Assembly: GCA_047967505.1 (NCBI GenBank)
Contig: CM106538.1
Source of the DNA: Dipteris shenzhenensis
Taxonomy: Eukaryota
Direction: 5' to 3' (one strand)
Length of the DNA: 64,000 nt
This document shows, one piece after another, positions 1-64,000 of the stretch. Each line of letters begins with the position of its first letter. Position 1 is the first letter of the stretch. Under the pieces are notes generated by a model. The model saw only the letters and a list, made by a program, of their open reading frames with translations, made no database searches and had not been told where the DNA came from. The position numbers were made by a program, and so were the translations under genes.

Positions 1-1769
1 CTATGCTCACACTCATCGGCCAACTATGCCTGAAGTGCATCTAACTACTCTTGGAGCATGGGTGGTTGTGGCTGATGCACCATGATAATGCGATAAGTAC
101 AAATAAAGTAGAACGGAGGAAAAATAAAGACATTAAGTGTATGAGAATTTAAACGGATAAAATAAAGATGTGATTCAAGTGTATGGTAAGAAATGGATGG
201 CGGAAGATACTAAGTGTATGAAATATAAAGCAAAAGAAATCACTTATCTCGCTCTTTAATCATAGGTAAAAAGGACTAGAGTGGGAGATATGTGACCAAT
301 GATGTCGCTCGTAGTCGTCTTTGCACTCGACTGATCTCCAATTAATTGTACGGTGATTTCGTGGTTCGAATCGCCTTCTTGATTCAAGTGTCTTCAGATT
401 TTGCTTCGCTCTCTTTTTTTTATATATAAAATTTAGAGCCTTTACCCTTGCTCCATTTGTATGGTCAAAGGAAAACTTTGACTTGTGGATGTTGAAACCC
501 ACAGGAACGACGTCGCCAATTCTGAAGGAAAAAGGAACTGTCTACAAATATAGTCTCTGAGAGGCCAGTTAGCTGCTCCTGATTATGGTGCGGTCAATGG
601 ACTATGGGTTGCACAGCGTGGTCATACAGTGATGCCGTAGAGAGGTGCATGCCGTGCGGGGCAAAATCAATTGCCAATGGACTTCAACAAGGGCCGCCAA
701 AGTAATGGAGGCTCTGACAGCCTCTCTGGCAACACGACTACACTACATGTGAATAGAGATCGCCAGTGGCTGTAGGTCTCAGGGTCTACACTTTGGCGCA
801 CGCGATGGCTAGCTGTACTTTGAAAATTGAATAAAGTCAGTGCCGTCGAGGATATCAGATTCGGTTAGAGGCTGTTCAGTGCTCCAAAGTCCATGAGAGA
901 TGGTGCACACGAAAACCGAAGTCCTGCAGGTGGCTGCAGATTTGCAGATGGGCGCATGCAGTGGAAAACTCTGGTTGGAATTTGTAGTAGATGTGCTAAA
1001 ATGCCGCAGATAAGTGCGCGAAACAAAATTCGAGGCTGCTAGAGTATTAAGGGCAACACGGTTGCACTGTGCACATATCCTTTAATGCAAGGCTGAGCCT
1101 AGGGAAGTAGATGGTGGAACTGCAAGGTGGAACTACAAGCGGGCACCGAGCTGCTGTGAGCCGCTACTCTCACTGGTGACTCCTAAGTCCTGACTACTTG
1201 AAGGCACAGAATCCGATTAGTTAAGACATAGGCTAGCTACGCATTAGGACTCTAGGAGTCTACTTCAAAGTTTGCAAATGATCAGTTGCGGTTCTCCCAA
1301 GATGACGATGCTAGCCTGAGTACTTGGCGCGATCTTCAAGGCTCAAGACCTAAAGCTCAATGCGCACTTTCCTGAATGCAAAATTTTCTCTCCCCCATAA
1401 CCACAAGCTTTATGTCGGCATAAGTGTCACATAGTCCTCTTGAATCTTCCAAAGGACTTCTCTCTCTTTCAATTTCCACATGAGGGAGCTTCTCTTTGAT
1501 TCCTTTGCAAGAGCGTGACCAAGGCTCTGATACCACTGAAACCAAGAGGTAATCTTTTCAACACATGAATTCACCACATAATCAATTCGAGAAGAAGAAA
1601 CACAATCACACCATGAAAGCGACAGTAGAATGGGCACAATCTCCCCCCCTAGATGAGTGGCTCACGCTTCCTCATCTAGAGTATTTATGATATTTCATAA
1701 AAGCACCAAGGAGCCAAAATTATCCCTCTCATCCATAAATGAGGGATTTGCTTTACATAGCCATCTTAG

Positions 1770-4700
1770 TGTGAAGATAGTCAGAGAGAAGGAAGGAGTC
1801 TCACTTGCGGCTTTCTCACATACACAATGGGGGAATACACACAAAGGTGGAGGCAAAAAACAGTTTTCCTCTTCTTAGTTGTGAACCCTATATGTGGGTC
1901 TCAAACAAAACTCATCTAACTAAGGTGACATACAAACTGAGCCATGAACTAGAGTACATAAGGATAGCTGTCATCTAGCTATTATTCATGGGCGGTGTAC
2001 CAACTGCATCTGCAACTAACAAGTCGATGACATAAATGCACAATGGTCACCCTGGCATATCACGAGTGGAGCTCGATATCTCAACACTCCCCCTCGAGCT
2101 CAATCCCAATTCCTGCACACCAAGCAGGTCTCTCAACTTGCGCAGCTTCTCTGTACCCAATGCCTTCGTGAATATGTTAGCTACCTGATCCTCTGTGCTG
2201 ACATAAACTAGATCAATAAGACCTAGTAAAACCTTCTCTCGCACATAGTGATAATGTACCTCAATGTGCTTTGTTCTAGCATGATAGACTGGGTTATTTG
2301 CCAAGTGTATACTGCTCATGTTGTCACAATAAATGACAACTGGCCCATCTGTAGATTGATGCATATCATAAAGTAGCTTACGCAACCAAGCTACCTCACA
2401 TGCAACCATTGCTACACCCCTGTACTCAGCCTTTGTGCTCGACAAGGCAATTGTAGGCTGTTTCTTATTGCTCCAAGTGACTACAGCACTCCCAAAAGAG
2501 AACATATATCCACTAGTAGATTGTCTATCAGAAATACTACCAGCCCAATCAGCATCGGTGTATCCATGCAACTGTATCTGAACCCCAGCCTCATAAAATA
2601 GTCCATACTGCAATGTGGACTTCACATACCTGAGTATGCGTCTAGCCACATCCAAATGCGGTTTCCTTGGAGCCTGCATAAACTGACCTACCAATCCAAC
2701 AACATAGCTTAAATCTGGCCTGGTAATAGTCATATAAATCAAACTTCCTACTATGCGTGTGTACATAGTAGGGTCTTCCAGAAGCTCACCTACATCTGCG
2801 CTCAGCTTCACATTCTGCTCCAAAGGAACTGAAATAGGCTTACAGCCTGTCATCCCATATTTGGACAACATGTCCAATCCATATTGCCTTTGTAAGAGCT
2901 GTATCCCACTTGGTGATCTAATCACCTCAATGCCCAAGAAATAACGCAGCTCTCCCAAATCCTTCATCTCAAACTTCTGCTTCAATAGCATTTTCACATG
3001 AAGGATATCTTCATCACTATCACTTGTGATGATCAAATCATCAACATAAATGACAAGCAACATAATACCTTTCTCTGTTTTTCTCATATAAAGTGAGAAA
3101 TATGCCTTGGAAATCTGAAAGCTAATAGTGACAAGATATTGTCCTATCTTGTCAGACCATGCTCTAGGTGCTTGCTTTAAGCCATACAAGGCTTTCTTCA
3201 ACCTGCAAACAAACTCAGGATTAACAGCATGAACATAACCTCGTGGCTGCTCCATCAAGACCTCTTCTTGCAAATCACCATGCAAGAAGGCATTCTTTAC
3301 ATCCATCTGATGTAAAGACCATCCCTTTGATGCAGCCATAGCAATGACTGCTCTTACGATTGCCATCCTTGCAACCGGACTGAATGTTTCCTCATAATCA
3401 GTGCCATATGTCTGTGCATACCCCTTGACAACTAATCTTGCCTTGTATCTATTCATGGAACCATCTACATTGTGCTTCACCTTATAAACCCACTTATAGC
3501 CAATTGCATTCTTGTCTTTAGGGAAAGGCACCAATTCCCATGTAGCATTTGCTTCCAAGGCATCCATTTCTTCATCCATCATGGCTTTCTCCCATTTTTC
3601 TTTTCCCATGGCTTGCTCAAAAGAAGTGGGTTCTGGTTCTTGTATCTCTTTGACCATATAGGCATAGTGAATGGCTGTAAATCCATCATATTTTAGCCTA
3701 TCCATAGGATACCTAGCTCTGGTAGACTTGCACAAAATAGGCTCACTTCTAGGTGCTCTCAAAATATCCCTGGTCTTCCTTACTCTAGGTGTAACAATAG
3801 AAGGGATACCCAATTCATCATCAATGCTCTGTTCTGAGCCACTGGATTCACCATCCACATAAGAGTGACCTACATTCACATCAAACATGGGCTGATCTAC
3901 CTTCTCTTTTCCTTTTTGTGATAATTGCATACCACTATCTGCATTGCTTTGAGGAGATTCTCTTGATCTCAATCAGCCTGTCCATGGTGAAGTATGTGAA
4001 CCACTGCTAGAGGACACTGCAGGTCCACTGATATTTTGTGATTGCTGCTATGAATTCTGTGCAGCATTACCATTTTGTGCATCTATATCATCAATCACAT
4101 TTACTGGTTTATACCAGCTGCTCATCTCATCAAAAACAACATCTTTGCTCATTGTAAACTTATGAGTAGAAGGGTTATAGCATTTATACCCTTTCTGCTT
4201 CAGAGAATAACCAATAAAGATGCACTTCTCAGCTTTTGGATCCAACTTGGATCTCAACACATCTGGCACATGAACATAGGCAATGCAACCAAAAATTTTC
4301 AAATGAGAAATATCTAGTTTCCTACCAGTATACATCTCCTTTGGTGTCATGCCATGTATTGCTGTAGTGGGAGTCCTGTTCATTATGTAAACTCCTGTAG
4401 CAACTGCTTCAGCCCAATAATAATCTGGTGGATTCTTTTCATTTAGCATGGCCGGAGATACCTCTCCAATATGCCTATTTTTCCTTTCTGCAAGTCCATT
4501 TTGCTATGGGGTATGATTGCATGAATATTGCTGCTTTATGCCATGCTCATGCAGGAACCTTGAAAACTCATTTAAAAGGTACTCTCCCCCTTTATCTGAC
4601 CTTAGGCATTTTATTTACAGGCCTGTTTCTTTTTCAACCATAGCTTTAAATGTTTGAAATGCCCAAACACTTCACTTTTCTTTTTCATAAAATGCACCCA

Positions 4701-7320
4701 AACTTTTCTACTGTAGTCATCAATAAATGTGACAAAATAATGATAGCCTCCAATAGATGCAGCTTTAGTAGTCCACACATTAGAGTGGATTAATTCCAAT
4801 GGCCTCTTACTCTCTTGAACATGTCTAGGAAATGGTTTCCTTGCCTGTTTTCCAAATTGGCAGGCTTCACATACCTTATGCATTTCTGCAACCTTGAATT
4901 TAGGCAATCCTGCAACAATATTTTGGGCCTGCATTGATTTAAGTTGTTGTGCATTAACATGACCAATGCCTTTATGCCAGATATCAATATCTACAACTAC
5001 ACCGGTCCCATGTGCAAACATTGCTGCACTCAATTCAGGCATGTCCGCATCCAACGTAAACATCCTGCCCTTTTTCTTTCCTTTTGCTATCAAGCGACTG
5101 TTATTTTTCATATCCTCAACAAAGAATCCATGAGGATTAAATCTGAACTGCAAGCCCTGCTCAACCATTTGACCAACAGAAACCAGGTTGGTGATATTCG
5201 GGACATGAAATACATCAGACAGGTATTTCTTTTTCCCATCCTGCATAGACAAAGGAATTTTACCAATCTACATAATAGGATGTGTAGTATCATCACTAGT
5301 CTCCACAAATTTTAGTCTTTCCATTTTCCTTGCATCTTGCATCCATTCTGCATGACCTGTCATGTGGTTTGATGCACCTGAGTCAACATACCACACATCA
5401 TTACTTTCTTCTGTACTTGTCACAAAATTGGTCATGTGTTGCACCGTGAACAGATGCTCATTTTTGTCATCACCCTGTCTACTAGAAGATGCATAATTGC
5501 CTTGCTACAATTTTCCATTCATAATGTCATTTTGCTTTTTATAGCAGTCTTTAGCCATATGACCCATTTTACCACAATAGTAGCATTCAACATTGTTGTT
5601 TGCGTTTTGGCCTCTTTGCCATCCACCATGACCTCTTTGGCTCCCCCTGCCTCTAGAGTTACCACGTCCTCCTCCATAGGACTGGTTTTCTTGAGTTTGC
5701 TACATATTTTGATTTCTACCACGGCCTCCAGATCGGCCTACTCTACCTCTGCCTCTACCTCTTCTAGCATTTGAGTAGAAGACAGTTTCTTTTGAAGTTT
5801 CTCCTGAAGAAGATGCACCATCATTTCTTTGCTCTTCAGAAATTAGAAGAGCAAACAACTCTTCAAAATCATGAAAATTTTCATGGATGGCAATCGATGT
5901 CTAGAACTGTGCATAATCCTTTCCTAGACCATTCAAGGTCACAGAAACTAGATCATCATCTTCCACTGGCAACCCAATGGAAGCAAGTGCATCTACAATT
6001 TTCTTCACCTTCATGTGGTAGTCATTGATGCTCATATTTTCTCTCTGCACATTGTGCAACTCCTGCTTGAGCTACATTTTCTTGGCTTGCGTATTTGTGC
6101 TGTATATTTTTGCCAAAGTATTCCATGCCTCCTTTGGTGTACTTGCATACTGAATATGCACAATCATAGAATCCGAAATACTGATAGATAGCCAGTACAT
6201 AACTTTTCTGGCTCTCTCATGCCATCGTTTAAATGCCTGCATTTCCTATTGATTGGGAACATTAGAAAGAACTGGTTCTTCTTCATTTCCTGTAATGAAC
6301 TCCCAATAGCCTTTTCCCATAAGGAAATTTGTCATTCTAAACTTCCATGCTTTGAAGTTATTCTTGTCAAGCTTTTCAGTGATAATCTTTGAAAGAGAAT
6401 CAGATGCCATTACAAAACACTGCAAAATATTCTGTCACTGCAAAAAACATAGCTTCTGCCTCACACAGGCAAATCTGCAAAACTGACAAAAGTGGTATTT
6501 GACCACACAGTCACTTCCTAGTGACGATTTTGCATCAACAGGCAATAAAAATGATTTTGTAACTCCCAGTATCTCTGCACACAGGCATACGATGCAATTT
6601 TTATGGCAACTTTTCACCGACCTGCAGAGCAGTGGTCGCATAGCAAAAACAAGGCCTTTTTCTCAGTGCCTGTGGAAATCTTCCGCCACCAAAACGGGCC
6701 TCGAAATGGCCTCGAATCAGAAAAATAAAGTCACCAAGGGATTTGCCCTTGCCCGTACCATATATTGCCCTCTTGCCACACCCCTCTTGCCACACCGCAA
6801 AGGGCGTCTCAATCTGAGACAATGCACTCTTACACTTTTCGGCTGTGCTACCTGTAGAGATTTACTCCCAAACTCAAAAAAGGAAAGCAACACTGGTCCT
6901 CTTACTAGGACACCGCGAACTTGGTTTGCTTTCTTGAGCTCCTTACCACGAACCAGGCTCTGATACCATGTGAAGATAGTGGGAGAGAAGGAAGGAGTCT
7001 CACTTGCGGCTTTCTCACATACACAATGGGGGAATACACACAAAGGTGGAGGCTGAAAACAGTTTTCCTCTTCTTAGTTGTGAAAGCCAAAAGAACTCTA
7101 TTACAAGGAAATAGAAGAACCCTATATGTGGGTCTCAAACCAAACTTAGCTAACTAAGGTGGCATACTAACTGAGCCATGAACTAGAGTACATAAGGATA
7201 GCTGTCATCCAGTTGTTATTCTTGGGCAGTGTACCAACCGTATCTGCAGCTAACAAGTCGGTGACATAAATGCACAACGGTCACCCTGGCATATCACGAG
7301 TGGAGCTCGATATCTCAACA
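1770..7320 (-). mobile_element. Full-length decayed Ty1/copia LTR retrotransposon
   Basis: LTRs 6969-7320 (5', 352 bp) and 1770-2086 (3', 317 bp), both TG...CA. TSD CTTAG at 1765-1769 and 7321-7325. Met PBS 6957-6968; PPT GAGGGGGAG 2087-2095; gag-PR-INT-RT-RH order. Confidence 0.97.
2047..6410 (-). pseudogene. copia gag-pol polyprotein, broken by stops and frameshifts
   Basis: Start MASDSLSKIITEKLDKNNF (6410); Zn knuckle CYYCGKMGHMAKDC; protease WYVDSGASNHM; integrase WHKGIGH..CEAC, FIDDYSR; RT YKARLV, QMDVKNAFLHG, IYVDDL; RNase H YTDADWAG, HIEVHYH. Confidence 0.95.
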
Positions 7321-7816
7321 CTTAGGTCCCAAAATGAATTATGTCCTCAACAAAATATATTGCTCAAACTTGCAATAATAAAACAAATACAAATTTGGCC
7401 CATGGCCATATATAATGTGTTGTGCGACACCTCGATCGGTACCCTCGCACTAACTCCAATCCTCGCTATGAGTTCCATTGCCTGTACTCAAGCAGCCAAT
7501 TACATTAGTTATTAACAATCGATTGAACGAATCACCGAATCAACCGATCCCAACATAACTGTGCTCAAAGCACAATAATCAAGCACAACACCAATAACAC
7601 TAGTGACATTAGTATTAACATGGAATCACCCATAATACCGAGCATCTAGGATGGCAAAACACAAGCTAGTCAGGTGTCCCCAACTAACCACACAAAGTAT
7701 CCACGAGGACCCCACCGCGTCCGGTGTGCTCCTATGTAGTACTTTGCCATAGTTACACTTGACTAAAATAATAAAATCCAAAGCAAGATATATCAGAAAA
7801 TATAATTTCCATAACA

Positions 7817-8830
7817 AAGTGCTATTTACCAAATTCAAATTGCTATGTGCTAAATGCAAGTCAATATGAACCCAAGGAAGGGCATGTTACTTGGTCTTAT
7901 AATTTTTGGAGAGGAAGTGTTCCAACTCTCCCTCCACACAATTGTGTGATTATGTGATAAATGCAAAGTACTATGTGCCAAATGCAAAGTGCTATGTGCC
8001 AAATTCAAATTTCTGTATGCTAAATTCAAATTTCTCTATACTGAATGCAAATTGAAATGAACCCAAGGAAGGGCATGCTCCTTGGTCTTATAATTTTTGG
8101 AGAGGAAGTGTGCCAACTCTCCCCTCACATAATTGTGTGGTTATGTGCTAACTGCAAAGAACTATGTGCCAAATACAAATTGCTATGTGACAAATTCAAA
8201 TTGCTATGTGATGAATTCAAATTGCTTTGTGCTAAATGCAAATTGAAATGAACCCAAGGAAGGGCACGTTTCTTGGTCTTATAATTTTTGGAGAGGAAGT
8301 GTGCCAACTCTCCCCCCACACAATTGTGTGGTTATGCGCTAAGTGCAACGAACTATGTGCCAAATGCGAAGTGCTATGTGCCAAATTCAAATTGCTATGT
8401 GCTAAATTCAAATTTCTTTGTGTTGAATGCAAATTGAAATGAGTTCGCAAGGAAGGGCACATTGGTCTCATAATTTTTGGAGAGGACATGTACCAACTTT
8501 CCTCCCACGCAAATGTGTGGTTATTTGCTAAATGCAAAGTATATGTGGAATGCAAAGTGATATTAACCAAATTCAAATTACTATGATGTGCCAAATAAAA
8601 ACAAAGCATGTGGTCATATGCTAAATGCAAATTGCTATTTACAAAATGCAAATTGCAATCTAATTATATAATACAATAAAAACTTAGCTCTCCTCCCACA
8701 TAATTGTGTGGTTATGTGCTAATTGCAAAGTACTATGTGCCAAATACGAATTGCTATGTGACAAATTCAAATTGCTATGTGATGAATTCAAATTGCTTTG
8801 TGCTAAATGCTTGCAAATTGAAATGAACCC
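7817..8830. repeat. ~191-bp tandem repeat built from ~21-bp subrepeats (AAATTCAAATTGCTATGTGC)
   Basis: Units starting ATGAACCCAAGGAAGGGCA near 7866, 8058, 8248 and 8439, plus a partial unit. Related single units at ~28690-28815 (inverted) and ~41165-41290. Confidence 0.9.
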
Positions 8831-8834
8831 AAGA

Positions 8835-11800
8835 ATGAGAGTCTCATCACCAAGTTGAGTTCTCTGCGAGTACCTAATGGAACAACGATGACCCGTTTCC
8901 CTCGGCTCCCCATCCTGCAACTCCTTTGGTCATGGCTATGGCTGGTGGAGTGTTGCACGATGGAGAACCAAGGCAAACAATGGATCCCATGAATTGGGTA
9001 GAATTATGAAGGGGCATCGAGGTTGTAGCAGAAGATTCATCATAGGGGTAGAGGGGGCTTGGAGAGAGCATGGAAGGGGATAGGAGAGAAATTTCCCTAG
9101 GTGTGGTGAATTATTTCTCTACCCTTAAGGCCTTTATATAGCTAGACTTTTTGCCCTCCCACTCTTTCCCCCTTCTTTTCTTGTGTTAGTTGTGCAACTT
9201 TGGGTGCCTATTGTTGTTGCTAAGAGCACACAATCCATCCACTAGATTTTGCTGGTAGCCCAACCTAGCATAGGCAGTCATCTACATCATCGTCTAGCCA
9301 TGATGTGCGATTAGATGGTTGCCATGCTATAATTTCTTGGTCATTGGAGCCAAGATCATGATAATTCAATAGGAAGAAGGGGGAGGAGTGGTGGGACATG
9401 CACCCAGCCTTACTGGTAGCGTAGCCTAGCCTAGGCGATCATTTACATCATCGTCTAGCCATGACGAGCGATTAGATGGTTGCCATGTGAGAATTTCTCG
9501 ATCATCGGAGCCAAGATCATAATAATTCAATGGGATGAGGGGGGAGGAGTAGTGGCACATACACCCAGCTTTGTTGGTAGCCCAGCATAGTGTAGGCAGT
9601 CATTTACATCATTTTTCTAGCCATGACATGCGATTAGACGGTTGCCATGGGGAATTTCTCGATCATCGAAAAATTCTAATAGTCTGATATGTTCTTACAG
9701 TCTATCTCTAGCTTAATGCTAATCTCAACGTGCAAGTTAGATGGTCCCTCATTAAAAGTCCTTGTTAATATAGTTTGATTCCAACTCAATGCTAATTTGG
9801 GTAGCCTGTGAACTAGATGGCCCCTCATGCAAAGTCATTGTTATTACAATCAACTGAAGAAAGGAAAGATCAAAGCAAGACATTAGATTAGCATTGAGAT
9901 GTTTCATCAGGCTATAATAACAATAGTTCTCATTCTAAACTATTGTTATTTTAGCCTGATAAACTGACTGAATGCTAATCTAAGCTTGTGAACTTGATGG
10001 TCCCCCATGTAAAGTCATTTTTATTACAGTCTGATTTCGGCTCAATGCTAATCTGAGCCTGTGAATTAGATGGCCCCTCATGCACAATCATTGTTATTAT
10101 AGTCTGATTCCGATTGAATGCTAATCTGAACCTATGAATTAGTCAGTCCCTCATGCACAGTCATTGTCACTAAAACAAGCTTAGTGGTTGTTTGGGATTT
10201 ATATTTTCCCTTGTTTGGGATTTATTGATTGGGATTTGCTGAAACAAGCGTGGTGGTTGTTGGGGATTTACTAAAGGTTATATTTTGTGGGGTTGTAGTT
10301 AATCCTAAACCAAAAAAAATGCATTTTGTTGCCAGTGCCTACCTCCTCTAGCCTTAACTATCATACAACTAACCTATCATATTTATCAATGTGATGTGTG
10401 GGGAATCTATCAGTATACAGGTCTTCAAAGATGGCAAAGATCTCATTGGATTAGATCGTTGAGCATGTCAAGACAACTTGATTTGATAGATTAGAATATG
10501 TGAACAATTACATCTTGATAGTACGAGAGCGAACTAGTTAAAAAACCCGATAGATCTTGAGTGAAGGAACAATAGAGGAATAGAGATGGAAAGCCATAGA
10601 GGCAACATTTGACATTTTTCATGCTACTTGTCTTGAGCTTGATGAAGCCATTTCGCAAGGGGTCCCTCGACAACCCAAGATTGTTGTAGATGAGATTGAT
10701 CGCTTGGAGGAGAAACATAGAGTTCCCAAGAGTGTCATTCACAAGATGGTCATATTGCAGGAGGAAGTGTGGGACTCGGCCTTCAACAATATAAGAACAC
10801 AGTTTGTGAATTATGTTGCTTAAGGCTCCCACTCTATGAAGTGTCAAGCTTGCGTCCTAGAATCCTTGCATAAATATAAAGTCCTTCAAAAATCTTGGAC
10901 TTGATCTCTTGGAATCTTGGATATATATTACTCGGGACTTTTTTAAGGGCTGACCACCCCTCTAATACAGTCAGTTTTTCAATAGAACTTGAGTTAAGTA
11001 GTAAATTGTCTTCTTTGAAAAAAAAAGGTAGTAAATTGTCTTTGTATTTATCCATACTTGATATGATGGTGGTCTCTTTTCGAAATGTAGAAGAGTAAAA
11101 CTTGGTTGTATACTACCTAGGTATATAACTTTAGGGACTGACTATACATTTGGATTTTCTATATAACTTTAGTTTTAAAGCAGTGATAATTCACCATTTA
11201 TCAGTCCTTGTATATGACTACTTCACTCAGTTGGACCTTATAATTTGAAAATTTTGCATTTAGTTGGATTCAAAGGTTCTATTTTCTTATGACTGCTTCA
11301 CTCATGACGTGTGATTAGATGGTAATTCTAATAGTATGATATATTCTTATAGTCTATCTCATCTTAATGCTAGTTCTCATTCTAAACTATTGTTATTATA
11401 GCTTGATAAACCAGCTAAATGCTAATCTAAGCTTGTGAACTAGATGCAAAGTCATTGTTATTACAGTCTGATTCCGGCTCAATGCTAATCTGAGCCTGTG
11501 AATTAGATGGTCCCTCATGCACAGCCATTGTTATTACAGTCTGATTCTAGCTCAATGCTGATCTGAGCCTATGAATTAGATGGTCCCTCATGCACAGTCA
11601 TTGTTATTACAGTCTGATTCCGACTGAATGCTAATCTGAACCTATGAATTAGATGGTCCCTCATGCACAGTCATTGTCACTAAAACAAGCTCGGTGGTTG
11701 TTTGGGATTAGTATATTGTTTGAGATTTACATTTTTCCTTATTTGGAGAGAAGATTGATTGGGATTTACTGAAACAAGCATGGTGGTTGTTTGGGATTTA

Positions 11801-11915
11801 CTAAAGGTCATATTTTGCGGGGGTTGCGGGTAATCCTAATCCAACACAAATGCATTTCGTTGCCAATGCCTACCTCCTTTAGCCTTAATTGGTGTTTGAG
11901 GTGACCCAATCATGA
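8835..11915. repeat. Rearranged extra copy of repeat module A, with ~165-bp and ~67-bp internal tandem arrays
   Basis: 8835-9660 matches 23113-23930; 11300-11915 matches ~23925-24510. 67-bp units AATGCTAATCTGAGCCTGTGAATTAGATGGTCCCTCATGCACAGTCATTG at ~9700-10170 and ~11400-11680. Confidence 0.8.
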
Positions 11916-13349
11916 TTCTAATGGTCAATAGCATAGAGCTTGACACATGGCACTATATGCATTTACTCGTGAGCACAGAGACTATTGCTCTACCTCTGGC
12001 CTGACTACATCACACAGCCTTTACCTTGCCATGTTTGCTCACCACCGTGCTGGTTCAAGCAATGATGTTGGCATGGAGAGACCACCACGTTGGCATGAAG
12101 ACCACTGTGGCATGTCAATATCTAAAGGGGACCCCTCAAGGTCCATATCCGCAACCACCGCACTGGATGTTGGATCTATTTTAGTTCTAAACCAAGGAAA
12201 ATAGTGTTATTTTGGAGATATTTTAGTCGTATTACTCCTTGTGCAATAATTTCTCAACCACTGCACACGTTCTTGGAGATATTTTAGTTCCAAGCTAAGG
12301 AAAATGTAGACATTTGCAATTTAGTATAGTTTCCTTACAACCACCACACTGGTTATTGGAGTTATCATGGTTCTAAACCATCATATTGGTTATTGGAACC
12401 ATTTTCACCATAGTAACAATAGTTTTTTTAATAATTTCTTGTGCAACAATCCCTATGGTTGTAGTAAAATGTAAACGAGGGAAGAAATATGCCATTTGTT
12501 CTTCTTTAGAGCCACTTTCACTACCGAAGTAACAGCAACAATAGTTTTGGCGATAAGGTACTACATTGAAATTGAAACAAAAGAAATTACATCCAATAGT
12601 TTTTGCGATAATAGTATTACATCGAAATTGAAACAAAATAAATTACATCCGAAGCAAACATTTAACAAAATAAATTACATATAAAGATGCTAGCACTTTG
12701 TCTTTGTGACACTTCTTTAAACACTTTTAGCACTTGTCAACACCACCACTGTGGCAAGATTGGGTGTCACTTTTTGCCCTTGTTAGCACTTTCTTACACT
12801 TTTGACCTGGTGTTTTGTATGCATGGGATAATATGAGCACCTTGTAATGCTATCATAGGTAGGACTTTCTTACAATTTTGACTTGGAACTCCTTGTATGC
12901 ATGGGACAATACTAGCACCTCGTAATTGAAATAGCCTTTTTCATAGCAACTTCTTTCAAGGCACTGGAAGAGGGAACTCATCTTGGAGGTGAGCTCACTC
13001 GAGCATAACATTCGATAGCGGACAGGGAACTCAATATGGTGGTGAGCTCCAGCACACTGACGCATGCTCTCAGTGTGTTAGAGCTGATCGCCCAGTTGAG
13101 TTCCTTCCCTAGTGTCGAAGGTTGTGTGCAATTATGAGAGGCTCATCTGCAAGTTGAGTTCTCTCCCAATGCTTGACAGAACAACGACGATGTGTTTCCC
13201 TTGGCTCCACATCCTACAACATGGTTGGTTATCAAGGAATTGCTTCTTTCAAGGGTGGTAGCAAGCTAAGGGTGTCCACTTCCAGACCACTTTCGGGTGA
13301 GTGTGACACCCGCTCGAGTGAAAATACAAAGGTTTTGCTTCAGTCTGCC

Positions 13350-14300
13350 ATACCTCGATCGAGGTATTATCTCCAATGAAAATCACACATGAGGACAATC
13401 GAGCCAAGCCCATACCTCGATCGAGGTCCTGAACTTTTTTCACCGAACTGAGCCTATACCTCGATCGAGGTCTTTTGGCATGCCACCTATACATGCCACC
13501 TATACCTCGTTTGAGGTAGCCTGGTAATCCAGCTATACCTCGATTGAGGTATCGTGGCATGTCTAGCTACACCTAGATCGAGGTATGTGCCATCTGACAA
13601 GGCAGTTCACATACCTCGATCGAGGTATGCTGGACCGATGACTTGGCCGCATGTCGAATACGTCAATCGAGATATGTGGCATCTGTCTACTGCTGACATA
13701 CCTCGATCGAGGTATCGTGGCAGGTCAGTACCTCGATCAACGTAGATGTGCCGATGTGTGTGGGGCATGTCAAATACCTCGATCGAGGTATAGAGGTATG
13801 ATGGAGCGATGTACATGTGGCATGTACGATACCTCGATCGAGGTATCGTGGCATGTATATACCTCGATCGAGGTATGATGGAGCGATATGTATGTTGCAT
13901 GTGAAATACCTCGATCGAGGTAGGGAAACCCTAAATTTTCTTATATAAAGAGAGTGACCCCCCTCATTCTTCATACCTCGATCGAGCTCCTCCTCATCGA
14001 TCGATTTCGGATTTGTGGGAGGTCGACAGAATTGTGGCAGCGATGGAGAGTGACCGACGGACAACAACGGAGCATGTCAAATACCTCGATTGAGGTATGA
14101 TGGAGGTATGATAGAGCGATGTACATGTGGCATGTATGATACCTCGATCGAGGTACCGTGGCATGTATATACCTCGATCGAGGTATGATGGAGCGATATG
14201 TATGTTGCATGTGAAATACCTCGATCGAGGTAGGGAAACCCTAAATTTTCTTATATAAAGAGAGTGACCCCCCTCATTCTTCATACCTCAATCGAGCTCC
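13350..14300. repeat. Array of about 20 copies (some degenerate) of the 18-bp palindrome ATACCTCGATCGAGGTAT, including a ~310-bp tandem duplication (13765-14071 / 14072-14381)
   Basis: Directly readable; spacers are variable and partly repeated. Confidence 0.93.
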
Positions 14301-14412
14301 TCCTCATCGACCGATTTCGGATTTGTGGGAGGTCAACGGAATTGTGGCAGCGAAGGAGAGTGACCAACGGACAACGACGGAGATGGACGGAGCAGGAGAG
14401 TCCAGGTAAGGT
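13926..14412 (+). promoter_or_regulatory. Duplicated putative promoter (telo-box AAACCCTAA + TATATAAA) and first-exon donor of the Sola2 accessory gene
   Basis: AAACCCTAA at 13926 and 14236; TATATAAA at 13942 and 14252; CAG|GTAAGG donor at ~14406. Confidence 0.5.
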
Positions 14413-14559
14413 TTTTTTTATGTAGCATTTTTTTTTGCTAAAATTTATTTAAATTTTAGTTTATAGGACTCACTGTCGGAATCATTGAGTTGTTTGTCTA
14501 TTTTCTAGCCTAATTCTAATCCCATGTCCATGGGTGCCGTAGGCTCAATGTCGACCGCA

Positions 14560-16000
14560 AAAAAAATTTGAGGAATAATTATCAAATATTTCTAAATTTC
14601 AAATGCATTTTAAAGTTTTTTTTTAGAATTACGATATTTTTTATTGAAAATGTGAATATTTTGTTTTTTAAAATCATCTTTAAAAAAAAAGAGATTAAAG
14701 TTATTTTTTAAATTAGTGCTATTTTTATTTAAATAAAAAAACGTTTAAATTTTGTTTTTAGAAATCATCTATTAAAAAAAAGAAAATAAGAGTTTAAAGT
14801 AGCTTTTATATTATTTTAGTTTATAGGAAAATGTAATGTAATTATAAAATATTTCAAAATTTCAAATGCAATTGAAAAATTTTTTAAATAATTTTTTTAA
14901 ATTATGTAATTTTTTCTTTAAAATGTGAAAATGTATATATTTTGTTTTTAAATTCATCTATTTAAAAAAAAAGAGATTAAAGTAGGTTTTATGTTATTTT
15001 TCAAATTGGTGCTATTTTTATTTAAATAAAAAAACGTTCAAATTTTAGTTTTAAAAATCATCTTTAAAAAAGAAAGAAAATAAGATTTTAAGGTAGCTTT
15101 TATGTTATTTAAGTTAGTGAAGTTTTTATTTAAATGTCAAGAAAGTATATATTTTATTTTTTAAAATCATCTATTAAAAAAAAGAGAGATTAAAGTAGTT
15201 TGCATGTTATTTTTTAAATTAGTGAAGTTTTGAATTAAATATAACGTTTAAATTTTAGTTTATAGGAATAATTATAAAATATTTCTAAATTTGAAATGCA
15301 TTTTAAAGTTTTTTTAAATTATATTTAAAATTACGTAATTTTTTATTTAAAATGTGAAAATGTATATATTTTGTTTTTTAAAATCATCTTTTTAAAAAAG
15401 AGATTAAAGTTATTTTTTAAATTCGTGCTATTTTTATTTAAATAAAAAAACATTTAAATTTTATTTTTAAAAATGATCTTAAAAAAAAAAGAAAATAAGA
15501 GTTTAAGGTAGCTTTTATGTTATGTAAGTTATTTAAGTTTGTGAAGTTTTTATTTAAATGTCAAAAAGTATATAATTTATTTTTTAAAATCATCTATTAA
15601 AAAAATTTTATAATTGAAGTTTATAAATTACTGAAGTTTTGAATTGAATATAACGTTTAAATTTTATTTTTAGAAATCATCTATTAAAAAAAAGAAAATA
15701 AGAATTTAAAGTAGCTTTTATATTATTTTAGTTTATAGGAATATGTAATCTAATTATAAAATATTTCAAAATTTCAAATGCATTTTAAAGTTTTTTAAAA
15801 TAATTTTTTTTAATTACGTAATTTTTTATTTAAAATGTGAAAATGTATATATTTTGTTTTCTAAATTCATCTATTTAAAAAAAGAGAGATTAAAGTAGGT
15901 TTTATGTTATTTTTCAAATTGGTACTATTTTTATTTAAATAAAAAAATGTTTAAATTTTAGTTTTCAAAATCATCTTTAAAAAAAAAAGAAAATAAGAGT
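14560..16000. repeat. Extremely AT-rich shuffled tandem repeat inside the Sola2 element
   Basis: Recurrent blocks such as TTTTTAAAATCATCT(A/T)TTAAAAAAAAGA and TTTCAAATGCATTTTAAAG; very little G/C. Confidence 0.85.
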
Positions 16001-17212
16001 ACTAGGTAGCGGTGTGCGTTTATCAATCTTTATGTGGAATATTATAGATTATATAGTTGGTTAAGAGTTGTTTCATAATTTAGGTAGAGTAAGTAGGCTG
16101 TATAAAACACATGGGCATTATCCCTAAAACACCACACCACATGGGCATTATCCTAAAAATGTATCCCAGCATAGCTAATCATGTCCTCATCATCCTTGGG
16201 ATAAAAGAGCAAGCAATATTCAATGTCATGTGGTATGTGAGTTTCTCCCTTATATTAGCAAAATGATTTTTTCTTTCATGTCTTCAGCAAAGTAACTCGT
16301 TCCTTCCCACCTGGCGCCCACCTTCTACTTTCCAGCCTAAATTGAGCATGGGATGAATGAAGTCTATCCAATGATGCATCATCCGAGGATGATTGCCCAC
16401 ATGCAACCCACCCTACTAAGACATTGTGCTACCCATGTAGAACATCTATTGTTTTGCTTGGCCATATGGCAAAGACCCCAACACTAGAGTGGTTAGATGC
16501 ATAAGCGTATGGCTAATTGGATCTTCTAAATGCATCAGCACATGGAAAACACATACGTAAATGATTGTCCAAAGGTCTCCTCTCTCCCCAGGCATGGGAA
16601 CCAAGTGATGATCTATAGGAATGGCCACTAGTTGAGGTGGATTGCCCAACCAAAATAGATAATATTGAAAAGTCCTAATTATTTTCTCAAAGTTCTCGCT
16701 TTAAAAGGTCTGTAGTGTCAACACGCTCTCTTTTTTAATGTGTAGTCCGAGAAATACTAGATGCCCCTTGCTTGTGTATCGTTCAAAGTAATGTATTAGA
16801 TATCCTTCTATCTCCTCCATATCTAGTGCAAACCCAAGGCAGTAAAGCATTCAAAGAAGATCTTATTAACCAAACCTCTCCACTATCTGTCCTTAGTATA
16901 GGGGCCATAAGTGGACAATGTGGTCCTTACACGACGTGGAAAAGTTTCCAAAGAGCGAGAAAGGCATTTAAAAAAATACAATTCTCCTTATTTTGGAAAA
17001 TAAGTTAATCAAGTATAATAATACTTGCCCCAACCATGTGTATTATCTTGGGGAATAAAATATAGAGATTCTCCTCAATACCATCTCTTAAACCTACAGT
17101 CTTGTCAGAATCTGTATAGTTAACAAACACAGATCATAATGAGTCTTCTTACTAGGGTCCTCAAAGTACTGATAAATGCAAAGAAATACAAGGGTTACCA
17201 AGAGTGTGTTGC

Positions 17213-17238
17213 ATGTGTGTGTGTGTGTGTTGTGTGTG

Positions 17239-17295
<57 letters not shown>
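17213..17295. repeat. (GT)n/(GA)n microsatellite
   Basis: Direct read. Confidence 0.95.
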
Positions 17296-17297
<2 letters not shown>

Positions 17298-17680
17298 CCA
17301 CACACAAAAAAGTGTGTGTGTGCTTAGATTAAAAAGTCCCATCAATAATTGAGCCATACAGTTAATTCCATCAATTGGATAAAAAGTAAAAAAAGGGAAA
17401 CATATAAGGAAAAAATATTTGAGACATCTAAGTTTAAAAATGCAACAACTAGAGTTTGAAAAAATTTTAATCAAAATTAAGAATTTTTAATAATAATGAG
17501 TTTGATAAACATAATATTGAGCCACACATTTGGCCCATCTATCGGTAGGTGCATAGGATGATCCCAACGACATCCTACCTCATCAAGGAGTACGTACAAA
17601 TAGTTTTCATTACGTAAATAGATTATAACTCATATTGAATAGAATATTATTTTCATTACCCAAATAGATTATTAATTTCC

Positions 17681-18735
17681 ATGTGCTTTTTTTGTGCATG
17701 CGCTAGCCAGCGCACAAGTTCTGGCACCACTATTCGTATGCATATAGAGATTCTGAGAGCTGAGATAAGGGCACTGCAGGATGCTAGGGCACCCCCTCAC
17801 TTGGTTGCGAGTCTAGATTCAGTTATTGATGCTCTGGGTCGATTGGACATAGTTGAGGACATTGTGGATAGCTTTCAGGCACAGGCTCAGGCAGAGATCA
17901 CTGGTCATGGCTTGGATTGGAGAGCCATTTGACAGTTGTTTGAGCATGAGTCACCTCACAGGCAGGCCTTAGAGGATATGTTTTGGGATGGTCACACTGA
18001 GGCGATGCGACCACGATCAGGGTTGCCCTTGCATATTTTACGTTGTAGGCACCCCATCATAGCAACACACATTTATCTGAGATATCTCGCTACGAATGGT
18101 GGTCGATTGCCTCACAACCATCAGATAGCCAGGTCATTTGCCATGCAGCTATACACTGAGTTTGTGCTTGGTCATCGGGTAGACTACCTTAGTACCCGTC
18201 CAGGATCAGGAGCAGGACATGGTAGGATGGGGCATCAGGGGCATCAGACTACAGGTGTTCGGTGTCGACGCGAGGCACCAGAGTTGCACACTATCCCTGC
18301 ACCAGCATTGCGAGCTGTTGGAGGATGGATTAGGGGGGATGTTCATTCAGTGGCATCATCCTTGCACCACATGGTCTCTGCCCTATCGAGATCACTTTCG
18401 ATTCCACCTCCGCCACCTCCCACATCGATGGAGCCTCCCACATCTACACCACCTCAGCATGAGTTGGAGACTCGAGACGCATGGATTGTAGAGTTGGAGG
18501 CATTGTTGGCTGAGTCTAGGGACAAGGTTAGTTATTCTGATTATTTTAGTTTATTTTTTTGTAGCGTGTTTTGAACTGAAGTTTTTTGGTTAATTCTCAC
18601 CATGTACGCGACATGTTTGCATTGCAGGCACATCTATTGCGACAGGATATGGAGTCTCATGTACGACTATTGGAGGTAGATTTGGAGGAGCAGAGGATTC
18701 GGACACACATAGCATACCATCGTGCGGAGCACTAC
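17681..18735 (+). pseudogene. Sola2 accessory gene of unknown function (helical domain, Pro-rich linker, coiled coil), truncated
   Basis: ORFs 17681-17932 and 17936-18574 are in frame across one TGA. GT-AG intron ~18527-18628, then AHLLRQDMESHVRLLEVDLEEQRIR. Convergent with the transposase. Confidence 0.6.
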
Positions 18736-21309
18736 CTCTGAAGCAATAACCGCGAAGATATCACCAATACACAAAATATCTGTAAGCTGGTCATAATATC
18801 TAGAGGAACTGAATCCCGCATCCTGATCATCATGTACCTCCTCCCAAGGCTGGAAAGGAGAAAGCACTCGTCGTACCCATGGATCGGCCCATGGTATCAT
18901 GGAGCACCCTGCCCAATCATCATCAATGCATGCAGAGCAAAAACATGCAAACCGTCGAGAAAAGATCATAGGGTGAGACTCACCTATGCTCCTGATGGAA
19001 TGGAAATCAAGAGTGCCAGACACTGAACGACAATCAAAAGGCCTAGACCAATCAAGACTCCCAATGTCCACGCACCAAAAATACTGACTCACCACCCTAT
19101 CGTCACGTGACTGAAATGAGGAGATAGCACTAGTGGATAAGTGCTGGCTACACCACCGCACCACATCATGTGCATCCTTGAAGCGATCGGCACTATGACG
19201 CAACTGGTATCGACGCAAAGCATGCTTCACATAAGCACCTGCACCATCATGCTCTCCCTTACCGTGCCTTGTCTCGAAGTAGCTCCATGTGATCGGAATG
19301 CCTGTCTCACGGTGCCATCTGTAGAACCAATAAAATTGTCTAGCAGGTTTGAACTGACCACCACAGCCGTCTGACCAGATCCAGCGCCACTGCCATGTGA
19401 CACCATGATCCCTCAAGAAACTATCATGCAAAGTGAAGCAATGCCGCACAAAATGGGCATCATGCGATCGATCATCACTAATGTAGAAGTGATACTCTCG
19501 CACAATGACGCGTGAGTCCATGGTGCTATCAATGCCATCCACATGAGCCTGTGCATGACGATAGCTAATGTGCACAAATATAGCAACCTACAATATGGCA
19601 TTGAAAAAAAATATGACTATTGAAATAATTCAATATAATGAGGCGGGGAAAAAATCAATACTCAATCACACGTCACCTGTTTGGAGAAATAATACTCCGA
19701 TTGGATCTCATGCTGTGGTGCAAAGGTGATTCTCTGCAAAGTCCACCACTGAGACAACCACCCCTGTAGGAAATGTCCTCAAACATGCATAGAACTAATG
19801 ATCCTCCCATTTCACAGTGTGCGAGTGGTGTATGTAGCGGTACAGCTTCCCTTGAAAACTGTCAATGAATGCAACACGTGGTGTCTCCTTCCCCACAAGC
19901 TGCAATCTCCTTGACTGTGCACCACCATCTAATGTCAAGGTACTGTACTCATACTGCTGCCAACGAACCATCTGCACATCACAAGTATCTAGTGCAACTT
20001 GTGGCACTCTAGCAAAGTCACCACACAAATTACACCTGCCTTCCACACAATCAAGGGAGTGGAATAAAGCATCACCATCTCGTGTACACAATATGGAATG
20101 AATGAAGTTGCAAGGGCTAGTAGGAACCACTCCCCTATGACCATCAAGGGAACGGAATACGTCATACATCAATCCAAAATCCACATGGTAGCGACAACAA
20201 CATGTGTCATGCTCCTGAGAGCATCGCACAAACCATGGCCTGCATCGCTCAAATGACCTCTGCCCAATCCTAAACTCCAAGTGCGCCTCTACAAACTAAG
20301 TGTACAACTCAGTTTGGGTACACTCCAAAAAACATGCACCATGCTCAATGTACACACCGCGTGACACCCTCTTCTGCAATGCCTTCTTGAACACTGGGGA
20401 TGCTCTGCAATGCTCCTCCCAAAACTGTTGTATGAAGGACCTAGTGGAATCATCCAACAATCGATCGTTGCGAGGTGCACGACCACTCGAAGCCCAAAGA
20501 GCATCAGTCTCACTATCCTCTAGACTCTGCCTCCTAATCATGCCTGCTCGCAATGTGCGCGGTGCAATCTAAAGAAGACGTGAAGCGGTACGCACATGGC
20601 CTATCATATGAGGTCTACTAATGGCAGCCACAATAGCACGACGTGCTGCCAAGGCATCATTGGAGTTCCTATTCTTAATAGAAGCATAGGAATGTCGAAC
20701 ACTGCTAAGGACCTCACTAGATACAACCCTATCTCTACGTGCACCAAGACCAGCAAGCCTCCTACACTCTACCAAGTCAAGGTGATCAATCAGGACGTGA
20801 GAAGAGAAGACTGCGAAGCTGGCGTGAGGTCACAAAAAAAAGACTGCACGATCTTGCTAGTACGACGATGGATAGTGAACTTTGGCAAGTCATGTCGTGA
20901 AGCAACACTGCTGCTGCAAGGTGGGGCAAGGGGATCAATGGGAGATGGTAGGGTGGATGGGGGAAGGGAGGCGCCAAGGGGAATGGGGGGAGGGGGAGGG
21001 GGAGGGGGAGGGGGGAGGGTGGAGGGGGAAGAGGTAGAGGTGGAGGCCAAAATGTAGGTGGCTAGGGGAAGGGCGGAGGCTAGAGGTAGGGGAGCAGATG
21101 AGGATGGGGGGACAATGGAGGTGGGGGTGGGGGTGGAGGTGGGATGTAGAGGTAGAGGTGGAGATGGATCGGTGGTGGTAGCGTGAGCTCTAGCTCTAGA
21201 GGCTCTCTTGCGCTCACGAGCCTTCCGCTTGCACTCCTCGTCAATGAGATTTGGGGGGGGGTTTCCTACATCTTTTACGTCTACTAGCTCTACGGCTTTG
21301 AGAACCCAT
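18735..21309 (-). pseudogene. Sola2-like DDD transposase
   Basis: Motifs RPWFV..TCCCRYH, C..GRC..C, VVDFAEN..QHEIQS (D1), YISDDRSHD, WSDGCGGQFK (D2), WSYFETRHGKGEHDGAG (D3), C-terminal CFCSAC. Intron 19676-19588; several stops and frameshifts. Confidence 0.85.
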
Positions 21310-21544
21310 TCTCAATGAAAGTAAGATGGAAGGTGTGACAAAGTGATGAGGAGGCAAGAATGGCTAAGAATGGGTGAAATGAACCAAAACGTGGTGTCTT
21401 ATAGAGAGCCTCAACTCATCCACTAGATTGCTCTTCATTATTATTGGTGGAGAAGGTGCTAAGATTGAAACTAATTGGTTGGAATCCAATGTTAATTTCG
21501 AATATTTGCATCATTTGATTTTATTGCAGTTTTGTACCTACAAA

Positions 21545-21720
21545 TACCTCGATCGAGGTATGCTATGCCCAGATCATATACCTCGATCGAGGTATTTGAC
21601 CCCTCACGCAGGTATAAACCTCGATCGAGGTACCCCTCGGTCATAGCACATACCCCACAGTCATATACCTCGATCGAGGTCTATGCCTCATGCAGGTCAT
21701 ATACCTCGATCGAGGTATTC
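21545..21720. repeat. Second array (5 copies) of the ATACCTCGATCGAGGTAT palindrome
   Basis: Copies near 21545, 21578, 21617, 21666 and 21701, upstream of the transposase ATG. Confidence 0.92.
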
Positions 21721-24700
21721 TATGCCTTGCACATCATGATGTGTATACATGTGGCTGATGTGGCACCATGCATGGTCATGATGTGGCGAGATAGTCTCTT
21801 CCATGTTGTGGAAAGGTGATGTGGCATGATGAGTTGGCATTCATGAGGTGGTAGATTGACATGGCAAATTGAGGTGGAGGGATTGGTGACGTGGCAAGGT
21901 TGACGAGGTATGCCAAGGTGGCAAGGTGTGATGACATGGCTCATGATGTGGAAGGATGAGGTGGCACATGTGGCAGCACGTGTGGCAATGTAAGGTGACA
22001 TGGCAAGGAGTGATGTCACATCTCCTTGATGACATGGCACCACATGGTCTAACAGCGTGGCATGCTTGCAAGGCAAAAATAGATGACTCAGCCTTCCGCA
22101 TGGGCAGCATGCACACTCCAAAGGCTTGCCACTAGGGTCGGTGATGCTCCTAGCCTACCTCACCAAGCCTAATACCAAGCCTACCTTGTCTTGGTATTAG
22201 GCTTGGGTGGCCCTTTTTCCCCCACAAAAGGGAGATTTCACTCTTGGAGGCCATATCGTACGTTTCCCTTACTCAAATTTAACCAAAATTTTTTCCTCTT
22301 ATTCATCATGAGGAGGACTAAAAATATTGACATTTTTGAAATGCTTGGTCATGTTTGAGAATCACTAGATTTATTTTTAATATTCTTTGTTGATCCTCTG
22401 AGGAGTAAAAGTAAAAATTAAACTTCAATCTTCCTAAATCTAACTGTTGGATTTGGGATTTGATGATTCAACCACACACCTAAAAAAATGTGGTGTGCTA
22501 CTAAAATGCATGTATTTTATGTCTTTATTTATTATAAATAATTATTTATAATTAGATAAATCATTCAAAAGATTACCAATAAATCAAGTTAAGCTCTACA
22601 TAATGCAAAGAGACCACTTACAAAGTTTCAATAACATTTCATCTAAAATGAGTGAGAAATTTAGAATTTAATATGACACTCTCTGTTCGTGACAAACGTG
22701 TGACCACCCTGGAACCATGCCGTGTGACACAAAGAAATTTTATGTGTGTGCATCGAATTTTCGATCAGACTATATGATTGTGTGCATAATAGCAAGTGTG
22801 ATGTTGTGTCAGAAGACTTCATAGACTAGATCCATAGGGAAGTAGGTGAGATTTGCATTATTGTGTGCTAAAAAGCTTGTTTTTCCACCTCCTAAGGATT
22901 GGGGAGTGAACAAAAAGTGGACACCCTTAGCTTGCTACTTCCCTCAAGAGGGAACTCAACTTGGCGGTGAGCTCAATCTAGCACAACATTCAATATTAGA
23001 TAGGGAACTCAATCTGGTGGTGAGCTCCAGCACACTAACACATGCTCTCAGTGTGTTATAGCATATCACCAGGTTGAGTTCTCCTTCCCTAGCATCGAAG
23101 GTTGTGCTCAATTATGAGAGTCTCATCACCAAGTTGAGTCCTCTGCCAGTGCTTGATGGAACAACAATGACCTGTTTCCCTTGGCTCCCCATCCTGCAAC
23201 TCCCTTGGTCATGGCTATGGTTGGTAAAGTGTTACAGGATGGAGAACCAATGTAAACAATGGATCCCATGACTTGGGCAGCATTATGAAGGGGCATCGAG
23301 ATTGTAGCAGAAGATTCATCATAGGGATAGCAGGGGGCTTGGAGAGAGCATGGAAGGGGGTAGGAGAGAAATTTTCTTGGGTTGCATTAATTGTTTCTTT
23401 GCTCTTAAGGCCTTTATATAGCTATAGACTTGCCACCCTCCCACTCTTTTTCCCTTCGTTTCTTGTGTCAGTTATGTGACTTTGGGCACTTATCGCTATT
23501 GCTAAGAGCACACAATCCACCCGCTGGATTTTTCTGGTAGCCCAGCTTAGTGTAGGCAATCATCTACATCATCATCTGGCCATGACGTGCGATTAGATGG
23601 TTGCCATGCTATAATTTATTCGTCATCAGAGCCAAGATCATGATAATTCAATAGGAAGAGGGGGAGGAGTGGTGGCACATGCACCCAACTTACTGGTATC
23701 CTAGCCTAGCCTAGGCAGTCACTTACATCATCGTCTAGCCATGACAAGCGATTAGATGGTTGCCGTGGGAGAATTTATCGGTCATCGGAGCCAAGATCAT
23801 AATAATTCAATGGGATGAGGGGGGACGAGCAGTGGCACATATACCCAGCTTTGATGATAGCTCAGTCTAGCATAGGCGGTCATATACATCATCGTCTAGC
23901 CATGACGTGCGATTAGATGGTTGCTCATGATGTGCAATTAGATGGTAATTCTAATAGTGTGATATATTCTTACAGTCTATCTCAGCTTAATGCTAGTTCT
24001 CATTCTAAACTATTGCTATTATAGCCTGATAAACTGACTGAATGCTAATCTAAGCTTATGAACTAGATGCAAAGTCATTGGTATCACAGTCTAATTTCAG
24101 CTCAATGCCAATCTAAGCCTGTGAATTAGATGGTCCCTCATGCACAATCTTTGTCACTAAAACAAACTCGCTGGTTGTTTGGGATTAGGATACTATTTTA
24201 CATTTGGAGCTTTGACAGAAATTACAGATTTGGGGCTTTTGCAGACAGATCTGTAGATCTAGTCTGAAATTTGGGGCTTTTGTTCAGAAATTGCAAAGTT
24301 GGGGCTTTTGTCCAGAAATTGCAGATTTGGGGCTTTTAGTAAATCAGTCCCTTTCTGGTTATTGCGGTGGTTGTTTGGGATTTACTAAAAGTTATATTTT
24401 GGGGGGATTGCAGGTAATCCTAAACTAACAAAAATGAATTTCATTGCTAGTGCCTACCTCCTCTGACCAGTGCCTCCCTCCTCTAGCCTTAACTGGTGTT
24501 TGAGTTGACCCAATCACGATTGCATGATGTTCCAACCACCGAGCTGGTTTAGGACAATCACATTAAGTCCAAGCCATCCAAGTTTTGGTGTTTGAGCTAA
24601 ACTAGCCACACGGTTGCATGATATTCCAACCACCGGTTTGGTTTAGGCAATCACATAATTGGTGTTTGAGCTAACCCAACCACGATTGCATGATGTTCCA

Positions 24701-25635
24701 ACCACCGAGTTGGTTTAGGACAATCACATTAAGTCCAAGCTAGCCTGGTTCTGGTGTTTGAGCTGAACTAGCCACACGGTTGCATGATATTCCAACCACC
24801 GGGCTAGTTTAGGACGATCACATTAAGTCTAGGCTAGCCTACTAAACTATCCCAAAGCTCAATCACAAACACCACCAGCCTGAGGCAACCACCCCCACTG
24901 ACCTACATTGTATCAAGAAATGAAACAAGTAAACTATCCCAAAGCTCAATCGCAAGCAATCACTGACCTGCATTGTATCAAGCATGTGTATGATGTGCTC
25001 ATCAAACATCTTGCATCCCACCTACTTTCTACAAATGTCCTTGTTATTTGGAGAAACTCTCGAGAGATGCACAAAGAGTGGAAGCATTGATTGCAATAGT
25101 GGTGACGTTTTGGCACGAAAATACAAGGTGTTGGTAGGGTTGTCACTCTATGAACTTTAGGGTGCAGGCTAAAGCTTGTGAAGACTCAAAAATGGTAATT
25201 ACGTGAATGGTTGGATGTTGCTTCTTAAAATGCTACCACCAATCGTGACATCACAGCTTGTTTTCTTCGCTCTGATAGCAATGATCAAATGCGTACATCT
25301 ACAACAATTGCTTCCTGCTACTGCTCTGCAAGGGTTCTTCTGTTTCTTGTGCCCTGACCAAGCTTTTCAACTTTTCTATCTCGCAGCCTCTGTTTGCTTC
25401 TCTTGTAAGCCATGGCAAGTTGCATGTTGCCGATCAATAAAAGATGACAATGACAAACCAAAATAGAGAGAAGCTAGCTTGTGAGGCAAGCAAAGAATAG
25501 AAGATAACTTACCCGAAAGAAGACAATGGAAAACCAAAGAAAACCAAAGTCTACGCAAGGTCACATTGAGGTTCGTGTGGGTTGCAGGGCATTTTCAGGG
25601 CGGGGGCAAGTTGCAGGTACTTAATCTTCCAAGAT

Positions 25636-26150
25636 TAAGGTCTGGGGAGGAGGTGCATAATGTCACTGGAGTTAGCTACGAAAGGCTAACGTACTCCCAG
25701 TTGGGCACTAGTAAACCAACAGACTTGAATCTACCATCCATCACGGTGGTAGCTCTGCCTCATAGTCCACTGCAAGTAAGACGGACGATCACCAATGTGG
25801 CTACGATGTCCGAGAAGTATACAACGGTAGTTAGTCTTTACAAGAATCGAACCCCGCTGGTAGTGACTATCTCACCGCCCTCCTTCACATTATCGTCGGG
25901 AGCCTCAATCAACCTCACCCTCACCATCTCTGTTCATCATCACCATCAGCAACATCAACAGCAGCAACAACCACAACAATACCAACATATCCATAGTTCC
26001 AATGCAACCCTACTTGGACTTGGTCGCCAACCTCGCCACCATCATTATTGCTTTGGAGAGATTGTCTTCCATGGAGACCAAGGCCACTGTGCTAAAATCC
26101 CCCTTGCTATCTTTCCTGGCCCCACCCCCCTGCCCCCTACTGCCTCCTAA
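25636..26150 (+). pseudogene. Orphan duplicate of most of the subtilase last exon
   Basis: RSGEEVHNVTG...PLPPTAS is nearly identical to ORF 43795-44337; upstream exons are absent. Confidence 0.92.
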
Positions 26151-26578
26151 TAACCTTCTTCTTAAAGCTATGTTTCTACCCTTCCTCATCCACCATGCAT
26201 AACTAAGCTCTATTTGACAAATTTGGCAATGAAAATGCTCTGAAATTCTTTCAAGATGTTCAAGGGAATGTTTTCAGCAATCTTAAGTATTAGGTCTTCG
26301 AATAGCATATATGGATTTGGAGTCTACCCTTTACTTAAAGAGGTCAATTGTAGTCTTGTTTTTTTTTCTTTCTATTTTGATTTGGACTTTCTTGCTTTGT
26401 GTGGATTTTTTTTGAAATGGTCACCTCCACTCAATATCACTTGGTAAACTCCAAAATTGGGGCATTACATGGGTCAAGTCCACATAAATATGGCCTAACA
26501 AAGCTAAAAATTCAGTGAAGTTTAAAGTGATGACCTCCACTCACTTAGACATCATGGGTACATTTGCAGCACTACATG

Positions 26579-26779
26579 CTCAGGGGGGTCACTATGTATA
26601 AACCCTCTATATCACGTGCGTTCAAGGCATATTTCTAAAATCCCTTATCTGTAAATTTTTTTGAAAATTGTTTTAAATACTCCCTTATGTAAATTAACTT
26701 TTGTTAAATTTAGATATTAAAAACATCCTTCTGTTGAACTCACGTGATAGGGTTACATATAATGAGTGACTCCCCCGAG
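26579..26779. mobile_element. MITE with 8-bp TSD
   Basis: TIRs CTCAGGGGGGTCACT...AGTGACTCCCCCGAG; TSD ACTACATG at 26571-26578 and 26780-26787. Confidence 0.88.
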
Positions 26780-27913
26780 ACTACATGGGTAACCTCCACA
26801 TGAATATCGATGCCTAATAAACTTAAAATTCCACCTTAGTTGTGAGTGGTGACCTACACTCAATAATGATGTAGTAAACTCCAAAATCTGACTCAGTTAT
26901 AACACTATGCAACTCATCTCTACCTTCTGTTTTCAATGTTTGATCGTGAAAATATGATAACAAATGGAAAGCATTTTTTGAATTCAGCATATAAGTGGTG
27001 TATAGATACACCACTTGATTGAATATCATATTAGAGGTAGTGTAAAGATACACCACTTGTTTGAAACAAGGCATAGAATATGTTAAATCTTGTGCTTTCA
27101 AATCTCATTCAGAGTCATCAAACTTTGGTATTGCATTTTCACTTGATGGGTAAAGTGTACCCAAATGATGTTTAATATGTGCATGGCTACTATCAGGAAT
27201 TGTGATACGCATGGACTGAGCTCTCCTATGGATGCTAATCTACTCTAATGACAACACTAATCTAAGGTGGATGAATCTTTTCAACATCATAGCCATGCTT
27301 CTTTTTAAGACTTCAAGTCCTCGATTTCTAGCAATGGATAATGTTACTCACTTCCAACTATGTCAAGCCCTCTTTGTCTAGAACCCATGCATGCTTTGGT
27401 TGCAAGAAGCAACCAATCATAGAGGTTTTTTCAATGTATATTTTTTTGGCAAACTTTTCAAAGGCTTTGGTTCAAACCATAAGGCTATGAATATTATAGG
27501 GATTTCCTTCTCATCCCTTCCTATCTGAGCAATATATCTGAGCAATATTTACTACCCAAATCAAGCCACCTTGGTGATTATCTAAGTCTGATTATGGATG
27601 AGATGCCAAAACTGTAACACAAACACCCTTTGGAATTTCATTAGATGCTACAAACTCTAGCAAGGGCTTGTGGAGGATTGTCACCCTTTCAACCATAATA
27701 TTTGCAAGGTAAAAGGCATCGCTCAATTTCTTTCATATCAGTCATCGTTTTTCTATCTAAATTATTCAGATTTTGGTGACTCATCTTGTTTTGGCCAAAA
27801 AGATTCAAAAGTTATTCAATGCTCATTGAATTTTCTTGTTCTTTTAAATATTTAACAAGTGCTTAATTTGACACGATTATCTCTACATTTTCACTTAACT
27901 ACTTAGGACTATT

Positions 27914-28161
27914 CTCGGGGAGGTCACTCATCATACGTAACCCTATCACATGAGTTCAAAAGCAGGATATTTTTTATTTCTAAAATGTACAAAAATCAAT
28001 ATACATAAGGGAGGATTTAAAATAGTTTTGAAAAAAAAATACATATTTGTATACAAAAAGGGTACATTTTAGTAAAATGAAAAATTTACAGATAAGGGAT
28101 TTTAAAAATAGGCCTTCAACGCACGTGATATAGAGGGTTTATACATAGTGAACCCTCTGAG
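27914..28161. mobile_element. MITE, same family, opposite orientation
   Basis: CTCGGGGAGGTCACT...AGTGAACCCTCTGAG; TSD GGACTATT/GGATTATT (one mismatch). Confidence 0.85.
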
Positions 28162-29819
28162 GGATTATTTTGCATCATACTTTCAACATGTAAAATGAAA
28201 TCTCGCAAGCCTTTCACTTCATATACGTCAAGTTCTTTTATTTTTTTGCGAGAACAAATCCAATTTCCTTCAATGGAGTTATTCGTTGTAATAAAGCATA
28301 TGGATCACTCCATAAATTATCTCCATCCATTGAGTAGTGCTTCCATTGCATTGCTCAAGTATTTTCATGCATGCTCCTTGCATGCTAAACTAAAAGTAGT
28401 GTGGATTTATGGCCCCTACTAGTGCATCGTCTCCTGTGATGCTCTATGGATGCTCTTTAATCTACCATCCTTTCTAAGATAGCCACAAGTTCTAATTCTT
28501 CTATTCGAGAACCTTTAATTATTTCCCCAATTTGAGTTAACATATCATCAATAGTCTAGACATCCCTTGACTTCAACTCTCTAGAGGTAACACTAAATAG
28601 ATCTGGGAAGGTAGCTATATTCACAAAGAATATGTTTCATTTTAATTTGAAATTCATAATTATAGCACGTAACCACAAGTCTTGTTTTTATAAAATTGAC
28701 TTTAGCACATAGCATTTCGAATTTGGCACATAGCACTTTGCATTCAACACATAGCACTTTGCACTTTGCATTTAGCACATAACCACACATTTGTGTGGAG
28801 GGAGAGTTGGCACACCATACCATTATCGCCAAAACTATTGTTGCTATTACTTCGGTAGTGAAAGTGGCTCTAAAGAAGAACAAATGTCATATTTCTTCCC
28901 TCGTTTATATTTTACTGCAACCATAGGGATCGTTGCACAAGCAATTTTTGAAAAAACTATTGTTACTGTAGTGAAAATGGCTCCAATAACCAGTACGGTG
29001 GTTTAGAACTATGATAACTCCAATAACCAATGCGGTGGTTGAAAGAAAACTATACTAAAGTGCAATGTCTACATTTTCCTTAGCTTGCAACTAAAATAGC
29101 TCCAAGAATTTGTGCGGTGGTTGAGAAATTGTTGCACAATGCATAGTAAGAATAGAGGAAATATGCATGCCTAAGCATGAAAAGGATATTTTGTCCACAT
29201 AAAAATTTGCAAGCACAAGGGTATTACTCTCATTAATGCCTACACAGAGTAGCATATCCATAAGACACACACACACATTTCTAGAGGGAATTTTGGACTC
29301 AAAAAGGGCCTCTTGGATTAGTCCCTTAAGATTTGTGATTAGCAAACCAGCCAATGGGAATGCTTGGGCATTAAAAGAATGGAGGATTCCATATTGGCCT
29401 CTCATTGGTGGAGAGTCCTCCTTGGTCCCCACTAGGCTTCCACTTGCCTCTCTCTTGGCCCCCCACCTCTTAAGGCATTTACTCCCTCCTTTCACTTTTG
29501 GATGGTCCCCATACCCTCCTAGGCTCTCTTGGTAGGCCACCAAATCCGCGACTTTTTTTCCCCTCCAAAAAAGCAAAAATTTTCAAAAGTGTCCCTAGCA
29601 CCCCAAACTCCTCCCAGGAGTCTCCCCAAACTATCCCCATTGACCCCCACCTTTCTCTCAGCCTCTTCCTCCTCGAGTCCTCCTCTCTACCTCCTCTCAG
29701 CTTGCTCCCAACCTCTTCCTCCTCTCAACCTCCTCCCAGCCTCCTCCCAACCTCTTCCTCCTCTCAACCTCCTCTCAGCCTCCTCCTCTCAACCTCTTCC
29801 TCCTCCCAACCTCTTTATC

Positions 29820-30356
29820 TTTGCTTGCTTCCATTCTTTCTATAATCATGAAGCACTCCCCTTCCCCTAGGCCAAAGCTATCAATTCAATCTTGAGTGGG
29901 TCACATTTTAAAGGACAACAGTGATATTTGGATCCCTCAAGAGTTTAGGTTGATGTCAAGGGTCACAATGCAACCATCTGCACTAGGTTCCATTCAAGGT
30001 TTCTAGAAAGGATAGAGCAAAGAAAGAGAAGCATTAGAAGGGTCGCATTGTTGGGTTTTGTAATACAAAAAAAGGACTTAAGATGAAGGTTCAACACATG
30101 TACATGGCTCGAGACATGAACTTGGATCCTGCTAGTCAAACTTGCTTTCCTTCAAATCGTATCTCCTTTTTACATTAACTTTTTTTTATTTTCAGTTCAA
30201 TTGTGTATTCTAATGATTGTATGTGAGCATGTATTTTGAGAGAGGGTGTCATGGTGATAGTAGAGGGGGAGGGGGGGAGGGAGAGAGAGAGAAAGAGAGA
30301 GAGATGGGGGGGTTGAGGGGTGTTAGGGGGAGATAGTAGAGGGGAGAGATTTATGA

Positions 30357-30445
<89 letters not shown>

Positions 30446-30605
30446 GTGTGTGTGAGAGGCAGAGATAGAAGGTAGAGAGTGAGAGAGACAGATTGATTAT
30501 CCCATTAACATCTTTCTTTGCTTTCTATGTAGATATCTTTCCCTCTACCAAAGTTGAAACCCAGCCTCTAGATAGTCTCACGGGAATATTTCAAGCTTTC
30601 CATTC
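29820..30605 (+). pseudogene. BAH-like gene, copy 1, 5' part
   Basis: Matches 40166-39452; GT-AG intron ~30159-30531 containing (GA)n. Confidence 0.55.
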
Positions 30606-30606
30606 T

Positions 30607-31092
30607 TCTCCACCTCCACCTCCACCTCGCCTACTGCGAGCTTTGCCTTTTCCTTTTTCTGTGTGATGCAATCCTTGCAAAGATTTTCCACCCTATCTAG
30701 AATGTGGAAAGTCCTGAGTAGCATTGTGCCATGCGGGTCGTCATTGTGGGCTCTCCATTTGTGCCCTTTGTTGTTGAGCCAAGTGAATCCGCATTTTCCT
30801 GGCATCTTCCTGTCCTCTGGCCCGTTCTTCCAATCTATGTCTTTTGCACTCCTGTTCTTCTCGTCTGCTTTTTGGCTCTTGAAGTGCCTCAGGCTGACTC
30901 TGAGGATCGGATTGCTCCCCATGATCTTCTTCATCGTCATTTGTTTGCTCATTGGTTTCTATCCTCTCCTCCTCCTCCTCCTCCTCCTGCTTCCTCTTTC
31001 TTCTCTCTTTGATCATTGCATTGTATACATCAGGAGGGATTGGGAGCTTTGTTTTGGAATCAACTGGTCTTCCAGTTTGCTTTGTTCTTGCT
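30607..31092 (-). pseudogene. Histone H3 variant, copy 1: N-terminal tail only (ATG lost in a 20-bp deletion, histone fold deleted)
   Basis: ARTKQTGRPVDSK...EEQECKRH...GGKSLQG..GGG; direct repeat of ~59109-59592. Confidence 0.85.
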
Positions 31093-31612
31093 ATGGGAAA
31101 TGTGATGGTAGGAAGGAACGTACTAGTATAAGAGAGTATTGGTGGTACTGAGAAAATGAAGGTATTTGAATATATATAGGGGTATATTTATTTTGTGCAT
31201 CATTATTAGTTAGCCCCCCCCCCCCCTTCCCCCCCTCAACCCCTCCTACCCCCCCCCCCCTATTTGTCATAGTCCCCTCGAGGGTTAACCTCACAAAATT
31301 TTAGTGTACCACGTGCATTGTAAAGAAGGGAATTTATCAAAAAAATTACTTAGTTCATCAAAACATTGGGTTTTATCATTCAACTTTAGGAAAAAGTTAC
31401 TTAAAGAGGAGGGGTGTTTGTTTTGGGGGAAAAAACTTATTTAAGGGGTTTCTGAAATTCCCCTTGAACTCCCGTGAGGTCGCTCCCCCAACCTTTTCTC
31501 ATCGCCTGCCCTTGTTGGGTCGACAAGTACAAAATTTAACGCTTGTTTGAAAAAAAAAGAGCCAATTAATCAAATGTCCACAATAAATATTGAAGTACGA
31601 TTTTAATTAACA

Positions 31613-34462
31613 TCAAAGTACATTTGGTTTAGCGATCCAACGCTTTCCAACACGACTTCTAGTTGCTATCCAACTTCTATGTTTTTAGGAAGCTTGCAAA
31701 GATATCCATGAATGCCTTCTTTTACTCATTTGAGTTCGACGAACTGCTTGGGCTAACTCCGTTTGCAAAGATTTATTCCTTGCATAGGAGGACCAGACTA
31801 TATAATGATAGAACCACTCGAACATCTCATGAAGAGCATTACTTCCATTAATCCCCCCTCCATGTCATGTACTCTTGAAATAAGCACCTCGAGCTCTATA
31901 ATGAGACTTTTCCATCCCTTGGGCACACCAAGCATTCAAGGAACCATATTGGTGGCGAAGAAACCATGGACCATGAGCATAAAGAATGTGCTGCATACAT
32001 AGAAAAAACACATGAGGTAAACAAGAATAAATTGATTGCAATTATAATTTTGAAAATAGTAAACCAAACACACCATGTAGTGAGTAATGTGTGATTCACC
32101 CCATCCATCTACCATGGCTTCAATAAACTCTTTCATGATGACTTTATATCGTTGCACAACATCATCGTCTATGGAAGGCTTCCTCAAGATCTTTACCAGA
32201 TTATCCAATTATTTCCAAACACGTATTCTCAAGGTTCTGACATGAGGATCAACTTTCAAATTAGTGGTGCAATCACATAACTTTTTCCAATAATTCCAAT
32301 GCAAATTTAATCAATGTTTTCCATGATTGGACAAAAACCTTCGTGCCTTAGAGCCTCCCATGGACACTTTATTTGGAAGATTTCCTGATTTTCTTGACAA
32401 TTGTGCGTCTTTGATTAGCTTTACATTTCCCCCCATGTAGACCCATGCTCGAGTGTAAAGCTTCGACCCTTGCTATACATGATGCCGCTCTCTCCTCCAG
32501 TTTCATGTTCCATGCATATACAATGTGCAAGTAAAGCAATTTATCAATGAGCTGGATCTCCGCATCATGTAACACGTAGAAATGCACTCTTTCTAATGGA
32601 ATGTTTAAAATTGGATCCCAATTTTTATCGTTCTGATCTCTGTTGGGTGCAGCATCTTGATTGTAGCTCATTACTCCATTGCTCCAATACATCCGTTTGT
32701 TAGCCTCATCATCTGTGATGTCATTTATTACATCTTTAGCATTCCCAAAGTCTTTTCCTCTTTTCATTTGCTCTTTCCCTCTATGTATTCCTATGTTACT
32801 GCCTCAAGGTTGGTGTGAGTGCATACAATAAAGACACGAATATGTCGCATTTGCACTCAATTTCATTCCAAACATACACTTCAATGTCTTAAGATCTCTT
32901 GCCATGTGCCATTCAACTTTAAATGATCTGAACCCTTCAACTTGAAGCAACTCTCCTTTCATTTGCGCATCTATGTGCAAATGACACTTGGAATTGGGGA
33001 TCTATCAAATACCCATTTCAAGAATGAGTTTGTCTCTTTAGGAATTTCAAACGCAGCAAGTCACCAAATGTGCTTTTTTAATTGCACATTAAAATCTTCC
33101 CTAATTTCCTTATCTTTGGCATGTCTAAGGGCTTTATTCATCAAACTAATGCTAAACCTCTCCAACTTGTGGCCTTTTATAACATCACACTCATCCAATT
33201 TGATAACGAATACTAACTTTCCTTCACAATCTAAAAGATTAAAAGATTTACACAATTAGAAAATATTTCAATAAAAATTCTAGCTCTCTTAACAATATAA
33301 TTTTAACCTACCCGTGCTTTCATGTTGTAAAACTCCATCGTTGCAGCTTGGACCCGACGTACATCAAAAAAACATTATTATGCTCTGTGTACTCAAAGGT
33401 TCTTGGTCCTTGCTTTGCCCCTTTGGTAGTTGGTCCTCCTTTCTTTTTGCTATGTTGGACATTTGTCTTCTTTGTGCCTTCCAACGTCATGCTTTCTGAG
33501 ATGTGTATAAATCCACCCAACAAATCTTGAACAATAGAATTTGTTTCTTTCCTTGCATTTCTAACATATACTAGTCTTGGCAATAGAGGATTCTTAATGC
33601 CTTGACCTTGAAGTGCATTTACAAAGACATTATACATAGCTAAGTACCCTTGCTGACTAATGCCAGCAGCATCACATGCATGGACAACTTTCGATGGATC
33701 TACAAGATTCTCTAAATCAGTTGCAACCTATTGTAATATTGCATGTCGCAATGCACGCCGAAGAGGGTCCCTAAGAATAGAAATGAATTCTTTCTTCTTA
33801 ACTACACTCTTTACGGCACAAAGTTTGTCAGAGGAATTTCTTCCAATAACCTCCTCCATAAAATTTCTACAAAAATCATGATAACATTAGAAAAATAAAT
33901 GACTCATTTGTAAGTAATGCTTCATAATTACAAAATACTCCAAATATATTACATACCTTATAGCTTTCACCCTGCGTTTCCTTGCTCCACCACCATATGC
34001 CAAGCTTTCCATTGGTTGCACGGGCTTGATCCTATGCTTATAACCTAGAGGGGTTCTTTTTATCCTTTCTAATCTCCTAGTCAATGTAGCAAGCTCTTGT
34101 TGGATATACCAAGACTTTTTCAACAATTTGTTCTTCTCATTTATTATTCTTGTGATCGTCTTTTGTGATGTCTCTTTTGTAATTTTTGAGTCAACCAGTT
34201 TTTTTGTTCTTGGGTTAGTTGTTCTTGGAGGTTATGCATGGTATCTCTAAGTATCTTTGTCTCTCCTTCCATTCTCAACAAGTGAACCTTCGCAAAGTGT
34301 GCTTCAGCATTGGGATGGCGAATGCGTTTACAATATCCTACTAAGCCTTGAAGACCATCGCCTATGTATTGAATCAAACTCGTCACATTTTCAAACAAAG
34401 GTGGAGCACCTGTCAAAGGATCCATTGGATAGAGTCCACCAACACTTCATAAGTCGACATGC
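31613..34462 (-). pseudogene. Transib/Chapaev/RAG1-type DDE transposase, copy 1
   Basis: VFVIKLD; EWHMARDLK; YSCLYC; VLHD; ITHYM|HILYAH (H-x4-H, intron between); GSLNAWCAQGMEKSH. Three short introns; many TGA/TAG stops. Confidence 0.78.
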
Positions 34463-34481
34463 TTCATACATACATACATAC

Positions 34482-34540
<59 letters not shown>

Positions 34541-35209
34541 CCAAGTTCATGTGCCGTAAGGAAATACAAAATCAAAAAATCATAATGCATGGGTAAAATA
34601 ACTCAAGATTTTTAAACTAGAAGCAATGATGCATATGGGTTTAAGAGGAGTTTAAGGATTAGAGGGAGGTTCAGGGCTTAGAAGAAGGTTCCAAGGTTTA
34701 GAGAGAGGTTTCAGAGTTTAGAAGAGGTTCAAGGGTTAGAAGGAGGATCCAAGGTTCAAGGTGGAGTACATGGTGGAGAACTCGTCTTCCTTATAGTTCA
34801 TGGAGTTTTAAGGGTTGAGGAACTAAGGCTTTAGGGGTAGCATAGGAGTGGGAAGAAGATGTAAGAGCATGGGGGGAAAGGAGAGAGAGAAGGGGGGAGG
34901 AAGAGGAGGGAGGAGGAGGAGGGAGGAGGAGGAGGAGGGGGGAGGAGGAGAGGGAGAGGATGGATTGCAAGGTTGGAGGAGAGAGAGGATGGGTTGCAAG
35001 GTTGGAGGAGAGGGGAGGAGGAGTTGCAAGGTTAGGACATGCTTTTGGACGTGGAGTGCAAGGAAGCATGGACACTTGAGACAATTGCTTGGAATACCAA
35101 AGTAGAACTCGACACAATGTCCCAAAGAGTATGGGCTTCATTCCATTATGGGGTATTTATACAAGTTGGAGAGCTTCTCTCTCTGCATGTAGGAATTGTA
35201 AGACATTCT

Positions 35210-35465
35210 CTCTCTACATGTAGAACTTGCATATAGAAGTTGCATGTAGGAGTTGCAAGTTGCATGTAGAACTCACATGTTGCATGTTGCATGTAGCAGT
35301 TGCATGTAGAACTCACATGTTGCATGTAGGAGTTGCAGGCAGAACTTGCATGTTGCATGTTGCATGTGGGAGTTGCATGTAGAACTCGCATGTTGCATAT
35401 TGCATGTAGAACATGCATGTAGGACTTGCATGTAGGAGTTGCAACAAGTAGAACTTGCATGTTGA
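35210..35465. repeat. GTTGCAT / GTTGCATGTAGAACT minisatellite
   Basis: Direct read. Confidence 0.9.
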
Positions 35466-35639
35466 GGATTCCTAAGAGAGATTTATTCCTAGCCTTATGC
35501 AAGTACAAGTGGAGCTTTGTCGCTACTCTACACACACATTTTGTACTCCATAAGCCCATGTTGGCACAGAGACATTATACTCCTGGATCCATTTTATTAC
35601 CCATCCTTGGGTTATGGCTTATTATGATCACGGAGTTGG

Positions 35640-37285
35640 GTTGCCATGCATGTAATCCAGTGGCTGTGGAACTTGTGTCATGCTAGTCGCAATCCTGCTA
35701 TAAAGCCTTGGCACCATACAGTTTTTGCTCAGTTTCCAGGTAGCCTGTATCCACCATTTGTTCTAACAGAGATACGTGGCGTGCTTCTAAGAAGATGACT
35801 CTTTGATAGAGTTGACTTGTAATCTGAGCATCGATCCATTCATGGGGATTGAAACTGAGTGGAGGCAAATGGCGATCGAGGTGATTAGGGATCTCTAGAA
35901 TGTATTCCAATGTTTTGCAGAAGATAGCACTTAGGCGAAGGAAGCAATGAATGTTGCCATGCATTATTTGCTCATGCTCCTAAAGTGCTCGAATCATTGT
36001 GCCTTGGATATTCCATTCTACACCAAAGTAGGCAACAAACCAACAATAACCCTGAGGGGAGGACTACCCATGAGGCATATATACGCGATGAAAGCATCTG
36101 TCCTGAGTGCTATAAACCCGGCATGTGTAGACAGGCAGAAGATATTTTTCTCATCTTCAGACAAGTCTTGGCAAATTATGCACAGAGTTTTGGTCCCTAT
36201 GGAACGTTCCCATTTGATTGCTGGATGAGCAGATATGATCTTGATTTGGAGTTACTTCCATTGGATAAGCACTCATGCATTGGGGTGATCTTCTACTTGT
36301 AGAGCAGCCAGAAGCTCTTGGTATACCACCGTTGTGCTTTGTAGTGGGGCTTCATTGGTGTTGTCTTCCATTGCCTCATTGTTGTGCACTAGCAATTGGA
36401 ATTCAATCTTGGAGATGATTATCTTTTGGGATTGCATCTCATCCATTTTTTCTTTATATTTATGGTAGATGGATGTATATGCCTCCTTAAGCTTTCTCAT
36501 TTGCAAGGTGACCTTTGCCTGTTGAGGAATGTCTTCAGTGGTATTGGACCATTAGTCCAAGATTTGTGCTTGTGAAGTACTGGCCTCTTTAGTAGTACCA
36601 AGTTGGTCCTGTAAAATTCTGCAATCCCTTGTAAGCTCTTCAATGCTGAATGTGCGTGTTGCCAAATACTTTTGCATGTCTTCAAGCTTGTCTTGGCAAT
36701 CCTGGAGCTCTTCTTCTTTGTGGGTTGGAGTGAGTCAAGCTTGTGCCAGTGCCTCCATTTGATGAGCATGTGCGGAGGTCAAGGAGTTATAGTAGGTTTG
36801 TAGTATTGCCATAGCTTGTACTACTACTGTCAACTGTATTTGGCTTTGGTGGAGGTTGGAGGTCACATCTCTCACTGCCTTCTCTTGAGCTTGGAGAGCT
36901 GGGTTCATGCGCACTTCTTCAACCTTCTTCTCATCTATTTGTGCCCCAAGTGCCTTGAGCTCTATGGTGATTGCCTAGAATTGGTCTTTGATTTCTGTTG
37001 TAGTCTACTGTCCAATTCTCTTGCATGTTCCTCCTTAGCCAAGCTAGTGAATAGTTCGGACATTTGGATCATTTGGCTAGCTTGATGATGGAGAATGTCA
37101 GACGGTGATGAGGACTAGCGATATTGCTGATACAATTGGTGCCCATGTAGCCATCTTGATGATTCTGTGGTACTTGTAGGGGGTTGTTCCAATGGTATTT
37201 CAGTCACTTGGGTACAATAGTCATACTGTTGATCTAGCACTTGCTCCCCTTGTGGCTCATGGACTAACATGGCATTGATGGGTGG
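35640..37285. pseudogene. Two convergent degenerate ORF remnants of unknown TE origin (the minus-strand one is coiled-coil rich)
   Basis: Long frames broken mostly by TAG/TGA, e.g. EEELQDCQDKLEDMQKYL, MQMRKLKEAYTSIYHKYKEKMDEMQ. No recognisable domain. Confidence 0.35.
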
Positions 37286-38214
37286 TGTGACAAAACATGT
37301 GTGCCTTTGGATCTATGGAGCACTCTAAGGTGGATGGAATGAGAGTGCTCTCAATGGAAGCAAGAATGGAAGAAGGAGAGAGAGAGAGACAAAGAGCCAC
37401 ACAAGTTTTGGTGGGTGCAGAACCACCCTAATCTTCTTTTTCATTCATTTATATATGTGTTTGAGTATTGTACATAACCAGGTTAAAGGCACAGTGACCT
37501 TTAACCCCCACAACCTCCCACTTAAAGGACAATGTGCCTTTAAGGGAGAACAACCAGTGGGCATACTATCCAATGCCCATCAATACACGACAATACTCAA
37601 ACCGTTGACTAGGTAGACTCTTCGTCAGCATATCTGCAGGGTTATCATCTGTAGGAACCTTGACAAGCTCTATGCACTTGTCCTCAAGTACCTCCCTGAT
37701 GAAATGGTACCTGACCTCAATGTGTTTGGTCTTTGCATGAAAGACCGGATTCCGTGCTAGCTGAATAGCACTCATGGAATCACTATGCAATGTCGGTACA
37801 CCTGTATGAATCCCCAAATCTGCCACTAGTCGATCAAGCCATATAGCCTCCTTGCAACCCTCTGTGGTTGCAACATACTCAGCCTATGTGGTAGACAAAG
37901 AAACACACTTCTGTGCACGAGACATCCACGACACTGCACCACCTGCAAAGGTGAACACATAACCAGAAGTGGATCTCCTACTATCCACATGCCCTGCATA
38001 GTCTGAATCTGTGTACCCAAGTACACGCATGTCTCCTCTACCAAAGCAGGTGCACATCTCCTTGGTACCCTTGATGTACCTCATGATGCACTTAACTGCC
38101 TCCCAATTCCTCTTTCCTGGATTAGCCATATACCGGCTAACAACTTCCACTGCAAATGCAATGTCTGGTCTAGTAGCTATCATAGCATACATAAGACTCC
38201 CAACTGCTAATGCA
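37286..38214 (-). mobile_element. 3' half of a second copia element (RT C-terminus, RNase H, PPT, 3' LTR ~37286-37512)
   Basis: ALAVGSLMYAMIATRPDI, GYTDSDYAG, KHIEVRYHFIRE, NPADMLTK; PPT GTGGGAGGT at 37521-37513; LTR TG...CA. Confidence 0.9.
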
Positions 38215-38310
38215 GTGGCCATTGGAGGTTTGTGGAAGATGGCAAGAGTAGGCTGTCTAGGAGGTGAGGACAATAAAAGCTATGTCATACCTAATGGCCC
38301 TTTATATAGT
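38215..38310 (-). promoter_or_regulatory. Displaced TATA box and start codons (ATG GCC ACT) of the gene at 55159-56783
   Basis: CTATATAAAG at ~38300-38309; ATG at 38222. Joins ORF 55214 in frame when the inversion is undone. Confidence 0.6.
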
Positions 38311-38699
38311 TGACTTCAGTCTCTTTAAATACCTTAAAGGTCCGACTACAATTTAGGTAATAAAATATTGGACAATGTAATACTAAATAATTTGCCATCA
38401 TATTCCACTCCTGCCTCCCCCTGCCACCCAAAATAATGGTTTTTTTTTTTGGAATTTAGGGGGCCCTACGTTAGTACAAATGACATCACACTTAACAAAA
38501 ACTACTACATTTAGTCAAAAGCTATTACAACATAGTTTCAAAACTTTTACATTTATTCAAGTGCTATTACAACACACTTCAAAAACTATATCATATTTTC
38601 AAAACATTACAACACACATCAAAAACTACTAATTTTATTAAGTATACTCTTTTTGCTAGTACAAATGACATCACACTTCAAAAACTATTACATTTATTC

Positions 38700-39606
38700 A
38701 ATACCAGTATGAATGGACATTACAAGGAGGCTTCCATTTCTCAAGCATTGATGTTTCTTCGAGACGCCTTCTCACTATCTTCCCTTTTAGTGTAAAGAAA
38801 AAATCACTATCATCAAAGGTGACAGCGATACGTGCTTCAAGCTCCAACTACATGTGACCTCAAGATATTGGATATGCCCATTGGGCATATGTACCTCTAT
38901 CTCTGTGGTGTCCCTACTACATCACAATCCATAGGTATCCATGTGCCATGATTATTTTTCCAACTTCTGTAAGCATATCTCATGTAGCAAATACTCCACC
39001 CTACTTGATATCTTATTACTATTTAGTAAGTATACATCAAAAATGGTCTCTCTTCTTCAAACCCTCCCTAACATCCCACATTGGGTATAGAAGATTATCA
39101 CGAAATTCATTTTCTAGGCCTTTGCATACCCATGTGGTCTTTGTCTTGTGAATGAAGACTAATTTGAAAAAATAAATAAATAATGGAGGGCATGAACCAG
39201 CTAACACCCACAGATTTTGAACCGAAAGTAAACTTCATTGATGATTGAATATCTGATTTCTAAATGCATCTATAGAGAATGGATCAGGAAGAGGCCATTC
39301 TGGACTATCAAAGTTAGGGAGAGGAATAGGACGTAGGCTTCCATATGCACCTTCTCTTCAAGGAACTTGGTAACATGAATTATAGAAAAAAATACTAGAC
39401 TTTGTGAAGGAGGCAGCACTTCGACCTGAGAACATTAATTCCCCAATATTTGAATGGAAAGCTTGAAATATTCCTATGAGACTATCTAGAGGCTCGGTTT
39501 CAACTTTGGTAGAGGGAAAGATATCTACATAGAAAGCAAAGAAAGATGTTAATGGGCTAATCAATCTGTCTCTCTCACTCTCTACCTATCTTTGTCTCTC
39601 ACACAC

Positions 39607-39648
<42 letters not shown>

Positions 39649-40166
39649 TCTCCCCTCTACTATCTCCCCCTAGCCCCCCTCAACCCCCCCATCTCTCTCT
39701 CTCCCTCCCTCCCCCCCTCCCCCTCTACTATCACCATGACACCCTCTCTCAAAACGCATGCTCACATACAATCATTAGAATACACAAGTGAACTGAAAAT
39801 GAAAAAAAGTCAACGTAAAAGAGAAATACAATTTGAAGGAAAGCAAGTTTGACTGGCAGGATCCAAGTTCATGTCTCGAGCTATGTACACGTGCTGAACC
39901 TTCATCTTAAGTCCTTTTTTTGTATTAGAAAACCCAACAATGCGACCCTTCCAATGCTTCTCTTTCTTTGGTCTATCCTTTCTAGAAACCTTCAGTGGAC
40001 CTATTGCAGATGGTTGCATTGTGACCCTTGACATTAACCTAAACTCTTGAGGGATCCAAATATCACTGTTGTCCTTTAAAATGCGACCCACACAAGATTG
40101 AATTGATAGCTTTGGCCTAGGGGAAGGGGAGTCCTTCATGATTGTAGAAAGAATGGGAGCAAGCAA
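38700..40166 (-). pseudogene. BAH-domain-like gene, copy 2
   Basis: Spliced (intron ~39828-39526): KHWKGRIVGFSNTKKGLKMKVQHVYIARDM...SNYIFPSTKVETEPLDSLIGIFQA...SIFFYNSCY, which follows the BAH strand pattern by eye. Decayed C-terminal extension; both ends approximate. Confidence 0.55.
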
Positions 40167-40664
40167 AGATAAAGAGGTTGGGAGGAGGAAGAGTTTGAGA
40201 GGAGGAGGCTGAGAGGAAGTTGAGAGGAGGAAGAGGTTGGGAGGAGGCTGAGAGGAGGTTGAGAGGAGGAAGAGGTTGAGAGCAGGTTGAGAGAAGGTAG
40301 AGAGGAGGAAGAGGCTGAGAGAAAGGTGGGGGTCAATGGGGATAGTTTGGGGAGACTCCTGGGAGGAGTTTGAGGTGCTAGGGACAATTTTGGAAATTTT
40401 TGCTTTTTTGGAGGGAAAAAAAAGTCACGGATTTGGGGGCCTACCAAGAGAGCCTAGGAGGGTATGGGGACTATCCAAAAGTGAAAGGCGGGAGTAAATG
40501 CCTTAAGAGGTGGTGGGGGTAAGAGAGAGGCAAGTGGAAGCCTAGTGGGGACCAAGGAGGACTCTCCACCAATGAGAGGCCAATATGAAATCCTCCACTC
40601 TTTTAATGCCCAAGCCTTCCCATTGGCTGGTTTGCTAATCACAAATCTTAAGGGACTAATCCAA

Positions 40665-40691
40665 GAGGCCCTTTTTGAGTCCAAAATTCCC
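40665..40691 (-). repeat. Left 27-bp TIR of copy 2 of the BAH/H3/Transib-like element (flipped by the inversion)
   Basis: Identical to 63669-63695 and the reverse complement of 29286-29312. Confidence 0.8.
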
Positions 40692-41822
40692 TCTAGCAAT
40701 GTGTGTGTGTGTGTCTTATGGATATGCTACTCTGTGTAGGCATTAATGAGAGTAATACCCTTGTGCTTGCAAATTTTTGTGTGGATAAAATATCATTTTC
40801 ATGCTTAGGCATGCATATTTCCTCTATTCTTACTATGCATTGTGCAACAATTTCTCAACCACCGCACAAATTCTTGGAGCTATTTTAGTTGCAAGCTAAG
40901 GAAAATGCAGGCATTGCAATTTAGTATAGTTTTCTTGCAACCACCGCACTAATTATTGGAGATATCCTAGTTCTAAACCACCGCGCTAGTTAATATTGGA
41001 ACCATTTTTACTACAGTAACAATAGGTTTTTTTAACAATTTCTTGTGCAACGATCCCTATGGTTGCAGTAAAATATAAACGAGGGAAGACATATGCCATT
41101 TGTTCTTCTTTTAGAGCCACTTTCACTATCGAAGTAATAGCAACAATAGTTTTGGCGATAATGGTACGGTGTGCCAACTCTCCCTCCACACAAATGTGTG
41201 GTTATGTGCTAAATGCAAAGTGCAAAGTGCTATGTGTTGAATGCAAAGTGCTATTTGCCAAATTCGAAATGCTATGTGCTAAAGTCAATTTTATAAAAAC
41301 AAGACTTGTGGTTACATGCTATAATTATGAATTTCAAATTAAAATGAAACATATTCTTTGTGAATATAGCTACCTTCCCAGATCTATTTAGTGTTACCTC
41401 TAGAGAGTTGAAGTCAAGGGATGTCTAGACTATTGATGATATGTTAACTCAAATTGGGGAAACAATTAAAGGTTCTCAAATAGAAGAATTGGAACTTGTG
41501 GCTATCTTAGAAAGGATGGTAGATTAAAGAGCATCCATAGAGCATCACAGGAGACGATGCACTAGTAGGGGACATAAATCCACACTACTTTTAGTTTAGC
41601 ATGCAAGGAGCATGCATGAAAATAGTTGAGCAAAAGAATGGAAGCACTACTCAATGGATGGAGATAATTCATGGAGTGATCCATATGCTTTATTACAATG
41701 AATAACTCCATTAAAGGAAATTGGATTTGTTCTTGCAAAAAAATAGAAGAACTTGACGTATATGAAATGAAAGGCTTGCAAGCTTTCATTTTACATGTTG
41801 AAAGTATGATGCAAAATAATCC

Positions 41823-42071
41823 CTCAGAGGGTTCACTATGTATAAACCCTCTATATCACGTGCGTTGAAAGCCTATTTTTAAAATCCCTTATCTGTCTAT
41901 TTTTCATTTTACTAAATTGTACCCTTTTTGTATACAAATATGTAATTTTTTTTCCAAAACTTTTTTAAATCCTCCCTTATGTATATTGATTTTTGTACAT
42001 TTTAGAAATAAAAAATATCCTTCTTTTGAACTCATGTGATAGGGTTACATATGATGAGTGACCTCCCCGAG
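41823..42071. mobile_element. MITE (duplicate of 27914-28161)
   Basis: Same TIRs; TSD AATAATCC/AATAGTCC. Confidence 0.85.
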
Positions 42072-43122
42072 AATAGTCCTAAGTAGTTAAGTGAAAATGT
42101 AGAGATAATCGTGTTAAATCAAGCACTTGTTAAATATCTAAAAAACAAGAAAATTCAATGAGCATTGAATAACTTTTGAATCTTTTTTGCCAAAACAAGA
42201 TGAGTCACCAAAATCTGAATAATTTAGATAGAGAAACGATGACTGATATGAAAGAAATTGAGCGATGCCTTTTACCTTGCAGATATTATGGTTAAAAGGG
42301 TGACAATCCTCCACAAGCCCTTGCTAGAGTTTGTAGCATCTGATGAAATTCTAGAGGGTGTTTGTGTTACAGTTTGGGCATCTCATCCATAATCAGACTT
42401 AGATAATCACCAAGGTGGCCTAATTTGGGCAGTAAATATTGCTCAGATAGGAAGGGATGAGAAGGAAATCCCTACAATATTCATAGCCTTATGGTTTGAA
42501 CCAAAGCCTTTGAAAAGTTTGCCAAAAAAATATACATTGAAAAAACTCTATGATTGGTTGCTTGTTGTAACCAAAACATGGATGGGTTCTAGACAAAGAG
42601 GGCTTGACATAGTTGGAAGTGAGTAACATTATCCATTGCTACAAATCGAGGACTTGAATCTTAAAAAGAAGCATGGCTATGACGTTGAAAAATGTATCAT
42701 AATTCCTGATAGTAGCCATGCACATATTAAACATCATTTGGGTACACTTTACCCATCAAGTGAAAATGCAATACCAAAGTTTGATGACTTTGAACGAGAT
42801 TTGAAAGCACAAGATTTAACATATTCTATGCCTTGTTTCAAACAAGTGGTGTATCTTTACACTACCTCTAATATGATATTCAATCAAGTGGTGTATTTAT
42901 ACACCACTTATATGCTGAATTCAAAAAATGCTTTCCATTTGTTATCATATTTTCACGATCAAACATTGAAAACAGAAGGTAGAGATGAGTTGCATAGTAT
43001 TATAACTGAGTCAGATTTTGGAGTTTACTACATCATTATTGAGTGTAGGTCACCACTCACAACTAAGGTGGAATTTTAAGTTTATTAGGCATCGATATTC
43101 ATGTGGAGGTTACCCATGTAGT

Positions 43123-43368
43123 CTCGGGGGAGTCACTCATTATATGTAACCCTATCACGTGAGTTCAACAGAAGGATGTTTTTAATATCTAAATTTAACA
43201 AAAGTTAATTTACATAAGGGAGTATTTAAAACAATTTTCAAAAAAATTTACAGATTTGTATAGAAAAAGAGTGCATTTTATTAATGAAAAATTTACAGAT
43301 AAGGGATTTTAGAAATATGCCTTGAACGCACGTGATATAGAGGGTTTATACATAGTGACCCCCCTGAG
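43123..43368. mobile_element. MITE (duplicate of 26579-26779, 45 bp longer)
   Basis: TSD CATGTAGT at 43115-43122 and 43369-43376. Confidence 0.88.
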
Positions 43369-43794
43369 CATGTAGTGCTGCAAATGTACCCATGATGTCT
43401 AAGTGAGTGGAGGTCATCACTTTAAACTTCACTGAATTTTTAGCTTTGTTAGGCCATATTTGTGTGGACTTGACCCATGTAATGCCCCAATTTTGGAGTT
43501 TACCAAGTGATATTGAGTGGAGGTGACCATTTCAAAAAAAATCCACACAAAGCAAGAAAGTCCAAATCAAAATAGAAAGAAAAAAAAACAAGACTACAAT
43601 CGACCTTTAAGTAAAGGGTAGACTCCAAATCCATATATGCTATTCGAAGACCTAATACTTAAGATTGCTGAAAACATTCCCTTGAACATCTTGAAAGAAT
43701 TTCAGAGCATTTTCATTGCCAAATTTGTCAAATAGAGCTTAGTTATGCATGGTGGATGAGGAAGGGTAGAAACATAGCTTTAAGAAGAAGGTTA

Positions 43795-46700
43795 TTAGGA
43801 GGCAGTAGGGGGCAGGGGGGTGGGGCCAGGAAAGATAGCAAGGGGGATTTTAGCACAGTGGCCTTGGTCTCCATGGAAGACAATCTCTCCCAAGCAATAA
43901 TGATGGTGGCGAGGTTGGCGACCAAGTCCAGGTAGGGTTGCATTGGAACTATGGATATGTTGGTATTGTTGTGGTTGTTGCTGCTGTTGATGTTGCTGAT
44001 GGTGATGATGAACAGAGATGGTGAGGGTGAGGTTGATTGAGGCTCCCGACGATAATGTGAAGGAGGGCGGTGAGATAGTCACTACCAGCGGGGTTCGATT
44101 CTTGTAAAGACTAACTACCGTTGTATACTTCTCGGACATCGTAGCCACATTGGTGATCGTCCGTCTTACTTGCAGTGGACTATGAGGCAGAGCTACCACC
44201 GTGATGGATGGTAGATTCAAGTCTGTTGGTTTACTAGTGCCCGACTGGGAGTACGTTAGCCTTTCGCAGCTAACTCCAGTGACATTATGCACCTCCTCCC
44301 CAGACCTTACTCCGCATGCAAAAGTTATGTAATCCATGAACCCTGCAGAATCCCACTACTGTTAGAAAGATAACCCACTCCTTTCACCATTTTTTAAATT
44401 TTGATCAATCCTCCAAGTCACACACTTCCAACGTTTCCCCGAGTTTTCTGCATAGCTTGCAATGGTTAGATCCCCGTTAGATCTAGATCACGACTCTAAC
44501 TTCTAGCGTGTCAATATGGTGGTTTGCATTCGTAGCTTTCCGTAGGTAGCGAGGCTCCTAGAACTGAGTTTCACTGTACCTGCATCAAAGATCAGACCGG
44601 GATCCATGGCCTCCTTTGCATTCACGAATCCGGACCCGAAATCGAAGGGAGTTGCACGTTTCAAGCTCTCGTCGTTACGGATCATCCATCCCCTATTGTC
44701 CTTTGTGGTTGCAGTAGTTGACAGTGCGGAGGCAATGGCTGCAGGGCTCCACGTTGGGTGCCTTTGCTTGATCAGTGCTGCTACTCCAGCTATGTGGGGT
44801 GCAGCCATACTCGTACCAGATAGAGAAGCGAATCTGGCACCTGTGTGCAATGTGCATAATTCGTTACAATGCATAATCATCAGCAATTTATTCCATAATA
44901 AGTTACAATGCATAATCATTTGCCATGATCATATTGTTGTTGGCGACATGAATAGAAAGAGCGGTTGAATAATTTGTTGGAACGCTCCCATTGCATTCAA
45001 GTCATGAGTTTACCGAAGAATTCGTCGTGGTATTCGTCCTCCATTTCTGCACCTAGGCTATACGCAGCCCAGACGGAGAGACCTGGAGCTAAGATATTGG
45101 GTTTCAGCAAATCGATCGGCTCCTCCGTTGAAATGTTGGCAAAGCTTGGACCTCTTGATGAAAAGACTGTTACGAGGGGCGCTCTGGTTGCGAATTCGCC
45201 CTTTATGTTGCCTAAAATTCTCCCGATCGGATGTTTGACTGAGTTGTAGTAATCAGAAATGGCCTGCCAGAGATACATTTCAAGGCACTGATAAGTTATG
45301 TTGATGATTGAAATCGATTTGAATAGCATTACTTAGATAGAATTCATGGATTTGAATATGCAGCTTTTATTAACACAAATCCATGAATTCTCACCTGTGA
45401 ATCATCGCTTTTATAAACAACAACGGCTGGCGTTTCTACGATGAAGGTAAGCATGTTGCCTCGACTTGAATTGCTGATATCTAGAACAAATCCCACTGCA
45501 CCAAGGTCGTTCACAGTTTTCTCTACAGATAGTAACAGCGACGTATTCATCCGGTCGACGGACTGAGGGAAGACGCACAGGAGGATGCTTCCTTGGGTCA
45601 ACGTTTTGTCGTAAAACTCAGAATGCTGGCATGGAAAGCTTTGATTTGTGAAATTTGTTTTCAAAGCGTTCTTCGCTGCGATCAAAGGGTACATAATTCC
45701 TTCTGAAGTACCCGCTACACAAGGCATGGAAGACATGGGCTAGATGAGATAGAGAATCGCAACGTTAGCAGTCTTAGAACCGAGGATCTCACAGAGATGA
45801 TGAGGTAGGAAAGAAGGTCCAGACTCCACAAGACATGGATCAAATTGCAGTGTACAGAAGCTTAGCAATCCGGGAATCCTCGATGACGAAAGCACAATTA
45901 GTAATCAAAAGACCAGTAATTGATGGGTGAATGATAAGATCTTACATGATAAAGCTACTCCATTCACAGTCAGATTGTTCCCAAGCGCAATGCCCTTCGG
46001 ATACGTCCTATCTGTAGAGCACGCAGCTACCGTCATTACCCAAGGGGAATTAGATTGCATGCTACTCGGCCTGGGGCCTCTATTGCCAGCTGAATTTGCT
46101 GTGAACACTCCGGCTTTGGAAGCAAAGAGCATAGCTATGTCAAACGCGCTCAGGAATGTTGCTATGTTTTCGTCATCCAAGTCGAAGTTCAATGAGATGC
46201 TCAAGATGTTCACTCCGTCTCGAACTGCCTGCATCGAGAAGCGACGATCCATGGAAAGTCTTTTTTCAGCTTAAAAAATTGTGCAAATGTTGAGAAACTA
46301 CACCTGATCGATTGCTGCAACCACATCCGCTTCGTCTGCAACTGAATAAAGACATCGATAAACCGCCAGTCTGGAAAAATGCACGCATGCTTAGATATCA
46401 TCACGCGCACAAGCTACAACAATGTGGATAACACCAGCATCGAATGTTGAAGTGTGCTGCTCTCGATAACTAGGGCGCCAAATTCTTACCGTGCTCTGGG
46501 AGCCATACCACTGGCATTACCAAAAGTCACTCCATTGATAACAACTTGAATGCCTGAATTTCCAGCAGCAGTGGAAGCTGTATGTCTATTAAACCAGCAA
46601 CCTAAGTCAACGAGCTAGTTATGCCAACAGGAACTTCGAGAAGGACAAAGAGGTTTGCAGAAAATAACAGGCAATGCCATGCAAGAAACGTACTCGATCA

Positions 46701-48142
46701 ACACTCGATCTATCGACAACAACCTTTTTTAGGTGAAGGGTTAGGATGATGTAGATGTATGCGATGGGATACAGAGAGGAGCATATTTACGTTCCGTGCC
46801 CGTCTTGATCGAAAGGCGATGCGTAATCCACAGAAGCGTTGAAATTTCCTGAAGCAATGACAGCTTTGTTGAAGAAGCGAGCTGCAACGAGCTTGCCATT
46901 GCAAGATCCGGAAGGGAACATGGGTCCAACGTCGCAACCGCCATGGAAGTTTGGGAGGGTAGGATAAGGCTTGGATGGATCGTCCAGAAAGCTTGGATGG
47001 GTAGGGTCGATGCCTGTATCCACTAATCCAATCACCACTCCCTCTCCTGCATCTTTAATTCCTCCCACATCACGCCACGCACCCCCAGGCAAGCCCAAGA
47101 ACTCCGGAGTATGTGTAGTTTGACGCTTCGCGTGACGGCTACGTTGGATGTGCCTCACCCCCGTTGCTGATGTTAGTAATTCTATCTGCGGCGTCACGAC
47201 ACAATAATTTCTTTCACAATCAATCAGATCATCGATTTGATTTAAAGTTATGAACTTCTCAACATACGTTGATTACGTGTGATATATAACACAACACTTT
47301 TTGCACGTGAATTCCGTCACCCGTGTTTAGTTTTCAAAATGAAGCTCATAACAAATCCCTGAGTAGAAATATGCTTATATTCATATGAACATGACTTCCT
47401 ATGATTGCTACCACGCAATCTCTCGCATAATTTCAAATTTACCTACATGGAATCTCACAGCATTTGCATATAGTTTAATTATCAGGACACTTCTTGTTGA
47501 GCTCAAAACATATCCTCGGTTCTGAGTCTCGAAGCATGATTATCGGGAACGAGGCTATCTGCCGATTGATTCCTTATTTAATCTATCCGAACACAACTTG
47601 TTCCATCCAAATCCAGCATTAGTTCCAAGTATTAATTCTCACTTCATTCACACTTTCGATGTAATAGAAGAACGCCTATGTTATTGCGACTACCTTCTCA
47701 TGGCTGAGCTGAACAGCAAATCCATTCAGAATATGGGTGTAGGAGTAGAGCTTTAGGTAGCCTCCCGGATCCAAAGTCTGTTCCAGCAATGAATCGTGCA
47801 TCTCTGTCAGGTAAGCCGTATACCGTTGAGCTTCTGAGCTGTAGAAACAATAAGCAACATCGGAAACTGAGAGTTCAGCTGTTGACACCCTCCTGGTTTA
47901 TCGCAGGGATAAAGCATAACTTTGAAATTAGACACAGACCCTTGATATCAAGGAATAACGGGACTGGCTTACCTTAAGGCATGCACGTTGGTGCTCTCTG
48001 CAGCACCACTATATCCCAAGAATTTGGTCACGACGGGATCTTCTTCCATAAAAACGATGTAGATATCTGACCCAGATGCAGCGAGCGGCAGAAGCATCAG
48101 CTGCAAGAGTGTGAGCACAGCTGAGAGACGACCACGCGTCAT
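43795..48142 (-). CDS. Subtilisin-like serine protease (S8A, resembles plant SBT2 clade), 10 exons, apparently intact
   Basis: Approximate exons 48142-47973, 47838-47694, 47185-46791, 46585-46490, 46370-46304, 46228-45946, 45714-45396, 45264-45014, 44839-44580, 44342-43795 with GT-AG introns. Signal peptide; I9 propeptide (LYSYTHILNGF); TTHTPEFLGL; triad GLVDTG / GHGTHTASTAAG / GTSMAAPH; PA and Fn3-like domains. Confidence 0.93.
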
Positions 48143-50178
48143 GATGATTGGAAACCTGGTAGGATCTATGAAATGGCTGCGTATTCTTTGGCTGAAATCA
48201 ACTTATAGTGTTAATTCTGCGATGTGAGCTTGAATCTTGTCGTGCGACACGCAATTAGAGGACCTGGGACTGGATTAGCAGCATGTTATGGCTTTGATAG
48301 GTGCATGATCTGCGCCTGCTATTAATGTTAGAATAAGTTTAGTGCAGAACTATGCAATGCGACAGAATGGACGATAATCCAAAGACGCACAAGAGTCCAA
48401 TGAGACTTCAATAATTTTGGACAATCCGCTGGTAGATATGCTACAGGAGCTAAATTACATGCAATAGCATCTATTGACATGTAATTGCAGATGTATATGA
48501 GTTCTACATGGCACCACGGGACTTACGGCCTTTACACACGGGCATGCCCAAGTTTGGTGGGCGGCCAAAATTGCTCTCCCACAGCTCGCTCATGATGCAG
48601 ATTCATTTATTACCTGCGCGGTGGCCTGCGGATGCATAAAGTGCTTTATGTAACCGTCGTTGGCCTCTCCCTCATTGGAGGATCTCTATTTTTGCCTAAC
48701 CTCATCTTTTCCTAATGGGGACTAGGGTCGGCCTATGTTAGCACAAGCGCACTTAACATGTTTTCCTTCTATGACACGTTGCTTTATGCACCTATGTAAA
48801 AGAGATGTTGCAACAACAATGGAGCTTATTTAGTTGTAAAGTCTTTCTCTATGGATGCGGAGGTTTGAGGTTTAAATCCTAGCGAAAGTTTGCATCCATT
48901 GTGGACATTTTGGATAGGGACATTGCAGTATGACGACATGTGCATTGTGGAAATTCTTTGTCATTTTTTTCTTGAGGACTATTTCCGGTAGCTTGGGGAA
49001 AAACCTCATATGCACTAAAGACAAACTTATATAAGCTCACTAGATTTATCCTCATGTCCCACAGTGGCATGGTTCTTATACTTTCGAGGCGATGCCATTA
49101 TTAGACCATTATTATGGCATGTGTTGGAAACATCTCCTTACATTCTTTGGTGGCACCTTGTTGGTAGCTTGTAAGGTGCAACCAAGAGCATTGGTTATCA
49201 ATTTTTAATCCGACAAGACGAATAAGGTTAATTCATCTATTGCGAAGCTTCTTTAGTAATGAACACTATTGAGGGGGTTGAGGGTAGTTCAATACATCGG
49301 GTCATTGTTTGCTTGGGTGTAGCCATTTTTGGTAAAGTTCAGGAACTTTTCTGTATATAGGTATCTTGCATGATCCATAACTTATGCATTGCTCAACGGA
49401 ATTTAGCAAACTTTGTCTTCAAGCTGTAGTACACATTCCAAACTTGAACATGAGAGCAAAAAATTATGGAATTAGGATTTGGAACGAGACATCTTTTTGA
49501 AGCATGCATCTTGAAGACTATAGGATATAGCAATTTATTGATCAAAAACATCAAAATTTTGTTCTATACATACATGCAACCAAGTAATCATTCAAAAGTA
49601 CACTATGTGAACTTCTCCTCAACCCAAGGATACACCCAAATGAGATCATTATCCATGGGTTAACGGGCCTCAAACGTTGTGCTAAAAAGTGATGCATACC
49701 CATTTGAGGGCATGCTCCATAACTTTTTTTTAATTTGTTGAAAAAACCAAAATGGATTGAAATTTTGGAATCCAAACTATTGGGACTAGTGCATGGTGGC
49801 CTTAAAACATTGATAGTTGTTGGTATTCGTATCTAGATTCACCCTAAAATAGAAGAAGTTAGAAAAGTGCAATTTGTGCATGTGAAAAGATATTTTACTA
49901 AATCCAACACTATTTACAATTTTGAATTGTTTCTTTTTCCATGCACTTGCTTTCTATATGGCTCATAAGCATGCCAAAGGTCATTGCATTTAATAATACA
50001 CAGCATCAAGCCCGATAGCATGCCCTTTGGCCTATTTGTGTTTTGAAGCATTTTAGGCCACATTGCACTTGTTTGGGATATCCAATATTACTGACGTGTA
50101 TCAACGAAGGGAGGAAAACTGGTGGCTTAAATTTCGATACTCTCACCAATTTTGAATTTTCACACCTCCCACCCATCA

Positions 50179-53100
50179 AATCTTGGAAGCTTTACTTGCA
50201 ACATACCCCCGCCGTGAAAACGCCCTGCAACTCGCACAGACCTCAACGTGACCTTGCATAGACTTTGGTTTGCCATTGTCTTCTTTCAGGTAAGTTGTCT
50301 TCTATTCTTTGCTTACCTCACAAGCTAGCTTCTCTCTGTTTTGGTTTGTCATTGTCATCTTTCATTGATCGTCACCATGGCAACATGCAGCTCGCCATGG
50401 CTTACAAGAGAAGCAAACAGAGGTTGCAAGATAGAAAAGTTGAAAAGCTTGGTCAGGGCACAAGAAATAGAAGAACCCTTGCGGAGCAACAGTAGGAAGC
50501 AATTGTTTTAGATGTACGCATTCAATCGTTGCTATCATAGCGAAGAAAACAAGCTGTGATGTCACGATTGGTGGTAGCATTTTAGGAAGCAACATTCAAC
50601 CATTCAGGTAAATACCATTCTCGAATCTTCACAAGCTTTAGTCTACACCCTAAAGTTCATAGAGTGACAACCCTACCGACGCCTTGTATTTTCGTGCCAA
50701 AACATCACCACTATTGCAATCAATGCTTCCACTCTTCGTGCATCTCTCGAGAGTTTCTCCAAATAACAAGGACATTTGTAGAAAGCAGGTGGGATGCAAG
50801 ATGTTTGACGAGCACATCATACATATGCTTGATACAATGCAGGTCAGTGGTTGCCTAAACCATCCTGGTGGTTGCTTGTGATTGAGCTTTGGGATAGTTT
50901 ACTTGTTTCATTTCTTGATACAATGCAGGTCAGTGGGGGTGGTTGCCTCAGGCCGGTGGTTGTTTGTGATTGAGCTTTGGGATAGTTTACTAGGCTAGAC
51001 TGGACTTAATGTGATCATCCTAAACCAGCCTGGTGGTTGGAATATCATGCAACTGTGTGGCTAGTTCAGCTCAAACACCAGAACCAGGCTGGCTTGGACT
51101 TAATGTGATTGTCCTAAACCAGCTCGGTGGTTCGAACATCATGCAATCGTGGTTGGGTCAGCTCAAACACCAATTATATGATTGCCCTAAAGCAACCCGG
51201 TGGTTGGAATATCATGCAACCGTGTGGCTAGTTTAGCTCAAACACCAAAACCAGGATGGCTTGGACTTAATGTGATTGTCCTACACCAGCTTGGTGGTTG
51301 GAACATCATGCAATCGTGATTGGGTCAGCTCAAACACCACTTAAGGCTAGAGGAGGTAGGCACGAGCAATGAAATGCATTTTTGTTAGTTTAGGATTACC
51401 TGCAACCCCCCCAAAATATAACTTTTAGTAAATCCCAAACAACCACCGCAATTGTTTAAGTAAATCACAATCAATAAATCCCAAACAAGGAAAAGTATAA
51501 ATCCCAAATAGTATACTAATCCCAAACAACCATTGAGTTTGTTTTAGTGACAAAGATTGTGCATAAGGGACCATCTAATTCACACGCTCAGATTGGCATT
51601 GAGTTGAAATCAGACTATAATACCAATGACTTTGCATCTAGTTCACAAGCTTAGATTAGCATCCAGTCGATTTATCAGGTTGTAATAGCAATAGTTTAGA
51701 ATGAGAACTAGCATTAAGCTGAGATAAACTGTAAGAACATATCACACTATTAGAATTACCATCTAATTGCACATCATGAGCAACCATCTAATCGCACATC
51801 ATGGCTAGACGATGATGTATATGACCACCTATGCTAGACTGGGCTATCAGCAAAGCTGGGTATATGTGCCACCTCTCGTTCCCCCTCATCCCATTGAATT
51901 ATTATGATCTTGGCTCCGATGACCGATAAATTCTCCCACGGCAACCATCTAATCGCTTGTCATGGCTAGACGATGATGTAAATGACCGCCTAGGCTAAGG
52001 CTAGGCTACCAGTAAGCTGGGTGCATGTGCCACCACTCCTCCCTCCTCTTCCTATTGAATTATCATGATCTGGCACTGATGACCAATAAATTATAGCATG
52101 GCAACCATCTAATCGCACGTCATGGCCAGACGATGATGTAGATGATTGCTTACGCTAAGCTGGGCTACCAGAAAAATCCAGCGGGTGGATTGTGTGTCTT
52201 AGCAGTACCAATAAGCACCCAGAGTCACACAAATGACACAAGAAACAAAGGGAAGAAGAGTGGGAGGGCGGCAATTCTATAGCTATATAAAGGCCTTAAG
52301 AGCAGAGAAACAATTCATGCAACCCAAGAAAATTTCTCTCGTACCCCCTTCCATGCTCTCTCCAAGCCCCCTTATACCCCTATGATGAATCTTCTGCTGC
52401 AATCTCGATGCCCCTTCATAATGCTGCCCAAGTCATGGGATCCATTGTTTACATTGGTTCTCCATCCTGCAACACTTTACAAGCCATAGCCATGACCAAG
52501 GGAGTTGTAGGATGGGGAGCCAAGGGAAACGGGTCATCATTGTTCCGTCAAGCACTGGCAAAGGACTCAACTTGGTGATGAGACTCTCATAATTGAGCAT
52601 AACCTTCGATGCTGGGGAAGGAGAACTCAACCTGGTGATAAGCTATAACACACTGAGAGCATGTGTTAGTGTGTTGGAGCTCACCACCAGCTTGAGTTCC
52701 CTATCCACTATCGAATGTTGTGCTAGATTGAACTCACTGCCAAGTTGAGTTCCCTCTTGAAAGAAGCAATTCCTTGATAATCCTGCGAGTGCCTTGAAAG
52801 AAGTTGCAAAGAAGAAAGCAATTCCTTGATAACCAACCATGTTGCAATATGGGGAGCCAAGGGAAACACATCGTCATTGTTCTGTCAGGCATTGGGAGAG
52901 AACTCAACTTGCAGATGAACCTCTCATAATTGCACACAACCTTTGGCATTGGGGAAGGAACTCAACTAGGTTATCAACTCTAACACACTGAGAGCATGCA
53001 TCACTGTGCTGGAGCTCACCACCATATTGAGTTCCCTGTCCACTATCAAATGTTGTGCTCGAGTGAGCTCACCTCCAAGATGAGTTGCCTCTTCTAGTGC

Positions 53101-53514
53101 CTTGAAAGAAGTTGCTATGAAAAAGGCTATTTCAATTACGAGGTGCTCATATTGTCCCATGCATACGAGGAGTTCCAGGTCAAAATTGTAAGAAAGTCCT
53201 ACCTACGATAGCACTACGAGGTGCTCATATTATCCCATGCATACAAAACACCAGGTCAAAAGTGTAAGAAAGTGCTAACAAGAACAAAAAGTGACACCCA
53301 GTCCTGCCACAGTGGTGGTGTTGACAAGTGCTAAAAGTGTTTAAAGAAGTGTCACAAAGATTGTTAAATGTTTGCTTCGGATGTAATTTATTTTGTTTCA
53401 ATTTTGATGTAATACTATTATCGCAAAAACTATTGGATGTAATTTCTTTTGTTTCAATTTCAATGTAGTATCTTATCACCAAAACTATTGTTGCTGTTAC
53501 TTCGGTAGTGAAAG
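50179..53514. repeat. Repeat module A, copy 2 (inverted; carries the Sola2 empty site)
   Basis: Reverse complement of 12515-13252 + 22948-25636. Confidence 0.88.
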
Positions 53515-55160
53515 GATACACGTGGGATTAAGAGGGAGCTCACATCTCCTCATACTCCAGAGCAAAATCCAGTTGCAGAAAAGATGAATCGTACCATTCA
53601 AGAAAGGTTGCAATGCATGCTTTCCAATGCAAGTCTTTCTGGTGGTTTTTGGGCTGAGGCAATGAAGACTGCAGTGCATGTGATCAATAGATCACCTAGT
53701 AAGAGTTTGGATGGTGGTATTCCTGAAGAGGCATGGAGTGGCAAGAAGCCCTCTTACTCTCATTTCTGTATATTTGGGTGTGAGGCATATGCACATGTGC
53801 CAAAAAGAGCTTCGAAAGAAGCTAGATCCTAAGTCTAGGAAATGCATCTTTCTGGGTTATGGTGAAAGTGGAGAGAGGGGCTATCGTCTCTGGGATCCAT
53901 AAGCAAAGAAGATCATGCGCAGCCATGATGTAGTCTTCAATGAGAAGAAGATGCATAAGGCACCCATGAGGGATGTGGAAATGAGGAGAATCACTTTCCA
54001 GGATGTGAATCCACCTGCATATGTTGATAGACAACAAGCTGTCCATGCACCAAATGTGCAAGAAATGGTACCACCAAGTACTCCCATAGGTATAATCAAG
54101 GGTAGATGATGGATCATCTATTGGTGGAAATGATGAGCCAAATGTGGCTGATATGCAAGTGGGACAACAAGCTGAAATGCTCTTGAGAAGATCATCTAGA
54201 GTGTCTAGACCGCCTGATAAGTTTGTTCCAGGGGTAGACTATGTGATGCTTACTAATTGCGGGGAGCCTTCTTTCTACAGAGAGGCTACGATGCGCGAGA
54301 ATCAATGCAAGTTGGAGTATGTTATGCAATCAGAGATGAGTTCACTTATGAAGAATAAGACTTGGGACTTGGTTTCTTTGCCACATGGAAAGAAAGCGTT
54401 GCCATGTAAATGGGTCTACAAAATGAAGGTCACATGTGATGATGTGCCTAGGTACAAGGCCCGTTTGGTCGCTAAAGGGTTCAAGCAAGAGAAGGGTGTG
54501 GACTTTGATGAGATATTCTCTCAAGTTGTGAAGATGACCACACTTAGATGCATGCTTGGACTAGTGGCATCAGAGGATATGGAGCTTATGCAGATGGATA
54601 TCAAGACAGTTTTCTTGCATGGGGATTTGCATGAGAAAATTTACATGGTGCAGTCGGAAGGCTTTGAAGAAAAGGGCAAAGAGCATTTAGTTTGCAAGTG
54701 GAAGAAGAGTCTCTATGGTCTTAAGCAAGCGCCTAGAGAATGGTATCAGAAGTTTGATGCTTTCATTCGGTCCCAGGGTTTTAGAAGGAGTGAAATTGAT
54801 CACTGCCTCTACACTAAAAGGGCTAAGGATAATAGCCTGATAATCTTGGCACTATATGTGGATGATATGCTATTGGCTAGCAAGAATACTTATGAGCTAG
54901 ATGCATTAAAGGCCAAGTTGCATGAGGCCTTTGATATGAAGGATTTGGGATTTGCAGGTCATATTCTTGGTATGCGCATCACGCGTGATCGGAGTAGGAA
55001 ACTCCTTTGGCTTTCACAAAAAGAGTATGTTACAAAAGTATTGCAGCATTTCAATATGGAGGGGGGGAAGGCAGTGAGTACTCCATTGCCTCCATATGTG
55101 AAACTGAGTCATACAGATAGTCCCAAATGAGATGAGGAGAGGGCCATGATGGCCAACGTG
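53515..55160 (+). mobile_element. Middle part of the second copia element (integrase C-terminal half + RT N-terminal part), 5'-truncated
   Basis: AEKMNRTIQE, FWAEAMKTA, YKARLVAKGF, QMDIKTVFLHG, LYVDDML; ends abruptly at DEERAMMANV. Confidence 0.93.
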
Positions 55161-56783
55161 AGGCATACCATGACTTTGTCACTTCTACTTGTCATTCAAG
55201 TAGAGAGGCAAAGTTGTATGACATTTTTGATCATCAGATAGATGTCATCGGCACAGTACACAAGCATCTAGACCTCTTTAGAGATGTGGTAGATTATGCA
55301 AGAGAGAAAATCAAGCCTTATCTGATCTGGCTAGACATAGATAGAGTACAGTGGGTTCCTATGAATCTCCTAATTAAGTATCGTTGGGCTGATAGCACTT
55401 TCAAGTTTAGGTTGCAAAGAATTTGCAAATCCCTTAGTCCAAAAAGTTTTAGAAGGATTTCCAAGGATGAAGAGTTGGATCAGCAACCGGGTCCTATAGG
55501 AACTGTTTTTGTATCCGTGGAAATAGCCTATTGTGTAATTCTTTTGGAAATGGAGGACACAGATGCACCTCCATTCATCAATGTAGAGCCACCTCTTCTT
55601 CTAGCAGCAACAGGGCAAGGTGTGGACATTGAGGAGAATCTTGATGTGGTTGCGAAAGCCGCCCGCTATTGCTCTAGATTTGTCTAGTGCATCTTTGGAC
55701 AAGGGAAAGCACACAGCAGAAATAGAGTAGAAATAGAGTTGGTTGTGGTTCCTGAAGTAGGTGGAAATCATCCTCCACAAGACAGCTAGAAGAGTAAGAG
55801 GAGGAAGGAGAGCAAAAGGAGGAAAAAGGTATGATGGATGAGGTTTTGATGCAAACCCTTCCATATATTTTGATTGAAAACAAATAATATTTATTATTGA
55901 TTGACATTCAATATATTAAAAATTTGAGAGAAGATGAAGTACTGGGGACACTCCCCGCTTGGGAGAGTAGTAGTAACTTAGGTCACCCAGAAGAGGGGTT
56001 GGATAGGTGCACAGATTTGGCACCTGCAAACCCTTTGGAGCATCCGATCTTAATTGTGTGGGAGGAAATGCATGACTCTACAAATGAAGCAGTTATAGAG
56101 ATGGAGTTCCATCACGTCCAAGAAAGATTGGAGGTAAAGAGGGCACAGAAACACTAGAGACTTGAGAATACTACAGAGGCCTCATCATTGGCACCACCTC
56201 CAGCAATTGATGAGAGCAAAAGCTCCATCGATATAACTCGGCCGGGAATGGATGAACAAGATGCTTCCCACATTGTGAGTTCATGATATTTTGTCAATAT
56301 GAATGAATTTATGTTCTTAGTTTGGCATTAAAACGATTACTGATGTTATCTCAATTTTTAGGACGTCATCGAAGTTGATAAGTTTGTGACACGTAAAGGG
56401 GGTCAAGGTGACAGCATCGGTGTGGATTCAGCACTAGGACACTACATGGGAATGTTCGAGTCCCATAGCCTAGTGTGTTCCATACTTCGTTCTCCCCTTA
56501 TGGAAAGGAGGAGATGATAAAGTGTAGGGCACTTTCAAAACTAGTCTCCCTTGTGCCTTTACCCCCTTCTGTGCACAAGTGTATTTTGGTGAGGTGGGAC
56601 TTGGCACTATCTACTTTTGGGGAGAAACTAGTAGGAAGAATCATGGCAGTTGCTGCTATGGGTGCTTCAGCAGGTGTTTATGATGTTGGGCAGCTTGTAG
56701 AATCTTTCAATAAACCCACTGTTTTGTCAACTCAGAGGAGAGCAGCAATAGTAGCTAAAGCTAAGCAAGCAAATATTTTGTAA
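55159..56783 (+). pseudogene. Multi-exon gene of unknown function inside the H3-carrying element
   Basis: Frame is open from the breakpoint (EAYHDFVTSTCH...LYDIFDHQ...), continues past TAG stops to KSKRRKESKRRKK|GT; further exon-like frames to 56783 (donor GTGAGT ~56275, acceptor ~56361). Confidence 0.5.
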
Positions 56784-57784
56784 AAAGTGCATCTATTGGA
56801 TGCAATATACAAGAAATATTGTATAGACATCAAAATTTAATATATATTTCTCTTGTTTTCCAGATGGGTGGTGTTTTGCATTATAATTGAGTTTCATTTC
56901 TTGGATTTTAGTGTATCCTTAATTTAAATATATAGTTGATTTTGAAGAAAAGTGCATTCCCTTATCAAAGGTTTCAAGAATTCTTCAAGTTACTACGTGT
57001 ATGAATAGACAAGATCAAGATTGTGGATGAACTCTAATGAAGATAGCAACAAAAGGTTAAATTGGATGCACAATCTCAAACCCTTCCATATTTAGATTCA
57101 TCTTGGGACTAGGAATGTTTTGCATCCCAAACCTAAAAGTAAAATAGAACAATAATATGGTGGCTAATTTAGTTATGTGCATGGTTAGTTGGAAGGATTA
57201 ATGTAAAATAAGAGGATATATGCTCCATGATTGAGATGGCAAGCTTTCACTTATGCCAATGGTTCCACATGGAGATGGCAATAATCCACACGTATACTTG
57301 GTTGATGTTTGTGTATTATCAAATTTAGATAGAGAACAAGCATATGACTGACTCAATCCTAGCATAGGAGATTGGGTTTCGACTTTTATGGAAATTGTGG
57401 CTAAGGGGTGCTATACACAATTGAAGATGTAGGCCCTTATGGTGTAAAATGTTGTAAAGTATGCTAGGAATGGCCAAAATTGCTTTAGAAGCATGCCTTG
57501 ATATTCTGAAGGGATTGGTGATGACTACAATGAAGTTTGATACAAAATGGTAAGGTTGACAAATGCACTGATAGCTATGAGCAACAATGGATTAAAATGG
57601 TTGCAATGGATTAAAATGATGTGAATAACATGACATATGAAACAATGATTCAAAGTGGGTCCCAAATTTGAATGCTAATAATCAAGATATGGGTTTATAA
57701 ATTGGGACACATTTCAAGCATGAAGAAGCGAATTGATTTGGGCAAAAATTTTGCATCTTTGATGGGAAGGTGGCCATGACATAG

Positions 57785-58044
57785 GCACTTTTTTTTGTTT
57801 TTTTAAATGTATTTGTTTCTTGTGTGTGTACTGGGTGTGTGTGTAAGTGATGGGGGATGAATCCCCCAATTAAAAAAAACAAGAAAAGCCCCCAAGAGGC
57901 CGTGGTGCGCGCAGGTGTGACTTTGGGTCAGACGAGGTCCCCGTCTAGCCCAAATTCTCGCTTGTCTGCACCAGGGCCTCTCGAGGGCTTTTTTTTGTTT
58001 TGTTTTTTTGGCATGTCTTTCTTTTGGGGCATATCTTACCCCCA

Positions 58045-58078
<34 letters not shown>

Positions 58079-58424
58079 CCATATCACACGCAAATAAACA
58101 AATACAAAAAAAAACAAAAAAAAGCCCCTGAGAGGCCCTGGTGCACATAAGCGTAACTTTGGGCCAGACGGGGATCTCGTCTGGCCCAAAGTCGTGCCTG
58201 TGTGCACCAAGGCCTCTCGAGGCTTTTTTTTGTTTTTTTTTGGGGGGATGCATTCCCCATCACTCACACACACCCGTCACACACACAAGAAAAAAATACA
58301 TAAAAAATTAAAAAAAAACCCCCGAGGGGCCCTGGTGCACACAGCCGTCTGGCCCAAAGTCGCACTAGGGACGCTCAGGGGCTTTTTTTGTTTTTGAGGG
58401 GATGCATCCCCCATCACATACTAG
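57785..58424 (+). mobile_element. Fold-back repeat ending in a Helitron-like 3' terminus; 5' boundary unresolved
   Basis: Nested inverted repeats; palindrome GGGGATGCATCCCC at 58398-58411, then CTAG (58421-58424) followed by T. Confidence 0.6.
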
Positions 58425-58720
58425 TGTCTAATCACATTTTACCATGATTATTGACTAATTACATACTAGTGAGTAATTACATTCTACCATGATTATTTGC
58501 CACCATCAACAATCAATTACATTATGTACATACATCAGATATGGAAGTAAATAATACACTACAAGATTCCACTTGAAAATGAGAGCTCAAAGTTGAAAAT
58601 CTACAAGAAAAATAGTTTTCAAAGGATTCTATTACAAAAAATATTGACAACTATCTTTGCATAAAATTGCTTTTGACAACCAAAATTAGTGTCCATAGTC
58701 AATACAACAAAAAATTTGAT

Positions 58721-59595
58721 TTATGGCCTAAGTTGTGGGTCTTCTTTGATCCGCCTTGCCACCAGTTGCATGTCTTTTACCATGATCGTAACCCTCTTGG
58801 CATGGATTGCACACAAGTTTGTGTCCTCAAGAAGCGTTATGATCGCCACTTCTGCTACTTCTTGTATGGTGGCTAGTGCGATTGATTGAATACGATAGTT
58901 GTCCTTGTAGGACTGCATGATCTCTTTCACCAATCAAGCGAACGGAGCTCTTGGTATTAGAAGGTTCACACTACTTTGATACTTTCTTATCTCTCGAAGC
59001 GTCTTCCTTCTAGGCTTTCTACGGTGTCTTCTAGGGACTCCACCTCCTCCTCCACCTCCACCTCCACCTCCACCTCCATCTCAACTCCACCTCCACCTCC
59101 ACCTCCACCTCCACCTCCGCCTTCACCTCGCCTACTGTGAGATTTGCATTTTCCTTTTTCTATGCGATGCAATCCTCGCAAAGATTTTCCACCCTATCTA
59201 GAATGTGGAAAGTCTTGACTACCATTGTGCCATGCGGGTCGTCATTGTGGGCTCTCCATTTGTGCCCTTTGTTGTTGAGCCAATTGAATCCGCATTTTCC
59301 TAGCACCTTCTTGTCCTTTGGTCCATTCTTCCAATCTGTGTCTTTTGCACTCCTATTCTTCTGGTCTGCTTTTTGGCTCTTGAGGTGCCTCAGGCTGACT
59401 CTGAGGATTGGATTGCTCCCCATGATCTTCTTCATCATCATCTATTTGCTCGTTGATTTCTATCCTCTCCTCCTCCTCCTCCTCCTCCTGCCTCCTCTTT
59501 CTTCTCTCTTCGATCATTACATTGTATACATCGGGAGGGATTGGGAGCTTTGTTTTGGAATCAACTGGTCTTCCAGTTTGCTTTGTTCTTGCCAT
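58721..59595 (-). pseudogene. Intronless long-tailed histone H3 variant (~290 aa reconstructed), copy 2
   Basis: MARTKQTGRP start; acidic, basic and poly-Gly tail; fold [98 protein letters not shown]. Four stops (TAG/TGA) and one frameshift in the GGA/GGT tract. Confidence 0.93.
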
Positions 59596-60142
59596 GTTGG
59601 TGATGGTGGGGCTATGGGAAATGTGACGGTATGAAGGAATGTACTAGTATGAGAGAGTATTGGTGGTACTGAGAAAATGAAGGTATTTGCATATATATAG
59701 GGGTATATTTATTTTGTGCATCATTATTAGTTAGCCCCCCCCCCCCTTCCCCCTTTACCCCCCCTCAACCCCTCCTCCCCCCCCCCCCCCTATTTGTCAT
59801 AGTCCCCTCGAGGTTTAACCTCACAAAATTTTAGTGTACCATGTGCATTGTAAGGAAGGGATATTTATCAAAAAAATTACTTAGTTCATCAAAACATTGG
59901 GTTTTTTCATTCAACTTTAGGAAAAATTTACTTAAAGAGGAGGGGTGTTTGTTTTGGGGGAAAAAACTTATTTAAGGGGTTTTTGAAATTCCCCTTGAAC
60001 TCCCGTGATGTCGCTCCCCCAACCTTTTCTCATCGCCTGCCCTTGTTGGGTCCACAAGTACAAAATTTAACGCTTAAAAAAAAAAAAAGAGCCGATTAAT
60101 CAAATGTCCACAAGAAATATTGAAGTGCGATTTTAATTAACA

Positions 60143-63100
60143 TCAAAGTACATTTGGTTTAGCGATCCAATGCTTTCCAACATGACTTCTGGTTGCTATC
60201 TAACTTCTATGCTTTTAGGAAGCTTTCGAAGATATCCATGAATGCCTTCTTTTACTCATTTGAGTTCGATGAACTGCTTGGGCTAACTCCGTTTGCAAAG
60301 ATTTATTCCTTGCATAGGAGGACCCGACTATACAATGATAGAACCACTCGAACATCTCATAAAGAGCATTACTTTCATTAATCCCCCCTCCATGTCATGT
60401 ACTCTTGAAATAAGCACCTCAAGCTCTATAATGAGGCTTTTCCATCCCTTGGACATGCCAAGCATTCAAGGAACCATATTGGTGGTGAAGAAACCATGGA
60501 CCATGAGCATAAAGAATGTGCTACATACATAGAAAAAAGACATGAGGTAAACAAGAATAAATTAATTGCAATTGTAATTTTGAAAATAGTAAAACCAAAC
60601 ACACCATGTAGTGAGTAATGTGTGATTCACCCTATCCATCTACCATGGCTTCAATAAACTCTTTCACGATGACTTTATATCGTCACACAACATCATCATC
60701 TATGGAAGGCTTCCTCAAGATCTTTACCAGATTATCCATTTATTTCCAAACACTTATTCTCAAGGTTCTGACATGAGGATCAACTTTCAAATTAGTGGTG
60801 CAATCACATAACTTTTTCCAATAATTCCAATGCAGATTTAATCGATGTTTTCCATGATTGGACAAAAACCTTCATGCCTTAGAGCCTCCCATGGACACTT
60901 CATTTGGAAGATTTCCTGATTTTCTAGACAATTGTGCGTCTTTGATTAGCTTTACATTCCCCCCATGTAGACCCATGCTCGAGAGTAAAGCTTCGACCCT
61001 TGCTATACATGATGCCGCTCTCTCCTCCGATTTCATGTTCCATGCATATACAATGTGCAAGTAAATCAATTTATCAATGAGCCGGATCTCCGCATCATGT
61101 AACACATAGGAATGCACTCTTTGTAATGGAATTTTTAAAATTGGATCCCAATTTTTATCGTTCTCATCTCTATTGGGTGTAGCATCCTGATTGTAGCTCA
61201 TTACTCCATTGCTCCAATACATTCGTTTGTTAGCTTCATCATCTGTGATGTCATTTATTACATTTTTAGCATTCCCAAAGTCTTTTCCTTTTTTCATTTG
61301 CTCTTTCCCTCTATGTATTCCTATGTTACTGCCTCAAGGTTGGTGTGAGTGCATACAATAAAGACACGAATATGTCACATTTGCACTCAATTTCATTCCA
61401 AACATACACTTCAATGTCTTAAGATCTCTTGCCATGTGCCATTCAACTTTAAATGATTTGAACTCTTTAACTTGAAGCAACTCTCCTTTCATTTGCGCAT
61501 CTATGACACTCGGAATTGGAGATCTGTCAAATACCCATTTTAAGAATGAGTTTGTCTCTTTGGGAATTTCAAACACAGCAAGTCACCAAATGTGATTTTC
61601 TAATTGCACACTAAAATCTTCCCTAATTTCCTTATCTTTGGCATGTCCGAAGGCTTTATTCATCAAAGTAATGCTAACCCTCTCCAACTTGTGGCCTTTT
61701 ACAACCTCACACTTATCCAATTTGATAACGAATACTAACTTTCCTTCACAATCTGAAAGATTAAAAGATTTACATGATTAGAAAATATTTCAATAAAAAT
61801 TCTAGCTCTCTAAACAATATAATTTTAGCCTACCTGTGCTTTCATGTTGTAAAACTCCACTGTTGTAGCTTGGACCCTACGTACATCCAAAAAAACATTA
61901 TTATGCTTTGTATACTTAAAGGTTCTTGGTCCTTGCTTTGCCCCTTTGGTAGTTGGTCCTCCTATCTTTTTGCTATGTTGGACATTTGTCTTCTTTGCAC
62001 CTTCCAACATCATGCTTTCTGAGATGTGTATAAATCCACCCAACAAATCTAGTACAATAGAATTTGTTTCTTTCCTTGCATTTCTAACATATACTGGTTT
62101 TGGCAATAGAGGATTCTTAATGCCTTGACCTTGAAGTGCATTTACAAAGACATTATACATAGCTAAGTACCCTTGCCGACTAATGCCAGTAGCATCACAT
62201 GCATGGATAACTTTCGATGGATCTACAAGATTCTCTAAATTAGTTGCAACCTATTGTAATATTGCATGTCGCAATGCATGCGGACGAGGGTCCCTAAGAA
62301 TCGAAATGAATTCTTTCTTCTTAACTACACTCTTTACAGCACAAAGTTTGTCAGAGGAATTTCTTCCAATAACCTCTTCCATAAAATTTCTGTAGAAATC
62401 ATGATAACATTAGAAAAATAAATGACTCATTTGTAAGTAATGCTTCATAATTAAAAATAGTCCAAATATACATACCTTGTAGCTTTCACCCTGTGTTTCC
62501 TTGCTCTACCACCATTTCCTTGCTCCACCACCATATGCCAAGCTCTCCATTGGTTGCATGGGCTTGATCCTATGCTTGTAACCTAGAGGGGTTCTTTTTA
62601 TCCTTTCTAATCTCCTAGTCAATGTAGCAAGCTCTTGTTGGATATACCAAGCCTTTTTCAACAGTTTGTTCTTCTCATTTATTAATCTTGTGATTGTCTC
62701 TTGTAACCTCTCTTTTGTAATTTTTGAGTCAGCAAGTTTTTTTGGTTCTTGGGTGAGTTGTTCTTGGAGGTTATGCACGATATCTCTAAGTATCTTTGTC
62801 TCTCCTTCCATTCTCAACAAGTGAACCTTTGCAAAGTGTGCTTCAGCATTGGAATGGCCGATGCATTAACAATATCCTACTAAGCCTTGAAGACCATCGC
62901 CTATGTATTGAATCAAACTCGTCACATTTTCAAACAAAGGTGGAGCACTTGTCAAAGGATCCATTGGATAGAGTCCACCAACACTTCATAAGTCGACATG
63001 CTTTATTCCTTGTTGTCATAATTGATCTAGTGTATCTTTGCCGACAACCTTGTGACCATAACATTAACGAGTTGTGGCATACTTTGGTGTAACTTCGATG

Positions 63101-63150
63101 TGCAAGGTGCTTTTTTGTGGCTCGTTGGTGCGATCTTCCAATGGAGCCAT
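60143..63150 (-). pseudogene. Transib/Chapaev/RAG1-type DDE transposase, copy 2 (full length, decayed)
   Basis: Probable start MAPLEDRTNEPQK at 63150; same D/D/CxxC/LH/HxxxxH/E motifs as copy 1; ends WIAKPNVL* at 60143. Confidence 0.78.
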
Positions 63151-63668
63151 GAGAGGGATTTAGAAATAAGGCCTTGGATTAGTTTAAAGAATAGAATAGC
63201 ATCAATGGAAATAAGTTTGGGACAATGGAAAGATATAATAGCATCAATGGAAGCAAGTTTGGGACAAAATGATGAGAAAAAACTGGATTTGGGTGTTGCA
63301 AAGTGCTTACGATAGAAGAGTATGAATGTGGGATTGGAAGATGATTATAGTGAGAAGGAGTAGGATTTAGATGTTGAAAAGTGATTGGGTACATAGGCAT
63401 GCTTTGGAGGAAAGTTTTGAAGAGTTTTGGGCCATTTTGGTCACTTTTGAAAATTTTCAAATTTTTGGGCTAGGGTGTACCCGCGAGATACTTTTTGGGA
63501 ATGTGGACCACCTAAAGGTTGTAAAGAGAGTTAAGTTTTTGAGAGTGGGGGGGGGCCTCCAACTGGGAGAGGGAGGCGCACTTTTGGGGACCAGCAAGGA
63601 CTTAGGGAGATGTACTGTTTAGAAGGCCTTATTAGTTCTTAATCCATTTTTGCTAATCCACTCCTTAT

Positions 63669-63695
63669 GAGGCCCTTTTTGAGTCCAAAATTCCC
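63669..63695 (+). repeat. Right 27-bp TIR of the BAH/H3/Transib-like element
   Basis: GAGGCCCTTTTTGAGTCCAAAATTCCC; weaker inverted similarity extends inward (63400-63668 vs 29313-29600). Confidence 0.8.
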
Positions 63696-64000
63696 TAATG
63701 AGCACACTTATACATATGTAGAGTATTCATGCACAATGCATGGTAAGAATGTGGAAATATGGATGTCAAACCGTGCAAATGCTATGTGATCCACATCTCA
63801 AAATTTGAAATCACAAATATCTTATTCTCATTAAGGCCTATGCAAATTATCATACCCATCGGATACATGCACATATGCTAGAAGCACATCGATGCATATT
63901 TTTAACACTCATGCATAATGCATGAATAGAATTATGGAAACATCATCAATCTACATCAAGATTTGAGAGAAAAATCATATTTCTCTCATTAAGGCATATT
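63696..64000 (+). repeat. Diverged ~180-bp tandem unit X that flanks the element on both sides
   Basis: GCACAATGCAT..TAAGAAT..GGAAATATG..TCCACAT..CTCATTAA.GCCTA at 63731-63880 and again from ~63910; same orientation as 29134-29285. Confidence 0.6.

Follow-up and report, generated by a model that had tools for sequence, protein, structure and literature searches.

A Decayed Gene of Predicted RAG1/Transib Architecture in the Land Plant Dipteris shenzhenensis, Linked to a Histone H3 Variant Gene and a Convergent Second Gene

Introduction

RAG1 is the enzyme that assembles the genes for antibodies and T-cell receptors, and its ancestry has been traced through Transib and RAG-like transposons; its partner, RAG2, reads the histone mark H3K4me3. 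Transib itself is a cut-and-paste DDE enzyme; in their canonical form, Transib elements have a single gene, termini of the CAC... type, and 5-bp duplications. The signature formed by CxxC and H-x3/4-H is shared by Transib and the CMC group (CACTA, Mirage, and Chapaev), the latter comprising multi-gene elements, among them CACTA, which is present in plants and for which a two-gene organization is common. To our knowledge, no structure of a CMC or Chapaev enzyme has been solved.

In the account of Kapitonov and Koonin (2015), Chapaev forms a distant branch inside the Transib superfamily, and its N-terminus is described as a Chapa zinc-finger domain, with or without RING (PMC4411706). RAG2 is described as lying tail-to-tail with RAG1 (PMC7204232). 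As to distribution, the statement that Transib is mainly known from animals and fungi, also made in a sequence-only reading of the locus presented here, needs qualifying for plants, from which Tao et al. (2022) report 39 Transib-like proteins, naming Juglans, Capsicum, Corrigiola, Hordeum, and Silene (PMC9435367).

Here we compare with these systems a gene, called gene 1, from a stretch of 64,000 nucleotides of D. shenzhenensis (GenBank assembly GCA_047967505.1, contig CM106538.1), which we refer to as the window. The same window also holds a subtilase with an fn3_6 domain and a Ty1/copia RVT_2 domain, according to Pfam, a content that looks plant-like.

Results

Two Decayed Copies of Gene 1

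Gene 1 occurs twice in the window, both times on the minus strand. Copy 2 (60143..63150), delimited by tblastn, translations, and direct reading of its start (ATG, 63150-63148) and stop (TGA, 60145-60143), spans residues 9-889 of P0013, a full-length relative of 898 residues. Copy 1 (31634..34467) is 5'-truncated and frame-shifted, corresponds to residues 43-889 of P0013, and is 94% identical to copy 2. The motif series of the sequence-only reading had been taken from copy 1. All its motifs are real and lie on the minus strand in the order claimed: in copy 2, IKLD at 61715-61726, ARDLK at 61418-61432, CLYC at 61355-61366, VLHD at 61094-61105, ITHYM at 60605-60619, HILYAH at 60503-60520, and QGMEK at 60437-60451; in copy 1, IKLD at 33193-33204, ARDLK at 32888-32902, CLYC at 32825-32836, VLHD at 32564-32575, ITHYM at 32074-32088, HILYAH at 31973-31990, and QGMEK at 31907-31921. 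IKLD, ARDLK, and QGMEK, plus CLYC and H-ILYA-H, are therefore retained in both copies, and the series goes beyond chance, since 17 database proteins match the D..D..CxxC..LH stretch with E values of 1e-51 to 1e-75.

Decay is evident throughout. Copy 2 is interrupted by 12 or more in-frame stops, often TGA at positions where relatives have W or R, and by a 19-nt indel; copy 1 breaks off at 34467 and has accumulated five or more indels that shift the frame. Given these stops and indels and the 5' truncation of copy 1, both window copies are pseudogenes. Elsewhere, the family is under purifying selection as judged from its sequences, with dN/dS values between loci of 0.07-0.24.

The Duplicated Segment and the Search for Element Ends

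The earlier suggestion of an element with GGG...CCC ends is not supported, as 60143-63150 is the coding span from start to stop and not the limits of an element. The segment that is duplicated in the window, according to blastn, is 59109..63006, with its partner at 30608-34467 in the same orientation (93.6% identity over 3912 columns; in the MAFFT alignment, 94.1% at aligned bases, with 18 indel events). It holds most of gene 1 and reaches ~1 kb further downstream, into the 5' part of a gene for a histone H3 variant, and its limits match neither boundary of 60143-63150. Because these limits fall within gene 1 and within the H3-variant gene, at microsatellites, segmental duplication, rather than transposition, is the probable origin of the two copies; for the same reason, two separate transposition events are unlikely.

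Neither the window nor the surroundings of five intact loci (L005, L012, L013, L016, and L017) yielded terminal inverted repeats, target-site duplications, or empty sites; these loci lie on short contigs, so that their ends may fall outside. Neither CACWATG/RSS-type nor CACTA-type termini were seen in the window or on the short contigs of these five loci. Similarity between loci is restricted to coding sequence. L006 and L007 cease to be homologous 41 nt beyond the stop codon, a point first considered as an element end and then dropped owing to the splice-like signals next to it. Near the genes of L005 (5009-5257) and L013 (5051-5291) there are short palindromic repeats.

Introns

The motif that had been read as ITHYMHILYAH is present in both copies, but it is not contiguous: two exons are joined across a GT..AG intron between ...ITHYM and HILYAH..., which measures 84 nt in copy 2 (60521..60604, minus strand) and 83 nt in copy 1 (31991..32073, minus strand). 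The position of this intron is conserved in the family, for all nine C-terminal exon pieces in the genomic sequences of the window and other loci start at the same point, and most gene-caller proteins of the family terminate in ITHYMV. A second intron is probable between ...FYNMKAQ and LSDCEGK... in copy 2 (minus strand, approximate limits 61760..61833), as suggested by the tblastn frame change at 61843/61753, which recurs at the same place in copy 1.

Predicted Fold and Conserved Residues

Two members of the family, 65% identical to each other, were modelled with AlphaFold: the whole of P0013 (898 residues, pLDDT 79.1, the core mostly above 90) and the core of the protein of locus L002 (pLDDT 88.1). 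With the P0013 model, all 49 Foldseek matches in the PDB at E<=1e-3 are RAG1, BbRAGL, or HzTransib; the top match is 6dbv_A (E 4e-11), HzTransib reaches E 2e-5, and the next family, the P element, follows at E 0.04. VIA-align superposes residues 259-847 of this model on RAG1 476-1008 (6xny_A; Z 20.4, rmsd 4.3, 444 residues) and gives Z 19.0 for BbRAGL and 18.6 for HzTransib (6pqx, 401 of 480 residues aligned), then 10.4 for the P element, 8.9 for ISCth4, and 8.4 for Hermes. The L002 model was compared with 48,161 chains by an exhaustive aligner, without Foldseek, and matched RAG1 (Z 18.8 and 18.5; model 1-477 on RAG1 533-1008), BbRAGL (18.1), the HzTransib apo crystal (13.8), and the P element (10.9), with everything else below 8. 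Overall, the RAG1 and BbRAGL matches have Z 18-20 and 397-456 aligned residues, at a sequence identity of 13-16%. The structural check proposed in the sequence-only reading hence places the predicted fold closest to RAG1, BbRAGL, and HzTransib, with the P element far behind (Z ~10). The assignment to a RAG1/Transib-like protein is borne out by the predicted structure, by protein-language-model neighbours, and by a recurrent sub-threshold match to the Pfam RAG1 family.

The aligned part of RAG1, 476-1008, is what we take to be the whole RAG1 core except the nonamer-binding domain. Towards the region that would correspond to the nonamer-binding domain, only two of the 50 listed rows extend the alignment, to model residues 187 or 206, matching RAG1 408 or 432; the motif GGG.(W/Y)(K/R)(K/R)R(I/V) precedes the helices concerned. 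Within the aligned part, D, D, and E sit in an apparent RNase H-fold catalytic domain of the models, which also display a putative zinc module with CxxC after the second D and HxxxxH before the E, and the likely counterparts of the flanking modules, namely those for dimerization/DNA binding, the pre-RNase H module, and the C-terminal domain.

In the P0013 model, the first long strand bears D411, the strand 497-507 runs out at D508, and the helix 782-799 carries E785 near its beginning. The triad is conserved in alignment A3 (D411 in 7/7, D508 in 9/9, and E785 in 24/25 sequences), as are the histidines of the zinc module, which consists of C528/C531 plus H761/H766 (H761 in 21/24 and H766 in 21/25). 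The zinc ligands are lost in a distant subgroup (P0131, P0132, P0144, and P0217). The module is an insert in the RNase H fold that follows the second D and precedes the E, and the structural alignment passes through RAG1 722-961. In the models, D411, D508, E785, and the CxxC...HxxxxH ligands appear to occupy the catalytic and zinc positions of RAG1. The N-terminal 258 residues of P0013 are predicted to be helical or coiled-coil, with few cysteines, and include a conserved DLW..G.IYP.DPL motif and a long coiled coil at residues 94-158.

Classification from Sequence

Similarity of the gene 1 protein to the RAG1/Transib core stays below the Pfam gathering score, and no Pfam family reaches its cut-off. 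The best match to the Pfam RAG1 family, PF12940, is that of P0100 (15.8 bits where the cut-off is 25; E 0.0038) and falls on the HxxxxH...E motif; PF12940 is nevertheless the Pfam family that recurs most often among members (3 of 25 and 4 of 116; best E in the set scans, 0.0032). With HMMER, neither a single protein nor two profiles found RAG1 or Transib among PDB sequences at E<=10, which agrees with the earlier proposal of a distinct lineage. Among ESM Atlas clusters, the three nearest are RAG1 (0.95-0.96), the first sharing 203 of 256 features, and no CACTA cluster appears among the neighbours listed. The Atlas cluster that resembles gene 1's own has Streptophyta as its commonest phylum, the phylum being known for 2 members only. 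CMC families of Pfam (Transposase_21, DUF4218, and the like) were absent at E<=1 from scans of 12 window pieces, 17 + 12 proteins, and the 25-member set, as well as from the 25 families listed for the 116-member set; the proposal that the protein is no ordinary plant CACTA TnpD fits these scans.

The full-length relative matches 641 database proteins at E<=1e-3, and most of the 150 matches listed are far shorter than the 898-residue query and look like fragments. A cluster look-up for names returned nothing beyond one "hypothetical protein." In a quick tree, the family comprises many deep paralogous clades; 10 of the 24 loci collected derive from one assembly, a metagenome.

Companion Genes

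Directly downstream of gene 1 copy 2, on the same minus strand, lies a pseudogene for a histone H3 variant (58724..59595; Pfam Histone, E 6.9e-18). It reads MARTKQTGRP..., followed by an acidic tail, a poly-Gly run, ...LLIPRAPFA, an in-frame stop (58934-58936), and the histone fold. Copy 1 is accompanied by a remnant of the N-terminal tail of the same gene, without the histone fold (30855..31139, minus strand), which has 80% amino acid identity to the tail of copy 2. An H3-variant gene follows gene 1 on the same strand also in the metagenome loci L001 and L002, whose products are 45% identical to that of the window and contain an H3-type histone fold (Pfam Histone, E 5.6e-26 for L001 and 7.3e-34 for L002), and in L023 a deletion fuses the H3 variant to gene 1. 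L001 and L002 contain a third ORF as well (MVR.K.TP.R...). The best PDB matches of the variant are a CENP-A chimera and Cnp1 (E 5e-28), but canonical H3 scores almost as well (~1e-26), so that on sequence grounds the variant cannot be assigned to CENP-A. We also set aside the idea that it is the CENH3 of the host, because the gene is decayed, because the duplicated segment carries its 5' half along with gene 1, and because homologues follow gene 1 in unrelated loci.

A second companion, gene 2, encodes ~550 residues and is convergent, tail-to-tail with gene 1, in L005, L012, L013, L015, L017, and L024. Its decayed remnant in the window (55855..56738, plus strand) is convergent with gene 1 copy 2, 3.4 kb from the stop of the latter, and consists of collinear tblastn matches to gene 2 of L013, L012, and L005 (last exon, E 2e-6 to 4e-6). 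Gene 2 has 28 database homologues; searches with it returned no Pfam family, Kelch and PHD included, no PDB profile match, no usable ESM Atlas match, and no longer homologues. A convergent gene thus exists, as with RAG2, but it lacks a recognizable Kelch propeller or PHD domain. The H3 variant and gene 2 each occur in two clades of the quick tree, the clade of the window having both, and the block of two or three genes is kept across clades at 35-45% protein identity.

Comparison with Described Systems

With RAG1 (4wwx, 6xny, and 6dbv) and BbRAGL of the lancelet ProtoRAG (6b40), the gene 1 protein shares the predicted fold over RAG1 476-1008 and the motif order D ... D-x19-CxxC ... LH ... HxxxxH-x18-E. 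It differs in having the DLW..G.IYP.DPL motif and the coiled coil in place of the RING/zinc-finger N-terminal regions of RAG1, and its gene differs by the attached H3-variant gene and by its occurrence in plants and microbial eukaryotes. The tail-to-tail partner recalls the RAG1/RAG2 pair, except that gene 2 has no Kelch or PHD match. HzTransib (6pqn, 6pqx, 6pqr, and 6pqy) has the same architecture, whereas the gene 1 protein is about twice as long as Transib. Chapaev and other CMC elements have in common with it the CxxC...HxxxxH signature, but no CMC Pfam family matches, RAG1 is the nearest by embedding and, among solved structures, by predicted fold, and the helical or coiled-coil N-terminus has nothing of the Chapa zinc-finger, with or without RING, of Chapaev. 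Finally, the plant proteins described by Tao et al. (2022) were, in that report, found by ordinary similarity to Transib, which the gene 1 family does not have (PMC9435367).

Discussion

In evolutionary terms, these data raise the question of what kind of gene decayed in the window. We lean, with some reserve, towards a multi-gene DNA transposon of a deep, previously undescribed lineage related to RAG1 and Transib. The architecture of the protein is supported by the models, and the likeness to RAG1 has very little chance of being convergent or an artefact of structure prediction that conceals an unrelated nuclease or a protein that is no enzyme at all. Such an artefact could be suspected from the 13-16% identity to RAG1, the lack of a significant sequence match, and the predicted nature of the models; against it, the two independent models agree, one through Foldseek and the other through the exhaustive aligner, the next family trails by a wide margin (Z 18-20 vs ~10), the motifs agree in order and spacing, conservation extends to the D/D/E and zinc ligands, and the protein-language-model neighbours concur.

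A further question is whether the enzyme belongs instead to the CMC group, RAG1 appearing on top only for want of a solved CMC structure; for that very reason, one would expect a CMC enzyme, too, to match RAG1 best. The shared CxxC...H(x3-4)H signature and the two-gene organization common in CACTA would suit this alternative. So would the fuzzy border implied by placing Chapaev as a distant branch within the Transib superfamily (PMC4411706). We regard it as improbable all the same, considering that RAG1 recurs in Pfam scans in which no CMC family does, that the nearest Atlas clusters are RAG1 with none listed as CACTA, that the predicted structural match extends beyond the RNase H fold to all the RAG1 core modules within 476-1008, and that residues 1-258, predicted as helical or coiled-coil, do not form a cysteine-rich N-terminus of Chapa type. 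The other alternative concerns mobility: gene 1 could belong to a host gene family domesticated from a RAG1/Transib-like transposase, having a chromatin-related role together with the neighbouring H3 variant, and the window would then contain duplicated pseudogenes. Conserved intron positions and strong purifying selection would indeed also fit a host gene. The intron positions hold across clades, dN/dS is low (0.07-0.24), searches of the window and of the five intact loci revealed no element ends, similarity between loci is limited to coding sequence, and the duplication in the window looks segmental. Yet the family has many deep paralogous clades, contributes 10 of 24 loci from one assembly (though a metagenome), and is represented among the 150 listed matches mostly by what look like fragments; a deletion derivative, L023, joins gene 1 and the H3 variant; the catalytic D, D, E and the zinc ligands are retained; the two- or three-gene block is preserved across clades at 35-45% protein identity; and the window copies are decayed, with many TGA where relatives have W or R. 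On balance, domestication seems unlikely to us.

If the family is a transposon of RAG1/Transib kinship, as we favour, gene 1 would encode a DDE nuclease/transposase whose modules run from a dimerization/DNA-binding part through a pre-RNase H part and an RNase H-fold domain with D, D, and E, interrupted by the zinc insert, to a C-terminal helical domain. By analogy with RAG and Transib, the intact enzyme would nick the ends of the element and release them via a hairpin intermediate, moving the element by cut-and-paste. The enzyme gene would travel with its companions, the H3 variant downstream on the same strand and gene 2 tail-to-tail, and the copies in the window would have been silenced and then decayed.

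More speculatively, the family might represent a deep, eukaryote-wide lineage of RAG1-fold recombinases, shared by plants and microbial eukaryotes and apart from canonical Transib and RAG-like elements, for which the H3 variant of its own and gene 2 are functional parts of transposition; we hold this as a tentative possibility, in which the two companions may mark or choose chromatin for transposition. If true, RAG1-type enzymes would be connected with histone H3 in a further way, independent of the one known from RAG2, which reads H3K4me3. Repeated linkage to an H3 variant is unusual for a DNA transposon, and our literature search found no published account of such a linkage for a transposon of this sort; what is new here is this linkage together with the tail-to-tail gene 2. 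Should the linkage be functional, it would provide an example, open to experiment, of a mobile element that supplies a chromatin protein of its own. For annotation, the genes of this family are at present "hypothetical proteins" without a domain. A large family that includes plants, has the full RAG1 core architecture as predicted, and is invisible to sequence profiles would widen the family tree of RAG1, and may serve as an outgroup for deciding which features are ancestral, among them the zinc module, the partner gene, and the C-terminal tail.

The Two Copies of the Enzyme Gene

One segment is present twice in the window in the same orientation, at 59109-63006 and 30608-34467, with 93.6% identity over 3912 columns (94.1% at aligned bases) and 18 indel events. 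Both segments carry on the minus strand most of the gene that we call gene 1. Its copy 2 (60143-63150) starts with an ATG (63150-63148) and stops with a TGA (60145-60143), both read directly, while copy 1 lies at 31634-34467. Every motif listed by the sequence-only reading was found in both copies. One of these, ITHYMHILYAH, is present but not as a continuous frame: it is a spliced reading over a GT..AG intron of 83/84 nt, the position of which is common to all nine C-terminal exon pieces taken from genomic sequence of the window and other loci. Because of this conserved intron position, most gene-caller proteins of the family end in ITHYMV. The intact 898-residue relative P0013 is covered by tblastn from residue 9 to 889 on copy 2 and from 43 to 889 on copy 1. 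Copy 2 is interrupted by at least a dozen in-frame stops, many being TGA codons at positions where its relatives have W or R, and by a 19-nt indel; in copy 1 the frame is shifted by at least five indels, and the copy breaks off at 34467, adjoining a (GA)n run. Both copies are dead relics.

The interval 60143-63150, to which GGG...CCC termini had been ascribed, is the coding span, because the ATG and TGA fall at its ends. The proposed termini are not supported: immediately 5' of the ATG there is a CCC, which reads GGG on the plus strand, no GGG was seen at the stop codon, and neither boundary fits the duplicated segment. A search within the window for inverted repeats flanking gene 1 found none. 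The shared segment breaks off at microsatellites, within gene 1 at one end and within the adjacent H3-like gene at the other, which points to a segmental duplication rather than two insertions.

Several other features surround these copies. A short repeat just beyond the 5' side of gene 1 (63669-63882) recurs at 29133-29312 and 40665-40846, with 28 nt exact and about 150 nt at 75%. Pieces of Ty1/copia elements, with integrase-like ORFs and RVT_2 at E 2e-77, lie at 2047-5267 (minus strand) and 54096-55130 (plus strand), and a multi-exon subtilase gene (Peptidase_S8, fn3_6) lies at 43795-47272 (minus strand), its C-terminal exon having a near-identical duplicate at 25485-26150 on the plus strand; the Ty1/copia RVT_2 and the fn3_6 subtilase are consistent with a land plant host. 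Large inverted duplications (84-94% identity) that contain tandem repeats of about 80-170 bp relate 50179-53514 to 22938-25636 and 8835-13245, and are probably another repeat family. Two long Cys/His/Trp-rich ORFs of 306 and 166 aa at 18667-20295 (minus strand), matching no Pfam family, may be another unannotated mobile-element gene.

Sequence Relatives of Gene 1

None of 10 gene-1 ORF pieces from the window reached a Pfam family above cut-off. A read-through of the D..D..CxxC..LH stretch (P0001) has 17 nameless protein matches, with E values of 1e-51 to 1e-75 and 37-46% identity, for which Pfam scans likewise returned no family; P0013 and P0016 (900 aa) are the intronless, full-length proteins among them. 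A phmmer search with P0013 against 1.84 billion representatives retrieved 641 proteins at E<=1e-3, 255 at <=1e-10 and 49 at <=1e-30, and most of the 150 matches listed are much shorter than 898 aa and look like fragments. Family profiles run against PDB sequences reached no RAG1 or HzTransib, even at E<=10. The only recurrent Pfam signal of the family is RAG1 (PF12940), which stays sub-threshold: it shows up in 3 of 25 members in one set and in 4 of 116 in another, the lowest E being 0.0032. In the protein P0100 (E 0.0038; 15.8 bits, the cut-off being 25) the match is located at the HxxxxH...E motif, at profile positions 553-593 of 653. In the ESM Atlas, RAG1 clusters are adjacent to core residues 360-860 (scores 0.95-0.96, 203 of 256 features common), and a 'hypothetical protein' cluster of 778 aa and 67 members, whose commonest phylum is Streptophyta (phylum known for two), looks like the gene-1 family itself. 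A distant subgroup (P0131, P0132, P0144 and P0217) keeps D, D and E, has lost the CxxC and HxxxxH zinc ligands and carries acidic C-terminal tails.

Predicted Structure and Key Residues

Predicted structure supports the RAG1/Transib-like reading of gene 1. For P0013 an AlphaFold2 model from a 117-row alignment reaches a pLDDT of 79.1, mostly above 90 in the core. A Foldseek comparison, which the sequence-only reading had named as a check, gave 49 PDB matches at E<=1e-3, all of them RAG1, lancelet BbRAGL or HzTransib, with 6dbv_A the best (E 4e-11); other families were far weaker, the first being the P element at E 0.04. By VIA-align the model matches RAG1 6xny_A with Z 20.4 (rmsd 4.3, 444 residues aligned), BbRAGL with 19.0 (450) and HzTransib 6pqx with 18.6 (401), followed by the P element (10.4; 314), ISCth4 (8.9; 249), Hermes (8.4; 276) and retroviral integrases (about 7; 130-160). 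A second model, of the core of the member at locus L002 (65% identical, pLDDT 88.1), was compared without Foldseek with 48,161 representative chains and gave RAG1 at Z 18.8 and 18.5, BbRAGL at 18.1, HzTransib at 13.8, the P element at 10.9 and all others below 8.

Residues 259-847 of the P0013 model align with RAG1 476-1008, a span which we take to comprise the dimerisation/DNA-binding, pre-RNase H, RNase H, ZnC2, ZnH2 and C-terminal modules. Candidate catalytic D411 lies on the first long strand and D508 at the end of strand 497-507; the candidate zinc ligands C528 and C531 follow D508 by about 20 residues, and H761 and H766 come before E785, located at the start of helix 782-799. Conservation in the clean alignment A3 is 7/7 for D411, 9/9 for D508, 24/25 for E785, 21/24 for H761 and 21/25 for H766. 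Judging from order, secondary structure and aligned ranges, D411, D508 and E785 would be equivalent to the RAG1 catalytic residues D600, D708 and E962.

Companion Genes

A histone H3 variant follows gene 1 on the same strand at four separate loci, and is characterized by a long acidic/Gly-rich tail and an 'LLIP.APF' motif. In the window it is a pseudogene at 58724-59595 (minus strand; Pfam Histone E 6.9e-18) interrupted by a stop at 58934-58936; among the metagenome loci it is intact in L002 (1675-2229, Histone E 7.3e-34), has one in-frame stop in L001 (2129-2707), and survives in part in L023 (1404-1496), where a deletion fuses gene 1 at about residue 632 to the H3 alpha-N region. All four read 'P.APF' in place of the 'RKLPF' that the PDB alignment shows for canonical H3. 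In the PDB the top scorers are a CENP-A chimera and Cnp1 (E 5e-28); a CENP-A label was not adopted, canonical H3 being close behind at about 1e-26. After the H3 variant, a third ORF on the same strand (L001 3059-3238, L002 2587-2856) starts with an H3-tail-like 'MVR.K.TP.R..N.Y..LLG'; the two ORFs share 41-45% identity, and each is cut short by the end of its contig.

A scan of metagenomes for gene-1 loci yielded 24, six of which (L005, L012, L013, L015, L017 and L024) have a conserved two-exon ORF, gene 2, that directly follows gene 1 in tail-to-tail orientation on the opposite strand. Its identity among loci is 25-46%, and its intron follows 'DDEN.KV' in all three loci read (L013, L012 and L005). 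The window retains a decayed remnant at 55855-56738 (plus strand), collinear with both exons (E 2e-6 to 4e-6); the Ty1/copia piece at 54096-55130 abuts the region where the start of gene 2 would be expected. Gene 2 has no match in Pfam or PDB and no usable one in the Atlas, and its last exon has 28 nameless database homologues. For one of these the recorded contigs agree in longest size and number (5586 nt, three contigs) with those of P0010, a gene-1 protein identical in the tree comparison to the ORF of L005. Arrays of short palindromes lie just upstream of gene 2 in L005 (5009-5257, 37-38 nt) and L013 (5051-5291, 22-nt units in both orientations). In the window, the stretch from the gene-2 remnant to the H3 pseudogene contains a cluster of inverted and direct repeats of about 200 bp around a (CA)n core (57788-58421; for example 57789-58006 versus 58317-58106, 83%), which may be a hairpin-forming insertion or MITE.

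A quick maximum-likelihood tree of 31 rows has two starred clades with the H3 variant and two with gene 2, and the clade of the window (support 96) has both. Most simply, the three-gene block (enzyme, H3 variant, gene 2) would predate these clades.

Transposon or Host Gene

In evolutionary terms, we lean towards regarding this block as an autonomous multi-gene DNA transposon. The presence of two decayed copies in 64 kb, hundreds of family matches (most of those listed far below full length), many deep clades, 10 of the 24 loci coming from one assembly (though a metagenome), the deletion derivative L023 and a multi-gene block kept at 35-45% protein identity all speak for a mobile element. Against it, ends, duplications and empty sites were sought in the window and around five intact metagenome loci (L005, L012, L013, L016 and L017) and none was found, similarity between loci is confined to coding sequence, and introns are conserved. 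The strong purifying selection indicated by dN/dS of 0.07-0.24 may be listed on the same side, but is compatible with either reading. A domesticated or host gene family, which the latter features would suit, is unlikely. As to the kind of transposase, a CMC (CACTA/Mirage/Chapaev) classification instead of Transib/RAG1 also seems unlikely; Pfam scans of window pieces and family members found a CMC/CACTA family in none.

Earlier work places Transib, TransibSU, Chapaev and Chapaev3 together in the Transib superfamily (Kapitonov & Koonin 2015, PMC4411706), reports 39 Transib-like proteins in plants (Juglans, Capsicum, Corrigiola, Hordeum and Silene being named) together with a RAG-like element of the alga Aureococcus (Tao et al. 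2022, PMC9435367), and counts only 35 Transib transposases in all (bioRxiv survey, 10.1101/2021.09.26.461848). The plants and alga of Tao et al. mean that relatives of RAG1/Transib beyond animals and fungi are already in print; overlap of the gene-1 family with their list is unlikely, because their proteins came from ordinary similarity. Our literature search, partly loosely framed, found no description of the gene-1 family or of a DNA transposon with its own histone H3. Within the RAG1/Transib kind, the gene-1 family stands as a new and very divergent form, accompanied by unexpected companion genes.
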